In this document: positions 1 to 64,000 of the stretch, piece by piece
Position numbering within the stretch: position 1 is the first letter of the stretch
How the letters are laid out: each line of letters starts with the position of its first letter
Source: Chloropicon primus
Lineage: Eukaryota
Assembly: GCA_023205875.1 (NCBI GenBank)
Contig: CP060758.1
Coordinates: forward strand, 248,001-312,000
Reading direction: 5' to 3'
DNA length: 64,000 nt
Program-made: the position numbers and the translations under genes
The notes under the pieces: generated by a model
Seen by the model: the letters and a program-made list of their open reading frames with translations, nothing else
What the model was told of the DNA's origin: nothing
The model's database searches: none

Positions 1-447
1 TCCTCCCCTCCACGAGGAGGCCAAGGTACGTGGATTACAAGATTAAGCGGTTTGAAACGAACGAGACACGTATTCCAAGGACAACACAAAGGTGAGGAAG
101 ACTGCTCCAAGGCGGACGGAAAGGCAGAAGAGAGGGACACCGGGCGACGCTACGTCTCGTGCTCTTTCGAAAGACCCCTCGGTCGAAGTTTTTGAAGCCG
201 GTTTGAGGCGCTGACGACCAGGACTTTTCTTTTTCCGTCGCCTTCTCCTTGTTTTCTGGTCAGCAGAAGAGAACACGAAAGGTGAGCGAGCAAAGGGTCG
301 AGAGCAACACCTCGCACGAGAGCAAAGAGGTCCAAGTCGTACCGTCTTTCCTCTCCTCTGCCCTGAAGACCTGTGGCACTCTCCTCCAACCTCCTTGCTG
401 ACCAACCACCGTGTTGACCACCTCTGTTCATCCCAACCCAAAACCAG

Positions 448-591
448 ATGCCCTGCCAGACGTCTTGCGAAAGCTGTAAGAACTGCAACAACTGCTCCAA
501 GTGTGCCTGCGACGCCTGCCAGTGCGCCTGCAACTGCCAGTGCCCCTGCCAGTGCTGCGACGGCAAGTGCTCCAAGGGAAGCTGCTGCTAG
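448..591 (+). CDS. Metallothionein-like protein, 47 aa (absent from ORF track)
   Basis: Manual translation MPCQTSCESCKNCNNCSKCACDACQCACNCQCPCQCCDGKCSKGSCC*: 18 Cys in CxC/CxxC/CC motifs, no aromatic residues. ATG directly follows a CAG acceptor with an upstream CTGAC branch-like site; candidate 5'UTR intron 282-447 (AG|GTGAGC donor). Confidence 0.85.
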   Translation: MPCQTSCESCKNCNNCSKCACDACQCACNCQCPCQCCDGKCSKGSCC

Positions 592-836
592 TTGCCTTGC
601 CCCTTCTCTGTCGAGGAGGGACACGAGAACCAAACCAAGAAGCACACCGGAAGGAGTTTTCTTTCATGCTTTGAGCATTAAAGCTGTAATGACAACTTCT
701 CTTTAGCGCGTCTAGCCCACCAACCCACCGAACCAAAGCGTGCTCCAAGCCGCCTGCTCCTCGTCCAAGAGAAACCGCCTCCGACGCGCTCCAGGGCAGC
801 AAAGACCACTTGCTCTGCGCAAAGCAAACTCCCACC

Positions 837-2579
837 TCACTCTTCCTCCTTGACCTTGACGATGGAAGGGGCCGTCTTGCTGCGCGTTCTCTTCGACGAC
901 GGACGACGAGGAGCAGCTTTGCAGAGCCCGACCTCTTCCAGGTACTCTCTCTTCACAATGCATTGTTCCTTGTCGCTCAGCTTAAGAGATGCGTCCGCAA
1001 AGATGATCCTCAACGCCTCGTTGTAGTCCGCGATCTCCCTCTTCTTCTCCGGCGACTTGCTGTCATAACGCTGGGCCTCCTGCACTGCGCTGGCGTACTC
1101 CTCCTCCGTCATCAGGCCGGACTCGAGAGCCTCTCTCAAATCCAAAGCATAGGGAGAAGGAGAAGGAGATCTCGTCGTCTTCATGTTGTTGTTGTTGGTG
1201 GTGGCGTTGGAATTCTGCTCATTGAGGTTGTCGGCGGTTGATCGATTCAAGTATTCCTTGGCAATGGCATACGTTCCACGTTCAGTGCGAACAAAGCGGG
1301 GGCTCTGTGAACACGCACAACAGACAGTGACCCGCATTATCTCAACATCAGTAGAAAGAGAACCATCTTTCCGCTTGAACACATACAACTTCTTGGCCTG
1401 GATCTTGGCATGGATCTCTCTGTAGTGCAAGCTCCCTCCCGCTTCTTGAAGAACGCGGTAGATGGCATCCCGAAGCGGGGAGGTGCTGACAGCACCTTGA
1501 GTATTGGACCCATTCAAGTATTCCTTGGCAATGGCATACATTCCCAAGGCAGTGCGAACAAAGAGGGGGCTCTGTAAACAAGCAGTCCCGACCCTCTTCT
1601 GCATTACCTTCAGATCAGTATGAACAGAGCCATCTCTCCGCCTGAACACATACAACTTCTTCGCCCGGATCTTGGCATGGATCTCTTCGTAGTGCAAGCT
1701 TCCTCCCGCTTCTTGAAGAACGCGGTAGATGGCATCCCGAAGCGGTGAGGGCCTGACAGCACCTTGAGTATTGGACCCATTCAAGTATTCCTTGGCAATG
1801 GCATACATTCCCAAGGCAGTGCGAACAAAGAGGGGGCTCTGTAAACAAGCAGTCCCGACCCTCTTCTGCATTACCTTCAGATCAGTATGAACAGAGCCAT
1901 CTCTCCGCCTGAACACATACAACTTCTTCGCCCGGATCTTGGCATGGATCTCTTCGTAGTGCAAGCTTCCTCCCGCTTCTTGAAGAACGCGGTAGATGGC
2001 ATCCCGAAGCGGTGAGGGCCTGACAGCAACTTGAGTATTGGACCCATTCAAGGGTTCCTTGGCAATGGCATATCTTGCGTATGCAGTGCGAACAAAGAAG
2101 GGGCTCTTTATACAAGCAGAGTTGACAAGTCTCCGCATACTCTTCGGATCAGTATGAACAGAGCCATCTCTCCGCTTGAACACATATAGCTTCTTGGCCC
2201 GGATCCGTGCATGGATCTCTTTGACCTGCAAGCTCTTTCCCGCATCTTGAAGAACGAGATAGATGGCATCCACAAGAGTTCTCTTTCCATTCCTAGTCTT
2301 GCTAGGACGTGCGTTGCCTCTCATCATAGTCACCTCTGCTGGCTCAGGCTGAAAAGACGAACCCGCACCACCACTATCCTCCTCACTGTCACTCTCCTCT
2401 TCGATGATCGTCGTAGAGCCCGTCACGAAGCTCGCCAAACACTCTCCGTCCACGTCCATGTCCATGGCACCTGGGGGCAACCCTCCCTTGTCGTCACCAC
2501 CGTCGGCGGCCCTCGCCGCGATCATCGCCGCCGTCGACCTGGTGCGTGTCCAGCGTCTCTGTCTCGTGGGACGCCTCAT
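837..2579 (-). CDS. Protein with four tandem HARE-HTH-like (winged helix) domains
   Basis: Four 89-aa units of the form DAIYxVLQEAGGSLHYEEIHAKIRAKKLY...SPLFVRTALGMYAIAKE, resembling HB1/ASXL restriction-endonuclease HTH. First ATG at 2579 (track start is TTG/GTG-type); acidic N-terminal region and basic C-terminal tail. Confidence 0.7.
   Translation of the reverse strand: MRRPTRQRRWTRTRSTAAMIAARAADGGDDKGGLPPGAMDMDVDGECLASFVTGSTTIIEEESDSEEDSGGAGSSFQPEPAEVTMMRGNARPSKTRNGKRTLVDAIYLVLQDAGKSLQVKEIHARIRAKKLYVFKRRDGSVHTDPKSMRRLVNSACIKSPFFVRTAYARYAIAKEPLNGSNTQVAVRPSPLRDAIYRVLQEAGGSLHYEEIHAKIRAKKLYVFRRRDGSVHTDLKVMQKRVGTACLQSPLFVRTALGMYAIAKEYLNGSNTQGAVRPSPLRDAIYRVLQEAGGSLHYEEIHAKIRAKKLYVFRRRDGSVHTDLKVMQKRVGTACLQSPLFVRTALGMYAIAKEYLNGSNTQGAVSTSPLRDAIYRVLQEAGGSLHYREIHAKIQAKKLYVFKRKDGSLSTDVEIMRVTVCCACSQSPRFVRTERGTYAIAKEYLNRSTADNLNEQNSNATTNNNNMKTTRSPSPSPYALDLREALESGLMTEEEYASAVQEAQRYDSKSPEKKREIADYNEALRIIFADASLKLSDKEQCIVKREYLEEVGLCKAAPRRPSSKRTRSKTAPSIVKVKEEE
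1245..2283. repeat. Coding tandem repeat, 267-bp unit, ~4 copies
   Basis: Near-identical blocks recur at 267-bp spacing (shadow ORFs at 1348, 1615, 1882); middle two copies almost identical. Confidence 0.9.
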
Positions 2580-3083
2580 GATGAAATACAACACCGCACA
2601 ACACTGCACAGCTCGACGAAGACTGCCCTTCTCTTCCTCTTCACGAACCGAGCCAACAACTCACAAAACAAACTTCGAGGCACACCTCCACTAACGCCTG
2701 TCGTCTCAAAAGAAGGACCACTCTCCTTCTTGCCAAAACCTTCAGCCGAGGTATCAATCGAAAGCCCTTGAGATGCCCTTCCGTTCTTTTAACACCTCCT
2801 CCCCTTCTTCGTCCCCGTCCGTGCACAAAGTCCTCAACAAAAACGCCTTCCCTCTCCCTTGTCGTGCGACGTGCCCGGGCGTTACTTCTCACTCGCGTTT
2901 TCAACTCCTTATCTTCTTCTTCTTCTTCTAGGGTTTTTCGCGCGAGGAAATCCTCAGGAGGAGGGGACTCCTGGCGAACCAGGAGGATGGGGATGGAGGG
3001 AACGAGGGCAAGGGCACAAGAGGGAAGGGGCCAGACAAACTACGATACCAGGAAGGACTCTTGCTTGCTCTCCGCTGCTTTCG

Positions 3084-4433
3084 ATGGATCAAGAAGGGGA
3101 CGAGGGCATGAAGGGGGCAGGCCAAGCGACGGAGGTGGACTTCTTGCGTTACGAGTTCACGGACTATCACGGAATCTCACGATCAAAGGTGGTGCCAACC
3201 CGGAGGAGCGAGGGGAGGATACGCAGCGAGAAGCTCTTTGTCTATGGCGGTGTGCTTGGGATGACCACCACGAGCGAACCGGTCATGTTGGACGACCTTC
3301 TCGTGGACGGGTGCTGTCGTAACGTGAGGCTCTTGCCACAATGGGAAACGTTCCGAGTGCTTCCCCCGAATGGCAAGTACAAGACGGGGAGGGTTTTGTG
3401 CGAGTTGGGGGACCTTGCCGGCGACGGCTTCCTCAACGCGTACCCCCGAACGATGTGCAGGAGGCTCTTGGGCGAGCTGGAGGACATGGGCTACTCGATC
3501 AAGGGGGCCTTTGAGTACGAGTTCACGCTTGGCAAGATGGAGAATGGCGCCTTCACTCCCTTCTTCAACGACAGGCCCACCTTCTCGACCACGGTTTTCG
3601 CGCACTGTGAGGAGCTCCTTTATGACCTCGACCGGGAGCTTCAAGTGATGGGAATCGAAACGAACACGTTCAATTTAGAGTATGGCAAGGGACAAATCGA
3701 GATCACAATCAAGCCGGTCTTTGGCATTGAGATTGCCGACCAAGCCTTCACCTTTCGAACCACCGTGAAGGAGTTTTTCGCACGGAAAGGCTTGCTCGCC
3801 ACCTTCGTGTGCAGGCCGCTCAAGGATACCAAAGGGGCATCCAACGGAGGCCACTTCAATCATTCCCTGTGGGCGAAGAGCTCCGACTCTCGTAGCGCTT
3901 TCTTCAACGACGGGGAGCTGTCGGTGGTGGCCCACAGGTGGATCTCGGGAATCTTAAAGCATTCCAAGGGGCTTGAAGCCCTGTTTGCGCCGACGCTCTC
4001 CTGTTATAACAGAGTGAAACCCTGGTCATGGGCTCCCGTGAATGCAAGCTGGGGGGGAGAGAACAGGACCGCCGCCGTGCGGACCAAGGTGGACGGGGAG
4101 GACGGGACTTATCTCGAGTGCAGAGCGCCCTCCGCTTCAGCCTCGCCTTATCTGGTTTTGGCCGGAGTGCTGGCCGCTGGTATCAATGGCCTAAGGACGA
4201 CTGGCCCGGTTGAACTCCCACCAGAATCGCAAGCGAGCGCGTATGAAGACGAAACGCTCAAGCTCCCGACCAGTCTAGGCGAAAGCTTGCAAGCCTTGGA
4301 AGAGGATGCGGATTTAGTCCGGTCACTGGGTCCGCGCTTTGTCAAGTGGTTCAAGACCGTCAAGGAACACAAGCTCAGCAAAGATAATGTCGATGAGAAG
4401 CACGTTGACTTGGATGATCTCTCTCTGTTGTGA
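3084..4433 (+). CDS. Glutamine synthetase type I-like / lengsin-like protein
   Basis: Motifs FTDYHGISRSK, FEYEF, EYGKGQIE, NGGHFNHSLW, WGGENRTAAVR, YLECRAP, SPYLVLAG. ATG chosen at 3084 (MDQEG); start uncertain. Confidence 0.85.
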   Translation: MDQEGDEGMKGAGQATEVDFLRYEFTDYHGISRSKVVPTRRSEGRIRSEKLFVYGGVLGMTTTSEPVMLDDLLVDGCCRNVRLLPQWETFRVLPPNGKYKTGRVLCELGDLAGDGFLNAYPRTMCRRLLGELEDMGYSIKGAFEYEFTLGKMENGAFTPFFNDRPTFSTTVFAHCEELLYDLDRELQVMGIETNTFNLEYGKGQIEITIKPVFGIEIADQAFTFRTTVKEFFARKGLLATFVCRPLKDTKGASNGGHFNHSLWAKSSDSRSAFFNDGELSVVAHRWISGILKHSKGLEALFAPTLSCYNRVKPWSWAPVNASWGGENRTAAVRTKVDGEDGTYLECRAPSASASPYLVLAGVLAAGINGLRTTGPVELPPESQASAYEDETLKLPTSLGESLQALEEDADLVRSLGPRFVKWFKTVKEHKLSKDNVDEKHVDLDDLSLL

Positions 4434-4459
4434 ATAAATAATAAAAAGAATGATATGCG

Positions 4460-7450
4460 TTACACCACGTCGTGGTTGTCGTCGAAAGCGTCTGCGAGTG
4501 CATCGTCAGAGAGCCAGCCTTCCTTCACCTCCGTAACCATTTCCATGTACACCGCCTTTTTGGTCTGAATGAGGTCTCGGAAAACCACGAACGGGCTCTT
4601 GCTGCTCCTCTTACTCCTCACCAGCGTTTTCCCGTACATGTAATTCCTTCTTCCCTGGGCCCTCTTTGCGATCTTGTCTTGCCAGCCGACGCACAGCGCC
4701 CTTCGTATGACCATGGACAGCTGGGTCTTCACTCTCGGAGTCACAGCTTGCAGTCCAAGCCTTCCGCCCGCCTCGCTCACCGCTTTCTTCATGATCTCGT
4801 GCTCCTTCAGGTTGCTGCCTTCGCTGCTGTCCACCCTCGTCGCACAGATGCTGGCCAGCTGCCTCTTCAGCTGAAGGACGTCCCTGATGATTGTGGGGTG
4901 CAAGCCATTTCTCTGGCAGAAGGCCCGCAGGTTGTAAGAGTTCGTGGCCGCTTCCTCCTCGTACGCTCTCAGAACTTCCAGGGAGGCAAACACGTCGCCG
5001 CCGTACCTCTCCACAACCGTCCTCAAATAGTCTTTGCTGAGGCACTCGACCGATTCGCTGGACTCCTTGTTCCCCTTGCTGGCGTCCGGAAGTGGATCAC
5101 TCTTCTCTTGCGCAATGAAATTTTCAAAGCTCAAGATTGCAGCGACTGAGATGGCAGTCTGTAGACACTTGCCCAAGAGCTTTGGGGTCCCGCAATGCAT
5201 CACGGAGGCAACGAGCATCCTCGCGTGCCGCGGATTCACGGGGAACTTGGACAGGAAGCTGCCAAGAGAATTTATTTGCCCACTCTTAGGGTCCACCACA
5301 TCCAGTATTCTCAGGCACTTCTCCGCCTTGGAAAGGCTGCTGGGGTTGGGCTGGGTCGGAAAGGGGAAGCTCTCCGGCTTGTCCACGCCGATGGACTTGA
5401 GCTGCAGCACCACCGCTTCCAACGGCGTGTTCCTGATGTCTGGCACAGAGTACTGGGGGAAGTTGTCGTTGAAGAAAGCCGAGCTGAACAGGCGGTAACA
5501 GTGCCCAGGGCCCGTACGCCCCGCTCTTCCAGCCCTCTGAGTGGCGGACGACTTGGAGACCCAAGCAACCTCAAACTGGGTCAATCCAGAATCAACGCTC
5601 TTCACCGTCTTCTGCTTGGATCTTCCAGTGTCAACGACGTAACGAATTCCAGGAATTGTGATCGACGTCTCCGCCACATTCGTTGCGATGATGATGAGCC
5701 TGCTGTTTGCCGGAGGCTTCATGAAGGCCCTTCCCTGCGCCTCCCGCCCCAGCTTTGCATACAGGGGGACCACGATTGCATCTAGCCTCACATCTTTGCC
5801 CCTTCCTTCTTCCTCGTCCCCCTTGCCCGCGATTGTCCCCGGGAGCTCTTCTCGGTCCTCCTCCTCCGACTCGTCGTCATCCGATCTGTCTGCTTCCTCT
5901 TCGTCAAGATCAGAATCTTCCTCGTCACTCGAGAAATCCTCGGCGGCGTCTCCGTCAAAGGGGTTCAGGTCCCCCCCCTCCTCCTCGTCCTCCTCCTCGT
6001 CCTGACCGCTCTGTGCCGGGGCGGGCAGTTCCGCTCCTCGGCCCAGCCGCTTTTGTAGCCTCTTTGTCAGGTACATCACTTCTCTCTGCCCCGTGACGAA
6101 CACGAGAATGCCGCCGTTTGGCAGCTTTCGGTGGATGGCAACAACTTTCTTGTACGCCACGTCCAGGTAGCTGTGCATCTCAGTCTTGCGGCTAAAGTGA
6201 ATGGTCACTGGGAAGCGTTTCACGGGGATACTGATGACAGGAGGGGGTTCCCTGAACAGCCTCCTGTTCTCCACGAACTCCTTGGAGGACAAGGTCGCGC
6301 TCATGATCAGAAGCTTGAGCTCTTCGATCCCCGATCCCGGGTTTGAGGCCAGCTTCGCCCTCAAGGGGATGATCCTCGTCAGGAATCCGAGAATGACGTC
6401 CGTGTTCATGTTCCTCTCGTGAACCTCATCAAGGACGATGACGCTGTACTTTCTCAAGAGGGCGTCCTCTTGCAGCTCTCGCATCAATATTCCGTCCGTC
6501 ATGAACTTGAGCGCCGTTCTGCTTCCCATTCGTTTGTTGTGTCTCACCTGGTACCCGACGATGTCCCCAAGCTTGGTGTCCAGCTCCTGAGCCACCCTCT
6601 CAGCAGTGGAAGAGGCCGCGATTCTCCTGGGCTGGGTTATTCCCACCTGCCCCTTCGTCCTCTTGGTGCCGTATCCGGCCTCGTACAAAAATTGTGGAAT
6701 CTGCGTCGTCTTTCCGCTTCCCGTCTCTCCGCAGATCAAAACCGTGGCGTTGTAGTTCACCGCTTCCATGATCTCTTGCTCCATGGCGCAGATCGGCAGG
6801 GCCGTCCGCGAGTTCTCGATATCTTCCTTCCTCGTCACGTGGACCACGTAGTCCCCGGACCTCACGCTCTCCGCCTTCTTGCGCAACTCCTCCTCAAGCG
6901 TCGGTGCTCTTGGTACTCGCCGCTCAGGCTGCGGGTCCGTTTCCGCTCCGCCGTCATCCTCCCTCGCCTTGTCCACAGCGGCAGGCTTCGAGCTCGTCCC
7001 GGCACTTTTGTTCACCGTCTGCCGTCGGTCCTCCTCCCCTCGGCTTGGCCTCGAGGCCGGAGTCGCTTTTCCGGGCTTGCCCTTCCGAGGCTCGTCCCCG
7101 CCGACACCACCTGCAGTCCTTCCACCACCGACGGTCGCTCCCGGCACGAACAAGTCTTCTATGCCGCAAACGTCCCCGTTCCTCTCCCTTGGCGCGACGC
7201 TTGGGCCACCATTTGCCCCATTCCGGTCGCAGTCCGGTCCCCCTGCCCCCACCGCCTCCCCCTCCCTCTTGCTCGGTTCCTGCTTGCTGCCGTGCTTCCT
7301 CTCCCTCACGAGGTTCTTGTCCCAGCTCTGGAGATCCCGCGTCGATATCTGGTACTTGGCCAGGGTCTCCAACGCTCTGGAGGTCCTCGCTCTCTTCTCC
7401 TTCTTCGCCAGCGCCGCTAGCTCCTTCCTCCTCTTGCTCGACTTGCCCAT
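4460..7450 (-). CDS. DHX37: DEAH-box RNA helicase DHX37/Dhr1 (40S biogenesis)
   Basis: GETGSGKTTQIPQFLYEAGYG, TQPRR, DEVHER, MSAT, TNVAETSITIPGIRYVVD, QRAGRAGRTGPGHCYRLFSS; acidic insertion typical of Dhr1; first ATG MGKSSKRR at 7450. Confidence 0.9.
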   Translation of the reverse strand: MGKSSKRRKELAALAKKEKRARTSRALETLAKYQISTRDLQSWDKNLVRERKHGSKQEPSKREGEAVGAGGPDCDRNGANGGPSVAPRERNGDVCGIEDLFVPGATVGGGRTAGGVGGDEPRKGKPGKATPASRPSRGEEDRRQTVNKSAGTSSKPAAVDKAREDDGGAETDPQPERRVPRAPTLEEELRKKAESVRSGDYVVHVTRKEDIENSRTALPICAMEQEIMEAVNYNATVLICGETGSGKTTQIPQFLYEAGYGTKRTKGQVGITQPRRIAASSTAERVAQELDTKLGDIVGYQVRHNKRMGSRTALKFMTDGILMRELQEDALLRKYSVIVLDEVHERNMNTDVILGFLTRIIPLRAKLASNPGSGIEELKLLIMSATLSSKEFVENRRLFREPPPVISIPVKRFPVTIHFSRKTEMHSYLDVAYKKVVAIHRKLPNGGILVFVTGQREVMYLTKRLQKRLGRGAELPAPAQSGQDEEEDEEEGGDLNPFDGDAAEDFSSDEEDSDLDEEEADRSDDDESEEEDREELPGTIAGKGDEEEGRGKDVRLDAIVVPLYAKLGREAQGRAFMKPPANSRLIIIATNVAETSITIPGIRYVVDTGRSKQKTVKSVDSGLTQFEVAWVSKSSATQRAGRAGRTGPGHCYRLFSSAFFNDNFPQYSVPDIRNTPLEAVVLQLKSIGVDKPESFPFPTQPNPSSLSKAEKCLRILDVVDPKSGQINSLGSFLSKFPVNPRHARMLVASVMHCGTPKLLGKCLQTAISVAAILSFENFIAQEKSDPLPDASKGNKESSESVECLSKDYLRTVVERYGGDVFASLEVLRAYEEEAATNSYNLRAFCQRNGLHPTIIRDVLQLKRQLASICATRVDSSEGSNLKEHEIMKKAVSEAGGRLGLQAVTPRVKTQLSMVIRRALCVGWQDKIAKRAQGRRNYMYGKTLVRSKRSSKSPFVVFRDLIQTKKAVYMEMVTEVKEGWLSDDALADAFDDNHDVV

Positions 7451-7515
7451 GGCGTCACAACGCGCATCGACCGTGCCCTCTCGCGAACCCAATTCAGGCA
7501 AACTCGGTGTCAATG

Positions 7516-7529
7516 GAAAGATCTCGAGA
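7516..7529 (-). promoter_or_regulatory. Recurrent upstream motif, sense-strand TCTC-N5-CTTTC (representative copy, upstream of DHX37)
   Basis: GAAAGATCTCGAGA on plus; related copies at 155, 7698, 7939, 11825, 11999, 15406, 35621, 59748 and 60271, all intergenic. Confidence 0.6.
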
Positions 7530-8185
7530 CGAAGGTTTCATCCCCGTGATCCACCGTATCGATTGCACCGCTCCCTTTCCCTCCTCGGCACGAGAAGGTT
7601 CCTCTTCCCTCGCCAGCAGCAGAGCACCCACTCAGCACCTCCCCTCGGTCCTCCTCGCTCGGTCCTCCCGTCAAATTCTTCGAGTGAGGGCTCTTCGGAA
7701 AGATCTCGAGACGAAGTTTCGTCCTGTCGTCCTGGCGCGCTCCCTTACTCTCTCCCTTGCCCTCCTCTCCCCCTCCTCCTCGTCTCTTCCGGCTCTCCCC
7801 CTTGGACGAGCAAAGCGATCGCAAGGAGTTTGGATAAGAGACTCAGAGAGGCGGTGGTGTCTAATCGCGTCGTCGAGGAGGAGCGAGCGACGAGGAAGGG
7901 AAGGGAAAGTGAGGAGAGTGGCTAGACACGGTGATACGTCTCACGATCTTTCGATCGACTCCTTGAACGAAGGATTTGGTTCACTGGAGAAGATTTGGCA
8001 ACGAGAAGAACGTTTTTCGTGTCAGATTTTGCCTCATCTGAAGGTGTGTTCGAGGAGACGCAGAGGGCGAGGAAAGCGGCGAGAGGGGAAGGAGAAGCAC
8101 CAAAGCGAAAGTTCATCTCTTCCTCTTTCGATTGGTGGGTCGCTTGACCGGTTTGGCTGGCCGGAGGCGAAGTGTTTTGGAAGGA

Positions 8186-8845
8186 ATGAGGATGATGAGG
8201 TTGGGATGGAGAGGACCTGCTGGGTTGATGAAGGTGGGAGTGCGAGGGAGCGGAGGGCAAGGCGTGGGGACGAGGAGGTGCCCGAGGCACGAGGGGACCT
8301 TCCGATGTAACGTGTTCGACTCCGAGGCTGCGCAAGATTGTCGAATGGAGGACGCAGAGGCGTACGAGTTCTTCGACTTGGAGAAGGCTGCTTCTGCTCC
8401 TGGTTCGGAGAGCGAGGCCGCGACGACGTCTCGTTCCGTTCACGGCAGCTTCACGGTGCAGGAGCAAGTGGCGAGGAACTTTACGAGGACGCAAAGGTAC
8501 CTTCCTCACGGGGGCCTCGGGTTGTGCCTCATCGTGTGCTGGGCCTACTTCGCGAACAGCAAGAAGCTGGCCACGCTGCAGGAGAGGAAGGCCAAGGAGA
8601 GGAGGGTCCTGGAGGAGAAGAAGGATTGGCTCAAGTCCAGGACTTTGCTGTCCATGTCGCCCCAAGACGAGCAGCAGCAGAAGGTGGATAGCACGGAGTA
8701 TCCCGAGAGTTTGATGGCGGCGGAGGACGACGGGAGTCTGGCGCGTCCGACGGATAAGGTTTACGACAGCTTCCTCAGGGACAGCAAGGCCGATCGAGTC
8801 CTCGCGCCCTCCGAAATCTTCCTGGACGGCGGGGAAGGGTCGTGA
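8186..8845 (+). CDS. Hypothetical single-TM protein, possibly plastid-targeted
   Basis: Open frame with Arg-rich N-terminus, one hydrophobic segment (GGLGLCLIVCWAYFA), coding-like codon use; convergent with next gene across a short AT-rich gap. Confidence 0.6.
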   Translation: MRMMRLGWRGPAGLMKVGVRGSGGQGVGTRRCPRHEGTFRCNVFDSEAAQDCRMEDAEAYEFFDLEKAASAPGSESEAATTSRSVHGSFTVQEQVARNFTRTQRYLPHGGLGLCLIVCWAYFANSKKLATLQERKAKERRVLEEKKDWLKSRTLLSMSPQDEQQQKVDSTEYPESLMAAEDDGSLARPTDKVYDSFLRDSKADRVLAPSEIFLDGGEGS

Positions 8846-8947
8846 GACCTCGTGACCGCCTGTAGAGCTCCTTGCTACTGTTGTTGTACACTTAAAAACC
8901 TTATTAATACAAACCTGTTTCTTAAACGACGACGACCAAAGGTTCCC

Positions 8948-9643
8948 TCACTGCTCCTTCAGCTTCACCTTGGTGGCTGGGCCCACGACCGGCTTCCCCC
9001 TCGATCTGCCCGCCGTCCTCTCCCTGGTGTCGCTTCGGAGCATGAACAGAAAGGTCTCCAGCAGGAGGCCGGCGAAGGCGCCGACGAGCCCGCAGCACAG
9101 GGGAACCACCTCGCCCTCTCCCTCGCCGCCCGTGACCTTGAGAGACACGTAGTAACCGAATGCGAAGAGACTCCCCATCACAGCCACGGTGTTCAAGCCC
9201 AATCCAAGCTGGTCTCTGTAACTCGACATGTACTCGTAGCCTCCCTTCTCCTGGGTTGAGGTGGGTTCGATGTCCTTGACCATGTCTGCATACTTCCTCT
9301 CCTCGAGGTCTGCCCTAATCTTCTCCAGCCTCTTGACGAGCTCCGGGTTCCGTCCAGGCTTCGGCTCCGGCGATGGGTAACACAACTTCGCATCGCGGCA
9401 CACATCCTGCAGCCAAGGACCTCCCTCACCCTCATCATCGTGGACATCCTCATCGTCGTGGGCACCCTCGCCATCCTCATGAGCGTCTCCTCGTTTTGCC
9501 TTTCGTATGGTGCGCAGAGCCTGAAGCAAGGTGGGCCAAGGGACCCAGTCCTCTTGTGCGAAGTCCTCGGCCTCGCGATAAGACAAGGAGGCGGCCGAGG
9601 TAAGCGCCTCCCTCACCGTCGGAGTCACCTCCACGAGGGCCAT
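8948..9643 (-). CDS. TMEM199: V-ATPase assembly factor Vma12/TMEM199
   Basis: P..RNPELVKRLEKIRADLEERKYADMVKDI followed by two TM helices (LGLGLNTVAVMGSLFAFGYY; GLVGAFAGLLLETFLFM). Confidence 0.8.
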   Translation of the reverse strand: MALVEVTPTVREALTSAASLSYREAEDFAQEDWVPWPTLLQALRTIRKAKRGDAHEDGEGAHDDEDVHDDEGEGGPWLQDVCRDAKLCYPSPEPKPGRNPELVKRLEKIRADLEERKYADMVKDIEPTSTQEKGGYEYMSSYRDQLGLGLNTVAVMGSLFAFGYYVSLKVTGGEGEGEVVPLCCGLVGAFAGLLLETFLFMLRSDTRERTAGRSRGKPVVGPATKVKLKEQ

Positions 9644-9886
9644 TCGCCAACTCCAGAGAGAGAGAGCTTAGATGCTGGGCTGTGCAGGTTGTCCAAGTGT
9701 GCGAGGGAGGAGGAGGAGGGAGGGCTTCATGAGGGATGCGGGGAGGGAGAGGTTCTCTCTGCATAGAGGTCAGCCTCTTTACTGGAGATGCTGGGTGATG
9801 GCCATATTCATATTTGGAGACCACACTTCACTTGGGATGAATGAAAGTTGCTTCACATCATCATAATTGATCATCAGTTGTGTTTT

Positions 9887-11669
9887 TCAGGTCCAGAGTC
9901 TCTCTAGAGCGTTCACAAAGCTTTGGTCGAAGGAAGCCTCCGAGAACCTGGCAATAGAGCTCCTCGCGGCGAGGCACATCTTTTCCCTCTCCTTCTCGCT
10001 GATGCAGAGGGCGTTGACGAGCGCGCTGGCGTACTCGTCCGTGGTGGAGGCGAGGTACCCCGTGGCCTGCAAGCTCCCCTTCTTCTCGTCCCTCAGCGGG
10101 GTGATGATGTCCGCAGCGGGGCCTCCGCTGTTGTTGGCCACGGCGATGACCCCCGAAGCCATGTACTCCACGATGCCGATGCCAAAGTGTTCGTCGACCA
10201 TGGTGTGTATGCCCACCACCGCCTGGGACAGGAGGTCCCTTATCGTGCTGTAGGGCACGTTCAAGAGAAATTCTACGCGGTCATCACCGAGCCCGAGCTC
10301 CTTTGCCCTCGCTTTCAAGTCCTCCACTCTCTGCCTGTCCGCATCGCTCCTGCACCCGCCCACGAGCACCAGTTTGCTTTGGAGAATGACCTTGAGGTTC
10401 TTGGAAGACCCTTCGGCACGCTTCAGAGCGAGGGCGTAAGCCTCCAGCTGCATGCGGTGGTCCTTCTCTGGTCTGAATTGGCCGATGGACAAGATGACGG
10501 GACTCTTCGTGTTTCTCTTCGGGGACTTGAGCGGAATCTTGGTCAAGCTCTCCGTGTTGCAAGGTGGAAAGACTCTCAGGGGTCGTATATACGCCGCCCT
10601 CCTCTGCCACCAGTATTTCCACCAGAAGATGTCCTGCACGTGCCCCCGCGTCCAGCTCGAGTTCGTCATGCAGACCTGGGCAAAGCTCCCGACGCACCCG
10701 TAGATCAGGGCGAAGAGCTTGTAGTAGACCATCTTGGCATAGCTCGAGGCCGTGCCCGTGGAGGCGTTGTTGTACATTCGTTTCCTCTGCTTCACCCTCT
10801 GCAGCATGTTCGTGCTTATCACTGGGTAGTGGACGTAGCAGGCAGTTCGGCACCCGAAGAGCCTCGCCAAGGGCAGAACGAACGGCACCCCGCACGTGTC
10901 TATGTACACCTGGGGCGTCAGCTTGTACAGGGCTTCCCCTCCCACCAGCGTCGATGTCAGGGACTGGAGCAAGAGGGTGAGTCTCGGGTACATGGACGGG
11001 TTCAGCAGGGAGGTAGTCTTGAGCTCCACGACCTCCAGCCTGGAGGGAAGAATCACTCCGAACTTCTCCCTCGCCCTCTCTCTCATGTACCGCGACCAGA
11101 ACGTCTCCTCCTCCTCCTCCTCCTCCCCTTCCACAGAGAACTCCTCGCTTCCATCGGACAACACCTCTCGGTCCTGTGCCACAGCCGGGAGGTCCGTGTA
11201 CAGCACCACCGATGCCTTTGGCCTCGCCGCCATCACCGCTCTCATCGCGCACCACAGCACCTTCACACAAAAACAAGTAAACCATGACGCAGGAAGACAA
11301 GACATCATCTATCAATCATCCATCCATCCATCCACGTGTTCCTCATCCAGAACAGAAGAAAAAAGTAAGGCTCGAGGGAGAGAGAGAGAGAGAAGGAAAG
11401 AGGGAGAGGTCGAGGGAGGACATGTTCGATCTGTTCCCTCCTCCTTCGTGATGTTCGCGACGCTTTCTTACCCTCTCCCCTCCTCCACCATCGTTTGCCA
11501 CGGGGTGAAAGAATCCCACAGTATTCCTCTTCACTCTCGTTGCCCTTGTCAAGTCAAACGCCTTGGCACCAAGAGCAGTCGCCGTCGCCGTCAAAAGCAA
11601 ACCTCCCGTCATCCCCCATAGGCTGTACCCTCCGCCACCCGACGTCGTCGTCGTCGAACCTCCTCTCAT
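9887..11669 (-). CDS. ALG11: Alpha-1,2-mannosyltransferase ALG11 (2 exons; intron 11261-11471)
   Basis: Exon 1 ends GFFHPVANDGGGGER|GTAAG; exon 2 starts AAG|VLWCAMRA; later CYVHYPVIS, NSSWT, GQFRPEKDH, EHFGIGIVEYMASG. Confidence 0.92.
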
Positions 11670-12123
11670 CCTCTCCGCTCTGCCTCGCGCGCTCTTGCCT
11701 CGACAATTGGTCTCGCCGTCGGCCTCGTCTGTCTCGCGTCAGCGGCGGAGAGAGGACTTTGCGAGTTTTGACGGGAGGAACGAAAGAAGCGGAAAGGAAG
11801 AGTGTTGGTTGAAGAGAATCTACATCTCGAGAGCTTTCCAGCGATACCTTGGTTGACCGAATCGACGGTCGGAGTCGACGTGGAGGTTCATTGGAGTGAG
11901 GAAGAGGGAGGGAGAGGTCGACGAAGAAGCTACGTTTCACCGAGGTTTCGTTGGACTGGTTTAGGCGAGTGGAGTGGTCGGTAGAAGTTGAAGCTACGTC
12001 TCACGGTCTTTCCGTGGACACCTCGGTGGAACGATTTGGCGTCCGGAGCGCTGGGCGAGAGGGGATAGAAGGTTGAAGCCATCCAAGCAGCAGGACCCAG
12101 CAGGAGGAGCAAAGGGGTAGAAG

Positions 12124-12814
12124 ATGAGTCGGCGGAAGCACCTGGAGGAGCAGATGATGGAGGTTCCGGAGATGGACGAGAACCACGCCTTTGCTCGAGT
12201 GGTGAAGCTTCACGGGACGAACATAGTGCAAGTGGAAACCCCGAGTACTCGTGGCGAGGCCGAGGGGGACGACAACGACGAAGGCCTTGTCGAGTGTCTG
12301 TGCCTCCTTCCGGCCAAGTTCAGCAAGCGCTTTTGGGTTAAGCGCGGCACCTACGTCGTGATCGAGTTCACCGTGGCCAAGGACCACAGCTCCTCGGGGA
12401 AAATCAAGGGCACGATAACGCATATTCTGTACCCGGACCAGCTGAAGAGGCTCAGGAAAGACGAAAGCGTTGCATGGTGAGTGGTTTGATTGGGCACGAG
12501 AGCACGGCTGGAAGGACCTCGCCTGGAAGTACCTCGCTGCAAGTGTTCTGTGACGGAAAGACTGACCTTCTTCTCCGCCCTCGTCCCTTTCTCCTGTTAC
12601 CAGGCCGGAAGTTTTCACGGAAGAGGAAGCGGGCGAGGCGCAAGGTAGCGCCTTTTGGGGCGGTAGTAGTCGCGGGGAGGAGCCTGTCGACGAGGGAAGC
12701 GACAGCTGCGATAGTGATGGCCTTCCTCCCCTCCCGCGGAATCCAAATCGACCGAAAGGCTACCGTCCCGGTGAGGAAGACTCTGACTCCGACTCCGACT
12801 CCGACTCCGACTGA
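12124..12814 (+). CDS. EIF1AD: eIF1A-domain RNA-binding protein EIF1AD (2 exons; intron 12477-12603)
   Basis: LPAKFSKRFWVKRGTYVVI OB-fold. Splicing TG|GTGAGT...CAG|G restores WPEVF...LPPLPRNPNR...DSDSD*, the typical acidic C-terminus. Confidence 0.85.
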
Positions 12815-13048
12815 GGAGTCCATTTCTCTCGTCCTCCGTGTGTCGGGATGGCGTGCGTGCGTCCAATCCAGCAGGAGGGCGGGAAGGGGGCACACGATCC
12901 CCGTTCCCCTCTATTTAATCCATTCATCCTGTTGATTCCTTTCCAGGCGAACCTCATCTCCGCCGGCACCCTTCACAGTCTCGCCCCCCGGGCCTCTTCA
13001 GCAGCAGCCAGAAAATAATCATCCGAGAGAGAAGCGGCGAAGGAAGCG

Positions 13049-14686
13049 ATGAGTTCAGCACTTCCGTCGCCTCCGAGCACGGGCGGCGCTCCCGTGGCGA
13101 CCTCGGGTGGGACAGCCGAGGGCGAAGACCACAGCCTGTCCTTCCGCGTCATGCGGTTGGCCAGGCCGAGTTTCAAGCCATCCTTTGCAGGGATAAAGTG
13201 CGAGCTTCTGCATCATGGGGATGAAGTGAAGGCCGTCCCTCATCCCTCCTCGGGGGCGGACTGGTCGTCGCAGGTGCAGATGACCCACCCGAGCAAAGCT
13301 TGTGATCTGGACGGGAGCTTGGTCCTTCCTCAGAACTTTGGTAGCATCCAGTTGGGAGAGACTTTCTCGTGTTACATCAGTTTGGGCAACGTGAGCACCA
13401 AGCCGGTGTCAAACATATCGATAAGGGTGGAGCTTCAGACGGAGAGGCAGAGGAGGAACATCTTCGAGAACACGAGCAAACCCTTGGAGACTCTTGCTCC
13501 TGGCCAGAGGTACGACTTTATCATTCAGCACGACGTCAAGGAGCTTGGGACGCACACGCTTGTTTGCAGCTCTGTGTACACGGAGGGTGGAGCAGCCAGG
13601 CAGGAGCAGCAGCCCACGAGCCCAATCGATGGCGGCATCGTGAACGCTGCTCATGGTGACAGGAAGTACCTCCCTCAGTGGTACAAGTTCAAAGTCACTA
13701 ATCCTCTGGTGGTGCGTATGAAGGTTAGAACGGTGAGCAACCAGTTGAAGCAAAGGACGTTCGTGGAGGCCTGCTTGGAGAACGCCACGGGGGACCCTCT
13801 GCTCCTCGACGTCGTGAAGTTCGAGCAGACGCAAGGTTACAAGCTTTTGGATATGAACGCCAATCCCACGAGCTCGTCTGAAAAGACGGTGCTGGAAGAC
13901 CCTGGCGAGGTTGGGGACTACTTGAGTGACCTCGTCCTGTTGAAGCCGCGGGGCGGGAGCTACAACTTTGTCTTCGGGCTGGAACGATGCGTGAATGACT
14001 CGAGGGCGGGCGGGCCCAAGGACGCGGCGTCTGCCCCAGACGCATCGGGAGGCAGTGGCTTGGGGAAGCTTGAGATCAGGTGGAGTAAGCCCATGGGAGA
14101 CAGCGGCAGGCTTCAGACGCAGCAGATTCAAGGGGTGGCGTCTCACAACAAGAAGAGCCTGATCGAAGCGAGGGTGATCCGCTTAGAAAAGCGCTCTTCT
14201 GGATCCGGAGCAGGGGGAGGGGGTATTCACTTGCACTCGTGCTTCAGTATCACGGTCAGGGTGACCAACTTGACGGACAGAACCATGTATGGCGTGTTTG
14301 TGGTCCTCGGGCTGAACGGGGTGATGAGAAACGTCGGGCCCAGTGGCATGTATTTCAAGGAGATTCCGTCCGGGACCTCACCGGCGCCGGAGGAAGGGGG
14401 CGCGCTCGTGGGTTCAAGCAAATGCGTGGAGATCACCTTTGACTTGATTGCCTTGCAAGTCGGCGTCCACAAGCTCGGCACGGTGCTGCTCTACGATGAG
14501 CGGGGGAAGCAAGTCACTGAGACGCCTTGCAGCTTCTCGGTTGAAATTCTTCCGCCGCCTCAAAAGAAGGACAAGGAGCCGGACGCGCAGCACGCGAGGC
14601 ACGATACTTTGGAAATTCCAAGAAGCACGACGCTTGACTCAAACTTGGGCCTCGATTCGCTTCTTGACGTCCCTTCCATCCTGTGA
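13049..14686 (+). CDS. TRAPPC13: Trafficking protein particle complex subunit 13
   Basis: HSLSFRVMRLARP, LPQNFGSIQLGETFSCYIS, HDVKELGTHTLVCS, LGKLEIRW...GRLQT. Confidence 0.92.
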   Translation: MSSALPSPPSTGGAPVATSGGTAEGEDHSLSFRVMRLARPSFKPSFAGIKCELLHHGDEVKAVPHPSSGADWSSQVQMTHPSKACDLDGSLVLPQNFGSIQLGETFSCYISLGNVSTKPVSNISIRVELQTERQRRNIFENTSKPLETLAPGQRYDFIIQHDVKELGTHTLVCSSVYTEGGAARQEQQPTSPIDGGIVNAAHGDRKYLPQWYKFKVTNPLVVRMKVRTVSNQLKQRTFVEACLENATGDPLLLDVVKFEQTQGYKLLDMNANPTSSSEKTVLEDPGEVGDYLSDLVLLKPRGGSYNFVFGLERCVNDSRAGGPKDAASAPDASGGSGLGKLEIRWSKPMGDSGRLQTQQIQGVASHNKKSLIEARVIRLEKRSSGSGAGGGGIHLHSCFSITVRVTNLTDRTMYGVFVVLGLNGVMRNVGPSGMYFKEIPSGTSPAPEEGGALVGSSKCVEITFDLIALQVGVHKLGTVLLYDERGKQVTETPCSFSVEILPPPQKKDKEPDAQHARHDTLEIPRSTTLDSNLGLDSLLDVPSIL

Positions 14687-14765
14687 AAGGTACTTTAATC
14701 CGAGCTAATTCATTCTTTTCATAAAAAAGCAAAAACAGACGACGTTCGTTACGAGCCGCTTGCCT

Positions 14766-15308
14766 CTACGCGCCCGAGACGGACTGCAGTTCGTTCTTCA
14801 CCCTCTTCAGAGAGTCCGTGAGCACGGTCAGCATTCCCCTGCCCGCCTTGAATCGGATCTGCTCGTCTCCACCCTCTCCCGCGACTTTCAGATCGAAGTC
14901 TATCTTCGGCTCCACCGTGGCCTGGTCGACGACCTGCCACGAGACGTCCTTCAGCTTGGGCAGACTTACCATGGTCTGGACGTCTCCCTCTCTCCACCTC
15001 TCGCTATTGTCCACCAGAACCGCACGCATCACTTTCAGCGAGGCAGCCTTGGCATTCACCTCCGACAGCATGCCGTCCAATTCCTCCAGGCTGTACACTG
15101 CAGCTCTCTTCAGTCCCCTCATGACTTTCAGTGCCTCCCTTGAGCTTGCCCCTCCCAGTCCCAAAGCTTCTACCGGTGCGAGGTCTTCCATCGTCTCGGT
15201 CGTGCTCGTCGTCTCCACCAAGTCCAGAGATGTCTTGATCCTCTCCTCTGCCCCCCTCGCCCCCTCACGTCCCACCAAACCCTCCACCGTCTCCATCAGT
15301 GATTCCAT
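14766..15308 (-). CDS. COMM-domain (COMMD family) protein
   Basis: 180 aa; C-terminal LPKLKDVSWQV...PKIDFDLKV...IRF...L..LTDSLKRVKNEL fits the COMM domain pattern. Confidence 0.7.
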   Translation of the reverse strand: MESLMETVEGLVGREGARGAEERIKTSLDLVETTSTTETMEDLAPVEALGLGGASSREALKVMRGLKRAAVYSLEELDGMLSEVNAKAASLKVMRAVLVDNSERWREGDVQTMVSLPKLKDVSWQVVDQATVEPKIDFDLKVAGEGGDEQIRFKAGRGMLTVLTDSLKRVKNELQSVSGA

Positions 15309-15659
15309 ACTTGCACCTTGCCTCGGTAAAACACGTTTCGAAGGAAGCTTGTCACCTCCTCACCTCTCGACCAATGCCTCAAAATCCTCCACAAAGGTAT
15401 CAAACGAAAGATCACGAGATGTAGCTTTGTCCTAAACCTTTTCCTCTCCCTTTCCTTGCGCCCCTCCTCTCCAAATGGTTCCTGTTCTCTCGCCGCTCTC
15501 CAAAGGTCCCTCCCAAAGGTCCCAGCTGCTCCTTGTTATGGTGTTCAGACATCAGATCAAAACACAGCACACAGAAAAGTCACGAAAGGACGGTAGGGAA
15601 ATCACAGTCAATACTGGAAGCACAAAGGCAAGTTCTCCTTTCCACTGAAAGAGAGAAAC

Positions 15660-15836
15660 ACGGAGAGGCCGGCCACAACTTACCTGTTAGTTTTCTGCAA
15701 AGGTCGTTTCACCGAGTTTGTAAGTTTCTCGGCAGGGTAATTCAGCCCTACCACGACCATTCCACCGTACATGAACGAATACTTCCGCCCACGCACGGCA
15801 GCCCGTACTAACAAACGTATGTGCAACCCTGAGGAG
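15660..15836 (-). ncRNA. Predicted Fanzor omega-RNA (scaffold ~15684-15836, guide ~15660-15683)
   Basis: Directly 3' of the nuclease stop. Complementary pairs seen: 15822-15826/15695-15699, 15753-15758/15702-15707, 15746-15752/15731-15737, 15728-15732/15712-15716 (overlaps the previous stem), and pseudoknot-type 15807-15813/15685-15691. Position matches known TnpB/Fanzor loci. Confidence 0.65.
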
Positions 15837-18100
15837 TTACACACTTTTTGGTTGACGCAAGTGCTTCAGGAGGACGTTGCGTGCCCCGTTCACATCCCGA
15901 CCGCACTTGAAGCCACACTTCTGGCACTTGTACACCTCTGCTCCACCCAGGTTCTTCTTGATGTGTCCGCACCTGCCACAGGTCTTGGAGGTGTACTCCT
16001 CCGTCACGATCGCCAGCTCACTGCCGTGCAAGAGCACCTTGGAAGCCAAGAACGTTCTGAACGCATAGTGCCTCAACGTCAAGAGCGTGCGAGCCGTCTT
16101 CTTCCTGATCACTCGGCGTCTCCCGTTGTTGTTCTTCTTCGCCATGTCTTGGGACTTGAACTCCGGGAGGAGGATTGTGTCGAACCTCCTGCATAGATCG
16201 TTGGCTACCTTTTTGTGAAGCTCGTTCGTCAGACCTCGAAGTTTCTCCATGCAGGCGTATTGCTGTCTCTTCAAGTCGCGGCGGTCGAGGTAAGGGAGCT
16301 TCACCTTTGGGTCTTTGCGCTCGGAAATGATCTCATCAATCCTCCAGCAGAGGTTGAACAGCCTCGCGAAGCCTCGCTCGCCCGTGGCATACTCCCCGAC
16401 GCCTTCTTGCGGCGAGTACGACGTCTGAAAGGTCCTGACTCCCGGATCCAGGGCGACAACCTTCCGCTTGTTCTCAGGCTTCAGGGGTGGCAGGCGATCC
16501 CATGGCGTCGCGATGGGAATGTGCATGTGGAACTGCCCAAGGCGATTTCTTGTGATCTTCACGGCACCCTCGATCTTGCCCCCGGGGATCTCCTCCGTCA
16601 AGTACAGGGGCCCGCCGGCCATCTTCTCCTTGAACACCTCCAGCTTGGTCCACTTGCGTCGTTTTTTGTGCTTCGTATCATCCTTGTGCCTCGTGTTTGG
16701 CCTTTCGATCGTCTCCACGTTCTTTAACTCTCTTGCATCAATTTCAATAGTCCAAGAGCTTGGTTGCTGACGTTGACGATACTTGAGAACGAAGCGGTGC
16801 CCCTTCTTCTCGCCGCGCTCCTTCATCGCTTCCTGCTTCGCGGTGTTCGAATCCCATGCCTTGATGAGACTTCGCACGGCAGCTTGTCTGATGGCACAGG
16901 GGGTTTCCTTCAGCCAAGGATGCTTCTGATTCACAAAGGCCCCGCTAACGTAGTCCCGGTCCTTGCCCACTTGGATGCGAAAAGCTCTGCCTCCAATTTG
17001 GCTCTCGAGTCTCTTCTCTCTGGCCGCGAAAAGCTCTGCCTCCTGTTTTGTCCATGGCCGTGGAGAGCATTGGATTTCTTTCAGCTCTTTCTCCAGGCCC
17101 TCAAAGACCTCAGGGCGTCGCGGTTTGGCCGTCACAAATCTGTCCAGCAGGACGGTCCAAACCAGCGGAAAACGCTCCTTCTTGACCGCCTCCAAACACT
17201 TGTTGTATGTGAAACGCGCAGCTCCCATCCAGTTGCAAAGTGTTCTCGCCTGCTCAGGGTTCAAGCGCATCCTAAGCTTCCTCGTCCGTATCACCGTTCG
17301 CTCCGACAATAGCTTGGAGGTCTTCAGTTTCTGCTCCCTCTTCCTTTTGGCGGGCGACTGCAATGTCTCCACGGATACCACAGAATCTTCTGGAAGGTTC
17401 AAGCACGACCTCCATCCCGTCTTCGGACACTTTACCTCTTCAAGTTCTCTCTTCATCGATGAGAACCAGGTCTTCTTCACGCTGTCGTCCGCCAAGCCAC
17501 CCGGCTGCTTCCCTGCTTTCTTCCCCCTCTTGTTCTTCTTCTTCTTACCCTTCTTCTTGTTCTTCTTCTTGCCCTTCTTGCGAGGCTTCTTGCGAGGCTT
17601 GCCTGACGAGCTCGAACTCTCACCCGCAGAGGCGTCCGCCTCCGGCTGCTTCCCCTTCCGCTCCCCCCCCCGCTTCTTGCGAGGCGTGCTCGAACCCTCC
17701 TCGAAAGCAGAGGCGGGGTCGTCCAGCGGCTTCTCCTTCCGCTTCCCCCCCCGCTTCTTGCGAGGCGTGCTCGAACCCTCACCCGCAGAGGCGGGGTCGT
17801 CCGCGATAGGAAGCATGCACTTCTCGTAGAGCCACTTCAACGCCTGATTCCAGAACCGACGTAACGGCTCCGTCGTCGGAGACTCCTGCCCCGACTTCGA
17901 AGCGCCCTGAGCATGACTCTCGCCAGAGTGCGACCTCCTTGTGGAACTCGTCGAGCCACTCCCCTGCTTCTCCTTTTTCTTACGGCGCTTCCCTGATCGC
18001 GCCATGACTGTTAGGGTTTCACTCGGCGTCCTCCTCCCTTCCTCTCGCGAGGCTAGATTTTTTACCAGTGCCTTGCCCAGCAAGTGAGAACACGAGCAAA
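15684..18100 (-). mobile_element. Putative non-autonomous IS607-like/Fanzor element (or domesticated remnant); left end not defined
   Basis: Fanzor ORF plus omega-RNA-like right end finishing ...CTAACAG|G; no transposase, TIR or TSD recognised; left boundary is a guess. Confidence 0.4.
15837..18005 (-). CDS. Fanzor (Fanzor2 / IS607-type TnpB-like RNA-guided endonuclease), 722 aa
   Basis: RTRKLRMRLNPEQARTLCNWMGAARFTYN (OrfB HTH); PWLKETPCAIRQ; RuvC-I VVALDPGVRTF; RuvC-II ILLPEFKSQDM; EEYTSKTCGRCG...YKCQKCG zinc finger; RuvC-III RDVNGARNVL; K/R-rich N-terminus; ATG at 18005 (MARSGKRRKKK). Confidence 0.93.
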   Translation of the reverse strand: MARSGKRRKKKEKQGSGSTSSTRRSHSGESHAQGASKSGQESPTTEPLRRFWNQALKWLYEKCMLPIADDPASAGEGSSTPRKKRGGKRKEKPLDDPASAFEEGSSTPRKKRGGERKGKQPEADASAGESSSSSGKPRKKPRKKGKKKNKKKGKKKKNKRGKKAGKQPGGLADDSVKKTWFSSMKRELEEVKCPKTGWRSCLNLPEDSVVSVETLQSPAKRKREQKLKTSKLLSERTVIRTRKLRMRLNPEQARTLCNWMGAARFTYNKCLEAVKKERFPLVWTVLLDRFVTAKPRRPEVFEGLEKELKEIQCSPRPWTKQEAELFAAREKRLESQIGGRAFRIQVGKDRDYVSGAFVNQKHPWLKETPCAIRQAAVRSLIKAWDSNTAKQEAMKERGEKKGHRFVLKYRQRQQPSSWTIEIDARELKNVETIERPNTRHKDDTKHKKRRKWTKLEVFKEKMAGGPLYLTEEIPGGKIEGAVKITRNRLGQFHMHIPIATPWDRLPPLKPENKRKVVALDPGVRTFQTSYSPQEGVGEYATGERGFARLFNLCWRIDEIISERKDPKVKLPYLDRRDLKRQQYACMEKLRGLTNELHKKVANDLCRRFDTILLPEFKSQDMAKKNNNGRRRVIRKKTARTLLTLRHYAFRTFLASKVLLHGSELAIVTEEYTSKTCGRCGHIKKNLGGAEVYKCQKCGFKCGRDVNGARNVLLKHLRQPKSV

Positions 18101-18544
18101 CATTTTGTGGGTTGTCCTTTGGGTGTGACCAAACTGGTATACACTGGAATCCCACCAACAGGGGAAAACCTCCAACACTCCTGTCGGCTGGCGACGGCCG
18201 AGAGAGAGAGAGAGGGAGAGAGGCGACGACTTTGCGATCAGGGGGGCAAGGAAGGCGAGGAGGCGAGGAGGGGAGAAAAACGAGAGAAAGATCTGCTCGA
18301 GATCTTTTCAACGACACCTTACTCGACCCATTTGGTGCTCGGATTGGTCGAGGAATCGGCTCGGAGGACGGAAAGGGAAGGAGAAACCACCCGAGTGACA
18401 CGCCTTGTCGAGGACGGTGGCGGCGAGGACGGCAAGGGGAGGTTAAAGAGGAGGGTGTTGAAAGAAAGTAGACCTCGCGTGCGGGTTGCTTGCCTGGTTT
18501 CGTGGTCGGAGGTGAAGTTCGCCGTCTGTTGCGAAACGATAACG

Positions 18545-19876
18545 ATGGGAACTGGCGTGAGAGTGAAGGTGGTGGACCTGGGGGAGGAGAAGAAGGTGGC
18601 GAAGAATGGAGCGTACGCGTGCGCGCCGATAGTGGCAACGTTCCCTCAAAGCGTAGAGCGGTTCCAGGAGCGAAGCGGCGGACTGAAGGCGGAGCTCTAC
18701 GCGTCCAAGGACCACCTGCAGAGGAAGGAGTTTTATGTGTTGGCCAAAGGGAACGAGTCAGGTGGAGGGCTTCAGTACGTGGGTTCGTCCCTGGATTCGA
18801 GCTTGGGGCGTCCGGTTCGATACCTCGTGGGCTACCTGGACAAGAAGACGAGCACCTTGGAGTTTGTGAAGCCGCTGCACCACGCGACCGTGGCTCACAT
18901 GAGAGTGTATCGGGGCAAGGACGACGTCCTGAACAAGGGCACGGAGGGCGAGAGCAATGCGTCGAAGATGGATTATAGCGCCCTGGAATCGAGGCGGAAC
19001 CTGCTCAAGGAGTTCGGCTCGAATAAGATCAAGCGGGTGATTGCGAAGCGCGAGAGAACACAGCTGAAGGACGCGAGCTCGCTCTTCTTGGAGGACCAGG
19101 ACACTGTGCTGGACTGGGCGAGGAAGAAGGCCGACTCCTCGATGAGGAAGGGAATGAACGAGAAGGAGCAGCTCGCGCACCTCACCGAAAGCAGGAGGAG
19201 CGTTCTCCCCTTCTACAACTTGAAGGCGACGACTGCTTCCGAGGCCTACCCTCTTGGCAAGTTCGTGAGCGCGGCGGCCTGGCAGGCTCTCAAGTCGACC
19301 CAGTACTACCGCGACGTCTCCGAGGGAGCCGAGACCTGCGACGTGTACGTCCTGAATCGCCACAGCCGCCTGAACGCGGAAGGCAGCTCGGAACGGGAAA
19401 GCGTGCTGAAGGCCCTCTGTCTGTACGCCGTGCTCAAGTGGCTGCACACGTCCCACAGCAGGAGCATCAGGTGTCGCTTGGGGCAGGGCGTGGGGGCTCT
19501 GGCTCAGCAACTCGAGCTGCCGCAAGAGTTTGTCCAGGAGATGGTGCTCAAGTTCTTCAAGGAGGGGTCCCAGGGGGATTCCAAATTCTCGTCGTGGGAG
19601 TGCTCCAAGGAGGGCAGAATCTCACTGAAGCTGCACCTGATCCTGCTTCTCTTGATCCTTGAGGACTTTGACGTCGGCGCGCCAACCCTTGCGGAGGAGA
19701 TCGGCGTTCCCGCCCAGGAGGTCAAGTCACTGGCCAAGGAGTTGGGCTGCGACCTCAGCGGTGACAAAGTGAAGCTCCTGAAACGAAAGAGGACGTCGGA
19801 ATCCGGTGGCGCGACCATCGTGGACCTCGAGAGCAAGCTTCCTCGGATACAGATCAAGAGGGCTCGAGCGAGGTAA
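18545..19876 (+). CDS. RPA49: RNA polymerase I subunit A49/RPA49 (PAF53)-like
   Basis: RYLVGYLDKKTSTL, RRNLLKEFGSNKIKR, LPFYNLKATTASEAYPL, C-terminal KELGC; ATG MGTGVRVKV at 18545. Confidence 0.8.
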   Translation: MGTGVRVKVVDLGEEKKVAKNGAYACAPIVATFPQSVERFQERSGGLKAELYASKDHLQRKEFYVLAKGNESGGGLQYVGSSLDSSLGRPVRYLVGYLDKKTSTLEFVKPLHHATVAHMRVYRGKDDVLNKGTEGESNASKMDYSALESRRNLLKEFGSNKIKRVIAKRERTQLKDASSLFLEDQDTVLDWARKKADSSMRKGMNEKEQLAHLTESRRSVLPFYNLKATTASEAYPLGKFVSAAAWQALKSTQYYRDVSEGAETCDVYVLNRHSRLNAEGSSERESVLKALCLYAVLKWLHTSHSRSIRCRLGQGVGALAQQLELPQEFVQEMVLKFFKEGSQGDSKFSSWECSKEGRISLKLHLILLLLILEDFDVGAPTLAEEIGVPAQEVKSLAKELGCDLSGDKVKLLKRKRTSESGGATIVDLESKLPRIQIKRARAR

Positions 19877-20129
19877 AAAAAGGGTAATCATATCTATTCT
19901 GTCAACGTCAAATCACCGTCTCACCAAACTGAGTGGCCGTTCCAATGGAGGACCAAGGTCCAAGTGGCCCCTCAAAGTGTCTCCTCTCGGTTCTCCCCCC
20001 CCTCTCCTGTCTCCTTCATTCTACCTGCCAATTCCTCACCAGATCGTTGTTCCGTTCCAGCAAGGGCTCTTTCGAAAGAGAAAGAGACGGTCCTTCGTCC
20101 CATTGTCCTCCCTGACCCCATTGGCCTCT

Positions 20130-20192
20130 CCCAACCAACCATCTCTCTCTCCCAACCAACCATCTCTCTCTCCCAACCAACCATCTCTCTCT
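20130..20192. repeat. 21-bp tandem repeat x3 (CCCAACCAACCATCTCTCTCT)
   Basis: Three exact copies in an intergenic region. Confidence 0.9.
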
Positions 20193-20458
20193 CCCCCTCT
20201 CTCCCTGGAATTCCAAGAAGAGAGAGGACGACTCTATCGTCGTCGCCCACAACTGGGAGGTGGAGGTAAGCGAGCGAGTGCGCGCGGACGAGGAGAGGAG
20301 GAGGGGGAGGGTCGACGGCCTTCGTGTTCGTCTCGTTTTCCTCTTTCGAACGACCCGCCGCACGAAGCGAACGACGAAGATATCACACGAGACTGAAACA
20401 CACATCACATTCCCCCTTGGCTTGGCTTTGCAGAGAGAGGAGAAAGGATCGAGAGGTC

Positions 20459-21277
20459 ATGCTTTCGACTGCGCGTCGTTTGGGCCGCCTGGGTTTCCTT
20501 CCAGCTCGGAGTGTTCCTTGGTCTTGCGAAAATGCTTCCGTCTTGCCCTTGCGCGTGCAAGATCTCGTCGTCGAAGGAACTCCGGCGGCGTCTGTGAAGC
20601 ATGCCATGGAGCTGGAGAGCCATGCCATGATGATGCTTCGATCGTATTCTTCGGCCACGAGAAGGAAGCGGCCTCGGGAGAAGGACATCGGCAACGAGCT
20701 CAAGCTGGAGATTCCTGACGGCATCGTCGTGGAGTACAAGTATCCGAACTTGCAAGTGGCGGGTCCCTTGGGCGTGAAGGAAACCAACTTGGAGATCTTC
20801 GAGCACCTTGGGATACGTTTGACGGAGGACGGGAAGTCCCTGGCGTTCACTTCGTACACGCCAGGGACGTCGTACACGTTCGCGAGGGGTCCGAAGTGGC
20901 GGAGTCAGAAGGTTTACCATCGGTTGAACCAGGTGGCTCGTTTGGTGGAGAGGGACTTCGAGGGCGTGACGTCCGGCTACAGGAAGGACCTGGAGCTCCG
21001 AGGCCTGGGCTTCAAGTGGGCTCTGCAGACGGAGGGCAACGAGGACGTCCTCACGATGAACATAGGATTCTCCCACGAGGTTAGGTACGCCTTCCCAAAG
21101 GCCGTCAAGTGCACGGTGATGAACACGACGGAGCTGTTTTTGGAGTCCTGCTGCAAGGACACGCTCGGCCGAACCGCGAAAGACCTCATCAAGCTGCCGA
21201 GGAGGGACGTGTACAAGGGCAAGGGGATATTCGAGAAGGGGTTTACGCCAAGATTGAAGGAGGCCAAGAGGAAGTAG
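20459..21277 (+). CDS. Ribosomal protein uL6, probably mitochondrial
   Basis: LQVAGPLG, EGVTSGYRKDLELRGLGFK, IGFSHEV, DVYKGKGI; Arg-rich presequence-like N-terminus MLSTARRLGRL. Confidence 0.85.
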   Translation: MLSTARRLGRLGFLPARSVPWSCENASVLPLRVQDLVVEGTPAASVKHAMELESHAMMMLRSYSSATRRKRPREKDIGNELKLEIPDGIVVEYKYPNLQVAGPLGVKETNLEIFEHLGIRLTEDGKSLAFTSYTPGTSYTFARGPKWRSQKVYHRLNQVARLVERDFEGVTSGYRKDLELRGLGFKWALQTEGNEDVLTMNIGFSHEVRYAFPKAVKCTVMNTTELFLESCCKDTLGRTAKDLIKLPRRDVYKGKGIFEKGFTPRLKEAKRK

Positions 21278-21381
21278 GCCCGCGTGCGGCGTGGAGTAAT
21301 CTATCTATCTTATCAAATAATCTGTGATGAACATGAACGAGAGAGGGAGATCTTCTTCCTTGCTCTTCTCGCTCGCTCTAT

Positions 21382-22271
21382 TTAGAAGGAGAGCCCGTTT
21401 GCGATCCCGAGGCCCGCGTGCGCCACGAGCAATGCCATGATGCTCGAGCCGAGGTAGGTGTGCAGCGTCCGTGCCCCAGGCTTGCCCTTCATCGTCGCCC
21501 CGATCACACCCTGAAGGCCGAGGAGCCCGAGCCCGCTGAGGGCCGAAATCGCGTGCGGACTCTCCAGCAGAGGGCGGTGCTCCATTATGGTGAAGACCAA
21601 GCCGCCCTGGCCGCCAAGGAAGAAGAAGAACGTCATGCCGAGCATCAACTTCGGGTGAAGCTCCCTGACCAGCTCCCCACCGAAGGCCTCCGTGCTCCCC
21701 TTTCCGCCCCTGATCTGGTAGCCCAGGTAAGCACCGTAGCCGCCCATAGCCGCGAGGACGATGCCCATGTTGATGGCGTGGAACCAGTGCAGCACCTTGT
21801 GAGCAAAAGATTCAAGTAGCAGAAGAAGAGATTGTCAGGTCAGAATGTTCATTTCCCCCCTCAGGGCCTCTGCCCTCAACTCACCCACTCCGGAGGATGG
21901 AGGAACTCGATGACAGGGACTCCAATGGCGTTGAAGTACGCCGTGAGCGGTTCGACCAGGACGTGGGATCCCACCAATCCCGCGGACGCGAGGAGGCTTC
22001 CGCCAACAATAGCCGCGGCAGTCTTCGCGGTATCCGACGCATCGCTGCTTGGACCTTCACCCGTCGACGCGCTCGTCTTCATCCACCTCCTCCTCCTCCT
22101 CCTCGCTTCAACATCTTCAACATCTTCACCTCCTCGCGCTTGGTGAACGGATTGGCGCAAGGCCGCAGGTCTCCGCACAGGGAGCGACCTCAAGCCGCCC
22201 GCCAGGCAGGAGTGAGGAGGAGGAGGAGCACCACATCGCGTCGCGAGCCTTGCCACTGAAACCGATATCAT
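21382..22271 (-). CDS. DUF4079-like plastid membrane protein (2 exons; intron 21796-21884)
   Basis: Exon 1 has a transit-peptide-like start and ends PPEW|GTGAGT; exon 2 VLHWFHAINMGIVLAAMGGYG...LHPKLM...ESPHA...HTYLG...HAGLG. Confidence 0.75.
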
Positions 22272-22500
22272 CGAGCCAGCCCTTGAGATGTCCTCGTCCC
22301 CGTTCGATGAAGGAGCGAACGAAGCTGAGCCACAAAATTTGGATAGAGGAGATCTCGGATCTCAGCTCGGCTGCTTGGTAGCTTTGTCGCGCGCGCGCGC
22401 GCGCGCGTGTGTGTGTGTGTGCTTTGAGGCTTGATTGAGGCATGTAGTCTATAATATAATATACTTTTAATGATATCGTCCCGCATAAGAATACTTTTTT

Positions 22501-24510
22501 TTACTTGCTCGGTCCTTCGTCCTCGTTGCCCTCGGCGTTGCCATCGGTGTGGTCCTGGTCCTTGGCCTTGAAGAGCTCGTCCGTGGTGCCCGCGGAGGCC
22601 TTTTGATCGAGGTCCGTGATGTTCACAACGCCGTCGGCGGGCTTGATCTTGTTCGAGGCTCCTCCGCCACCGTAGGATCCCAGGATACCGAGGAGCTTGT
22701 TGGCCAGACTGTCGCGCCTGTGGGTGTTGACGAACTGCCTTCCCAAGTTCATGTTGCTCACAGTCGAGGGGCTGTTCTTCTTCTTTTTGCTGACGATGAT
22801 GTCGCCGACTTCTTGTTCCAGGTGCTTGTCCTCCAGGGCCTGGAGCTCGGGAATGACGTGCTTGAGCTCGATGTAGTCGTTCGCGTGCAGGACCGCCACC
22901 TCGACGAAGGTTTGAGTTTTGAGGGTGGCATTGTGAAGGAAGTTCTTGGCGATGTGGAACGCGCCGTAGACGCAGCCGTCCTTCAAGATTCCAACGAGCT
23001 CTTGACCCTTGCCCTTGCCGGAGCTGCCGGTAGTGCTCCCGATCACTCCTATCGTGCCCCTCGATATCATGTAGACCATGAGGGGGGACTCCCCAGCGTT
23101 CACGATGACTTCCCTTGGCATGTAGATCTCATTCCTGAGGTTCTCCGCCAGAATCTTCTTGTGGTGCTCGCTCGCGGTCTTGACCCACTTACACTTGTTG
23201 AAGATGTTCTTGAAAGAATGCATGAGAATCTCCTGCCTCAAGGGCTTGGTCATGTCCTCAAGGAGGAGGGCGTCCTGGATCCCCTTGTTCCTGGACCACA
23301 TCAGCCTGTAGTACATCGTCACCTTCTTCTGCGTCTCCTCTGGCACGTTCCTGTACTTGCAAAACTCAAGAACGGAGGAAACTTTTCTCAGGTAGGCCGT
23401 CTCCAAGTACTGGTAGTTGGCCAGGGTGCTGTAAACGTTTCCCAGAATGATGGCGTACACGAACACACCAACGAGGATGTTGACGAGGACAAAAATGTTC
23501 TCGTCAATGGTGATCGGCGTGAGGATGGCTCCGATACCCGTGAGTGACATCAGGGCCCAGCAAACGGAGCCCGTGTACGTCTGGTACAAGTCGTCCGGGT
23601 CAACCCCCGGGATGAAGAAGTGCGAGGGCCAGTCGTTCAACCTGTTGATCATGATGAACGCGCAAGCGTTCAGGTGCGTCGCGACGAGCAAGTAGAACAG
23701 CAAGATCAGCAAGCGCTGCATGTCACTCGTGTTGAACTTGTCGGGGGAGAACTCCTTGAGAATTCTCCCGACTTTGCTCAGCCTGAGGACCTTCAGGATA
23801 CGCACGGTCCTCCAGGCATTGCTCGGATAGATGAGCTGAACAATACCAGTGGGAAAGGACGAGACGACGTCAAAGTAAAAGTTCGCGGACTTGAGGTGGT
23901 GGTTCCTGATATGCGTCGAGCTCTTCAAGAACTTGTTGTCGAGGACCACCGCTGTCCGCAACAGGATGTAGATGTCCAGCATGAACAGGGCGTCGCAGAT
24001 GACATCGATGATTGTGATGGGCAGCGTCGTGTTCGCCGTGTTGAACGCCAGCTGTATGGGGTTCAAGGTCACACTATACAGCGTGGCGCACATGATGACT
24101 CGGACCCAGTTCCTCTTGTTCTTGGAGTCAGGCCTGATGATTTTGACGTGCCTCAATGGTATCTTGTCCCACCACTCCTTGAGAACCTGGAAGCAGCTGT
24201 CAAGCGAGGAGCTCGAGTCCGTCTCCTCTATCACATTGTCATTGGACCACTTGTTGACGCTCCGGAAGGACGGTGCCTTGGCCATCACATTCTTGAAGAA
24301 ACTCGCGGGGGCTTTGACATACTGCGATCCTGCCGTCTCGCTCCCTCCTTTGACGACCCTCACCTTGCCGGGCTGCGCTTGCCGTGGCGAGTGCTGTCCG
24401 TCCCTCTCGAAAGTCATTCCGGTCCCCACCGAACCTCTCCTGTCATTCCTTGCAAAGTCCGCCTTCTTGCTGGCGTCCAGGACCGCCACACTCTGCGCCA
24501 TGCTCGCCAT
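22501..24510 (-). CDS. Cyclic-nucleotide-gated cation channel (6TM + C-linker + cNMP-binding domain)
   Basis: S4 WRTVRILKVLRLSK, HLNACAF, pore WALMSLTGIGAILTP, YAIILGNV, cNMP domain YMPREVIVNAGE...YMISRG; ATG at 24510. Confidence 0.88.
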   Translation of the reverse strand: MASMAQSVAVLDASKKADFARNDRRGSVGTGMTFERDGQHSPRQAQPGKVRVVKGGSETAGSQYVKAPASFFKNVMAKAPSFRSVNKWSNDNVIEETDSSSSLDSCFQVLKEWWDKIPLRHVKIIRPDSKNKRNWVRVIMCATLYSVTLNPIQLAFNTANTTLPITIIDVICDALFMLDIYILLRTAVVLDNKFLKSSTHIRNHHLKSANFYFDVVSSFPTGIVQLIYPSNAWRTVRILKVLRLSKVGRILKEFSPDKFNTSDMQRLLILLFYLLVATHLNACAFIMINRLNDWPSHFFIPGVDPDDLYQTYTGSVCWALMSLTGIGAILTPITIDENIFVLVNILVGVFVYAIILGNVYSTLANYQYLETAYLRKVSSVLEFCKYRNVPEETQKKVTMYYRLMWSRNKGIQDALLLEDMTKPLRQEILMHSFKNIFNKCKWVKTASEHHKKILAENLRNEIYMPREVIVNAGESPLMVYMISRGTIGVIGSTTGSSGKGKGQELVGILKDGCVYGAFHIAKNFLHNATLKTQTFVEVAVLHANDYIELKHVIPELQALEDKHLEQEVGDIIVSKKKKNSPSTVSNMNLGRQFVNTHRRDSLANKLLGILGSYGGGGASNKIKPADGVVNITDLDQKASAGTTDELFKAKDQDHTDGNAEGNEDEGPSK

Positions 24511-25067
24511 CTCTCTCTCTCTCTCTATCTTCTTTGCCAAGGACTCAGGCAGGGAAACCGTGCTTGTGACCTACCAATCGAATGCCCGCGAGACAAGCTT
24601 TTGTTCCACGCCTTGGATTGTTCCACCACGTCTCGCCCCTGTCGCCAAAATCCCTTCCAAAGGCTCGACCTCCTCCGCCTTGGCTCTGACCACGGCCTCG
24701 CGTTTTGCAAAAACCAAGGTCGGATCAAGTCGGAAGGAGAGGCCAAGCTGAGGAGATGAGGGGAAGGGGCAGTCTAATCCAATCCAAGGTCCCGGTGCAG
24801 TACCCCTGCAGCAAGCCAGGAGAGGGTTGCTTTGCTTTGCTTCCATCCATTGCAGCCAAGTGGCCGCCTTGGAAGGGATGGCGGTGGTCGGGAGATGGGG
24901 ATTGCCCCGGTGGGAGTACTTGGGCTCCAGAGGAACCCTCCAAGATCTAACCTTTCCTCCTCCTCGGTGCTGCGATGTTCTCCAAGAGGAGGGAATGGAA
25001 GGGAGCGAGGAGTGTGTGTCACATATTTAGGAAAAAAAAAGCTAGAAACTCTGTGCAACAAAAATGT

Positions 25068-26321
25068 TCATACATCGAACTTGGGCTTGGCGTACTTTTG
25101 CATCGGGAGCTCCAAACCCTTCGCGCTGAGCAAGGTGCTCAGCTGCTGGATTCCATTGATCTCTCCGTCAACAATTTTTTGACTAAGCTTCTCGATCGAC
25201 TCCCTCAAAGGCTCCAGGGGCCTCTTGTCATGACCGAAGCTAACCAACCACATCGCCAAGAAGTCCGGGTTATTATACATTGTGACCATGCCAATCATGT
25301 GGAGTCTCAAAAGCTCTTGCGCCAGCTTTTCTCCCAGCGTCAGCGAGAGCGCGGGGATGTAGCTGTCGTAAAAGTCGCACCCCGTCGTAAAGGGGAGCTG
25401 GGCGTTCTTTGCAACGCACTTCTTCAACCTCGACCGAGCTTCCGCCAGCACGTTCATCGCTTTTCCAAGGTCGATGTCCAGCAGCCTTGTCTTTGCATCG
25501 GGACTGTACAGGATCTCGTGGACGTCGAGGCACTCCATGTAGAGCTCCTCGTCGCCCTTCTTCGTCAAGTCCTCCTTGAGGGTATCGTTCCTCTTCTTCA
25601 TCTCTTCGCCGAAGAACTCGAGAAGCTGGTTGACGACCGCGAGGAGAAGCTCGAGGGGGTTGGGAGTGAGCTGGGAGGCATCCGCAGCGTCCTGAGCAGT
25701 TGGGATCACGAGGTCCTCGCGGGACGTCTGACCCTGCATCGCTGCGGCGAGGAGAGAGTTGCTCCTGGCCTTCTGGGGCACTTGGAGAATCTTGGCGCGG
25801 CCTTGGGCCCCGTCGGCTGCCTGCGTCTGCTTCTGCTGGCCAGCTTCCCTGTTCAGTTTGGATCCGCCCATGACCTCGTCAACGAGTGCTTGCACATCCT
25901 TCGTGTGCTCAATCTCCTGTATGTGTCTCCCCGCTATCTTGGACGGCCACCTAACGATGCCAACCTCGCGGCACCTCGTCCTCAGAGTCTTGGTGCAGAT
26001 GTTCAACACCTTGGCGGCGTCCGCTTGCTGGAGGTGGAAGGTGGCCGTGATCTCCTTCTTGGTAATCGCGCTCTTCTTCGACTTCCTGATGATCGGTATT
26101 GGGGTCAAGTTGTTGTCGTGGCGCAACTTCTTGACTGTGGTACGGCTCACGCCCAGGACAGCGGCAGCGGCCCTCAAGCTCAAGTGAGACACCTTGTCCA
26201 AGCTCTCCCTCGTGACGTGCACCCTTGGACGGCGTCGCCTCACGGGCGGCCTCTCCGCCGTCACCTCCGCGAAGGGATGACTCTCCTCCTGCCTCGCCTC
26301 CTCCTGACTACTCGCCATCAT
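25068..26321 (-). CDS. RWP-RK family transcription factor-like protein
   Basis: ITKKEITATFHLQQADAAKVLNICTKTLRTRCREVGIVRWPSK, preceded by a second degenerate copy (HLSLRAAAAVLGVSRTTVKKL). Confidence 0.8.
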   Translation of the reverse strand: MMASSQEEARQEESHPFAEVTAERPPVRRRRPRVHVTRESLDKVSHLSLRAAAAVLGVSRTTVKKLRHDNNLTPIPIIRKSKKSAITKKEITATFHLQQADAAKVLNICTKTLRTRCREVGIVRWPSKIAGRHIQEIEHTKDVQALVDEVMGGSKLNREAGQQKQTQAADGAQGRAKILQVPQKARSNSLLAAAMQGQTSREDLVIPTAQDAADASQLTPNPLELLLAVVNQLLEFFGEEMKKRNDTLKEDLTKKGDEELYMECLDVHEILYSPDAKTRLLDIDLGKAMNVLAEARSRLKKCVAKNAQLPFTTGCDFYDSYIPALSLTLGEKLAQELLRLHMIGMVTMYNNPDFLAMWLVSFGHDKRPLEPLRESIEKLSQKIVDGEINGIQQLSTLLSAKGLELPMQKYAKPKFDV

Positions 26322-26835
26322 CAACGAACGCTATAGACGACCCTAGATGGACGGCGTCGCCACCTTCCCTTCTCTTGTGCTCTCAACTCAGAGCTTGTAG
26401 AGGCGTGTGACCTTCCACTATATAATCCCGGACCTCTCCGGTGTTTTCTTCTTCTTCTTCTTGGAACCCAAGCTGAGGTGCTGGTGGTTGTGTGGCTTGC
26501 TGCTGAAAGCAAAAGCAAATCCCTTTCCTTTGCAATACCGCAGCGAGGCGGCTTCTCTCGTCTTTGTCGTGGGTCAACCCCTTGGGACAACACAAAGGTT
26601 CTTGTTGTCTTGTTTGTGTGTGTGTGTTCCGACAAGCGGAGAGGATTGTGATGGATGGATGACAAAGCGGTTGTGACTGGTTCGGTCAAGACCAAGCCTT
26701 GCCGTGTCGTGTCCAGTCGAGTTTGTGTTCCTCCTCCTGTCCGCTTCCACTTGACACGTATCTGCTTCGTCAGGAATTGCTCTAATTCAATTATTCTCAA
26801 TTATGCTCACAGAGAGAGACAGACAGAGACAGAGA

Positions 26836-26868
<33 letters not shown>

Positions 26869-27558
26869 GAAGGAGGATCCAGTGAGATTAGTACGCATTA
26901 CTCCACGTTAGCATTGGATGAAGGATGACTGTTTGTCAAGAGCGAAGGCGAACGAAGAACGAAGGGTCACCTTGAGTGAACGAACAGGCAAACACAGGCA
27001 TACCAGCAGATGGTTGTTGTTGGTTGTTGGAGATGGAGACAAACCCTATTCAACTACACCAATGAAGGATGATGTGTGTGTGCGGATAAGTTCCCATGAT
27101 CCGCTCTCTCTCCGTCTCTTACTCGTGAAAGTGAGGGTATAGAACACAATTTCGGGAAAGGCCAGAGAGAGAGGAGCCCAAGGGGCATTGGCGCTTGGGT
27201 CAGGAGGGCAAGCAAGGGGGCAAGCGAGAGGGAGAGGCACACCAAGGCCAAGAGGAAGAATCCTTTCCTTTCCTTTCCTTTCCTTTCGTCGTGTTTCCGC
27301 TGACCCACCGACCCACCGACCCACCCACCCACGAGAGGGCAGTGAGCGAGTGAGCGAGTGAGTGAGTGGTGGGAGGCCTCGCCAAGGGACAGGGCACGAG
27401 TGGCCAGTTGAAGCGGAGGAGGGAAGGATTTTGCAAGCGAAGAGGAAAGCCCGTCCCACCCAAAGATCGGGATCTTGGGATCCAGCGCTGTCCAAGGTGC
27501 TGCAACAATACAAAGGAGGAGCTTGGTCCATTCATTGTTGGCTCCAGTGGTGAAAGCG

Positions 27559-30003
27559 ATGAGTTCTCCACGTCATTCTCGTGCCGTGCTGTGTCTCCTT
27601 GCCATCGCGTTGGCTTCCGTTACAATGGCGGGCAGGTTCGCAGCAGCGGAGGAAGGAGGAAGCAAGGAGAGGCTATGGTCATGGGGGTTGAACAACGCCG
27701 GGCAGCTTGGGGTGGTTGACTTGGAGAACAGGTTCGAGCCCACGCTGGTGAGAGTTATCCAGGGAAAGGAAGTGTCAGGCTTGGCAGTCGGGGGGAGCGA
27801 CAGGAAGGAGAGTCACGTTCTGGCCCTCGTGTTCGGGACCAAGCTCTACGCTTTTGGGGACAACTCTCAGGGTCAGCTCGGCGTCGGGGATAACCTGGAC
27901 AGGGAGGGTCTGGCGCCGCTGCCGAGCGTGTTTGCCAACGACTTCGTGGGAATATCAAGCGGGGAGTCTCACAGCATCGCGGTGACGAGGGAAGGGGAGG
28001 TCTTCGTCTGGGGAAGCAACGAGCACGGTCAACTGGGCTTGAACCTTGCGTCCGGCTCGCGGTCCACGGCCACCGTGCCCGAGAGGCTCAAGGGCGAACC
28101 GTTCGGCCCTGGAAGCAAAGTCGTGGGCGTGGCGTGTGGATCTTGGCACTCCTTTGCGTGGCTGGAGAGCGGGGAACTGTTTGCCTGGGGCGACAACTCC
28201 TACGGCCAGCTGGGCATCGGCAGCAGCAAGAAGTCGGTCTCGGGGCCCGTGAAGGTGAAGCTCCCCTTGGCCGGCGGAGAGACGGTCAGGTCCATCTCCT
28301 CCGGTGGGACGCACAACCTGCTCTTGACGACCGGGGGGAAGGTGTACGCTTGGGGCAAGAACGATTACAGTCAGCTGGGCTTGGGCAAAAACGCTGGGAG
28401 CGGAAGCGTGCACGAGCCGACCCTCGTCAAGGGCCTCGGCCGAGGAGTCTCCGTGCAAAAAGTTGTGGCTGGACAGACTTTTGGTGCATTGCTCACGACC
28501 AAGGGAGAGGTGTACGCCTTTGGAGACAACAGCGCACTTCAGTTGGGGTCGAAGCTGAGCTCCGCTGTCCAAAAAGAGCCCAAGGTCATGCCCTCGGATG
28601 CCAAGTTCAAGGATCTGAGTTGCGGGAAGCTTCACTGCTTGGCGGCAACGACGGAGGGACTGGTGTTCGTGTGGGGGACCGATTCGTACGGCCAGCTCGG
28701 CCTGGGGGCTTCCAAGAGGTCCCTGGGCGTGGACAAGCCGGAGAGGGTGGGAGGCCTGGAGAGCATCGCAAAGGTGTTCGCGAGCGCAACGGGCTCCTAC
28801 GCGGTCTCTGCCAGGGGCGAGCTGTACGCTTGGGGGAAGAACAATGCTGGCCAGCTTGGCATCAGGTCGACGAAAAACCCAAAGTCGGAGCCCGAAACCG
28901 TCGTCGAGGTGAGCGAGGGCTCGCGGATCAAGAGCATGTCCGCGGGAGGCCACGCCTTTCAGTACGAGGGCCATTCGGCGGTGATCATGTCGAGCGGGGA
29001 AGTGTACACCTGGGGTTGGAACTTCTTCGCTCAGTTGGGCAACGGCGAGTCGGAGTCCAGGCAAGGCATCCCCCACGCCATACCGTGGCTCGCAAGGTTG
29101 AACCTCACCTCGATCGCTTGCGGACAGTTTTCCACCGCGGCGGTCACGGAGGAAGGCGAGCTTTACATGTGGGGCTCGAACGAAGCGGGGCAGCTCGGGA
29201 GGGGAGACTTTGCGGTGACCACGTCCGATCCGATCAAGATTCCGATCCAAGGCAAAGTCAAGGCGGTGTCCATTGGGTACGGGCACGTTCTCGCCGTGAC
29301 GACGGAGGGCAAGGTGTTCTCCTGGGGAAAGAATTTTTATGGCCAGCTCGGGGTGGGTGACCACAGGGACAAGGCCACCCCGCAGCCCGTGACTCACTTG
29401 CAGGAGGAGACGGTCGTGGATGTCAGCGCCGGGCAGTACCACTCCCTTGCGCTGACTGCCAAGGGGGGCGTGTTCGCATGGGGCTACAACAGGGAGTACG
29501 AGTTGGGCCTGAATGACAACATGGACAGGGTCCTGCCTCAGGGCGTGACGACCTTGAGGAACAGGAAAATCTCCCAAGTGTCTGCTGGGAGCTACCACAA
29601 TCTCGCCTTGGCGGAGGACGGGAGCATCTTGTCGTGGGGGCTCAACAACTACGAGCAGCTGGGGCGGGTAGCAGACAAGTACGGCAAGTTTCCAGGTTCC
29701 GTCTCCGTCACGGCCACGCCGAGCAAGGAGCACCAGGGCGGCAGAAAGGTCAGGGCCACGAAAGTTGCCGCGGGGGGCTGGCACTCGCTCGCCCTGGGGG
29801 AGGATGGCCACGTCTACTCCTGGGGCCGGTGTCATTTCGGCCAAGTGGGCTCCAGGTGCGACGCGGACGGCAGCAACACCAAGGGAGTTCAGACGTTTCC
29901 AGCGAGGGTTGTACAACTAGAAGGTATGAGAGCCACCGGGATCGCAGCTGGGGCTGCACACTCCATGGCCATCACGGCGGCGGCGGAGGAGGAAGAGCGA
30001 TGA
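27559..30003 (+). CDS. RCC1-repeat beta-propeller protein with predicted signal peptide
   Basis: About 14 repeats of WGxNxxGQLG...SxGxxHS; hydrophobic N-terminus AVLCLLAIALASVTMA; ATG at 27559. Confidence 0.88.
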   Translation: MSSPRHSRAVLCLLAIALASVTMAGRFAAAEEGGSKERLWSWGLNNAGQLGVVDLENRFEPTLVRVIQGKEVSGLAVGGSDRKESHVLALVFGTKLYAFGDNSQGQLGVGDNLDREGLAPLPSVFANDFVGISSGESHSIAVTREGEVFVWGSNEHGQLGLNLASGSRSTATVPERLKGEPFGPGSKVVGVACGSWHSFAWLESGELFAWGDNSYGQLGIGSSKKSVSGPVKVKLPLAGGETVRSISSGGTHNLLLTTGGKVYAWGKNDYSQLGLGKNAGSGSVHEPTLVKGLGRGVSVQKVVAGQTFGALLTTKGEVYAFGDNSALQLGSKLSSAVQKEPKVMPSDAKFKDLSCGKLHCLAATTEGLVFVWGTDSYGQLGLGASKRSLGVDKPERVGGLESIAKVFASATGSYAVSARGELYAWGKNNAGQLGIRSTKNPKSEPETVVEVSEGSRIKSMSAGGHAFQYEGHSAVIMSSGEVYTWGWNFFAQLGNGESESRQGIPHAIPWLARLNLTSIACGQFSTAAVTEEGELYMWGSNEAGQLGRGDFAVTTSDPIKIPIQGKVKAVSIGYGHVLAVTTEGKVFSWGKNFYGQLGVGDHRDKATPQPVTHLQEETVVDVSAGQYHSLALTAKGGVFAWGYNREYELGLNDNMDRVLPQGVTTLRNRKISQVSAGSYHNLALAEDGSILSWGLNNYEQLGRVADKYGKFPGSVSVTATPSKEHQGGRKVRATKVAAGGWHSLALGEDGHVYSWGRCHFGQVGSRCDADGSNTKGVQTFPARVVQLEGMRATGIAAGAAHSMAITAAAEEEER

Positions 30004-30108
30004 AGAGATCGATGAAGGGGGAAGGAAGCGGAGGATCTCGACGAAACTAAATATCTGAGAATGATCCTGAATTTTTTGTGGGCTTTCTTTAGGGACGTTA
30101 CGATTGTC

Positions 30109-31770
30109 TTACGATTGCTGTGCTTGTTGGATTCCAGCGAGCTTGAACAGCTCGGCGGGCGGCCAGCTAGGGAACGGGTCATTCAGGTAGTTCACTCCGA
30201 GCTTCCAAGCGTGCTCCTCAAAGTAGTCCGAGGACGTGTCGACCTCTTCCTCGTTCTTTGCGGTGTCCAGCTGGTCGAGCCGCTTCATGATCTCATCCAC
30301 GTCCTTGGTGCCGTGTCTGGACAGGTACGAGGCGGCCTTCTGCCTACTCAAGAGGTCGTCCTTCTTCTTGGTTTCCGACCGCTTGATCAGGCAGGCGTCC
30401 AGAGCCTTCGTGATGGCCTCCTGGTTGAGGTTCTGCCCAATGAACACGATCTCTTGCCGCTTGTCCTGAAGGACGGGGCCCTGCCACAGCTCTATCGCCC
30501 TCTCGTACTGCTTGGACCCCTCCGGCGGCCAATTGTCCTTGGGGAGAAAGCCCATCCAGAACCCGAGGCACGAGAAGTCCCCGACGCCTCCGGCTTGGGA
30601 CCACCCTCCGATCAGGTGGTCGCGCCCGGCGAGCCAGAGGCAGCCCTTGGACCGCAAGATGTGCCCGAACTTCTTCTGCATCCGCGCTTGCCTGACTTGC
30701 TGCCTCACCTCGAACGCGCGCTCCCCCCCCTTGGTCTTCACCTCCATGGCCTGGTCCTCGATCTTCACGAAGAAGTGATCGTTCAGGAAGAAGGCCAGGC
30801 GGGCCGGGTGGAAGGGCGTCCGGGCCTTGTACACGAAGCTGTGGATGCCGTACTCCTCGGTCTCGGGCACGTCCTCGTCCTCTATCAGTTGCATCCAGCC
30901 GGCCGCGTTCACGGCCTTCTCCATGTCAAAGAGGCCGGTGCAGAGAACCGAGGAGAGGGGAACGTCCCCCCTCAGCGCCCTAGTGATCCTGGCGCCCGGG
31001 TTCAGGGCCCTGACGGCGTCCTCGACGTCGTCAGCCTCCTTCGGGCTCACCAGATCGCACTTGCTCAACACAATCACGTCGGCGAACTCGATCTGCTGCG
31101 TCAGCAGAGGGCCCACGGATCGGTTGTCATCCTTCTCCACGGAGTCCTTGAACTGCTCCCGCATCTCGGCAGCCGTCCCCATGTTCGCCTTGAAGCCCGC
31201 CACGTCCACCATCGTGACGCAGGTGTCCAATCTCGCCACCTCGTTCAGCGTCCTCTTCCCCCTCAGCGCCTTGACGATGGCGTCCAGCTGGGCGGTCGCA
31301 GGGTTCTCGATGGTCTCCACCTCCCCCCGCTTGATCTCGGACTCGGGGCTGACGTCCGCCAGGAAGGTGTCCGCGACCTCGCGAGGCAGGGAGACTCCGG
31401 TAGACTCCACGATGATCGCATCGTAGCGGTTGCTGTCGTCGTGGACGAGATCGGCGAGGGATTTGACTAAATCTTCGCGAAGGGTGCAGCAGATGCATCC
31501 GTTGTGCAGCTCGACGAGTTTCTCGTCCGTTTCCAGCAGCTTGGTCCCCTGAATCAGGCTCGCATCCACGTTGATCTCCGCCATGTCGTTCACAAGGACA
31601 GCCACCTTGTACCTCCTCGCCTTCTTCGCGTCGTCATCACCTTCACCTTCCTTCGCGTGGTGGCACTGCTCTAAGATGCTCTTCAGCAAAGTCGTCTTGC
31701 CCGCACCGAGGAAGCCCGACAAGAGGGTCACGGGGACGGGGTTGTTAAACTCCGTTCTTTCCGTCGCCAT
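30109..31770 (-). CDS. CobW/COG0523 metal-chaperone GTPase
   Basis: PVTLLSGFLGAGKTTLL, VNDMAEINVDA, ELHNGCICCTLREDL, ESTG, QIEFAD, PFHPARL, LRSKG, RQEIVFIG. Confidence 0.93.
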   Translation of the reverse strand: MATERTEFNNPVPVTLLSGFLGAGKTTLLKSILEQCHHAKEGEGDDDAKKARRYKVAVLVNDMAEINVDASLIQGTKLLETDEKLVELHNGCICCTLREDLVKSLADLVHDDSNRYDAIIVESTGVSLPREVADTFLADVSPESEIKRGEVETIENPATAQLDAIVKALRGKRTLNEVARLDTCVTMVDVAGFKANMGTAAEMREQFKDSVEKDDNRSVGPLLTQQIEFADVIVLSKCDLVSPKEADDVEDAVRALNPGARITRALRGDVPLSSVLCTGLFDMEKAVNAAGWMQLIEDEDVPETEEYGIHSFVYKARTPFHPARLAFFLNDHFFVKIEDQAMEVKTKGGERAFEVRQQVRQARMQKKFGHILRSKGCLWLAGRDHLIGGWSQAGGVGDFSCLGFWMGFLPKDNWPPEGSKQYERAIELWQGPVLQDKRQEIVFIGQNLNQEAITKALDACLIKRSETKKKDDLLSRQKAASYLSRHGTKDVDEIMKRLDQLDTAKNEEEVDTSSDYFEEHAWKLGVNYLNDPFPSWPPAELFKLAGIQQAQQS

Positions 31771-32155
31771 CGCAAGAGGGTGGAGGAGGATCCCGTCCCG
31801 TCTCTCTCGTGGCAAAGGCAGAAGCAAGCTTTTTGGACACCAAAGGGTCAATGGAACGAGACGAAAAGTGGCGACGTCACGCGTGTTCACGAAGCCAGAC
31901 CTTACTCCACCCCTGCAGATGACAACAGATGACGATGGGCGGGAGTCGAGCCTCCGCCCCTCCGTGATCCCCCGACTCCCGCCATCGCCATCTGTTGTCA
32001 TCTGCAGGTTTTTTGAGAGAGATCCATGGAGCATGCCGAGCCGAGGTGGAGGCCAAGGAGTGGAGGTTGACATCTTCTCTTCTCATCCTCATCTCTTGTC
32101 TTCTTCTCTTGTCTTCTTCTCTTCTCTTGTCTTCTCTGCTGGCCTCCTGTGGTGA

Positions 32156-32379
32156 TGGTGATGATGATGGAGGTGGAGGCTCAACCGGGTTGTCCGGATC
32201 CCAAGCGACGAGGGTGCGTCGTGTGCGATGACCAGGAGCAGCAGGTCCTTCCAAGGAACGGGGGACTCACCAGGAAGAGGGGGGCTGGAACGCTTTCCCC
32301 CGGGACGGACATGATGGACGTCGACGGTGGTGGTGATGTTGTTGCTGGGGGCAGGCCGAAGAAGAGAGTTTTGCTGTGA
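32156..32379 (+). CDS. Possible small hypothetical protein (start uncertain)
   Basis: Short ORF with CVVC and a C-terminal RPKKR, ending in the short AT-rich gap convergent with VMP1, like other gene pairs here. No family recognised. Confidence 0.25.
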
Positions 32380-32428
32380 GTCTTAAAAAAATGTTTGCGG
32401 CCCGCGCGTGTGTATTACAAAGAGTAAG

Positions 32429-33398
32429 TCAGTCTTCCTTGACCGCTCTGGTGATCTCCACCTCGTCCTGCTCTGCCTTGTACTGCTTAGCCAGCTGCTC
32501 GATGCAGCTGACTACAAAAATAATTACAAGGGCGCTCTGGAGGTAGGAGAGCATCCCCCTTCCCCCTCCTCCCGGTGCACCTCCCGACGCCCCGCCCCCC
32601 CTTTGGACGTTCTCGACCCCCCTCAAGATGGCGTCGCTGAGGAGGTCACCCAGATTCTCTTCCTTGCCCAGGAGCGGCACCGGCATCACCAGGGTGTTTC
32701 GAAGGTACGTCAGGATCACGTTGCGCGAAGACTCCCTGAAGAGAACCAGGAAGACTGTGCACTGCATGTGAACCTTGATGCAAGCCTTCCCCAGCACGAG
32801 GCCGACGAAGAACGTCCAGAACGGCATGAGGAAGTGGCCGCAGGCCATCCCGCACATATCGAACGCCGCGTTGGGCCACGCGGAGAGGAGCACAACGGCC
32901 GCGAGCCCGTGCCTCTCCACAAGCCTGAGCATCCACTCCAGCCAGGAGGCCATGTACCGCGAGAGGGCGTTCTTCTCTCCGCTGCTGCTCTGGTTCGTGA
33001 AGGCCTCCTCAAAGTCCTTGTTCTTTTTTCCCGCTGCGCTCGCAGAGTAGCACAGGGCGTAAGGCGGAATCTCGCCGATCGCCGTGCCCAAGCCCCAAAG
33101 AAAGCACTCGAGGGTCACCTTCTTCCACAGAGAGAAGTGTCCCACTTCTTGATCTGCTGCTTTTACATCTATTCTACACAAGAAAGCTTCCTCGCCCCGG
33201 GTACCCCACATGTCGCTGTACGACTCGAACTGAGTGTGGCCGCACTTCTCCACGGCAGTGACGACCCTAAATACGTGCGGCCACAAGAAGAGCAAGCCGG
33301 AGTGCATGCCGGTCCCCAAGCCTATCGAGCTGAGTATCCCCAGGCCAACCCACCAGGAAACAAAACCCACGGCAGTCTTGGGACGAGAGATCCCGGAC

Positions 33399-33462
<64 letters not shown>

Positions 33463-34180
33463 AGAACAAGGAGGGAGGTCAAGAGTCAGTTCCCCTCCCA
33501 TTCCCCTCGCGGCATTCCCTTCGATCCCACCCTCGCTCCAGCCACTCACCTCGATCGAGTCCGACCTGTCCGTGACTTTCAAGCCCGCATAGCCTGTCAA
33601 ACACAGTATGGCTCCGAGCCAAACTATTCTTGTATGATACGTGTTCCTCACCCCCGTTATGATGAGCTTCCACACCATCAGGTTGAAGTAATACAGCGTC
33701 TTTATCGGCTTCCTCAAGATGGACAGAGACTTTCGCTCCGCTTCGAGGTTCTGACTCAGCTTCCTTATCCGCTGGTACTGTGCTCGTCGACGTTGTCGTA
33801 ATGGACACAAGGATAGAGAGAGGAGTCAATGCAAAAACGAGTCCCAGAGGAAGACGAAAAGCGAGTCGGTTTGTCAGAAACACTTCGCAGGCTTCGAGTG
33901 GACCTCCCCTCCGCCCCTTCCGCTTCCTTCCACGCCTCCCTCTCGCGCGTCGGAGACCCTCGAACGACCTCACAGGGTTCCTCTCCTCCACGGAACACCT
34001 CCTCGTCCATTCGTTCGCCTCTCCTCTTCCACGAGATGGAAGCGAAGCGAGGCGAGGTTTCCCAAGCATGGCGAGGCGAGGAGAGCGGGATGGAATGAAC
34101 GTCTCGGTGGCGATGACAGCGGATCTGTGCCTTACCTTCCTCGGCGTGAGGGCCCTCCTCATGCTGTCCAGCCTTTCCAT
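32429..34180 (-). CDS. VMP1: Vacuole membrane protein 1 (VMP1/KMS1); introns 33778-34135 and 33377-33549
   Basis: WWVGLGILSSIGLGTGMHSGLLFLWPH, WGLGTAIGEIPPY, WPNAAFDMCGMACGHFLMPFWTFF; GT-AG junctions join the three frames in phase 0. Confidence 0.9.
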
Positions 34181-34532
34181 TGCGTCTTCCACCTCAAGCG
34201 TCCTCGCTCGTTTGCTCTCACCAGCGATCACACGAGGATTCTAAACATTTGCTAAATCTGATGTAATATGGAATATGGCTTCGAACCAAGGACGAGATGG
34301 AGACGGAGACGAGGTGACGAGGAGGGAGGGGTCCGTGGATGAAAGGGGAAGAGAGGTCTCGCCCCGAGTGGATTAGGTCATTGTCCTCCGCTCTCTTTGC
34401 ATTCTTTCTCCAACCCCCCATCCCCCCCGTGTGTGGTGAAGGGAAGAGCTCGGCGGTGACCAAGTTGCCGGAAGTTTACATAGAAAGCCAGAGTCCACGG
34501 GAAGCGTCCGTGCTGTGTGATTACAAGAATAG

Positions 34533-35473
34533 TTACAGGCTCCAATCGTTGTTGATTCCGGAGCCCAAGCAGAGAGTGAGGCCCACCATGAAGGCGGCAT
34601 AAAATAGGTGCTTGAGTCCCGTGAGGAGCGGGTGGAAGAAACGAGAAAACGTTGGAGTCTCCCTCGCGAGAACGAACTCCAGGTAGGTGCCGCAAGCGTA
34701 GATGCAGCAGGCCACAAGGGCTGCCATGGTGGCGATTTGGTGCACCCTGCGAGGGAGCGAGCGAGAGGTAGGGGGCGTCAGTAACGTCATTGGAGCGAGC
34801 TCAAGGCGCGCCGTACTTACAAGTTCAAGGCGAGGCCCAGGAAGAAGACGTTCACCAGCCAGGGGAAGACGGGCACGAGGGCTCCGAAAGCGAAGGAGGC
34901 GCTGCACACGCACGTGCAAACGTACGACTTGGCAAAGTACTTCATGCTCATCGCCGTGCTTCCGGTCCCCGCGGCGACGCCCACGAGGGAGGAGAGGACG
35001 ACGCGCCTGTTCTGGTCCTCCTCCATCTCCAGCTTCAAGAGGTTGTGGGCGATGTTCCCCACGACGAGGGAAGTGGAGAAGGCCAGGCCGGCGAGGGCGA
35101 AAAGGCAGACGAAGAACCAGACCCCGTACTTGCGGCCGTTCACGTTGTACAAGGAGGAGGGCGCGGGCTCCGCGCTCCAGAGCGACCTTCCCTTCCCACC
35201 CTCCCCGCTCCCCTTCTTTGCCTTCATCTTCATCCCCTCCTCCAAGAGCGGAGAGGCCGGGCTTCCGAGGAGAGGGACCCTCTCGCTCGCCGCGGGGTTC
35301 TCCATCAGAAGGTCGTCGTCCACCTGCCTCGTGGGCGAGAAATCTCTCGTCAGGACTTTGCCATTTGTCTTGCTGCTCTTCTCCTCCGAGTTCCTTCCCT
35401 TCAAGAATATCTTCAAGCCCTGGAGCGGGGACGAAAGAAGCTTCGCCACGTCTGATGGTGTCAACGCCGTCAT
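34533..35473 (-). CDS. Hypothetical multi-pass membrane protein (2 exons; intron ~34747-34820)
   Basis: TT|GTAAGT...CGCAG|G joins two hydrophobic ORFs in frame; about 5-6 TM segments; family not recognised. Confidence 0.6.
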
Positions 35474-35819
35474 GCTGCCGCCGCGCCGTCTTCGCTCACT
35501 CCTCACACCTGTGACATGCCACCAGCACAAAGCAGAGAGCAGAGCAGAGAGGACATCATCCGGCGCCTCGGGTCGTTAGTCCAGTCTCGAGCACCAAATC
35601 TTTCGAGTGAGGGACGTGTGGAAAGATCGTGAGACACGCTTTCCATCCATTGAGACAAAACCAACAAGAAAGGCGCGACACAAGGCCAAGTACGCGAGAA
35701 CAAAACGCGTCGACCCGACTCCCGACTCACCTTCCCCTATTGTCTGCAGAGCTTCGTGAAAATTTTTTCAAATTCATTCCACGAGTGTAAAGGGAGTGCA
35801 AACCGAGAGGTTTGAACGT

Positions 35820-36125
35820 TTGCCACAATGGCGTCCACCCTTGGCCGAGACTGTGCGATCGGTAGGCACAGGGCGAGACTACGCCTCAAGGGCTTTCCGT
35901 TCGTACCTCGATCTCCCCCATTGGCTCGCCCTCTCGTCCCCGCAGGGTCTAGGCAAGTGCATGCCAAGGATGCAAATCAGGATTCTCCTGGTGGTTTTCC
36001 TTCCCTTCTTGCCACAATGGCGTCCACCCTTGGCCGAGACTGTGCGATCGGTAGGCACAGGGCGAGACTACGCCTCAAGGGCTTTCCGTTCGTACCTCGA
36101 TCTCCCCCATTGGCTCGCCCTCTCG
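35820..36125. repeat. Exact 117-bp direct repeat x2 (35820-35936 and 36009-36125), 72-bp spacer
   Basis: Both copies read TTGCCACAATGGCGTCC...GGCTCGCCCTCTCG; offset 189 bp. Confidence 0.95.
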
Positions 36126-36254
36126 CTCTGCAAGTGATGCGGTTGTCCCACGCTCCGGCTCCTGTGGCCCTGGAAGGTCCAAGATGATGCCAGGGCGAAT
36201 CTGTGGCTGAGGAGAAGCGTTTGGGCCTCGGAGGAGAGAAAGGGGAAGGGTTTG

Positions 36255-38147
36255 ATGAAGCTTGCGTTAGGGAGGGCGTTGGGACGAGGGAAGGCGGCGA
36301 GGAGGGAGGGAAGGCGATGGACAGTGTCCTCAGGACCGCGGTTCCGTCGCCAGTTTTGGGTCCGGGCGTCCTCGGAGTCGTTCAAAGGAGCATCAGTGGA
36401 AGATTATCTCGCCGGGAGTGTGGATGAGGAGGATGAGACGACGGGGGAGGGGAAGAGGGAGGGGACGGTGGGGTCGGAGGAGTCCGCTCCGGGGCCGGGG
36501 TCGAGCCAATCGAGGGGCGGGGCCAAGGCAGCGCGAGGTGGGAAGGACGAGAGGGGGCACTGGGCACTCAAAGGTTTGAACGAGGTGGAGGCGACGGCTT
36601 TGGGGGTGGAGATACGGCTGCACACGGTGAAGGCTGCGGTGGTGGACGCGAGGACCGGGAACTTTCTGTCGAGGGGGGCGAGCGTGAAGATGGAGAGCTG
36701 CGAGCCGGGGGAGCTGAAGGAGGCCCTGCGGAGGCTCTGCCTGGAGTTCGCTTGGGACGGTCCGGTGGGGTGCAGCGTCACCTTGGCTGTGGCCAAGAGC
36801 TTGGGGGTCGAGGGGACGAGCTTCACGACGGTGGGGAACGGGGTGGGCAAAATTCTCAAGACATTTCTGCCCCGAAACCCCATGGTGACGATGGTGCACA
36901 CCGAGGCGGCGGGGTACGCGGAAATCTCCTTTGAGCGGAGCATGAAAAAGTACTTGGAGAAGGACGAGCTCGTGCTGGTGTGCACCATTGGCAGGAGCCT
37001 CGGGGCCGTGCTGTACAACGGGGGCCACAGGATGAGAAACATGGGGCTTAACAGGTCGATCACGACGACCTACGGGCCGAACCTAACGAAGCTGGAGGAG
37101 AAGTACAAGGACGTGTGGATGAAGGTGAGCAATGCCACGGTCCTGGTTCCCCCGCCTCCCGGCGTGAAGGCCAAGAGCCAGGACAACTACTCCAAGTGGC
37201 CGCAGGTCCCCAGCTTCGGCCAGAGAGGCAAAGACTACTCGGAGTGGCCGAGGGTGGGCGGTGGCATGAATCGGGAGGACGCGTCTTGGCACGAGTGGGT
37301 CAGTATGGTGGATTCTTACCTCATCCAGCTCTCGGACTACGTGAAGCCCAACGCCATCATCCTGATGCCGACTGGGCCCTACACGGCTGGTCCAATTGTG
37401 GAGAGCATGATGCTTGGGCTCAAGGTGCAGCGGGAGAGCGTCAGCAAGCCTGCGGTCATTCCGGTCCCGAGCGCCGTGGGCGCCATAGTGAAGGGGGCCG
37501 CGGTGGGCGCCCTGGTGGAGCTAAGGGTTCAAAAAGCGATGGATACGCTCAGGCAAGCCGTCGGCCAGGACAATATTCAGCTTTCTAAGCTGAGCGAGGA
37601 GCAACTGAGGGCGACTTTTGACTATTTTGACGACAACGGGGACGGCATCGTGACTTCCGAGAAGCTGAGGAACGGCCTCCAAAATCTCGGAAGCTCCCTC
37701 ACGCCAGAGCTGGTCGACAAGAAGCTGGATGGCATGAAAACGTCGACGGAGGGGAAAGTTACGTTCGACGAGTTTAGGCTCTGGTGGACGGAAGTGATCA
37801 ATAAGTCCCCCGTAACGTTCATCACCTCGCCGGTGGAATTCATGGAGATCATAGGGGAGAACAAGCTAGTCCTTCTGCAGGTCGGCTTCAGTTTCTGCAG
37901 GCCTTGCAAGAGGTTCGAGCCCACGTTCGAGGAGTTCGCGGAGCAGCACAAGGATGTGAAGTTCGTGCGCATGAACGGAAACGAGAACGAGGACACGATC
38001 CAATACTGTAAGGACGACCTGCAAGTACGGAAGACGCCAAGTTTCTTTATCTTTAAGAATGGGATGAAGCTCCTCTCCTGGACAGGGGCGAACGAAGAAA
38101 AATTCAAGAGCAGCTTGGACAGAGCAATTAGCGCAATAGAAGTTTAA
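36255..38147 (+). CDS. Fusion: degenerate ROK/polyphosphate-glucokinase-like domain + EF-hands + thioredoxin (calredoxin-like C-terminus)
   Basis: ALGVEIRLHTVKAAVVDARTG, FAWDGPVG, EAAGYAEISF, VCTIGRSLGAVLY (ROK-like); FDYFDDNGDGIVTSEKL and GKVTFDEFRLWW (EF-hands); FCRPCKRFEP, VRKTPSFFIFKNG (Trx); transit-peptide-like N-terminus. Confidence 0.75.
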   Translation: MKLALGRALGRGKAARREGRRWTVSSGPRFRRQFWVRASSESFKGASVEDYLAGSVDEEDETTGEGKREGTVGSEESAPGPGSSQSRGGAKAARGGKDERGHWALKGLNEVEATALGVEIRLHTVKAAVVDARTGNFLSRGASVKMESCEPGELKEALRRLCLEFAWDGPVGCSVTLAVAKSLGVEGTSFTTVGNGVGKILKTFLPRNPMVTMVHTEAAGYAEISFERSMKKYLEKDELVLVCTIGRSLGAVLYNGGHRMRNMGLNRSITTTYGPNLTKLEEKYKDVWMKVSNATVLVPPPPGVKAKSQDNYSKWPQVPSFGQRGKDYSEWPRVGGGMNREDASWHEWVSMVDSYLIQLSDYVKPNAIILMPTGPYTAGPIVESMMLGLKVQRESVSKPAVIPVPSAVGAIVKGAAVGALVELRVQKAMDTLRQAVGQDNIQLSKLSEEQLRATFDYFDDNGDGIVTSEKLRNGLQNLGSSLTPELVDKKLDGMKTSTEGKVTFDEFRLWWTEVINKSPVTFITSPVEFMEIIGENKLVLLQVGFSFCRPCKRFEPTFEEFAEQHKDVKFVRMNGNENEDTIQYCKDDLQVRKTPSFFIFKNGMKLLSWTGANEEKFKSSLDRAISAIEV

Positions 38148-38220
38148 GGCGGCAAGACTAAGCCTCTACAACAAAAAAAGCTTATATATATAAACAATAT
38201 TTATACAAAACATTTTATTC

Positions 38221-39522
38221 CTACAAAATTTCGTGCAGCAGCGGAACCAAGGCCAAGGCCAAGAAAGTTGCTAGAGCGTTCCCGAGATTGCCGACGAGGA
38301 CAGCGCTCGTCGGGTCGACGCCCTTGGACTTGGCCAGAGCTGCCGCCGTAGCTGGACCCCCAATCGCTGCGTTCGAGACGATGCCACAGTCGAGTTTTCT
38401 CATCTTGAAGAGAAGTGCGGCCAGGAACACAAAAGCGAGGTGGCACGCGTAAATGATGGCGAGCAACAAGCAAATGGGAAGAAATGCGCCAAGGTTCTCC
38501 ATCTCCACCACCTTCCCCCCAACAAGCCCAGCAGAAGCAAAGAAGAGTCCAAGGAAAACCTGTGCAAGCGAGTAACCAGGGCTCTTCAAAGCCTCAAAGG
38601 TGCGGGGCATCAATGTCGCCAGCGACACTGCGAGCGCGCTTGAAATGGCGATAGTGTTGCCGCCTCCACCAGCAAGCGCACTAGCGACGGCCAAGATGAC
38701 AAGGGACACGAACAGGCACAGGGTGATCTCGCCCGCACCAAAAGAGGTCTTAGGCATCACTGAAGCGTCCGAGACTTCATCCTTCTTTTTCGCCACTGGC
38801 GGTCCCGCCAGGAAACTGTTGAGAGGGAAGTATATCAGTGCTGCGACGTTGTCTGCTGCAAGCGCAAGGGCCACCAGTGCGGACGACACGGACGCGCTCT
38901 CAACAACAGCCACGAAATTAAACCCTCCCCCAACGTTTTTTGCAGCCAGAGCAGCGATCATTCCAGCAATATCCGAGCTTCCCGAGAGGCTTCCCATCGT
39001 CTCCTTCATCGTCCCCCCAAGCACCAGGGCTCCTAAGACTGCTCCGAGCAGTGTCCCGACACTTGCTAGCGCAAAAACGGGCAGCAACCTCTTTGCTCCC
39101 GACACGAGGGCCCTGATGTTCGCGCCGTAAAGCAGCAGCGGCGTCGCCACGCCTACGAGGAGGCTCTGGGTCGACCGGAGCTCCGCGAGGTCGAAGCCGA
39201 TCCCAATTGTCGCAGCCAAGTTCACCAGCACGGCTCCTAGAAGCATCGTCGTGACGGGTCCGGAGAGAGCTCGCCCGAGAGGCGTGCGCTCCTCCAGGGT
39301 CTCTCCAGCAAGCGAGCACCCAAGCAGCACCGCGTGCAGCTGAATCCCAGACACTTCTGCAATCCCAGGCGCCACTCCTCGTGCCGTTACCGAGGGTCTC
39401 ACCTTGGACTTCAGACCCCGCTCCAACGCCGGAAGGAACCGTCTCGATCCACGACGACGCAGGCCTGATGCAATTAGACCTCTGCAACGGGACTGGGTCT
39501 CTGCACCGAGCTTCGTTGCCAT
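38221..39522 (-). CDS. DUF819-family multi-pass membrane protein, probably plastid
   Basis: TPLLLYGAN, NVGGGFNFVAV, ALAADN, SNAAIGGPATAAALA, VGNLGNALATF. Confidence 0.85.
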   Translation of the reverse strand: MATKLGAETQSRCRGLIASGLRRRGSRRFLPALERGLKSKVRPSVTARGVAPGIAEVSGIQLHAVLLGCSLAGETLEERTPLGRALSGPVTTMLLGAVLVNLAATIGIGFDLAELRSTQSLLVGVATPLLLYGANIRALVSGAKRLLPVFALASVGTLLGAVLGALVLGGTMKETMGSLSGSSDIAGMIAALAAKNVGGGFNFVAVVESASVSSALVALALAADNVAALIYFPLNSFLAGPPVAKKKDEVSDASVMPKTSFGAGEITLCLFVSLVILAVASALAGGGGNTIAISSALAVSLATLMPRTFEALKSPGYSLAQVFLGLFFASAGLVGGKVVEMENLGAFLPICLLLAIIYACHLAFVFLAALLFKMRKLDCGIVSNAAIGGPATAAALAKSKGVDPTSAVLVGNLGNALATFLALALVPLLHEIL

Positions 39523-39950
39523 CCTTACCTCTTCCTCGTCAGAGATCCATTCCTTTCATGCGACCACCCAATCGAAAGAGAAAGACACGAGGATTCCATC
39601 CATCGAGTCTTTTACCCCCTCAACCACCCGTCCTCGCCGTCACAAGGCGCTCAACTGCAGCGCTTCCCCCTGCGGCGTGGAGCGCTCAGGTGGTGATTTT
39701 GATTGCACTCAAAATGAACTGATTGCACTCGAAATGAACTGAACCCTTTTGAATTGGCGCGAGACAGAGAGGACAGAGGAAGGGCCAAGTGGGTGAGAGA
39801 AGTCCCTTGTGCGGAGGCAAGATGGAGACAAGATGGAGGAAAGGTGGGATCTTTGGAGGGATCAGGGCTCAAGGCATGTTTGATTTCAAGTAGAGCCCTT
39901 GGTGGGCTCTTTTGTGTCCATCGGAAGCCCCTTTTTTTGTGGAGGGACAG

Positions 39951-42900
39951 ATGGCTGAGGAGGGCTGGCTCCCGAGGGAGGGAGACGTGGTGGTGCTTTG
40001 GTTGGAGAGTGAGCAGGTGGGTGTGACGGTAACGGTGGAGGAGGGCCAAGAGAAGGTTCTTCTGAAGCAATGGCGTGACATATCGGAGCTCTGCGCGGAC
40101 CCAGGGGCGCCCTTCTTCGCTTTCAAGAAGCAAGACTATGTCGGTTTCAAGTCATGTAAGACTGGAAAGTTCTTGCAGGCGAGAAGGAAGCATCCCCACA
40201 AGCTGGCAACGTACTCGAACTTCTGGGGAGTGTGGGAGCAGTTTCGGATCAAGAAGTGCTCGAGGGTCGTCTCAAGCAGGGTCAGAGGCTGGAAGAGCTC
40301 CATCCTGCTCCTTCAGCCAAGGCAACTACCCAACGCTGTCCTGTCCCTGGGTTGCTACTTTTTGACGACGAGCATGGCTCCCACCCGAGCAGCTCCGAGG
40401 TCGATCGCTGCAGGGGAGGGAATACCGGTAAAAAAAGTCGAAGCTTTGAACATATCGATGAAGCTGGTGCACAGCTTTGCGAGGAAGTGCTCCAGTAGGT
40501 TCCTGCGGAGTGCGCTGACGAGTTGGAGGGACGCGGCCACCAGGAGGAGGTTGCTGCACTCCATCTGCTCGAACATGCGGAAGCACCTTTGCAGGAGGCT
40601 TTTGATGTCCGTCCTCAAGCGATGGCGCCACAGAATTGTGAGGAAGAAGCGTCAAGATGTATTTGTAGAAAGAATGCGAGCGAAGAAGCAGAAGAAGGAC
40701 GGCAACGCTTGCTTTTCTTGGTGGCGGGAATACTCGGCCTCTAAAAGGATGAAGGGCATCCATGTTAGAAAGTTGAAGGAAATGCAAAAGAGGAGAAGAA
40801 CACGCCGGCTGCTGAAAGAATGGAAAGCGTACTCGCACGAGAACAAAAGCTGTGCAGCAAAGCAGAAAAATTCTCTGACAAAGTTCGAAGCGAACAGAAA
40901 ACGGAGAATCATTCGTGCATGGTTCTCGAGTCTGCAGCAGCACAAAGAGCAAGAGAAACACGTCCATCGAAGCATCCGAGTTCGACAAAACAGCGAACTG
41001 CGCAACATCATTTACAAGTGGAGCATCTTGACGGAACGAGAGAAATACACTAGTACTTGCAATGCGCTGGTTACAAGGATGATGAACAGGTTGTACTTGC
41101 ACCGCGTCTTTGACCACTGGTCGTATCTCGTGCAAGAGTGTGTCCAAGTGCGGCATAAGGTGCAGACATGCATTGTCAGGCTGAGCATAAGACACATGAC
41201 CGATGCGTTTGAGGCTTGGCTTTCATACACATCAGATCAGAGAGCGAGGATGCATCTGCTGAATGTGGTCACCCAACGAATGCAGAGGTTGCGTCTTACT
41301 CATTGCTTTGGCACCTGGTGGTCCAATGTGGGTTACTTGGGACAAGTACAACGTAAGCTTCAGCGATGCGTGATGCAGCTGGCCCATCGCAAACTTGTTC
41401 ACGTTTTTGAGACCTGGTTGACTTACGTGGACCAGCAACGTGCCTTGGCTTGCGCACGGGCGAAGGCCAACAGAATGGGCGACGCGAGGAGACAAGACGC
41501 GATGTACGCAAGTCTGATGATTTGGGCAGAGCGTGCCCATGCTTGGAAGATGAAGAGGTACAGGATGAAGAGGGCGGTGATGCACATGAATCGCTTGTGC
41601 CTGCACCGGACGTTTGGCAAGTGGCTGAATTACGTTCGCCGCATTTTGGTAGAGCACATGGTGCTTCACAAGGTGATGCTGCGTATGCAGAGGCTTCGCC
41701 TGAGCCATTGTTTTGGCACGTGGTTGTCCAATGTGGGTTACTTGGGACAGGTGCGGCGAAAGCTGCAGAGACGTGTGACACAGATTGCTTACCAGAAGAT
41801 TGCAGGTGCCTTTGAGGCATGGTTGACTTACGTGGACCAGCAACGTGCCTTGGCTTGCGCACGGGCGAAGGCCAACAGAATGGGTGACGCGAGGAGACAA
41901 GACGCGATGTACGCAAGTCTGATGATTTGGGCCGACCGTGCCCATGCTTGGAAGATGAAGAGGTACAGGATGAAGAGGGCGGTGATGCACATGAATCGGC
42001 TGTGCCTGCACCGCGTCTTCGACCACTGGTCGTATCTCGTGCAAGAGTGTGTCCAAGTGCGGCATAAGGTGCAGACATGCATTGTCAGGCTGAGCATAAG
42101 ACACATGACCGATGCGTTTGAGGCTTGGCTTTCATACACATCAGATCAGAGAGCGAGGATGCATCTGCTGAATGTGGTCACCCAACGAATGCAGAGGTTG
42201 CGTCTTACTCATTGCTTTGGCACCTGGTGGTCCAATGTGGGTTACTTGGGACAAGTACAACGTAAGCTTCAGCGATGCGTGATGCAGCTGGCCCATCGCA
42301 AACTTGTTCACGTTTTTGAGACCTGGTTGACTTACGTGGACCAGCAACGTGCCTTGGCTTGCGCACGGGCGAAGGCCAACAGAATGGGCGACGCGAGGAG
42401 ACAAGACGCGATGTACGCAAGTCTGATGATTTGGGCAGAGCGTGCCCATGCTTGGAAGATGAAGAGGTACAGGATGAAGAGGGCGGTGATGCACATGAAT
42501 CGCTTGTGCCTGCACCGGACGTTTGGCAAGTGGCTGAATTACGTTCGCCGCATTTTGGTAGAGCACATGGTGCTTCACAAGGTGATGCTGCGTATGCAGA
42601 GGCTTCGCCTGAGCCATTGTTTTGGCACGTGGTTGTCCAATGTGGGTTACTTGGGACAGGTGCGGCGAAAGCTGCAGAGACGTGTGACACAGATTGCTTA
42701 CCAGAAGATTGCAGGTGCCTTTGAGGCATGGTTGACTTACGTGGACCAGCAACGTGCCTTGGCTTGCGCACGGGCGAAGGCCAACAGAATGGGTGACGCG
42801 AGGAGACAAGACGCGATGTACGCAAGTCTGATGATTTGGGCCGACCGTGCCCATGCTTGGAAGATGAAGAGGTACAGGATGAAGAGGGCGGTGATGCACA

Positions 42901-45900
42901 TGAATCGGCTGTGCCTGCACCGCGTCTTCGACCACTGGTCGTATCTCGTGCAAGAGTGTGTCCAAGTGCGGCATAAGGTGCAGACATGCATTGTCAGGCT
43001 GAGCATAAGACACATGACCGATGCGTTTGAGGCTTGGCTTTCATACACATCAGATCAGAGAGCGAGGATGCATCTGCTGAATGTGGTCACCCAACGAATG
43101 CAGAGGTTGCGTCTTACTCATTGCTTTGGCACCTGGTGGTCCAATGTAGATTATTTAGGACAAGTACAACGTAAGCTTCAGCGATGCGTGATGCAGCTGG
43201 CCCATCGCAAACTTGTTCACGTTTTTGAGACCTGGTTGACTTACGTGGACCAGCAACGTGCCTTGGCTTGCGCACGGGCGAAGGCCAACAGAATGGGCGA
43301 CGCGAGGAGACAAGACGCGATGTACGCAAGTCTGATGATTTGGGCAGAGCGTGCCCATGCTTGGAAGATGAAGAGGTACAGGATGAAGAGGGCGGTGATG
43401 CACATGAATCGCTTGTGCCTGCACCGGACGTTTGGCAAGTGGCTGAATTACGTTCGCCGCATTTTGGTAGAGCACATGGTGCTTCACAAGGTGATGCTGC
43501 GTATGCAGAGGCTTCGCCTGAGCCATTGTTTTGGCACGTGGTTGTCCAATGTGGGTTACTTGGGACAGGTGCGGCGAAAGCTGCAGAGACGTGTGACACA
43601 GATTGCTTACCAGAAGATTGCAGGTGCCTTTGAGGCATGGTTGACTTACGTGGACCAGCAACGTGCCTTGGCTTGCGCACGGGCGAAGGCCAACAGAATG
43701 GGTGACGCGAGGAGACAAGACGCGATGTACGCAAGTCTGATGATTTGGGCCGACCGTGCCCATGCTTGGAAGATGAAGAGGTACAGGATGAAGAGGGCGG
43801 TGATGCACATCCACCGGCTGTACTTGCATCAGTCTTTCGGCAAGTGGTCGAATTACGTCCAGAACATCTTGGTTGAGCGCATGGTGATGCACAAGGTTAT
43901 ACTGCGGATGCAGAGGCTCCACATGAGTCAGTGCTTTGAGACTTGGTGGTCGAATGTTGATTACTTGGGTCAAGTGAGGCGGAAGCTTCAGCGATGTTTT
44001 GATCATCGACGTCATCGTAATCTCTTTCACGCCTTTGAGACATGGTTGTCTTACGTGGATGAGCAGCATGCCTTGGCGAACGCTCGATCCAAGGCGAACA
44101 GGATTGCTGATGTGCGGAGACAAGACGCGATGTACGCAAGTCTGATGGCTTGGGCAGAGCGTGCCCATGCTTGGAAGATGAAGAGGTACAGGATGAAGAG
44201 GGCGGTGATGCATATCCACCGGCTGTACTTGCATCAGTCTTTCGGCAAGTGGTCGAATTACGTCCAGAACATCTTGGTTGAGCGCATGGTGATGCACAAG
44301 GTTATACTGCGGATGCAGAGGCTCCACATGAGTCAGTGCTTTGAGACTTGGTGGTCGAATGTTGATTACTTGGGTCAAGTGAGGCGGAAGCTTCAGCGAT
44401 GCGTGATGCACATGTCCTATCGTAATCTCGTTCACGCCTTTGAGACATGGTTGTCTTACGTGGACGAGCAGCATGCCTTGGCGATCGCTCGATCCAAGGC
44501 GAACAGGATTGCTGATGTGCGGAGACAAGACGCGATGTACGCAAGTCTGATGATTTGGGCAGAGCGTGCCCATGCTTGGAAGATGAAGAGGTACAGGATG
44601 AAGAGGGCGGTGATGCATATCCACCGGCTGTACTTGCATCAGTCTTTCGGCAAGTGGTCGAATTACGTCCAGAACATCTTGGTTGAGCGCATGGTGATGC
44701 ACAAGGTTATACTGCGGATGCAGAGGCTCCACATGAGTCAGTGCTTTGAGACTTGGTGGTCGAATGTTGATTACTTGGGTCAAGTGAGGCGGAAGCTTCA
44801 GCGATGTTTTGATCATCGACGTCATCGTAATCTCGTTCACGCCTTTGAGACATGGTTGTCTTACGTGGATGAGCAGCATGCCTTGGCGAACGCTCGATCC
44901 AAGGCGAACAGGATTGCTGATGTGCGGAGACAAGACGCGATGTACGCAAGTCTGATGGCTTGGGCAGAGCGTGCCCATGCTTGGAAGATGAAGAGGTACA
45001 GGATGAAGAGGGCGGTGATGCACATCCACCGGCTGTACTTGCATCAGTCTTTCGGCAAGTGGTCGAATTACGTCCAGAACATCTTGGTTGAGCGCATGGT
45101 GATGCACAAGGTTATACTGCGGATGCAGAGGCTCCACATGAGTCAGTGCTTTGAGACTTGGTGGTCGAATGTTGATTACTTGGGTCAAGTGAGGCGGAAG
45201 CTTCAGCGATGTTTTGATCATCGACGTCATCGTAATCTCGTTCACGCCTTTGAGACATGGTTGTCTTACGTGGATGAGCAGCATGCCTTGGCGAACGCTC
45301 GATCCAAGGCGAACAGGATTGCTGATGTGCGGAGACAAGACGCGATGTACGCAAGTCTGATGGCTTGGGCAGAGCGTGCCCATGCTTGGAAGATGAAGAG
45401 GTACAGGATGAAGAGGGCGGTGATGCATATCCACCGGCTGTACTTGCATCAGTCTTTCGGCAAGTGGTCGAATTACGTCCAGAACATCTTGGTTGAGCGC
45501 ATGGTGATGCACAAGGTTATACTGCGGATGCAGAGGCTCCACATGAGTCAGTGCTTTGAGACTTGGTGGTCGAATGTTGATTACTTGGGTCAAGTGAGGC
45601 GGAAGCTTCAGCGATGCGTGATGCACATGTCCTATCGTAATCTCTTTCACGCCTTTGAGACATGGTTGTCTTACGTGGACGAGCAGCATGCCTTGGCGAT
45701 CGCTCGATCCAAGGCGAACAGGATTGCTGATGTGCGGAGACAAGACGCGATGTACGCAAGTCTGATGATTTGGGCAGAGCGTGCCCATGCTTGGAAGATG
45801 AAGAGGTACAGGATGAAGAGGGCGGTGATGCACATCCACCGGCTGTACTTGCATCAGTCTTTCGGCAAGTGGTCGAATTACGTCCAGAACATCTTGGTTG

Positions 45901-48900
45901 AGCGCATGGTGATGCACAAGGTTATACTGCGGATGCAGAGGCTCCACATGAGTCAGTGCTTTGAGACTTGGTGGTCGAATGTTGATTACTTGGGTCAAGT
46001 GAGGCGGACGCTTCAGCGATGTTTTGATCATCGACGTCATCGTAATCTCTTTCACGCCTTTGAGACATGGTTGTCTTACGTGGACGAGCAGCATGCCTTG
46101 GCGAACGCTCGATCCAAGGCGAACAGGATTGCTGATGTGCGGAGACAAGACGCGATGTACGCAAGTCTGATGATTTGGGCAGAGCGTGCCCATGCTTGGA
46201 AGATGAAGAGGTACAGGATGAAGAGGGCGGTGATGCACATCCACCGGCTGTACTTGCATCAGTCTTTCGGCAAGTGGTCGAATTACGTCCAGAACATCTT
46301 GGTTGAGCGCATGGTGATGCACAAGGTTATACTGCGGATGCAGAGGCTCCACATGAGTCAGTGCTTTGAGACTTGGTGGTCGAATGTTGATTACTTGGGT
46401 CAAGTGAGGCGGAAGCTTCAGCGATGTTTTGATCATCGACGTCATCGTAATCTCGTTCACGCCTTTGAGACATGGTTGTCTTACGTGGATGAGCAGCATG
46501 CCTTGGCGAACGCTCGATCCAAGGCGAACAGGATTGCTGATGTGCGGAGACAAGACGCGATGTACGCAAGTCTGATGATTTGGGCAGAGCGTGCCCATGC
46601 TTGGAAGATGAAGAGGTACAGGATGAAGAGGGCGGTGATGCATATCCACCGGCTGTACTTGCATCAGTCTTTCGGCAAGTGGTCGAATTACGTCCAGAAC
46701 ATCTTGGTTGAGCGCATGGTGATGCACAAGGTTATACTGCGGATGCAGAGGCTCCACATGAGTCAGTGCTTTGAGACTTGGTGGTCGAATGTTGATTACT
46801 TGGGTCAAGTGAGGCGGAAGCTTCAGCGATGCGTGATGCACATGTCCTATCGTAATCTCTTTCACGCCTTTGAGACATGGTTGTCTTACATGGATGAGCA
46901 GCGTGCCTTGGCGAACGCTCGATCCAAGGCGAACAGGATTGCTGATGTGCGGAGACAAGACGCGATGTACGCAAGTCTGATGGCTTGGGCAGAGCGTGCC
47001 CATGCTTGGAAGATGAAGAGGTACAGGATGAAGAGGGCGGTGATGCACATCCACCGGCTGTACTTGCATCAATCTTTCGGCAAGTGGTTGAATTACGTCC
47101 AGAACATCTTGGTTGAGCGCATGGTGATGCACAAGGTTATACTGCGGATGCAGAGGCTCCACATGAGTCAGTGCTTTGAGACTTGGTGGTCGAATGTTGA
47201 TCATCTGAGGCAGATGCGATGGAAAGTACAGCGATTTGTTCTTCGGTGGTCGTTGTTCTGCATGAGCTACTACTTTTGGGAATGGCAAGATTGGGTAGAA
47301 ATAAAGATGAGGAAGAAGAAGAGGTTGGAGAGGGCGTTGCTGAGTATTGAAGGGTTGAAGTTGTATCACTCGTTTGGCAAGTGGCTGAGTTATGTACACA
47401 ATCACTTGAAGAAGAAGATGCTGCTGCAGAAGATTGTTTTTAGAATGCAAAAGGTCCACGTTGCCCAAGGGTTCTACACTTGGAGGTCAAACATCCACTA
47501 TTTGCATATGATTCAGATCAGATTGCAAAGGGCTTTAACACATATCGCCTATCGCACTTTTAGAGCAGTGTTCGATGGATGGGCATCAAGAATTCTTTTG
47601 TGGCAATCGAAGAGGTACAGGGTGAGAAGAGCGGTGATGCACATTCACCGGCTGTACTTGCATCAGTCTTTCGGCAAGTGGTCGAATTACGTCCAGAACA
47701 TCTTGGTTGAGCGCATGGTGATGCACAAGGTTATACTGCGGATGCAGAGGCTCCACATGAGTCAGTGCTTTGAGACTTGGTGGTCGAATGTTGATTACTT
47801 GGGTCAAGTGAGGCGGAAGCTTCAGCGATGCGTGATGCACATGTCCTATCGTAATCTCGTTCACGCCTTTGAGACATGGTTGTCTTACGTGGACGAGCAG
47901 CATGCCTTGGCGAACGCTCGATCCAAGGCGAACAGGATTGCTGATGTGCGGAGACAAGACGCGATGTACGCAAGTCTGATGGCTTGGGCAGAGCGTGCCC
48001 ATGCTTGGAAGATGAAGAGGTACAGGATGAAGAGGGCGGTGATGCATATCCACCGGCTGTACTTGCATCAGTCTTTCGGCAAATGGCTTGGGTACGTTGG
48101 AATGGTTTCAAAGGAGAAGACTCTCCTTCACAAGGTTATACTGCGGATGCAGAGGCTGCACCTTTGTCAATGCTTTGAGACTTGGTGGTCGAATGTTGAT
48201 TACTTGGGTCAAGTGAGGCGGAAGCTGGAGCGGTGCCTGATCAGGTACACTCACCGCAGTCTCGTGCTTGCTTTTGGTTCTTGGTTGCGCTGGACGAATA
48301 TCTCAAAGGCAACAAATTGTCGATTGAAGCAAGCAGTTAGAAAGATCGAGAGGCTGAGCATGTGCCATTCTTTCCAAATGTGGCTCTCAGCTGTCGACGA
48401 AAGCTCACATGACCGTCAGCTTCTGTTGAAGGTCATTACGCGCATGCAGAGGCTCCACATGAGTCAGTGCTTTGAGACTTGGTGGTCGAATGTTGATTAC
48501 TTGGGTCAAGTGAGGCGAAAAGTACAGCGATGCGTGATGCAGATGTCCCACCACAACGTTGTTTATGCCTTTGAGACATGGATGTCTTACGTGGACGAGC
48601 AGCGTGCCTTGGTGGCCGCGAATGTGCTTGCAGAGAGTCACTTTAGGAAGTTCACAACTTCCTCTACTTTCTTGAAGTGGTGGAAGCTTGTTAGGTTCGG
48701 GAAAGCAGTGAATCTATCGCACTTGAAGACAAAGTACGACGGCGTTTTGCTATACTCTGCCTTTAGTGGCTGGTTTTTGCTGTGCAGAAAATCTGTGGGA
48801 GACAAGAACGTGGCCAAAAGATACTTATCTGTTGGTGTCTCAAGAGTAAGACTCGCTTCTTTCAAGCGATGGGTGGGCTACGTCAACTTCAAAAGAAGGG

Positions 48901-50303
48901 AGGCCACACTGAGTACCATGTTATTCTCACGCTACCAGATGCTTTTGGGTAGGAAGGGGTTCCGAGCGTGGCGCAACCACATGCTGCTGTTGAATGAAAG
49001 GCGTGGCAAGGTTCGTCATTTCATTGTGGGCTGGCAAAGTCTGAACCTGAAAAGGTGCTTCCGGTCATGGAAAATTTGTGTCGATCAGGAGCAGATGATT
49101 GCAGCACTGGACGCTCTGGTGCTGAGCGGTGCTTTTGAAAAATGGAGAATGAAAGTAGCGAATTCAAGGATTCGCTACTCTGCCATCGACAACGTGTTCT
49201 GCATGAAAAAAGCGAGCCTGGCTCATTGCTTCAGGAGCTGGGCTGCTCATGTCAGGAAGGAGAAACTTGTCCTCCAAAAGTTCGCCCTAGTTGGGAAGAC
49301 GACGATGAAAGCCTCCTTCATGAAGCACTGGAGGCAGTACACCGGGTACAAAAAGAGCAAGCGCAGCTTGAGCGAGAAGCTCATTCTCCACTACAGGTTC
49401 AGGGTGGCAACAAAGTTCTTCAAGGCCTGGGCACGACACACTGCCCTGCGAGCTGAGAGGCTGCGGATGGTGAAGACGTTCATTGGCAGGTGGCTCGGGA
49501 TGAGTTTGCAGAAGCACTTCAGTTGCTGGGCAGTCAAGGTAGCCAGGAAGAAGTATATATTGAAGCAAATCTCAATTTCCGGGAGCGAGCACGACAAAAG
49601 GATACAGCTTGGAGTCTTCCGCTACTGGAAGCAATGTACGGACCAGATCAAAAAGCACAGAAGCAAGGCCGAGGAATACATCGTTCGTAACGGCCACTCA
49701 CGCAAGAGGAAATTGCTGCACAAGCAGTTCTGTCACTGGAGGTCTTTGAAATCCATGCGACAGGACATGGAAAGGGTGCTGCAGGACCGACGTGCTTTCA
49801 TAGCGATCTCGAGAGCGTTCAAGCACTGGAGAAGCGTGCATGCTCAGAAGGTCAAGTTGTCACAAATGATGAGACAAGAGCACGACGTGAAAGTGAGGGG
49901 CAATGTATTCAATTCCTGGCACAAAACCACACTGCAGAAGATCGCCTTCAGAAAGTACAGGCAAAAGCAGAAGTGGTTCCTCCGATGGAAGTTTGAGGCC
50001 ACGCTGAAAGAGAGCTTCTACGAGGAGAACGTCGTCTTGGAGCAGGCGAATCTTGGTTTGGATGACAGCGCTGGCAATGCGTTCTACCCTGACGTTCTGA
50101 GAAGTTCCTACACCAAAGCGATCGAAGACGTGGGCCTGCTCGAGGCCAAAATTGCGTCTTTCTCAGACGAAAGACAATCTTTCATGGCCAGCCCTCCGAA
50201 GTTCGAGGACTCTTTGCTGGACGACACAGAAGCGATCCTCAACGAGTTGGACAGCCAAAGCTCAAAGATAAGGAGGCGGCTGGCGGAAATGAAAACACCT
50301 TAG
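39951..50303 (+). CDS. Giant Sfi1-like (centrin-binding) repeat protein, ~3450 aa
   Basis: Uninterrupted ORF with dozens of ~33-aa units ending L..xF..W; small N-terminal globular region (GKFLQARRK...WEQF); ATG at 39951. Confidence 0.75.
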   Translation: MAEEGWLPREGDVVVLWLESEQVGVTVTVEEGQEKVLLKQWRDISELCADPGAPFFAFKKQDYVGFKSCKTGKFLQARRKHPHKLATYSNFWGVWEQFRIKKCSRVVSSRVRGWKSSILLLQPRQLPNAVLSLGCYFLTTSMAPTRAAPRSIAAGEGIPVKKVEALNISMKLVHSFARKCSSRFLRSALTSWRDAATRRRLLHSICSNMRKHLCRRLLMSVLKRWRHRIVRKKRQDVFVERMRAKKQKKDGNACFSWWREYSASKRMKGIHVRKLKEMQKRRRTRRLLKEWKAYSHENKSCAAKQKNSLTKFEANRKRRIIRAWFSSLQQHKEQEKHVHRSIRVRQNSELRNIIYKWSILTEREKYTSTCNALVTRMMNRLYLHRVFDHWSYLVQECVQVRHKVQTCIVRLSIRHMTDAFEAWLSYTSDQRARMHLLNVVTQRMQRLRLTHCFGTWWSNVGYLGQVQRKLQRCVMQLAHRKLVHVFETWLTYVDQQRALACARAKANRMGDARRQDAMYASLMIWAERAHAWKMKRYRMKRAVMHMNRLCLHRTFGKWLNYVRRILVEHMVLHKVMLRMQRLRLSHCFGTWLSNVGYLGQVRRKLQRRVTQIAYQKIAGAFEAWLTYVDQQRALACARAKANRMGDARRQDAMYASLMIWADRAHAWKMKRYRMKRAVMHMNRLCLHRVFDHWSYLVQECVQVRHKVQTCIVRLSIRHMTDAFEAWLSYTSDQRARMHLLNVVTQRMQRLRLTHCFGTWWSNVGYLGQVQRKLQRCVMQLAHRKLVHVFETWLTYVDQQRALACARAKANRMGDARRQDAMYASLMIWAERAHAWKMKRYRMKRAVMHMNRLCLHRTFGKWLNYVRRILVEHMVLHKVMLRMQRLRLSHCFGTWLSNVGYLGQVRRKLQRRVTQIAYQKIAGAFEAWLTYVDQQRALACARAKANRMGDARRQDAMYASLMIWADRAHAWKMKRYRMKRAVMHMNRLCLHRVFDHWSYLVQECVQVRHKVQTCIVRLSIRHMTDAFEAWLSYTSDQRARMHLLNVVTQRMQRLRLTHCFGTWWSNVDYLGQVQRKLQRCVMQLAHRKLVHVFETWLTYVDQQRALACARAKANRMGDARRQDAMYASLMIWAERAHAWKMKRYRMKRAVMHMNRLCLHRTFGKWLNYVRRILVEHMVLHKVMLRMQRLRLSHCFGTWLSNVGYLGQVRRKLQRRVTQIAYQKIAGAFEAWLTYVDQQRALACARAKANRMGDARRQDAMYASLMIWADRAHAWKMKRYRMKRAVMHIHRLYLHQSFGKWSNYVQNILVERMVMHKVILRMQRLHMSQCFETWWSNVDYLGQVRRKLQRCFDHRRHRNLFHAFETWLSYVDEQHALANARSKANRIADVRRQDAMYASLMAWAERAHAWKMKRYRMKRAVMHIHRLYLHQSFGKWSNYVQNILVERMVMHKVILRMQRLHMSQCFETWWSNVDYLGQVRRKLQRCVMHMSYRNLVHAFETWLSYVDEQHALAIARSKANRIADVRRQDAMYASLMIWAERAHAWKMKRYRMKRAVMHIHRLYLHQSFGKWSNYVQNILVERMVMHKVILRMQRLHMSQCFETWWSNVDYLGQVRRKLQRCFDHRRHRNLVHAFETWLSYVDEQHALANARSKANRIADVRRQDAMYASLMAWAERAHAWKMKRYRMKRAVMHIHRLYLHQSFGKWSNYVQNILVERMVMHKVILRMQRLHMSQCFETWWSNVDYLGQVRRKLQRCFDHRRHRNLVHAFETWLSYVDEQHALANARSKANRIADVRRQDAMYASLMAWAERAHAWKMKRYRMKRAVMHIHRLYLHQSFGKWSNYVQNILVERMVMHKVILRMQRLHMSQCFETWWSNVDYLGQVRRKLQRCVMHMSYRNLFHAFETWLSYVDEQHALAIARSKANRIADVRRQDAMYASLMIWAERAHAWKMKRYRMKRAVMHIHRLYLHQSFGKWSNYVQNILVERMVMHKVILRMQRLHMSQCFETWWSNVDYLGQVRRTLQRCFDHRRHRNLFHAFETWLSYVDEQHALANARSKANRIADVRRQDAMYASLMIWAERAHAWKMKRYRMKRAVMHIHRLYLHQSFGKWSNYVQNILVERMVMHKVILRMQRLHMSQCFETWWSNVDYLGQVRRKLQRCFDHRRHRNLVHAFETWLSYVDEQHALANARSKANRIADVRRQDAMYASLMIWAERAHAWKMKRYRMKRAVMHIHRLYLHQSFGKWSNYVQNILVERMVMHKVILRMQRLHMSQCFETWWSNVDYLGQVRRKLQRCVMHMSYRNLFHAFETWLSYMDEQRALANARSKANRIADVRRQDAMYASLMAWAERAHAWKMKRYRMKRAVMHIHRLYLHQSFGKWLNYVQNILVERMVMHKVILRMQRLHMSQCFETWWSNVDHLRQMRWKVQRFVLRWSLFCMSYYFWEWQDWVEIKMRKKKRLERALLSIEGLKLYHSFGKWLSYVHNHLKKKMLLQKIVFRMQKVHVAQGFYTWRSNIHYLHMIQIRLQRALTHIAYRTFRAVFDGWASRILLWQSKRYRVRRAVMHIHRLYLHQSFGKWSNYVQNILVERMVMHKVILRMQRLHMSQCFETWWSNVDYLGQVRRKLQRCVMHMSYRNLVHAFETWLSYVDEQHALANARSKANRIADVRRQDAMYASLMAWAERAHAWKMKRYRMKRAVMHIHRLYLHQSFGKWLGYVGMVSKEKTLLHKVILRMQRLHLCQCFETWWSNVDYLGQVRRKLERCLIRYTHRSLVLAFGSWLRWTNISKATNCRLKQAVRKIERLSMCHSFQMWLSAVDESSHDRQLLLKVITRMQRLHMSQCFETWWSNVDYLGQVRRKVQRCVMQMSHHNVVYAFETWMSYVDEQRALVAANVLAESHFRKFTTSSTFLKWWKLVRFGKAVNLSHLKTKYDGVLLYSAFSGWFLLCRKSVGDKNVAKRYLSVGVSRVRLASFKRWVGYVNFKRREATLSTMLFSRYQMLLGRKGFRAWRNHMLLLNERRGKVRHFIVGWQSLNLKRCFRSWKICVDQEQMIAALDALVLSGAFEKWRMKVANSRIRYSAIDNVFCMKKASLAHCFRSWAAHVRKEKLVLQKFALVGKTTMKASFMKHWRQYTGYKKSKRSLSEKLILHYRFRVATKFFKAWARHTALRAERLRMVKTFIGRWLGMSLQKHFSCWAVKVARKKYILKQISISGSEHDKRIQLGVFRYWKQCTDQIKKHRSKAEEYIVRNGHSRKRKLLHKQFCHWRSLKSMRQDMERVLQDRRAFIAISRAFKHWRSVHAQKVKLSQMMRQEHDVKVRGNVFNSWHKTTLQKIAFRKYRQKQKWFLRWKFEATLKESFYEENVVLEQANLGLDDSAGNAFYPDVLRSSYTKAIEDVGLLEAKIASFSDERQSFMASPPKFEDSLLDDTEAILNELDSQSSKIRRRLAEMKTP
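41098..43810. repeat. Coding tandem repeat, 909-bp unit x3
   Basis: Identical shadow ORFs at 909-bp spacing (41423/42332/43241; 41450/42359/43268). Confidence 0.92.
43810..48230. repeat. Coding tandem repeat, 405-bp unit x~8, plus a further copy after a unique spacer
   Basis: Shadow ORFs at 43897, 44302, 44707, 45112, 45517, 45922, 46327, 46732, then 47731. Confidence 0.92.
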
Positions 50304-50349
50304 AAAAGACACTTGTTGTTGCTTGCAAATCACAAAGTTTATCATGCCA

Positions 50350-51399
50350 TCACTCCCTCTTCCCCTCGTAGCCGTACGGGTTATTGCTTGCCCAGGTCCA
50401 CTGGTCTTTGCAGGCATCTTCGATGGTGAGCTTCGCGGTCCAGCCAAGCTCCTCCTTTGCGAGATCAGGCGAGCAGAAGAGTTCCGCGACGTCGCCGGGC
50501 CTCCTGTCCGCCATCTTCGTCGGGATTTTCTTCCCACACGCGAGCTCAAACGCCTTCACGATCTCAAGCACGGTCGTGCCGATGCCCGTCCCAAGGTTGT
50601 AAACCTTGCACTTGACATCGTCCTCGCTCTGGAGCTTCTTCAATGCAGCGATGTGGCCCTCAGCCAAGTCCACGACGTGGATGTAGTCCCTCGATCCCGT
50701 GCCGTCCCTGGTGTTGTAATCCGATCCAAAAACGCTGAGCTCCTTCCTTCTTCCCACGGCCACCTGCTGCACGTAAGGCATGAGGTTGTTGGGAATGCCC
50801 TTGGGGTCCTCCCCAATCAGCCCGGACGGGTGGGCACCGACTGGGTTGAAGTAACGCAACAGAATTATCCGCCACTCCGGATCGCTCTTGCTCAGGTCCC
50901 TCAAGATCTCCTCGATGAAAAGCTTGGTCCTCCCGTACGGGTTCGTCGCGGACAACGGAAAGTGTTCCAGGACGGGGACCTCCTTCGCGTCGCCGTAGAC
51001 CGTCGCAGAGGACGAGAATATGAACTTCTTGCACCCATACTTGGACAAGAGGTTGAGCAACGTTACGGTTCCCCCGATGTTGTTCTCGTAATAGCTCAGT
51101 GGCTTCGCCACGCTCTCGCCCACCGCCTTGTACCCCGCGAAATGTATGCAGGCGTCGAACTTCACCTCCTTGAGGAGTCTCTCCGTCCCCTCCGCGTCGC
51201 AGATGTCAAGCTCCTCCACTCGGAGGTTCCCGTACCTCTCATCCCCAACCAGCGTCCTGATTCTGTCCTTCACTTTGAGACTCGCGTTGAACATGTTGTC
51301 CATGACGCAGACTCTGCACCCTTGCTTCAGCAAAGGGACGACGGTATGGGAACCGATGAAGCCCAAGCCTCCCGTCACGAGAACGCTGCACCCATCCAT
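50350..51399 (-). CDS. GALE: UDP-glucose 4-epimerase
   Basis: [66 protein letters not shown]. Confidence 0.96.
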
Positions 51400-51590
51400 C
51401 GCCTAAACCTAAACCTTTTCGAAGGATCGACGGATTCAGCAGATGACAAGAGCACGACGTGTTCGCTTGTTCCCCCCTCTCCGCTTCTCTTCACGCGCGC
51501 CGCGCGCTTTGCTTTCGTCTGTCGTCGTCGCCAATCCTCTCCCTCCCTCTTCTTGATTGCGTCGATCGTAGCCTCTCGTTTAGGATGAGG

Positions 51591-51707
51591 CCAGGCAAGG
51601 ATGATGGAGGATGGAGGACCCAAGGCAAGGATGATGGATGATGGAGGATGGAGGACCCAAGGCAAGGATGATGGAGGATGGAGGACTCAAGGCAAGGATG
51701 ATGGAGG
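51591..51707. repeat. ~30-bp minisatellite (CAAGGCAAGGATGATGGAGGATGGAGGACC), ~3.7 copies
   Basis: Visible tandem copies, one with a 7-bp internal duplication. Confidence 0.85.
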
Positions 51708-51830
51708 GTATCGGATGGATGCGCCGTCTTCGTAATGATGGGATGTAACATATCCTATCTTATTTTTGGTACAACAAAAAGATTATTATTAGAACAGTTC
51801 TAGGCCTTAGGGTTCCCCGGTCGCTGCGGC

Positions 51831-53648
51831 CTAAACCCAATCTACATCTAGGTTTGGCGCAGGAGCTGCCCCACACGTGGTTGAACATAAGGAAGAGAAG
51901 GAGTCCTTGGGGTTGTAAATGAGCTCCAAGTTCTTCCTGGTCTCGAGCATGGTTATGGCCTCAACTCTCTGCCTCGACGTCTCCTCCAAGTTCGTGAGGC
52001 ATTGCGCGTTCAGAGAATTGACGTGGATCTCCATGACCTTGACCTTGGTGAGAGCCTTGCAGGTCGCTACCCTTGGTGACGTTCCTTTTGGGTTTTTGAT
52101 ACTCCTCAGAGCCGAAATCTCACCAATGGAGCCTCCCTTCCCAACAACCAGCGCACGGGGCCGCAAGGGTTGGCTCTTCTCCGTCCATTTCCCCCCCCTC
52201 TTGCCGTCGCCCCTCAGCTTCATGAGCATCTTCGTCGTCTCCGACTTGTACATCTCTGACATCGAGTTGGTCGCGACTCCGTACTCCAAGTCGAACGTGA
52301 TGTTGTCGCCGTCATACGCCGACAACTTCTCCAGCCTGGCCGCATCCTCGTCCTCGTCCGGGAACTCTTCCTCCGCGTTGGTCGAGGCGGAGTAACCAGA
52401 ATCCTTCACTTTGTCCGCCGACGACCAGAAATCGATGACTTGGACCTCGCCGCTCAAGATGAAAAACACTGTGTTTCCCGACTCCCCCTTCTTGAAAATC
52501 GTCTCGCCTCGCTTATACGTCGCGAACACGCTACTGTTGCCCAGGTTCTTCATCGGCTCCGTGTTGAAGCTCTCCATGATCGCCTTCTTCAGCATGAACC
52601 TCTTCAGCCACGTGTTGTTCACGATCTCTTTCATGCCGAACCGTTTTACCGGACAAGGCTCCAGCATCCCAGCCAAAAGCTTCGTGATCTCCTTGGAGAG
52701 GTCCTTCCGGAACTCCACTTTTCCCTCGAGTATGTTGTTGTAGACCTGAAACTTGTTCGTCCCCGGGAACGGCAGCCTGCCGTGCAACATGATGTACAAG
52801 CATATCCCCAAGGCCCACACATCGCTCTTGTACGAGTAGTTCGGCTCCTCTTCAGTCCCGTTCACGATCTCCGGAGCGCAGTACGCCGGGGTCGTCCTCC
52901 TCCTCTGGGGACAGCTAAAGTGAGCAGCTGAATCCATGTCACTTATCTTTAACCTTTCCCCAGACATGAGCATGTTCTTCAGCGTCAGGTCCCCGTGGAT
53001 GATTCCCCGGCTGTGGAGGTACTGCGTTCCGGTGATCATCTGCAAGAAAAGGCCCTTGACCCGAGAGAGCCTCATCGGGGTGCACTCCTTGGTGTAGCTG
53101 TCCTCACTCATGACGTGACCACCGTCCGCATACTCCATGGCTATGACGTAGAACTCGCCATTGGAGTCTTTGATAAGGCTGTTGCTCCGTATGACGTTCG
53201 GGTGGTCAAGGAGCATCAAGAACGTGCAGTACTTGGCGAACCCGAGGTTAAGCATCGAGAAGTCCTTCTTGCTCAGTATCTTCAACGCTTCCAAAGACCC
53301 CGTCTTGATGTTGATGCCAAGCTTTACCGTGGCCAGCGATCCCGTATTTATGTGCCGTAGCAAGATGTAGTTCCTGAAGTGCATGACGCCCCTCTTGTCC
53401 TTCATCACGCAGTCCACGTTGAGCTTCATCTCCGACAGGCGAAGAACTTCCTCCACGTCTTTCCGCAGCTTGTTGCTCTTCTTGTTCCTTTCTTTCTTAC
53501 TCCTCGTGGGCGTCATTTGATTTCTTTCTTCTCCGCTCTCGGATTTCCTCGCCCCACGGACACAACTGGAAAGGTACCTGTACAACCTCACGTAGGGGCA
53601 TTTCACGTGTCCGGTGACTCCCGCCTGACACACCTCTTCCAGTTCCAT
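51831..53648 (-). CDS. Ser/Thr protein kinase (CAMK/CaMKK-like) with C-terminal cNMP-binding domain
   Basis: EALKIL, HGDLTLKN, TPAYCAPE, DVWALGICLY; then YKRGETIFKKGESGNTVFFILSGEVQV...IGEISAL...PRVATCKALT; first ATG at 53648. Confidence 0.82.
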   Translation of the reverse strand: MELEEVCQAGVTGHVKCPYVRLYRYLSSCVRGARKSESGEERNQMTPTRSKKERNKKSNKLRKDVEEVLRLSEMKLNVDCVMKDKRGVMHFRNYILLRHINTGSLATVKLGINIKTGSLEALKILSKKDFSMLNLGFAKYCTFLMLLDHPNVIRSNSLIKDSNGEFYVIAMEYADGGHVMSEDSYTKECTPMRLSRVKGLFLQMITGTQYLHSRGIIHGDLTLKNMLMSGERLKISDMDSAAHFSCPQRRRTTPAYCAPEIVNGTEEEPNYSYKSDVWALGICLYIMLHGRLPFPGTNKFQVYNNILEGKVEFRKDLSKEITKLLAGMLEPCPVKRFGMKEIVNNTWLKRFMLKKAIMESFNTEPMKNLGNSSVFATYKRGETIFKKGESGNTVFFILSGEVQVIDFWSSADKVKDSGYSASTNAEEEFPDEDEDAARLEKLSAYDGDNITFDLEYGVATNSMSEMYKSETTKMLMKLRGDGKRGGKWTEKSQPLRPRALVVGKGGSIGEISALRSIKNPKGTSPRVATCKALTKVKVMEIHVNSLNAQCLTNLEETSRQRVEAITMLETRKNLELIYNPKDSFSSLCSTTCGAAPAPNLDVDWV

Positions 53649-54053
53649 CCTCCACTCCCACTTCGCCACCCCTGCCTTGCTACCTTCCACTCCACCTTGT
53701 GGGAGAAGTCCCAACCCAACCCACCCCCCCTGCTTTGCCTTCCTTCCCTGGCTTGGCTCCTGGCTTGGCTCTGTTGCTCTTCGCTCTCGTCGCTCCTTTC
53801 CTTGTTGCTCCGAGCGCGGACGAACGGTATGGCAGCAGGACAAGCGAAGCGGCGAGTGCTTGGTACCAAGAGCAAGGCAAGGCGCTTGCTCCCTTGGAGA
53901 AGGAGGAAGTACGACCAAGGCGCTTGCTCGTCGTGGCTCGTCGTGGCTCGTCGTGACTTCTTCTAAAAGTGGTTTAGAAGAAGCAAAACTGCAAACAAGG
54001 TTTCCATCCTCTCGCTAAGCTATAACGCAAAGACTTGATCCGCCCTCGCTAAA

Positions 54054-54111
54054 CGAGACAGAGACAAGAGACAAGAGACAAGAGACAAGAGACAAGAGAC
54101 AAGAGACAAGA
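54054..54111. repeat. GAGACAA heptamer microsatellite
   Basis: About 7-8 tandem copies in an intergenic region. Confidence 0.85.
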
Positions 54112-54674
54112 GAAGGTCGAAGAAGAAATAGGAGTAACCAAGAACAAGAGAGGAGAGGAGAGGAGAGGAGAACGATGAGAACAGAGAGAGAGAGAGAGCA
54201 AAGGAGGACAAGGACGCGCGAAAAGATCCCCCCCCAACCCAGAGACTCTCGAAACGTCATAAGGCAGACGGAGCCAATGAGGAGTCACAATGAAAAGAAC
54301 CCTTGGTAATGATAATCATAGCCATCAAACCCCCAAAAGAAAAGAACCCTTGGTTCGGGTTCCAGGTCTTATGCTTATGATTCTTCCCAATCCTTTCCTT
54401 CCTAAAAACGGACGCACCTTCGTATCTTCGCCCTTCGCTCTTCTCTCTCTCTCTTCTTTGCGGAGACGCCTCCTGCGGTCTCCGCAATTGTGGATAAAGT
54501 GAGAGCGATCTCCTCCGAACAGAGAGCGAATCGTCGATCAAGCGAGGCGACGACGAAGGCGAAGGCGAAGGCAAGCGCTCTCCCTCCCTCCCTCTCTCTT
54601 CCCCACCCGCCGCCGCCGCCGCCGCTCCCCCCCCTCCTCGCTTACCCTCCGCCGTCGTCCTCGTTTCCGCGAGG

Positions 54675-57440
54675 ATGAGCGGCGTCCAGTGCAGACGCAG
54701 AGGGAAGGTGAAGCATGGAGCATGGGTGAAGCAGCAAGAACACTATGGCTCCTCGACGAGGGCGAGGCCTCGTCGCCGCGTTCGAGAAGGAGGGAGAAGG
54801 AGAAGGGAAGGAGGATCTGGATCTACCTTCTTTGGTTCCGTGAGGCTGGCCGCGTCGGGTTCCACGACGACGACGACGACGATGAACTTGCCGTCTCCTG
54901 CGAGGAGGTTGCAGAGGTTGGAGGTGCCGTGTCTGGTGGCCAAGGTGACGCCTGAGGACGTGCTCGGGTCCTCGTCCGCCTGGAGGGAGCTCCAGACTTG
55001 CTTGAGGAACACCTCGGAAGCGAGGAGCCAAGGGAGAGGGAGCGGCCTGTCTGCCGTTGTCATCTTTGGCTCGGACGACGCCAACAAGCTCTACGAGGCG
55101 GGCATCAAGGCGAAGGAGGTGATGAAGAGCTTCCCGGCGGTGCCTCTTCTGCTGCACGGGAGGCCGGACATCGCGGCGGCTTGCGGGTGCGAGGGCGTCG
55201 TGCTCTCCGCGACGGACATCCCCACCGTGGCAGCGAGAAAAATTTTGGGGAACGACGAGAGCGGCGACGAGCAGGCCTCTATCGTGGTGAGGGAGGTCTC
55301 CGACGCGGAGACTGCTAGGACGAGCGCGGAGCAGGGCGCGTCCGCACTTCTCGTGGACTGCTCGCCGGGTAACGAAGTCGACCTCGACGCGATCAAGTCG
55401 TCCCAGCGTGGCGCGGCGTCCATTCCGGTGCTGGTCAGCATGGGCGCGGGCTCAGAGGCGGACGGGCCCGCCGCGCTCGAGGACATCGACGGGTTTGTGG
55501 GAGACATGGGAGCGCTGACGGACCTCGGGAACCATTTTAGGGGCAAGGGCCCCGGGTCCAAGTTTGCGGACATCTTCAGCAACGCGCTGCTGTCGAGAGA
55601 GGAGCGGGAGTCCTCCGCCAACGAGGGTTCGTCGCCAGATTCGTTCCTCACGTCGCCGGCAAAGGAAAGCGGTCCCGACGCCAGTGCCCCGAAGGAGCTC
55701 AAAAAAGGAATTGAGGGGGGGTTGAGAGACCTTCAAGCCGTGGTGAACGAGAAGGCCCCTCGGCTGATTGACGGCCAGGAAGGCAACGCGTCCACGCTTA
55801 TCTCCGATGCGTTGGAGGCCCTGAATGAGGCGATCCTCCTCGTGATCGTGGGCGAATTCAACGCAGGAAAGTCCTCCGTGATCAACGCGCTTCTCAGAGA
55901 GCCGATGCTTCCCACCGGGGTGGTGCCCACGACGAACGAGATCTGCATGATCAAGTACGGGGACGAGATGGAAATGACGCAGCAGGAGGACGGGACCTTC
56001 CTCAAGTTGGTTCCTTGTGACATGCTGAAGGCGATGACGATCGTGGACACGCCCGGCACGAATGTCGTGCTGGAGAGACAGCAGAAGCTGACGGAGGACT
56101 TCATTCCCAAAGCGGACCTGGTCCTGTTCACGCTGAGCGCGGACAGACCCTTGTCAGAAAGCGAGACGAAGTTCATGGCCTTCATCAAGCAGTGGAGCAA
56201 AAAGATCGTTTTTGTTCTCAACAAGAAGGAGCTGCTGACGGACCAAGAGGTCACGGAGGTCTCCTCATTCGTGCAAAGCAACGCCTCCCAGATACTGGGC
56301 CTGCAGGAGCCGAGGATTTACCCCGTCTCCGCAAAGTTGGAGGAGGAAAACAGCGCCGACAGCGGCTTTGGTCAGCTCAACCAGGTGATCAAGGACTCGA
56401 CGGGAGCCGCGCTTGGAGACGGCTGGAAGCTTAAGTTCCAAACCGCTTTGTCGCTGGGACAATCGCTTTGCAATGCCCTGAAGGAACAGATAAGGGTCAA
56501 GAACGAAGTGCTGGTGCAAGAGACGAAAGTCGTCGAATCGATCGCAAAGCAGATGAAGAAGTTCAGCCGGGAGATGCAGAGAGATGCGAATGTACAATAC
56601 TCAAACATGAACCGTTCGATGGATTCTGTTTTCAAGGCCACGGAGGAGCTGACGGACAACTTGCTGTCCCTCAACAATGCCAAGGACATCAGCGGGTACA
56701 TTTCGGGCAAGGACACTGTGAAGGCCTCTCCGAGTGCAGAGATCCTCAGCAATTTCGAGGAAGCTTTGAGGACCGCAGTAGCAGAGCACAGGGGCTGGCT
56801 GCTGGAGAACTGCAACCAGCAGCTCTCGTACTACAGCGCATTCCTGAACGAGAAAGCAAGCGACCTTGCCTCCCAGAAAAACAACTTGTCCTCCTCCGTG
56901 CAGTCCTCTGATGGTAGCTTGGGAGCACCAGTAGCCTGTGAGCTGGGCGAGCTGCTGAAGGACAGACTGAATGCGGAAGAGGCCTTGCTCTCGATGTCCT
57001 CGGAGGTGCTGACAGAGGTGTACGAGACTTCCGTGAAGGAGGCCGCAACGACCTCGTTTGGTACGGCCGGGGGCGCAGTCGTGGTGGCCCTGTTCCTGAC
57101 CTTCCTCCTCAACAGCTTCACGGAAGATCTCGTCGTCCTTGCTTTTGGCGCTGTCGTGGCGTACTTGAGCCTGCAAAGCATTCCGCTTCAAAGAGCACAG
57201 GTCAATTTCTCGATCAGGTCCAAGCTTCAAGACTACATCAAGTCCTTGACCGACGCCTTGAAGAAGGATTTGGAAGTGGCCGTGGAGGAGACCTCTCAAA
57301 GGGTGGAAGCTATGACTGTGCCGGTAGAAGAAATGATTTCGAGCGAGAAGGACGAGCTGGAGAGGCTGAGGAACCAGCAGGAAGAGCTAGAATCAAATTT
57401 CGAGGACTTGCTGGTGAAAGTGAGTGCTCTCAAGGGGTAA
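54675..57440 (+). CDS. FZL: Fzo-like chloroplast dynamin-related GTPase
   Basis: Thiamine-phosphate-synthase-like N-domain (RPDIAAACGCEGVVLS), VIVGEFNAGKSSVINALL, VVPTTNEI, IVDTPGTNVVLERQQKLTEDFIPKADL, two C-terminal TM helices. Confidence 0.9.
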   Translation: MSGVQCRRRGKVKHGAWVKQQEHYGSSTRARPRRRVREGGRRRREGGSGSTFFGSVRLAASGSTTTTTTMNLPSPARRLQRLEVPCLVAKVTPEDVLGSSSAWRELQTCLRNTSEARSQGRGSGLSAVVIFGSDDANKLYEAGIKAKEVMKSFPAVPLLLHGRPDIAAACGCEGVVLSATDIPTVAARKILGNDESGDEQASIVVREVSDAETARTSAEQGASALLVDCSPGNEVDLDAIKSSQRGAASIPVLVSMGAGSEADGPAALEDIDGFVGDMGALTDLGNHFRGKGPGSKFADIFSNALLSREERESSANEGSSPDSFLTSPAKESGPDASAPKELKKGIEGGLRDLQAVVNEKAPRLIDGQEGNASTLISDALEALNEAILLVIVGEFNAGKSSVINALLREPMLPTGVVPTTNEICMIKYGDEMEMTQQEDGTFLKLVPCDMLKAMTIVDTPGTNVVLERQQKLTEDFIPKADLVLFTLSADRPLSESETKFMAFIKQWSKKIVFVLNKKELLTDQEVTEVSSFVQSNASQILGLQEPRIYPVSAKLEEENSADSGFGQLNQVIKDSTGAALGDGWKLKFQTALSLGQSLCNALKEQIRVKNEVLVQETKVVESIAKQMKKFSREMQRDANVQYSNMNRSMDSVFKATEELTDNLLSLNNAKDISGYISGKDTVKASPSAEILSNFEEALRTAVAEHRGWLLENCNQQLSYYSAFLNEKASDLASQKNNLSSSVQSSDGSLGAPVACELGELLKDRLNAEEALLSMSSEVLTEVYETSVKEAATTSFGTAGGAVVVALFLTFLLNSFTEDLVVLAFGAVVAYLSLQSIPLQRAQVNFSIRSKLQDYIKSLTDALKKDLEVAVEETSQRVEAMTVPVEEMISSEKDELERLRNQQEELESNFEDLLVKVSALKG

Positions 57441-57568
57441 GGCTTGGGGGCCAGGGGAACAACGAAGGTAATAAACTTTTTGGACAATAACTTCGAGAAA
57501 AGTTTTTATTGAAACAAGAAATAGCATTTAATGTACAGCAAACATACACACGCGTGATGCTCAAGTAA

Positions 57569-59602
57569 TCAACGCCTGTCCGTCTTTCCGATTCCTCTCT
57601 TACCCGAGAACAAATGCTTGGGCATCTCGTTTGGTATGATTCTGTCTCCCTCTCCCTTTCTGGCAAGCTTCTGCATCTTGCGTTGCATCTTGTCGGACAA
57701 GATCTGGGCCTTCATCTTCTGTGCGGAATGCTTGAAACCTGAACCTGGCTCAGCAGAATGAGCAACAGATGGTCCGCGGGATCTTGATCGCGACTTGGAA
57801 CTGTGCGTGCGGCCAAGGACTGCTGACCTGGACTTGGACCTGGACTTGGACCTGCCTTCCATGTCCTCGTCGTCCTCGAGGGCTCTCTTCTTGCCCCTTC
57901 TCGTGACAGACCTTCCCCTGTTCCTTTCGATGGCTGCACTTGCGTCCACGCCCATCTCCCCGAGCTCGTCTCTCATCCTCCTCGACGTCAACCTTCTCTC
58001 GGTGTCATGCTTGCGAGCGATGTGCGCGGAGCCTTGCCCCTTCTGCTTCTTCTTCCTGTGGTCCATGATAATCTTTGACTTCTTGGCCCTGATCTTCTTC
58101 AGCGTCTGCTTCTCCTCCGCCGTGAGGTCGTCCTCACTCTCCTCGTCCATCTGGTTCTCCTCTTCCTGGAGCATGGCTTCCTCCTCCCTCTCGAGCTCGG
58201 CGAGTCGCTCCTCGATATCCGGGTCCACGAAGTCAGCGACGTTGTGCCCGTCAAATATCTCGGGAATCTTGTCGTACTTCCACTCGTCCTTCTCCAGCAG
58301 GTAGTTCTTCCTGACATCCATGGAGTAGACGCCAGCTCCCCCGTTCTCCTCCTGCAAGTCCTTCTCTGTCTTGCGCTCCGATTTGGGGTACCCTGCCTTG
58401 GCGTTCGCGAGCACCGACTTGGGGATGTTCGGGGCTCGGACACCCGTTGACGGCAGGGCGACGTGAAGCCTGTTGAGCACATCATTCGTCTTCCTCGTCT
58501 TGAGCTTCTGGTCCACTCTGGACATCAAAAGCATCTCGCAGGCCTTGTTCTTGACGTCACTGACGCCGTCTTCCTTGAGGGTGCTCATGGTGACAAGACC
58601 TCCGTCGGCGCTGCTGGAGTCGACGACCATGCTCGCGGTGAGACCCGCGCAATTCATGTCCGCGGCCTTCTTCATCTCCTCAAGGAGGTCCTTGCTCTTC
58701 TGCGGCAGGTCCTCCATGGCCTGGGCGTCCGTCTTGTTGCACACGACCAAGAGGGGCTTGTTGGCGAAGAGGGGCTTGATGGAGTGGAAAAGGGCGGCCT
58801 GCTGAGCAATCGTGTAGCCGCACTGCTCGGAGATGTCCACGATGTACAGAATCACGGCCCTGAGGTGAGCCAAAGCGGTGATACTCTGCATCTCGATGGT
58901 GTTCCTCGTCTCCAGGGGCCTGTCCAAGATTCCCGGGGTATCGATGACCTGCCACCTCAGGTACTTGAAGTCCATGTGACCCACGTAAAGGGACTTGGTG
59001 GTGAAAGCGTAGGGCTCCACCTCCACGTCCGCCCTCGTGACCGTGTTCATGAAGCTCGACTTACCCACGTTGGGGTAGCCACAAACCAGGAGCGTCCTGG
59101 TGTTCGGGTCGATGGAGGGGAGACGAGACATGTGCTGCCTCACCTGCTCCAGGTACACGAGGCTTGCCTTCTGCTTCTTCATCAGGGTGCACATCCGCCC
59201 CAAAGCCGCCTTCTTCAGCTGCTTGCACCTGTACAGAGAGTCGCCGTACTTGAGAAGGCGCACGTAGTCCTTGGCGATCTTATCGATGAGACCCACCGCG
59301 GTGTGTATCTGACCAAGAGCCAACTTGTAGTGGTCCCTGTCATACAACACGTTCATCAGGTCGCTGTAGAACGGGTGGATGTCATCCAACTTTGGAAACG
59401 AGTCCAACACCTTGCCAAGCTTGTCGTGAAAAGTCTGCTGGGTGTACTTCACCTTCCTCATGTAAAACTGGCGGATCCTCGATATCTGCCACTTCCCTCT
59501 TACCACCGTGGGCGTCTGCCTTTGCGTCTTGCTCAACACCACGTCAAGCAAGTCCGACGCCGACGGCACGGTCGGCAACGCCTTGAAGTTGTACACCGGC
59601 AT
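57569..59602 (-). CDS. NOG1: Nucleolar GTP-binding protein 1
   Basis: YNFK...LSKTQRQTPTV, CGYPNVGKSSF, YAFTTKSL, DTPGILDRPLE, PKHLFSGKRGIGKTDRR. Confidence 0.97.
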   Translation of the reverse strand: MPVYNFKALPTVPSASDLLDVVLSKTQRQTPTVVRGKWQISRIRQFYMRKVKYTQQTFHDKLGKVLDSFPKLDDIHPFYSDLMNVLYDRDHYKLALGQIHTAVGLIDKIAKDYVRLLKYGDSLYRCKQLKKAALGRMCTLMKKQKASLVYLEQVRQHMSRLPSIDPNTRTLLVCGYPNVGKSSFMNTVTRADVEVEPYAFTTKSLYVGHMDFKYLRWQVIDTPGILDRPLETRNTIEMQSITALAHLRAVILYIVDISEQCGYTIAQQAALFHSIKPLFANKPLLVVCNKTDAQAMEDLPQKSKDLLEEMKKAADMNCAGLTASMVVDSSSADGGLVTMSTLKEDGVSDVKNKACEMLLMSRVDQKLKTRKTNDVLNRLHVALPSTGVRAPNIPKSVLANAKAGYPKSERKTEKDLQEENGGAGVYSMDVRKNYLLEKDEWKYDKIPEIFDGHNVADFVDPDIEERLAELEREEEAMLQEEENQMDEESEDDLTAEEKQTLKKIRAKKSKIIMDHRKKKQKGQGSAHIARKHDTERRLTSRRMRDELGEMGVDASAAIERNRGRSVTRRGKKRALEDDEDMEGRSKSRSKSRSAVLGRTHSSKSRSRSRGPSVAHSAEPGSGFKHSAQKMKAQILSDKMQRKMQKLARKGEGDRIIPNEMPKHLFSGKRGIGKTDRR

Positions 59603-60609
59603 GTTGGCTTGAAGACCGCGATACTACTCGAGCTGCTCTCTCTCTCTCTCTCCTCTCGCCTCTCTCCTCGATGCGAAGGGATGCGAAGGGATGCGCGAGT
59701 ATTCACAAGCGCGTCGTGGGTCAAAATCCACAACCAAAGGGTCTATGGAAAGGTATCGAGACGCGCTCTCGTTCTGAAACAAGGAAGCTTCCCTTACTTT
59801 TCGCCCTCGTCGTCAAACTCCACGCGCTTTCCTCTCCAGTCGTGCGCCACTGCAGACTGCAGACTGCAGCTTTTTTCTGGCGGCTCCCCATGAAATTTCA
59901 CATTATACTTCATATGAACGAGTATACTTTAGTTTCATGAGTATAGTCTCAAATGTGAATCTTATCCTTGCGATCGGAGGATCAGCGAGTGGCGAGTGCG
60001 CGGGACGGCGAAGAGGTGAGTTTGCGAGCGAGGTGGAGGGCGAGGGAGGCGAGAGACGGGAAAGGAAGGTCGACAGGTGGACGTGTCTCTTCGTTCTCTT
60101 TCGATAGACGTGTTGCTCGAAGGGTTTGGCGCCAGTTTGAGCACGAGACGGAGAGACTGATACGAACGCTTCGTCCTCGTTGGTGCCAGCCGGAGGGGTG
60201 AGCTTGTGGACGGTAGAGTGAGCGAGGGAGTCGAGGGAGGCGAGGGCGAGGGCGAGGGATCGAATCCTGGTCTCGCGATCTTTCCAACGACGCCTCGATC
60301 GAGTAGAATTGTGCGGCGGAAGACTGGAAGGAGAAGGGTTTCGCTTGACCTGCCTGCAACGACAAGAGGAGCGAAGAGGGAAGGTGAGTCCAGGGCGAGA
60401 AGCAGGTTCCAGGCGGCGTGTCTCGGTCGTCGTCGATGCTTCGCCCTCGTCGTCGCCTCCCGCTCCTCTTTCTCGTGACACTCGCGACTCTGAGGTCCTG
60501 CGGAGGGAAAATCACGCTGACAAACACAACTGCCTGCTCTCTCGTCGACGCTTGGGTTCTGGGGATGGCAGGCGTGGTCTGAGAGGCCAAGGCCAGGGCC
60601 AAGCGCAGG

Positions 60610-62367
60610 ATGGGTTCAAGCGGCGGGAGGGGGATCCTGATGAAGCCGAGGGCGTGTTGCGGCGCCAGATCGCCCGTCTTCCTCGGTACGACGGCTGGAA
60701 AGTGGGCGAGGATGACGAGAGGGAGGCGGGCGACGGGGCCCGTGAGCGACCAGGAGGGGGTGATCTTGAGGCACCGGGGGCGTTGCGTCAGGGGAAACGC
60801 GTCGGAGGAGGCCGAGACGAGGACGGTTTCTGACGAGAACGGGAAGCGGGACGACGGGAACGCGGAGGCCGACAGGGCCCTGACTTCCCTCTTGTCGAGG
60901 CCGGCGAGCAGGAGGCGGGTGACGAGCTGCGACTGCGCGGAGGAAGGCCTGTACGAGCTCCTCATGGTCGCCCAAGAGGGGGGGTACGACAACTCGGCGG
61001 AGTGGAGCCTTCGAGAGTCGTCGCTGGAGCGCCTGGTGGAGATGATCGTGGAGGACGGGAACCCAGATCTCGCGGTGGACTTGTTTCGGGTCGTGTACGG
61101 GGGCTCAAGGAGCCAACTTCCCTTCAAGTGGATCTTTGACGCGTCGCGGTTCAGGTCCTTTGTCCTCGTGTGCCTGATACGGTCCTTGTACCTGGAGAAC
61201 GCCCTGAAGTTCCTCGAGGACTCATGCAAGGTCAGCATGCCCGGGCCGGACCAAGTCAGCTTCGGCACGGTCGTCCCGTCCCCCTCCGCCCCCTCCTCCT
61301 CCCTGACGGTGGTGAAGAGTTTTCACGGCGAGGAGACGGTCGCTTGTGCGTCCTCCAGGTACCTCTTCGACTGCTACTCGGGAATGGTGGTGAGCGCGGA
61401 GAGTGACGCCCCGGCCTCGAGGAGCGAAGGGGCAGTCTTCGAGCTGCTCGAGAAGCGGGTGTTCGCGGGCAACAGCAACAAGTACGCGTTGAACCACAAG
61501 ATCGTCGTGGATGCACCCGACGGGACGGCGAGGGCGTACAAGTTTGCGACCGAGACAGACGAGCTCCCGGCAAAGGTTGGGGACAGGGTCACCGTCATAT
61601 GCGCCAGCAATTCGGAGTCCGCGGGGGGAAGCTTTCCTCCCATCCCTCCCGGATCTTTCAAGGGAGAGCCCAAGTCCCTTTACAATCACAGACAGAGGAA
61701 AACGACTCAGCTTCTCAGGACGTTTGACCCAAACAGCGGGGTCGCGCTGAAGTGGATCGTCCTTGGAACGGCCCTGCTCGCGGGGGGGGACTCCTCGAGC
61801 GCCCTGATCAACCCCGACTTTCCCGCCTTGATTGCTGCGGGGGCCCTCGGCGTGACTGCGGCGGGTGCCGCGGCGAAGGAGCTCATCTTGCCCCAGCTCG
61901 CCAAGCTTCCGACGAACACTTTGGCCTCCGCAGAGCTTCGGCAAGAATTTTTGCAGCAGTACGACGTGATCATAGGAAAGCTGGACGAGCTCCTCGTCTC
62001 GATCAACGAAGACATTCAGCTTCTCGGCAGGTTGTGGGGGCTCCACCACAAGATAGAAGCTCTCGGAAGCAGCGGATCGTACGACGCGCGGCTTCAAAAA
62101 ATTTTGGGGAGCGCCTCTACGCTGGAGGACAGGGTTGCCTCAAAGCTGCAGCTGATAGAGGGGTACTCCCGAGTGTCCCACATGATAGAGATAGAGGTCG
62201 AGCTGGATGCTGACATCGATGCCGCGGAGACGCGGGTGGCCATGTCAGGCATCACGGTGGAGCTCGGCAAGGTGGAAGAGCTGGAAGAGCTCAAGGACGA
62301 GTGGACGATGCAAGTGGAGGCCAAGGACGAGATAGAAAGGCTTCTGGGGTCGTCGGATCAACTCTGA
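60610..62367 (+). CDS. Conserved green-lineage plastid protein (resembles Arabidopsis At1g64430, PPR-like annotation; recalled from memory)
   Basis: Transit-peptide-like start; PGPDQVSFGTVV, HKIVVDAPDGTARAYKFATET..LPAKVGDRVTV, hydrophobic hairpin, C-terminal coiled coil with MIEIEVELD. Confidence 0.65.
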   Translation: MGSSGGRGILMKPRACCGARSPVFLGTTAGKWARMTRGRRATGPVSDQEGVILRHRGRCVRGNASEEAETRTVSDENGKRDDGNAEADRALTSLLSRPASRRRVTSCDCAEEGLYELLMVAQEGGYDNSAEWSLRESSLERLVEMIVEDGNPDLAVDLFRVVYGGSRSQLPFKWIFDASRFRSFVLVCLIRSLYLENALKFLEDSCKVSMPGPDQVSFGTVVPSPSAPSSSLTVVKSFHGEETVACASSRYLFDCYSGMVVSAESDAPASRSEGAVFELLEKRVFAGNSNKYALNHKIVVDAPDGTARAYKFATETDELPAKVGDRVTVICASNSESAGGSFPPIPPGSFKGEPKSLYNHRQRKTTQLLRTFDPNSGVALKWIVLGTALLAGGDSSSALINPDFPALIAAGALGVTAAGAAAKELILPQLAKLPTNTLASAELRQEFLQQYDVIIGKLDELLVSINEDIQLLGRLWGLHHKIEALGSSGSYDARLQKILGSASTLEDRVASKLQLIEGYSRVSHMIEIEVELDADIDAAETRVAMSGITVELGKVEELEELKDEWTMQVEAKDEIERLLGSSDQL

Positions 62368-62508
62368 TGGGAAGCGTGGTGTACAAGAACAAGAAAAGAA
62401 GAAAACATTTTGTGGTGTATCGAATAGGAAGTATTATGAAACAAACAAACAAGCAAAATTATGAAACAAGAAGCCATCTATGGCTTTGATGAACCAGAAC
62501 GGGGCTCC

Positions 62509-64000
62509 TCAGACAATGAAAGCGATTGGCTTGACGAGGGAGAACGTGGGATCGGTCCTGAGTCCGCACCTCAAAAGCTTCGCCACATCCCTGTTCATTT
62601 GCGCCCTCTCCAACTTGAAGTGGATGTACCTCTCTCCAATCTCCTTCTCGAATTGGTGCCTCTCCGAGACGAAGCTGGCGATCGCGGCCGCCCTCGCGTT
62701 GTTTCTCGCGGCAGCCGTCTGCAGGGTGAAGAGGTTCTGATTCCTCCTGTTTTCCGCTGCCTTGATCCTGCCGACGCGGGCGCAGTCCTGGATCGCCGCT
62801 TTTGCCTTCGCGCAGATTTGGCTCTTCTCCACGCGCTCCGATCCAAGCTCGTTGGCCTTCTTTGACTTGGACGCCAAGACCCTCTTCCTCTTGGCCTCCG
62901 CTGCCTCGATCCTCTCGATCAGGGCCAAGGCTTTCTCGGACAGCACCCTCCTCCTCTTCTCGTTTGCTCCCTTGTCACCGAGCCTGCGAGCCTTCTGGGC
63001 CACCCCCGCGAGGTGCACGTTCCTCTTGGCCTCCGCGGCCTGGAGCTTTGCGGTCAATCCCAGGGAGAGGAGGGCCATCTTCTCGAAGTTGCTCGCCCTC
63101 ACGATCGCATCACCCATCTCGTAGGCCTTCCTCTGCGCCATGATCAGCCTGATGTTCCTCCTGGAGGTGGCAGCCTCCAGCTTCAACCTCCACAGGTTGG
63201 TCAGGGCCGCGCGCATCATCTCGCCCTCCAGGCGAATGAACTCGGCCACGGAGTCGCCAGACATTGTCCTTGCGCGTGCCCTGCGAGATTCAAGGTGGGA
63301 CGCCCTCCTGTCCGCCGCCTCCTGGAGCCTGGCGCTCAGGACATCGGAGAGGAAGACCCTCCTCCTGTTCATCCAGATCAGCACGGACCCCTCGCCGAGC
63401 TCGCCGGCACGCTTGACCCTCTGGGCCAAGGCGTTGGCCCTCCTTCCGGCCGCGGCCTCGAGCCTGTGGCGCATCGCTTGGCCCAAAGCCTGCCTCTTCC
63501 TCTCGCTGTCCTCCATGATCGCGGCGATGGCCTTGGTCCTCTCCGCGGCCTTGGCCCTCCTGGCCAAGAGGTTCTGGGACCTCCTCTCCTCGGCCGCCTG
63601 AAGCTTGGCCTCGATCTCGTCCTTCCTGAACATCCTCCTCTCCTCCATCTTGCGGGCCGAGTACGTTCCGACCCCAAGCCTCGCGGCTACGCCCGCCCTG
63701 GTGGCCAAGACGTCCTGTCTCCTCTGGTCCGCGGCGGCGTGCCTCTCCTCGACGGCGTCGCGAATCAAGTCCGGGCTGGACCTCTTCCGCCTCGGCGTCC
63801 TCAGCCTCGTGAGCTCCTTGGCTCGGCAGGCTCGGGCGCACATCATGGATGCCTTCCTCTTCTCGGCCCTCTCGAGGCGGAGGTTGACGGGGGAGGGGCC
63901 CTCCACCCTCTTGGCCTTCGAGGGCGGCGTCGACATCCGCCTCGCCTGGTTGACCCTCTCGCGGAGAAGGACGAGCCTCTTGCGGGACGCCCTGTCCTGC
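62509..64000 (-). CDS. Arg/Ala-rich coiled-coil repeat protein, 5'-truncated by window edge
   Basis: Frame stays open from 63936 to the window end; recurring KLQAAEERR/RLEAAAGRR-like units about every 37 aa. Confidence 0.65.
   Translation of the reverse strand, partial: QDRASRKRLVLLRERVNQARRMSTPPSKAKRVEGPSPVNLRLERAEKRKASMMCARACRAKELTRLRTPRRKRSSPDLIRDAVEERHAAADQRRQDVLATRAGVAARLGVGTYSARKMEERRMFRKDEIEAKLQAAEERRSQNLLARRAKAAERTKAIAAIMEDSERKRQALGQAMRHRLEAAAGRRANALAQRVKRAGELGEGSVLIWMNRRRVFLSDVLSARLQEAADRRASHLESRRARARTMSGDSVAEFIRLEGEMMRAALTNLWRLKLEAATSRRNIRLIMAQRKAYEMGDAIVRASNFEKMALLSLGLTAKLQAAEAKRNVHLAGVAQKARRLGDKGANEKRRRVLSEKALALIERIEAAEAKRKRVLASKSKKANELGSERVEKSQICAKAKAAIQDCARVGRIKAAENRRNQNLFTLQTAAARNNARAAAIASFVSERHQFEKEIGERYIHFKLERAQMNRDVAKLLRCGLRTDPTFSLVKPIAFIV

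Follow-up and report, generated by a model that had tools for sequence, protein, structure and literature searches.

The window, by which we mean the whole 64-kb stretch of DNA analysed here, is a compact and intron-poor piece of eukaryotic genome from Chloropicon primus, a very small marine green alga. Its minus strand carries a gene for a Fanzor2 nuclease with HTH and TNB domains (PF12323 and PF07282), surrounded by eukaryotic housekeeping genes (Table 1). The protein shows the marks of Fanzor as they are defined in the available text of Yoon et al. 2023 (PMC10711439). The RuvC1 DPG motif is intact as ALDPG and invariant across 31 aligned sequences, the catalytic E stands six residues ahead of the zinc finger (TEEYTSKTCGRC) and the third D lies in GRDVN; the triad is thus intact, within compact TnpB-like domains in a eukaryotic setting. 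The N-terminus is lysine-rich. The five best relatives are 89-99% identical (97% for the best match), come from Chloropicon primus and bear the source name 'putative IS605 transposase'. The best solved structural relative is PDB 9B0L, 'TnpB-like protein L79', which we take to be the mimivirus Fanzor2. The available part of Suppl. Data 6 of Lemieux et al. 2019 (PMC6731263) gives 25 putative IS605 transposase genes for C. primus. Elsewhere in the window, an open reading frame of 3,463 aa (39912-50303, plus strand) contains repeats about 909 bp apart and has weak Pfam matches only, and 837-2609 (minus strand) encodes a protein with tandem HARE-HTH-like repeats.

Within the Fanzor2 gene, in an overlapping frame, lies the relic of an IS607 serine recombinase. 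It matches the resolvase frame of L001, one of the metagenomic relatives of the locus, at 11/38 residues (E 5e-4, pairwise), has stops upstream, and gave no Pfam match over 17317-17439. In L001, L004 and L005 a resolvase frame is present and overlaps the Fanzor start. No transposase mobilising the window element was identified. In another relative, L003, long inverted repeats (about 700-1430 and 3304-3700) stand on either side of a Fanzor2 of 52% identity, and no pseudoknot motif is recognisable; here too an element with inverted ends may have made a capture.

Table 1. Features of the Fanzor2 element and its surroundings (positions in the window).
Feature	Position	Strand	Basis or remark
RNA polymerase I subunit A49 gene (divergent host gene)	18545-19876	plus	domain search
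Target-site duplication AGGAG, left copy	18178-18182	minus	direct-repeat search
Fanzor2 transposon, non-autonomous	15534-18177	minus	2,644 bp; TGTT...AACA degenerate inverted ends
Fanzor2 open reading frame	15837-18005	minus	ATG 18005, stop 15837; 722 aa from first ATG
Decayed IS607 serine-recombinase relic, overlapping frame	17317-17439	minus	pairwise match to L001 resolvase
Omega-RNA scaffold (predicted)	15684-15836	minus	153 nt, from stop codon to end; 5' end not fixed
Stem-loop 1, CGU/ACG around 8-nt loop UUGUUAGU	15804-15817	minus	covariation
Pseudoknot 5' strand	15812-15807	minus	within the 8-nt loop of stem-loop 1
18-bp helix	15762-15801	minus	pair probabilities 0.75-1.0; overlooked by the first-pass annotation
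GGUAGGG/CCCUGCC hairpin	15731-15752	minus	pair probability 1.0
Pseudoknot 3' strand ACUAAC	15686-15691	minus	covariation
Splice donor consensus CAG/GTAAGT at scaffold end	15678-15686	minus	sole such 9-mer in the 64-kb window
GT-AG intron (likely)	15532-15683	minus	152 nt, or 158 nt with alternative acceptor at 15526; joints in X5 and X6
AG-free, T-rich final 80 nt of element	15534-15613	minus	branch-like CTGAT at 15555-15551
Target-site duplication AGGAG, right copy	15529-15533	minus	its AG (15533-15532) is the splice acceptor
Predicted guide after splicing	15512-15531	minus	assumed length; last 3 nt of duplication, then host flank
Downstream host gene, weak COMM-domain match	14766-15308	minus	E 0.0016, below Pfam cut-off

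The gene is carried by a transposon whose limits can be seen in several ways. In the DNA run X1, contig depth is ~120 outside and 3,000-11,000 within ~15530-18180, as depth summed over contigs, which gives no copy number. AGGAG is the sole direct repeat of at least 5 nt shared by both junction windows, and it encloses TGTT...AACA; such a repeat together with 4-nt inverted ends arose in 46/5000 shuffles. Copies in DNA contigs stay alike to 15534-15532, i.e. past the scaffold end at 15684. All eight contigs that depart from the right end of the element do so after an AG (four in X2, two in X5 and two in X6, some from the same locus); the four flank contigs of the DNA run X2 depart at 15532 or 15530, and at least four contigs of X1 depart at 15532. 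The AG might alternatively be read as the last two bases of the element, with a duplication of 3 bp, which would leave the spliced product unchanged. The window copy is the only one for which both ends were seen; what was visible of the others comes from the ends of contigs and from an indel table in the literature. A left end near 18434 was considered and rejected, as a separate repeat lies there and depth drops near 18184. This second repeated segment (18304-18433), upstream of the A49 gene and outside the element, has diverged paralogues in DNA and in likely-RNA runs.

The first-pass annotation had expected an IS607 junction with a GG core. We found an element that is not IS607-ended, given its decayed transposase frame, its inverted ends and its 5-bp duplication. 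It holds a relic in place of a serine recombinase gene, and its end, rather than falling at the scaffold with a GG core and no duplication, falls 150 bp further on. Inverted ends, duplication, multiple copies and polymorphism place it with the published Fanzor2* elements. The polymorphism comes from the indel table (PMC6731263, available part of Suppl. Data 8), where the element appears as three heterozygous insertions, at chr3:123680, chr6:369520 and chr17:327259, one of which opens with the same left end as the window element. According to these entries, empty alleles exist. In the two insertions of this table with a visible right end, the flank comprises 25 and 26 bases, that is 20-21 beyond the 5-bp duplication, and the single visible left end carries 3, with none extra. 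Duplications of 25 nt were considered as the source of the extra flank, and the window copy has none. The extra bases would fit, weakly, a loss of the target from empty alleles once these had been cut, or else an artefact of the variant caller. One of the two right flanks in the table reads AC-AG rather than AG, possibly through long-read error.

Some other traces of rearrangement deserve mention. An internally deleted copy joins 17405 to ~15693 (loose ends in X3 and X5); most of the open reading frame and of the scaffold is gone, the remnant ends GG as in the IS607 relatives, and the GTAAGT donor is kept. The 7-mer CTAACAG, identical to the scaffold end, recurs at 18008-18014 just before the Fanzor ATG, where other copies have an insertion. 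At 18063, a loose end of poly-T is seen in a contig of X5. Finally, a 13-nt direct repeat in the right flank (15498-15523) overlaps the far end of the predicted target, and may be a repair scar or due to chance.

Judging from comparison with related loci, the stretch behind the Fanzor2 stop codon is a pseudoknotted omega-RNA scaffold ending at 15684. All the motifs that the first-pass annotation had listed there occur at their positions (among others UUGCA 15826-15822/UGCAG 15699-15695 and UGUUAGU 15813-15807/ACUAACA 15691-15685), and its pseudoknot between the last two of these is above chance and shows compensatory changes in IS607-type relatives. In the metagenomic relatives, a 3-4-bp stem located 16-22 nt past the stop codon closes a loop of 8 nt, and a 6-mer near the scaffold end pairs with the final six bases of this loop. 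Of the closest relatives, six can be read at the 3' end, and four of these (L001, L002, L004 and L005; not L003 and L006) show the pseudoknot and the small stem; L007 ends before its own stop codon. Pseudoknot and stem are also found in two giant-virus loci, L105 and L108, where the pairing is partly by construction, as these loci were chosen from the motif scan; that scan covered 122 loci whose 3' end could be read and had some match in 43, mostly by chance at other offsets. The loop/3'-end motif arises in 15-72 per 1000 shuffles.

The annotation had asked for covariation across homologous loci. Since MAFFT misaligned L005, L105 and L108, the formal count used 4/7 rows, namely the window, L001, L002 and L004. 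In this sequence-only alignment 35/35 cells pair and 4/9 pairs have changed on both sides, a covariation reached by 7/500 shuffles, and slid controls pair in 20-54%; the four sequences are few and related. The divergence of L105 and L108, which are identical up to two bases past the 6-mer, and the open frame that L002 enters at the equivalent point, weakly suggestive of a hydrolase (E 0.18), put the scaffold end two bases past the pseudoknot, in agreement with the ...CUAACAG proposed earlier. These two bases are AG in the window element, and GG or CG in relatives.

The rest of the proposed fold needed revision. The hairpin GUACGG/CCGUGC (15808-15793) overlaps a pseudoknot strand and the closing stem, and has a pair probability of 0; CCGUGC pairs instead within the 18-bp helix (15801-15762, P about 1). 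The alternative CCGAG/CUCGG likewise has a pair probability of 0, whereas GGUAGGG/CCCUGCC was right, and a common copy variant (15744) falls in its loop. The outer stem UUGCA/UGCAG and the closing stem GGUCGU/ACGACC do form if the pseudoknot strands are held free, but they have no counterpart in relatives. The folding energy is -41.7 kcal/mol for the original set of helices, -52.0 for the corrected set and -58.6 for the unconstrained fold, pseudoknot energy excluded. The small stem rests on covariation, since unconstrained folding, which is unable to model the pseudoknot, does not form it. Folding of the whole stretch is modest (z -2.2; 6/200 shuffles equally good), and Rfam gave no match in 15300-18400, group I ribozymes included.

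What follows the scaffold is the more surprising part of the locus. The first-pass annotation placed the guide directly after 15684. As 150 bp of element separate the scaffold from the host, this guide lies inside the element, where its 20 nt are near-identical among copies and form the first bases of a GT-AG intron. The annotation had named homology ending at another position among the observations that would speak against it, and homology does end elsewhere, at 15534-15532. It had rightly seen no second match in the window (none with fewer than 5 mismatches to the 20-mer), and the search that it proposed against viruses returned 0 exact 18-mer matches in IMG/VR; further copies or targets were likewise 0 in GTDB genomes. 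The hairpin at 15633-15657, thought to delimit the guide, does exist (-9.0 kcal/mol) and is intronic. It pairs the pyrimidine tract, covers the AGs at 15645, 15638 and 15635, and may mask cryptic acceptors.

This intron likely starts at the base after the scaffold, and it is spliced out in likely-RNA assemblies. Its donor coincides with the exact base at which homologous scaffolds end. CAG/GTAAGT occurs once where 0.15 would be expected in the window, and GTAAGT at 1 in 10,000 window positions. The AG-free stretch of 80 nt is matched in 4% of shuffles and by 128/12,784 of the 80-mers of the window. CTGAT, branch-like by sequence, stands 20 nt ahead of the acceptor, which itself adjoins the boundary between element and host. 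Copies vary within the supposed guide (at 15668, 15675 and 15677) and keep GTAAGT.

In one X5 contig, 15684 is followed directly by 15531, the omitted 152 nt having GT..AG ends, and the contig runs into the downstream host gene at 14766-15308; one X6 contig omits 158 nt, using an acceptor CAG six bases further on. Loose ends at the donor lead into four other sequences (from 15682 in X5, 15684 in both X5 and X6, 15683 in X6 and 15683 in X7), the partner at 15684 being identical in X5 and X6, which have different study codes. The total is six junctions into five host sequences, including the window locus with its two acceptors, in three runs and three studies. The four other partners may be boundary AGs or distant host acceptors or exons. 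An X3 contig stopping at 15533 gives a hint in the same direction, as this is expected where spliced and unspliced paths meet. In the DNA runs, X2 shows 0 joints and 0/5 loose-end rows at the donor, and X1 has a depth of 0 across the joint. Intron and scaffold have contig depths of 105 vs 1888 in X5, 170 vs 1280 in X6 and 34 vs 282 in X3, and about equal ones in DNA, although contig depth measures poorly and these ratios are a hint only. Neither a joint from the cryptic acceptor at 15645 (a 39-nt intron) nor one across the whole element was seen, and we discarded the idea that the entire element is an intron.

Naturally, these joints must be read with care. The four informative runs are RNA by our guess, so that the sequence behaves as a U2 intron, with GT...AG ends, removed in RNA and kept in DNA, to the extent that this guess is right; X16, which is recorded as RNA, has 0 contigs at the locus, which is no proof of absence. 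Each joint is one contig, with short sides of 29 and 27 nt, and contigs carry no strand, ends or levels. Unspliced contigs are present in X3, X5 and X6 (depth 54 vs 57 at the window locus in X6).

Taken together, these results are probably best explained by a route in which splicing supplies the guide. The Fanzor transcript would read through the right end of the element, and the U2 spliceosome would remove the intron from the scaffold end to the first AG past the element, as in the X5 contig, whose exon joined to the scaffold starts at 15531. Host flank would thereby be placed directly behind the pseudoknot as a guide distinct for each copy, and the long spliced RNA would be trimmed to about 170 nt and loaded on Fanzor. 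Self-processing of the 5' end is described for bacterial TnpB and as open for Fanzor in the available text of PMC10690162. The empty allele would then be cut by the nuclease where the target site supplies a TAM of 3 nt with AG at its end, and repair would copy the element back into its own empty insertion site, i.e. homing. In the sources as available, Fanzor2 TAMs are CCG and TAG (PMC10432273) and restorative homing via repair is treated in a review (PMC13565253). The predicted TAM at the empty site consists of the AG of the left duplication plus one flank base. By taking away the piece of transposon between scaffold and flank, splicing would give each copy a flank-derived guide for its own empty site; with AG at the end of the exon and the AG of the duplication as acceptor, the spliced RNA would agree with the empty site starting from the duplication. 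Where relatives have GG or CG, the scaffold here has AG, and this A suits a better donor as well as an AG target. Among the IS607 relatives, the flank directly follows the scaffold, whereas here 150 bp of transposon end intervene; the intron might thus remedy a problem that arose once inverted ends had enclosed an IS607 Fanzor2.

Yet, splicing might be real and serve the mRNA instead, by way of a host poly(A) site or nonsense-mediated decay, with a nuclease that is no longer usefully guided. The element lacks a 3' end of its own. A junction far behind a stop codon can trigger nonsense-mediated decay, and one located 153 nt past the stop codon could damp the element's own expression. The joined contigs are long and mRNA-like (817-2,534 nt), acceptor choice is loose (152 vs 158 nt), and the deletion derivative retains its donor without nearly all of the scaffold (loose end 17405, X3 and X5). 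We nevertheless find this account unlikely, for it leaves aside a donor set on the exact scaffold-end base, a retained pseudoknot and catalytic triad, and the AG after the element end in 8/8 flank contigs.

It is also conceivable that the guide RNA works unspliced, and that all copies share one fixed internal guide, its end marked by the hairpin at 15633-15657 and its target a virus, the element or a site in the host. The unspliced contigs of X3, X5 and X6 would fit, and a short RNA would escape these assemblies. But the only known match of this stretch, in the window and against the viral 18-mers, is the element itself; the stretch drifts among copies and opens with a consensus donor that is used, which makes a fixed guide quite improbable. 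Suspicion might finally fall on the joints themselves, as products of template switching, of chimeric assembly over the repeat that the scaffold is, or of genomic deletions in other strains, all the more so as the runs are not recorded as RNA and the short sides measure less than 30 nt. Artefacts would hardly share one donor across six junctions, end at AG in both mappable cases, reproduce the same partner in two studies and spare the DNA runs that contain the same repeat; we regard them as very unlikely.

The spliced guide has difficulties of its own. A copy-variable flank after the scaffold is found in the spliced likely-RNA contigs, with five partners, and not in DNA. Mixed acceptors (152 vs 158 nt) and unspliced contigs imply that guide ends are mixed. 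At the window locus, the empty site and the donor junction both read C-AG. The CAG TAM needed by the empty site of this copy would therefore allow an unspliced guide to target every copy, and a guide from the alternative acceptor to target the filled flank. This conflict of self-targeting counts against the mechanism. Folding did not separate spliced from unspliced guides by accessibility (0.27, 0.29, 0.37). One could go further and imagine an active homing element in need of the host spliceosome, where one AG serves as TAM core, acceptor and restored scaffold end, where the choice of splicing sets the guide, and where empty alleles survive only by losing 20 bp of target. We consider this bolder reading possible, but doubtful enough to be held tentatively.

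The protein, the element and the pseudoknot were known before; the spliced route to a guide is new as far as our search of the literature goes. That search, which left aside figures, supplements on bioRxiv and the bulk of subscription papers, brought up no case in which spliceosomal splicing makes the guide of a Fanzor or TnpB. The same holds for the available text of PMC10711439, PMC10530073, PMC10432273, PMC11423790, PMC3627910, PMC10690162 and PMC13565253, where introns are those of Fanzor coding regions and group I IStrons. The strings 'splic' and 'intron' are absent from the text and supplement text of PMC10711439, a search that did not extend to figures 2A, 4A and S3; Fig. 4A or S3 of Yoon et al. 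may bear on C. primus RNA. PMC12633428, in its available part, merely cites the C. primus element.

Capture by transposons whose ends part scaffold and flank raises the question of how Fanzors keep a programmable guide. Two answers have been published, recoding of the end into the scaffold and loss of the pseudoknot, and splicing the end away would be a third one. It would tie the making of guide RNA to the mRNA machinery of the host. Our results also caution that prediction from DNA alone may yield the wrong guide, and they give the exact scaffold boundary, as needed for assays of this nuclease. The alga being diploid, cultured and endowed with heterozygous insertions, homing is directly testable.

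Known systems share parts of this arrangement. In introner-type and Ds-type transposons, splice sites are made by target duplication, and splicing hides the element from host mRNA. By analogy, the acceptor would here too be supplied at the boundary between element and host, with the difference that no joint over the whole element was seen. The omega-RNAs of IS607 TnpB and Fanzor2 (ISXfa1, in the available text of PMC10711439; PDB 9B0L) also lie behind the stop codon, and in them too the first stem-loop pairs with the scaffold 3' end, followed by two fixed bases and the guide. The window element differs in having no serine recombinase, no GG core and no flank adjacent in DNA, and its scaffold is longer (153 nt vs 82-115 nt in relatives). 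With the C. primus Fanzor2* described by Yoon et al. and Lemieux et al. (PMC10711439 and PMC6731263, as available) it shares the protein family, at 97% identity to the best match, and, following the former, a layout of the cut-and-paste kind, including a duplication and degenerate inverted ends. In the published model, the inverted end and the duplication are recoded into the scaffold; here, they lie outside it, the inverted end within the removed intron. IStrons (PMC10690162 and PMC13565253, in their available parts) come close in another respect, since a single junction is splice site, transposon end and omega-RNA boundary. There, a group I ribozyme removes the whole element by self-splicing and competes with the omega-RNA, whereas the window element has neither an Rfam match nor an element-wide joint, and its GT-AG intron removes only the last 150 bp. 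The relation found in IStrons would thus be reversed: splicing would make the guide instead of competing with it.

Follow-up and report, generated by a model that had tools for sequence, protein, structure and literature searches.

A recently mobile, non-autonomous element carrying an intact Fanzor2 in Chloropicon primus, with two candidate guide boundaries

We analyzed a 64-kb stretch of Chloropicon primus DNA (the window) and found in it a non-autonomous element that has moved recently and encodes an intact Fanzor2 (Table 1). The element almost certainly belongs to a family already known from this alga, which was counted in 2019 (PMC6731263) and described as Fanzor2* in 2023 (Yoon et al., PMC10711439), so that as a discovery it is ordinary.

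Table 1. Features of the Fanzor2 element, in window coordinates.
Feature	Position	Strand	Basis or remark
Whole non-autonomous Fanzor2* element, 2,644 bp, TGTT...AACA termini	15534..18177	minus	agrees by eye with three heterozygous insertion alleles
Left TSD copy, AGGAG, 5 bp	18178..18182	minus	predicted TAM side of the empty site if the guide is host flank
Right TSD copy, AGGAG, 5 bp	15529..15533	minus	
Fanzor2 ORF, 722 aa, intronless	15837..18005	minus	translation without stop, Pfam, ApmFz2 alignment, Foldseek
N-terminal FW...LP...WFS segment, putatively from the +1 frame over ancestral IS607 tnpA	17466..17855	minus	homology in the Fanzor frame
81-nt tandem repeat interrupting the FW...LP...WFS segment	17626-17780	minus	
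RuvC-I D520 (DPG)	16446..16448	minus	D in 204/204 homologues; aligns with ApmFz2 D324
E669 (Ealt), the rearranged RuvC-II glutamate, six residues ahead of the finger	15999..16001	minus	E in 204/204; aligns with ApmFz2 E467
RuvC-III D704 (RDVNG)	15894..15896	minus	D in 204/204 homologues; pairs with ApmFz2 D501
Predicted omega-RNA core: hairpin over the stop codon, small hairpin with 8-nt loop, long hairpins, IS607-like scaffold end	15683..15848	minus	folding z -4.61
Predicted pseudoknot, 8-nt loop with internal partner	15814-15807 with 15691-15684	minus	top partner in 5/5 sequences
Second, weaker pseudoknot partner at the terminus, including the first TSD base(s)	15540-15533	minus	
Right arm, 149 nt, added beyond the ancestral IS607 end	15534..15682	minus	not unusually structured; common to two insertion alleles (part of Suppl. 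Data 8)
Intron-like stretch, 39 nt, at the right arm	15683-15645	minus	
Host flank	15509..15528	minus	predicted guide if the scaffold spans TIR + TSD, after the text of Yoon et al.

The 722-aa ORF encodes a Fanzor2. As the initial annotation had stated, its translation is uninterrupted and it contains an OrfB-type HTH and a CxxC...CxxC finger; Pfam placed HTH_OrfB_IS605 at residues 239-276 (E 2.8e-7) and a Cas12f1-like TNB zinc-finger domain at residues 646-711 (E 9e-18), with the finger cysteines at C676, C679, C694 and C697. The protein scored under all three NCBIfam TnpB cut-offs. An AlphaFold model of residues 176-722 (pLDDT 87.2, pTM 0.83) was compared with known structures, and the Foldseek results showed ApmFz2 (9b0l) as the top match (E 2e-18), with the Fanzor1 structures (SpuFz1) weaker (E 8e-7 to 3e-6). 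VIA-align did not separate ApmFz2 (Z 22.7, rmsd 3.9, 401 aligned) from ISDra2 TnpB (Z 23.3, rmsd 3.4, 336 aligned), and the N-terminal domain (60 residues) was covered by ApmFz2 alone among the top five rows. Its fold is compact and TnpB-like, with the OrfB HTH and an extended N-terminus, and differs from the Fanzor1 architecture. It also carries the Fanzor2 fingerprint of DPG at RuvC-I, Ealt before the zinc finger and proline at the canonical RuvC-II position, and its proposed identity as a Fanzor2 was thus borne out by the fingerprint, the ApmFz2 alignment and the Foldseek search.

The residue alignment comprised 204 distinct homologues, namely 9 proteins and 195 ORFs from loci with an ORF spanning the RuvC motifs (215 of the 233 loci), and the full conservation of D520, E669 and D704 in it is to be read knowing that the loci were fetched by patterns including DPG and that the viral set alone was also fetched by the E669 motif. 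The first reading of the sequence had reported an intact triad with the glutamate of LPEF as its second member. Its coordinates were right, D520 and D704 held and the triad is intact, but the glutamate chosen was the wrong one: E615 (16161-16163) is not the RuvC-II acid, because glutamate occurs there in 15 of the 204 homologues as against all of them at E669, which aligns with E467 of ApmFz2. According to passages of PMC11832414, E467 is the catalytic glutamate of ApmFz2, and the text of Yoon et al. (PMC10711439) takes DPG, together with a glutamate positioned six residues ahead of the finger, as the hallmarks that define a Fanzor. The neighboring P614 is the canonical RuvC-II position (proline in 201/204), corresponding here to the inert site described in passages of Jiang et al. 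(PMC10530073). We therefore assign D520, E669 and D704 as the predicted catalytic triad, with E669 rather than E615 as the catalytic glutamate. The triad and the four cysteines were retained in 21/21 C. primus copies examined, as is expected in a young family even without selection. Judged by its aligned residues, the C. primus Fanzor2 is likely a catalytically intact, RNA-guided DNA-cutting enzyme.

Read on its coding strand, the element starts with TGTTGG at 18177 and ends with ATAACA at 15534, with a perfect 5-bp AGGAG on both sides. Its TIR is degenerate, 7 of the first 12 nt matching between the two ends. In the two flanking intervals, no other pair of TGTT and AACA was accompanied by an exact duplication of 5 nt; 0.016 such pairs were expected, for a pattern that was chosen after the published alleles had been seen. 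These alleles come from Suppl. Data 8 of PMC6731263 (225 rows, covered by its first part and by motif searches, with the sequence per cell limited to 400 characters), where three heterozygous insertions of the C. primus element were found, of 2,664, 2,664 and 2,707 bp, the left end being visible in one and the right end in two. Compared by eye, they match the window from 18177 and to 15534 and differ outside. The three heterozygous insertion alleles, which start or end at the same bases, establish both the ends of the element and its recent mobility. The flanks in this part of the table and in the window differ among insertions (AGGAG twice, a flank ending in GGTG, and ACAGA).

Other candidate ends were rejected. 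A pair at 18199/15668 with the TSD CTCTC was attributed to chance, since 183 of 400 shuffles scored equally and the published alleles gave other ends; a 3-nt TTT candidate (18130/15505) was dropped as similarly chance-level, and a comparable candidate in the relative L001 was equaled by 88 of 400 shuffles. No TGT...ACA ends with TSD were found in the relatives L001, L002, L003, L005 and L007, some of whose contigs are too short, and scans of the window gave no second element end. Elements of the Ginger/TDD and LTR-integrase kind typically have TGT termini and TSDs of 4-5 bp, as described in passages of PMC2836005. The TG...CA ends and 5-bp TSD here suggest an integrase-type mobiliser, going by the ends alone. 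The text of the Yoon et al. preprint (10.1101/2023.08.09.552727) reports no autonomous partner for the C. primus element.

The element occupies the divergent interval between the two neighbors first noted for it, RPA49 (Pfam E 5e-38) and a COMM-domain gene (E 0.0016, below the Pfam cut-off), and it is the single Fanzor2 copy within the window. We scanned 26 further window ORFs (24 of the 36 long high-GC3 frames plus 2 short ORFs), and the results showed no transposase-family match and no gag-pol nearby. The initial claim that no transposase, TIR or TSD was visible thus stood for the transposase in these 26 ORFs, but the TGTT...AACA termini and the AGGAG duplication are present. An Rfam search of the window gave no family match. 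The window's ALG11 gene clusters with named C. primus records.

Database searches showed that the four best of 13 matches were 'putative IS605 transposase [Chloropicon primus]' entries, 90-99% identical. The window protein belongs to the 46-member cluster of P0001, a cluster of C. primus 'IS605 transposases' in which 39 of the 40 members covered are named, and the members listed (at least 15) lie on contigs of many lengths. The 2019 genome paper contains 25 'putative IS605 transposase' genes with RNA-seq depths of 0.7-88 (PMC6731263, Suppl. Data 6), depths that refer to near-identical copies and may include multi-mapped reads; two of the 25 have other best matches and low depth and may be degenerate. 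The protein P0017 (QDZ21152.1) is identical to the window protein over a 472-residue core, and its accession is four numbers away from the ALG11 record, so the window insertion is probably the already annotated locus QDZ21152.1. Three paralogues present in the curated table of Yoon et al. (UPR03652.1, UPR02811.1 and UPR04245.1) differ at 13-18 positions per ~472 core residues (96-98% identical). The gene is accordingly not stand-alone, as it had been called, being one copy among about 25 of a near-identical family, and the suggestion of a candidate new ortholog falls with the paralogues in that table. According to the text of Yoon et al. (PMC10711439) and of the preprint, C. primus Fanzor2s sit in cut-and-paste elements with degenerate TIRs and TSDs, and the elements are non-autonomous with a highly variable 5-nt TSD. 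The window element likewise has a degenerate TIR, a 5-nt TSD, the Fanzor as its sole gene and multiple copies. Going beyond the text of that work are the end sequences, the internal pseudoknot, the mosaicism and the tnpA relic, of which the ends and the RNA fold may be shown in its Figs 2A, 4A and S3. A search of the literature on Fanzor with Chloropicon, including the text of Yoon et al., found no biochemical assay of the C. primus Fanzor2.

The C. primus copies are recombinant mosaics. From the 21 copies we removed four gene models with internal deletions and two duplicates, and the remaining 15 distinct copies, which diverge by 1-5% in amino acids or less, contained 27 informative sites. 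At the protein level, 178 of 351 site pairs failed the four-gamete test, while clonal simulations gave means of 10% and 18% failing pairs and none of 200 reached the observed value under either model. Site pairs no more than 5 residues apart had a mean r2 of 0.74, which dropped to about 0.1 for pairs more than 15 apart (for those up to 10 residues apart, permutation p 0.0002), so that variable sites lose their linkage over about 5 codons. Four-gamete incompatibility showed no overall rise with distance (p 0.84), and only very short-range linkage was elevated. Assembly chimeras are disfavored, because two identical haplotype pairs, P0001/P0017 and P0005/P0020, recur under different accession series or records. 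These results indicate frequent recombination among copies, whatever its cause. Some of the C. primus gene models are truncated or deleted. Our literature search found no paper on mosaic recombination of Fanzor copies.

We then placed the protein among its relatives by a quick IQ-TREE search of 81 rows (the 204 reduced by identity), with a midpoint root and without Fanzor1 or canonical TnpB outgroups. The window protein fell in an 8-row clade (SH-aLRT 100) inside a 13-row clade (98) of marine metagenomic sequences, with a long branch of 0.35 changes per site to its closest relatives, and all 9 prokaryote rows fell apart from its clade. Among these relatives, tnpA is intact, or intact to the contig edge, in L005, L007 and L004, interrupted in L002, halved in L001 and lost in L003. 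The sister rows L004, L005 and L007 carry a resolvase-type TnpA, which, together with the eukaryotic context, agrees with the descent of a Fanzor2 from IS607 pro-Fanzor/TnpB. The window element itself is not an IS607 element, having a TSD and no intact serine-recombinase tnpA. A metagenome scan with the single window protein gave no relative, and in viral contigs, scans for DNA motifs produced only two unrelated matches of 17-19 nt.

An intact tnpA lies just upstream of the ORF in 76 of 195 loci. The +1 frame of the TnpA catalytic domain was stop-free in 69 of 74 distinct domains, against 5.3 expected under synonymous shuffling (the sequences are related and the counts not independent), and the +2 frame in 0 of 74. 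The +1 frame continues into the Fanzor ORF and bears P[FY]W and SW[FY] at fixed offsets; both motifs were present in 64 of 73 rows, 62 of which have an ATG upstream. The match of the window N-terminus to an HMM of the +1-frame peptides was weak (E 0.0056), the best among 500 shuffles reaching 0.8. Since this frame is stop-free, bears the motifs, runs into the Fanzor ORF and is matched by the window N-terminus, the FWN/LP/WFS motifs, which had been taken to fit the Fanzor2 clade, appear from the sequence comparison to descend from a frame overprinted on tnpA. The WFS motif likely corresponds to the N82-S83-W84 motif of ApmFz2 RuvC-R. In the window, the tnpA frame contains stops, and the TnpA HMM misses the relic at the locus (best E 2.8, elsewhere in the window). 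Besides the tandem repeat, a Lys-rich, NLS-like tract interrupts the segment and may serve as an NLS. We found nothing specific in print on such overprinting of the Fanzor N-terminus; passages of PMC9956272 mention a partial overlap only, and those of PMC3627910 none.

The 3' region of the element is predicted to yield an omega-RNA. From the stop codon to 15681 (168 nt) the sequence folded far better than shuffles (z -4.61), and the remaining 154 nt did not (z +0.57). We compared the window with L001, L002, L004 and L005, its four nearest relatives among those whose 3' region is visible. In 5/5 sequences the stop is followed by a small hairpin with an 8-nt loop, and the best partner of the loop lies just before a conserved GT, with the bases changed and the pairing kept. 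This conserved layout of hairpin and partner fits the pseudoknot of TnpB and Fanzor2 RNAs. The internal partner scored 17 and the terminal one 13 (duplexes of -8.4 and -5.1 kcal/mol); in an alternative loop register, three candidate partner sites tie. The internal partner resembles the ISXfa1 scaffold end GAACGG and, in the part of Suppl. Data 8 covered, is intact in the two other alleles with a visible right end. Passages of PMC11832414 state that the guide directly follows the scaffold end in ApmFz2, as it does in ISXfa1. The text of Yoon et al. (PMC10711439) predicts that Fanzor2* scaffolds include the TIR and TSD. With the modeled pseudoknot and the ancestral IS607 end about 150 nt inside the true right end, the guide would be either the host flank or a fixed sequence internal to the element.

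On balance, we think it probable that the element is a non-autonomous Fanzor2 transposon that is moved in trans and whose nuclease cuts empty alleles, so that repair copies the element back. Its origin would lie in an IS607 element that lost tnpA and was captured inside a TG...CA carrier, which an integrase-type transposase probably mobilises in trans. An omega-RNA would be produced from the 3' region, its guide would be read from the host flank beyond the TIR and TSD, and Fanzor2 would cut the empty allele in the diploid alga, where homologous repair would copy the element back, that is, homing. The text of Yoon et al. (PMC10711439) summarises the cutting of empty sites as the established role of TnpB. 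The mosaic copies fit frequent homologous repair between copies; against this, mosaicism does not require a nuclease, and no transposase was found among the window ORFs scanned or in the text of Yoon et al. As the flanks differ among insertions, some sites may lack a fixed TAM. The host-flank guide is further argued against by the ISXfa1 and ApmFz2 guides, which directly follow the scaffold end, given that the best-scoring partner of the loop is reached 149 nt before the element end.

These last points lead to the alternative that the scaffold ends at the ancestral IS607 end (15683) and that all ~25 copies carry a near-identical guide from the right arm, aimed at carrier elements or sister copies with right-arm sequence rather than at host empty sites. 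We regard both this guide and these targets as rather unlikely. The structured region does stop at 15683, the best partner is internal, ISXfa1-like and intact in the other right-end alleles, the copies are strongly mosaic and the autonomous partner is missing. However, such a guide would match the right arm of the element itself perfectly, so that a self-excluding TAM would be needed; the alleles of Suppl. Data 8 (a noisy long-read consensus) differ in the 15 nt that immediately follow the pseudoknot; the scaffolds predicted by Yoon et al. contain the TIR and TSD; and neither the window nor the portion of the indel table examined contained a Fanzor-less carrier. Were a fixed guide to operate, the nuclease would home into and replace Fanzor-less carriers, perhaps including the missing autonomous partner, and would drive the mosaic recombination; a guide internal to the element would mean a different way of life for an OMEGA nuclease.

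The 149-nt gap between the pseudoknot and the element end could also mean that capture by the TG...CA carrier split the scaffold from its flank, leaving a nuclease that is useless in vivo and a gene kept intact by youth and gene conversion. The low divergence of the distinct copies and the truncated or deleted gene models agree with this. We nevertheless find it improbable, since the Fanzor frame and its motifs have been preserved where the tnpA frame that they overlap has decayed, and since the triad, the finger and the RNA pairing are kept despite the long branch to the relatives.

That the 2.64-kb unit is a solo LTR carrying a Fanzor, with mosaics arising from template switching by reverse transcriptase, we consider very improbable. 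LTR elements too are marked by TG...CA ends and a 5-bp TSD in passages of PMC2836005, and linkage is lost over a few codons, but all three heterozygous insertions in the part of Suppl. Data 8 covered are of unit length, no gag-pol lies nearby and the text of Yoon et al. reports no autonomous partner. Domestication as a single-copy host nuclease, one of the two options first offered, is scarcely tenable: the neighbors are housekeeping genes, GC3 is host-like (0.73 against 0.74-0.83) and the gene is probably annotated as QDZ21152.1, yet about 25 copies (25 annotated members), intact ends with TSD and heterozygous insertions contradict it, and passages of a Chloropicon comparison list transposase families among species-specific orthogroups (PMC12301720). 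The other option, an active non-autonomous element, is the one we retain, with its activity predicted. A bacterial TnpB on a contaminant or chimeric contig is practically negligible as an explanation: prokaryotic pro-Fanzor relatives exist (28-43% identity in the best segment), but the algal nuclear origin first assumed is upheld by the eukaryotic neighbors, the ALG11 clustering, the 46-member cluster of P0001, the C. primus insertions in the covered part of Suppl. Data 8, the grouping with marine metagenomic relatives apart from the 9 prokaryote rows and the scores below the TnpB cut-offs.

C. primus thus offers a small, telomere-to-telomere genome with a recently mobile Fanzor2 and heterozygous filled and empty alleles, in which the in vivo role of a Fanzor is directly testable. 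To set up a TAM screen one needs the exact ends, the correct catalytic glutamate and both candidate boundaries of the guide.

Several known systems resemble the window element in part. Ginger2/TDD and LTR-integrase elements have TGT termini as here, and TDD-4 and TDD-5 make 5-bp TSDs; however, Ginger TIRs are 40-270 bp long in passages of PMC2836005, and about 50-180 bp would be expected of a Ginger2/TDD-type carrier, in contrast to only about 12 degenerate nt in the window element, and with no integrase gene linked to it the likeness is one of ends only. ApmFz2 (ApmFNuc, mimivirus L79, PDB 9b0l), an IS607-encoded Fanzor2, is the best match in sequence and in Foldseek, and its triad D324/E467/D501 corresponds to D520/E669/D704. 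The two proteins share 18-21% identity and differ in length (520 and 722 aa), and ApmFz2 belongs to a viral IS607 element with a tnpA partner, whereas the window holds a nuclear TIR/TSD element without a transposase. In mollusc Fanzor2* (Mercenaria MmeFz2, Mya), a Fanzor2 likewise sits in a non-autonomous TIR element, and MmeFz2 is a proven RNA-guided nuclease according to passages of PMC10432273; these elements are an independent capture with a conserved 4-nt TTAN TSD, unlike the variable 5-nt TSD of C. primus. Closest of all is the C. primus Fanzor2* in the text of Yoon et al., which is the same family, non-autonomous and with a degenerate TIR and a 5-nt TSD, and from which the window element shows no essential difference.

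The 7-mer CTAACAG occurred twice within the Fanzor2* element by sequence identity, once immediately upstream of the Fanzor2 start codon and once at the ancestral IS607 end. Judged from sequence, these two sites perhaps mark capture junctions; one other allele has a different sequence at the site next to the start codon. Immediately 3' of the predicted omega-RNA pseudoknot lay a 39-nt stretch that looks like a short spliceosomal intron. A comparable GT...AG stretch was present at the equivalent position in L001, a close relative, and the length of the stretch differed among the insertion alleles covered in the C. primus genome paper (PMC6731263).

Coordinates of the repeats, intron-like stretch and genes (window positions unless the locus is named)
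Feature	Position	Strand	Description
CTAACAG, upstream site	18014-18008	-	sequence identity
CTAACAG, ancestral-end site	15690-15684	-	sequence identity
Intron-like stretch, 39 nt	15683-15645	-	GTAAGT at start; pyrimidine tract and CAG at end
81-nt tandem repeat	17626-17780		N-terminal coding region of Fanzor2 ORF
L003, duplicated block and its long inverted repeat	750-1420 and 3300-3400 (L003)		block upstream, tandemly duplicated; inverted repeat right after stop codon
267-nt repeat unit	1245-2271		3.8 copies, 89% identity
RWP-RK transcription-factor gene	25071-26330	-	at least two RWP-RK stretches
Open frame	39894-50300	+	3,469 codons
405-nt tandem units	43118-47201	+	ten units, within the open frame

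The copy number of the 81-nt repeat differed between the C. primus paralogues, with more copies in P0018 and fewer in P0023, and the portion of the indel table covered in PMC6731263 includes a heterozygous 79-nt deletion corresponding to one unit. The alignment of 204 distinct relatives (loci L001-L233) showed an unvarying RuvC triad. The zinc-finger cysteines were missing from about 88 of these relatives, with valine in the C676 column in 78. In the close relative L003, no omega-RNA was visible after the Fanzor stop codon, where the long inverted repeat of the duplicated upstream block directly followed; L003 may represent another, separate capture event, or a copy that has been rearranged.

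Among the public gene models, P0029, P0030, P0003 and P0028 comprise Fanzor-host ORF fusions or the unfused counterpart. The adjacent ORFs joined to Fanzor include a SET-domain gene and another tail. P0030 is the identical SET gene without Fanzor, which hints that the fusions are annotation artefacts or reflect an insertion found in just one assembly.

Supplementary Data 8 of PMC6731263, in the part covered, also lists heterozygous insertions at Chromosome_1:974796 (2,531 bp) and Chromosome_3:74671 (1,534 bp). Their starts, as far as given there, were unlike that of the Fanzor2* element, and the two insertions may be additional mobile elements.

Elsewhere in the window, the 405-nt units of the long open frame contained abundant Trp/Arg/Leu helical repeats. 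The frame gave only weak Pfam matches, which are probably spurious, and its repeats may resemble those of the Sfi1 type.
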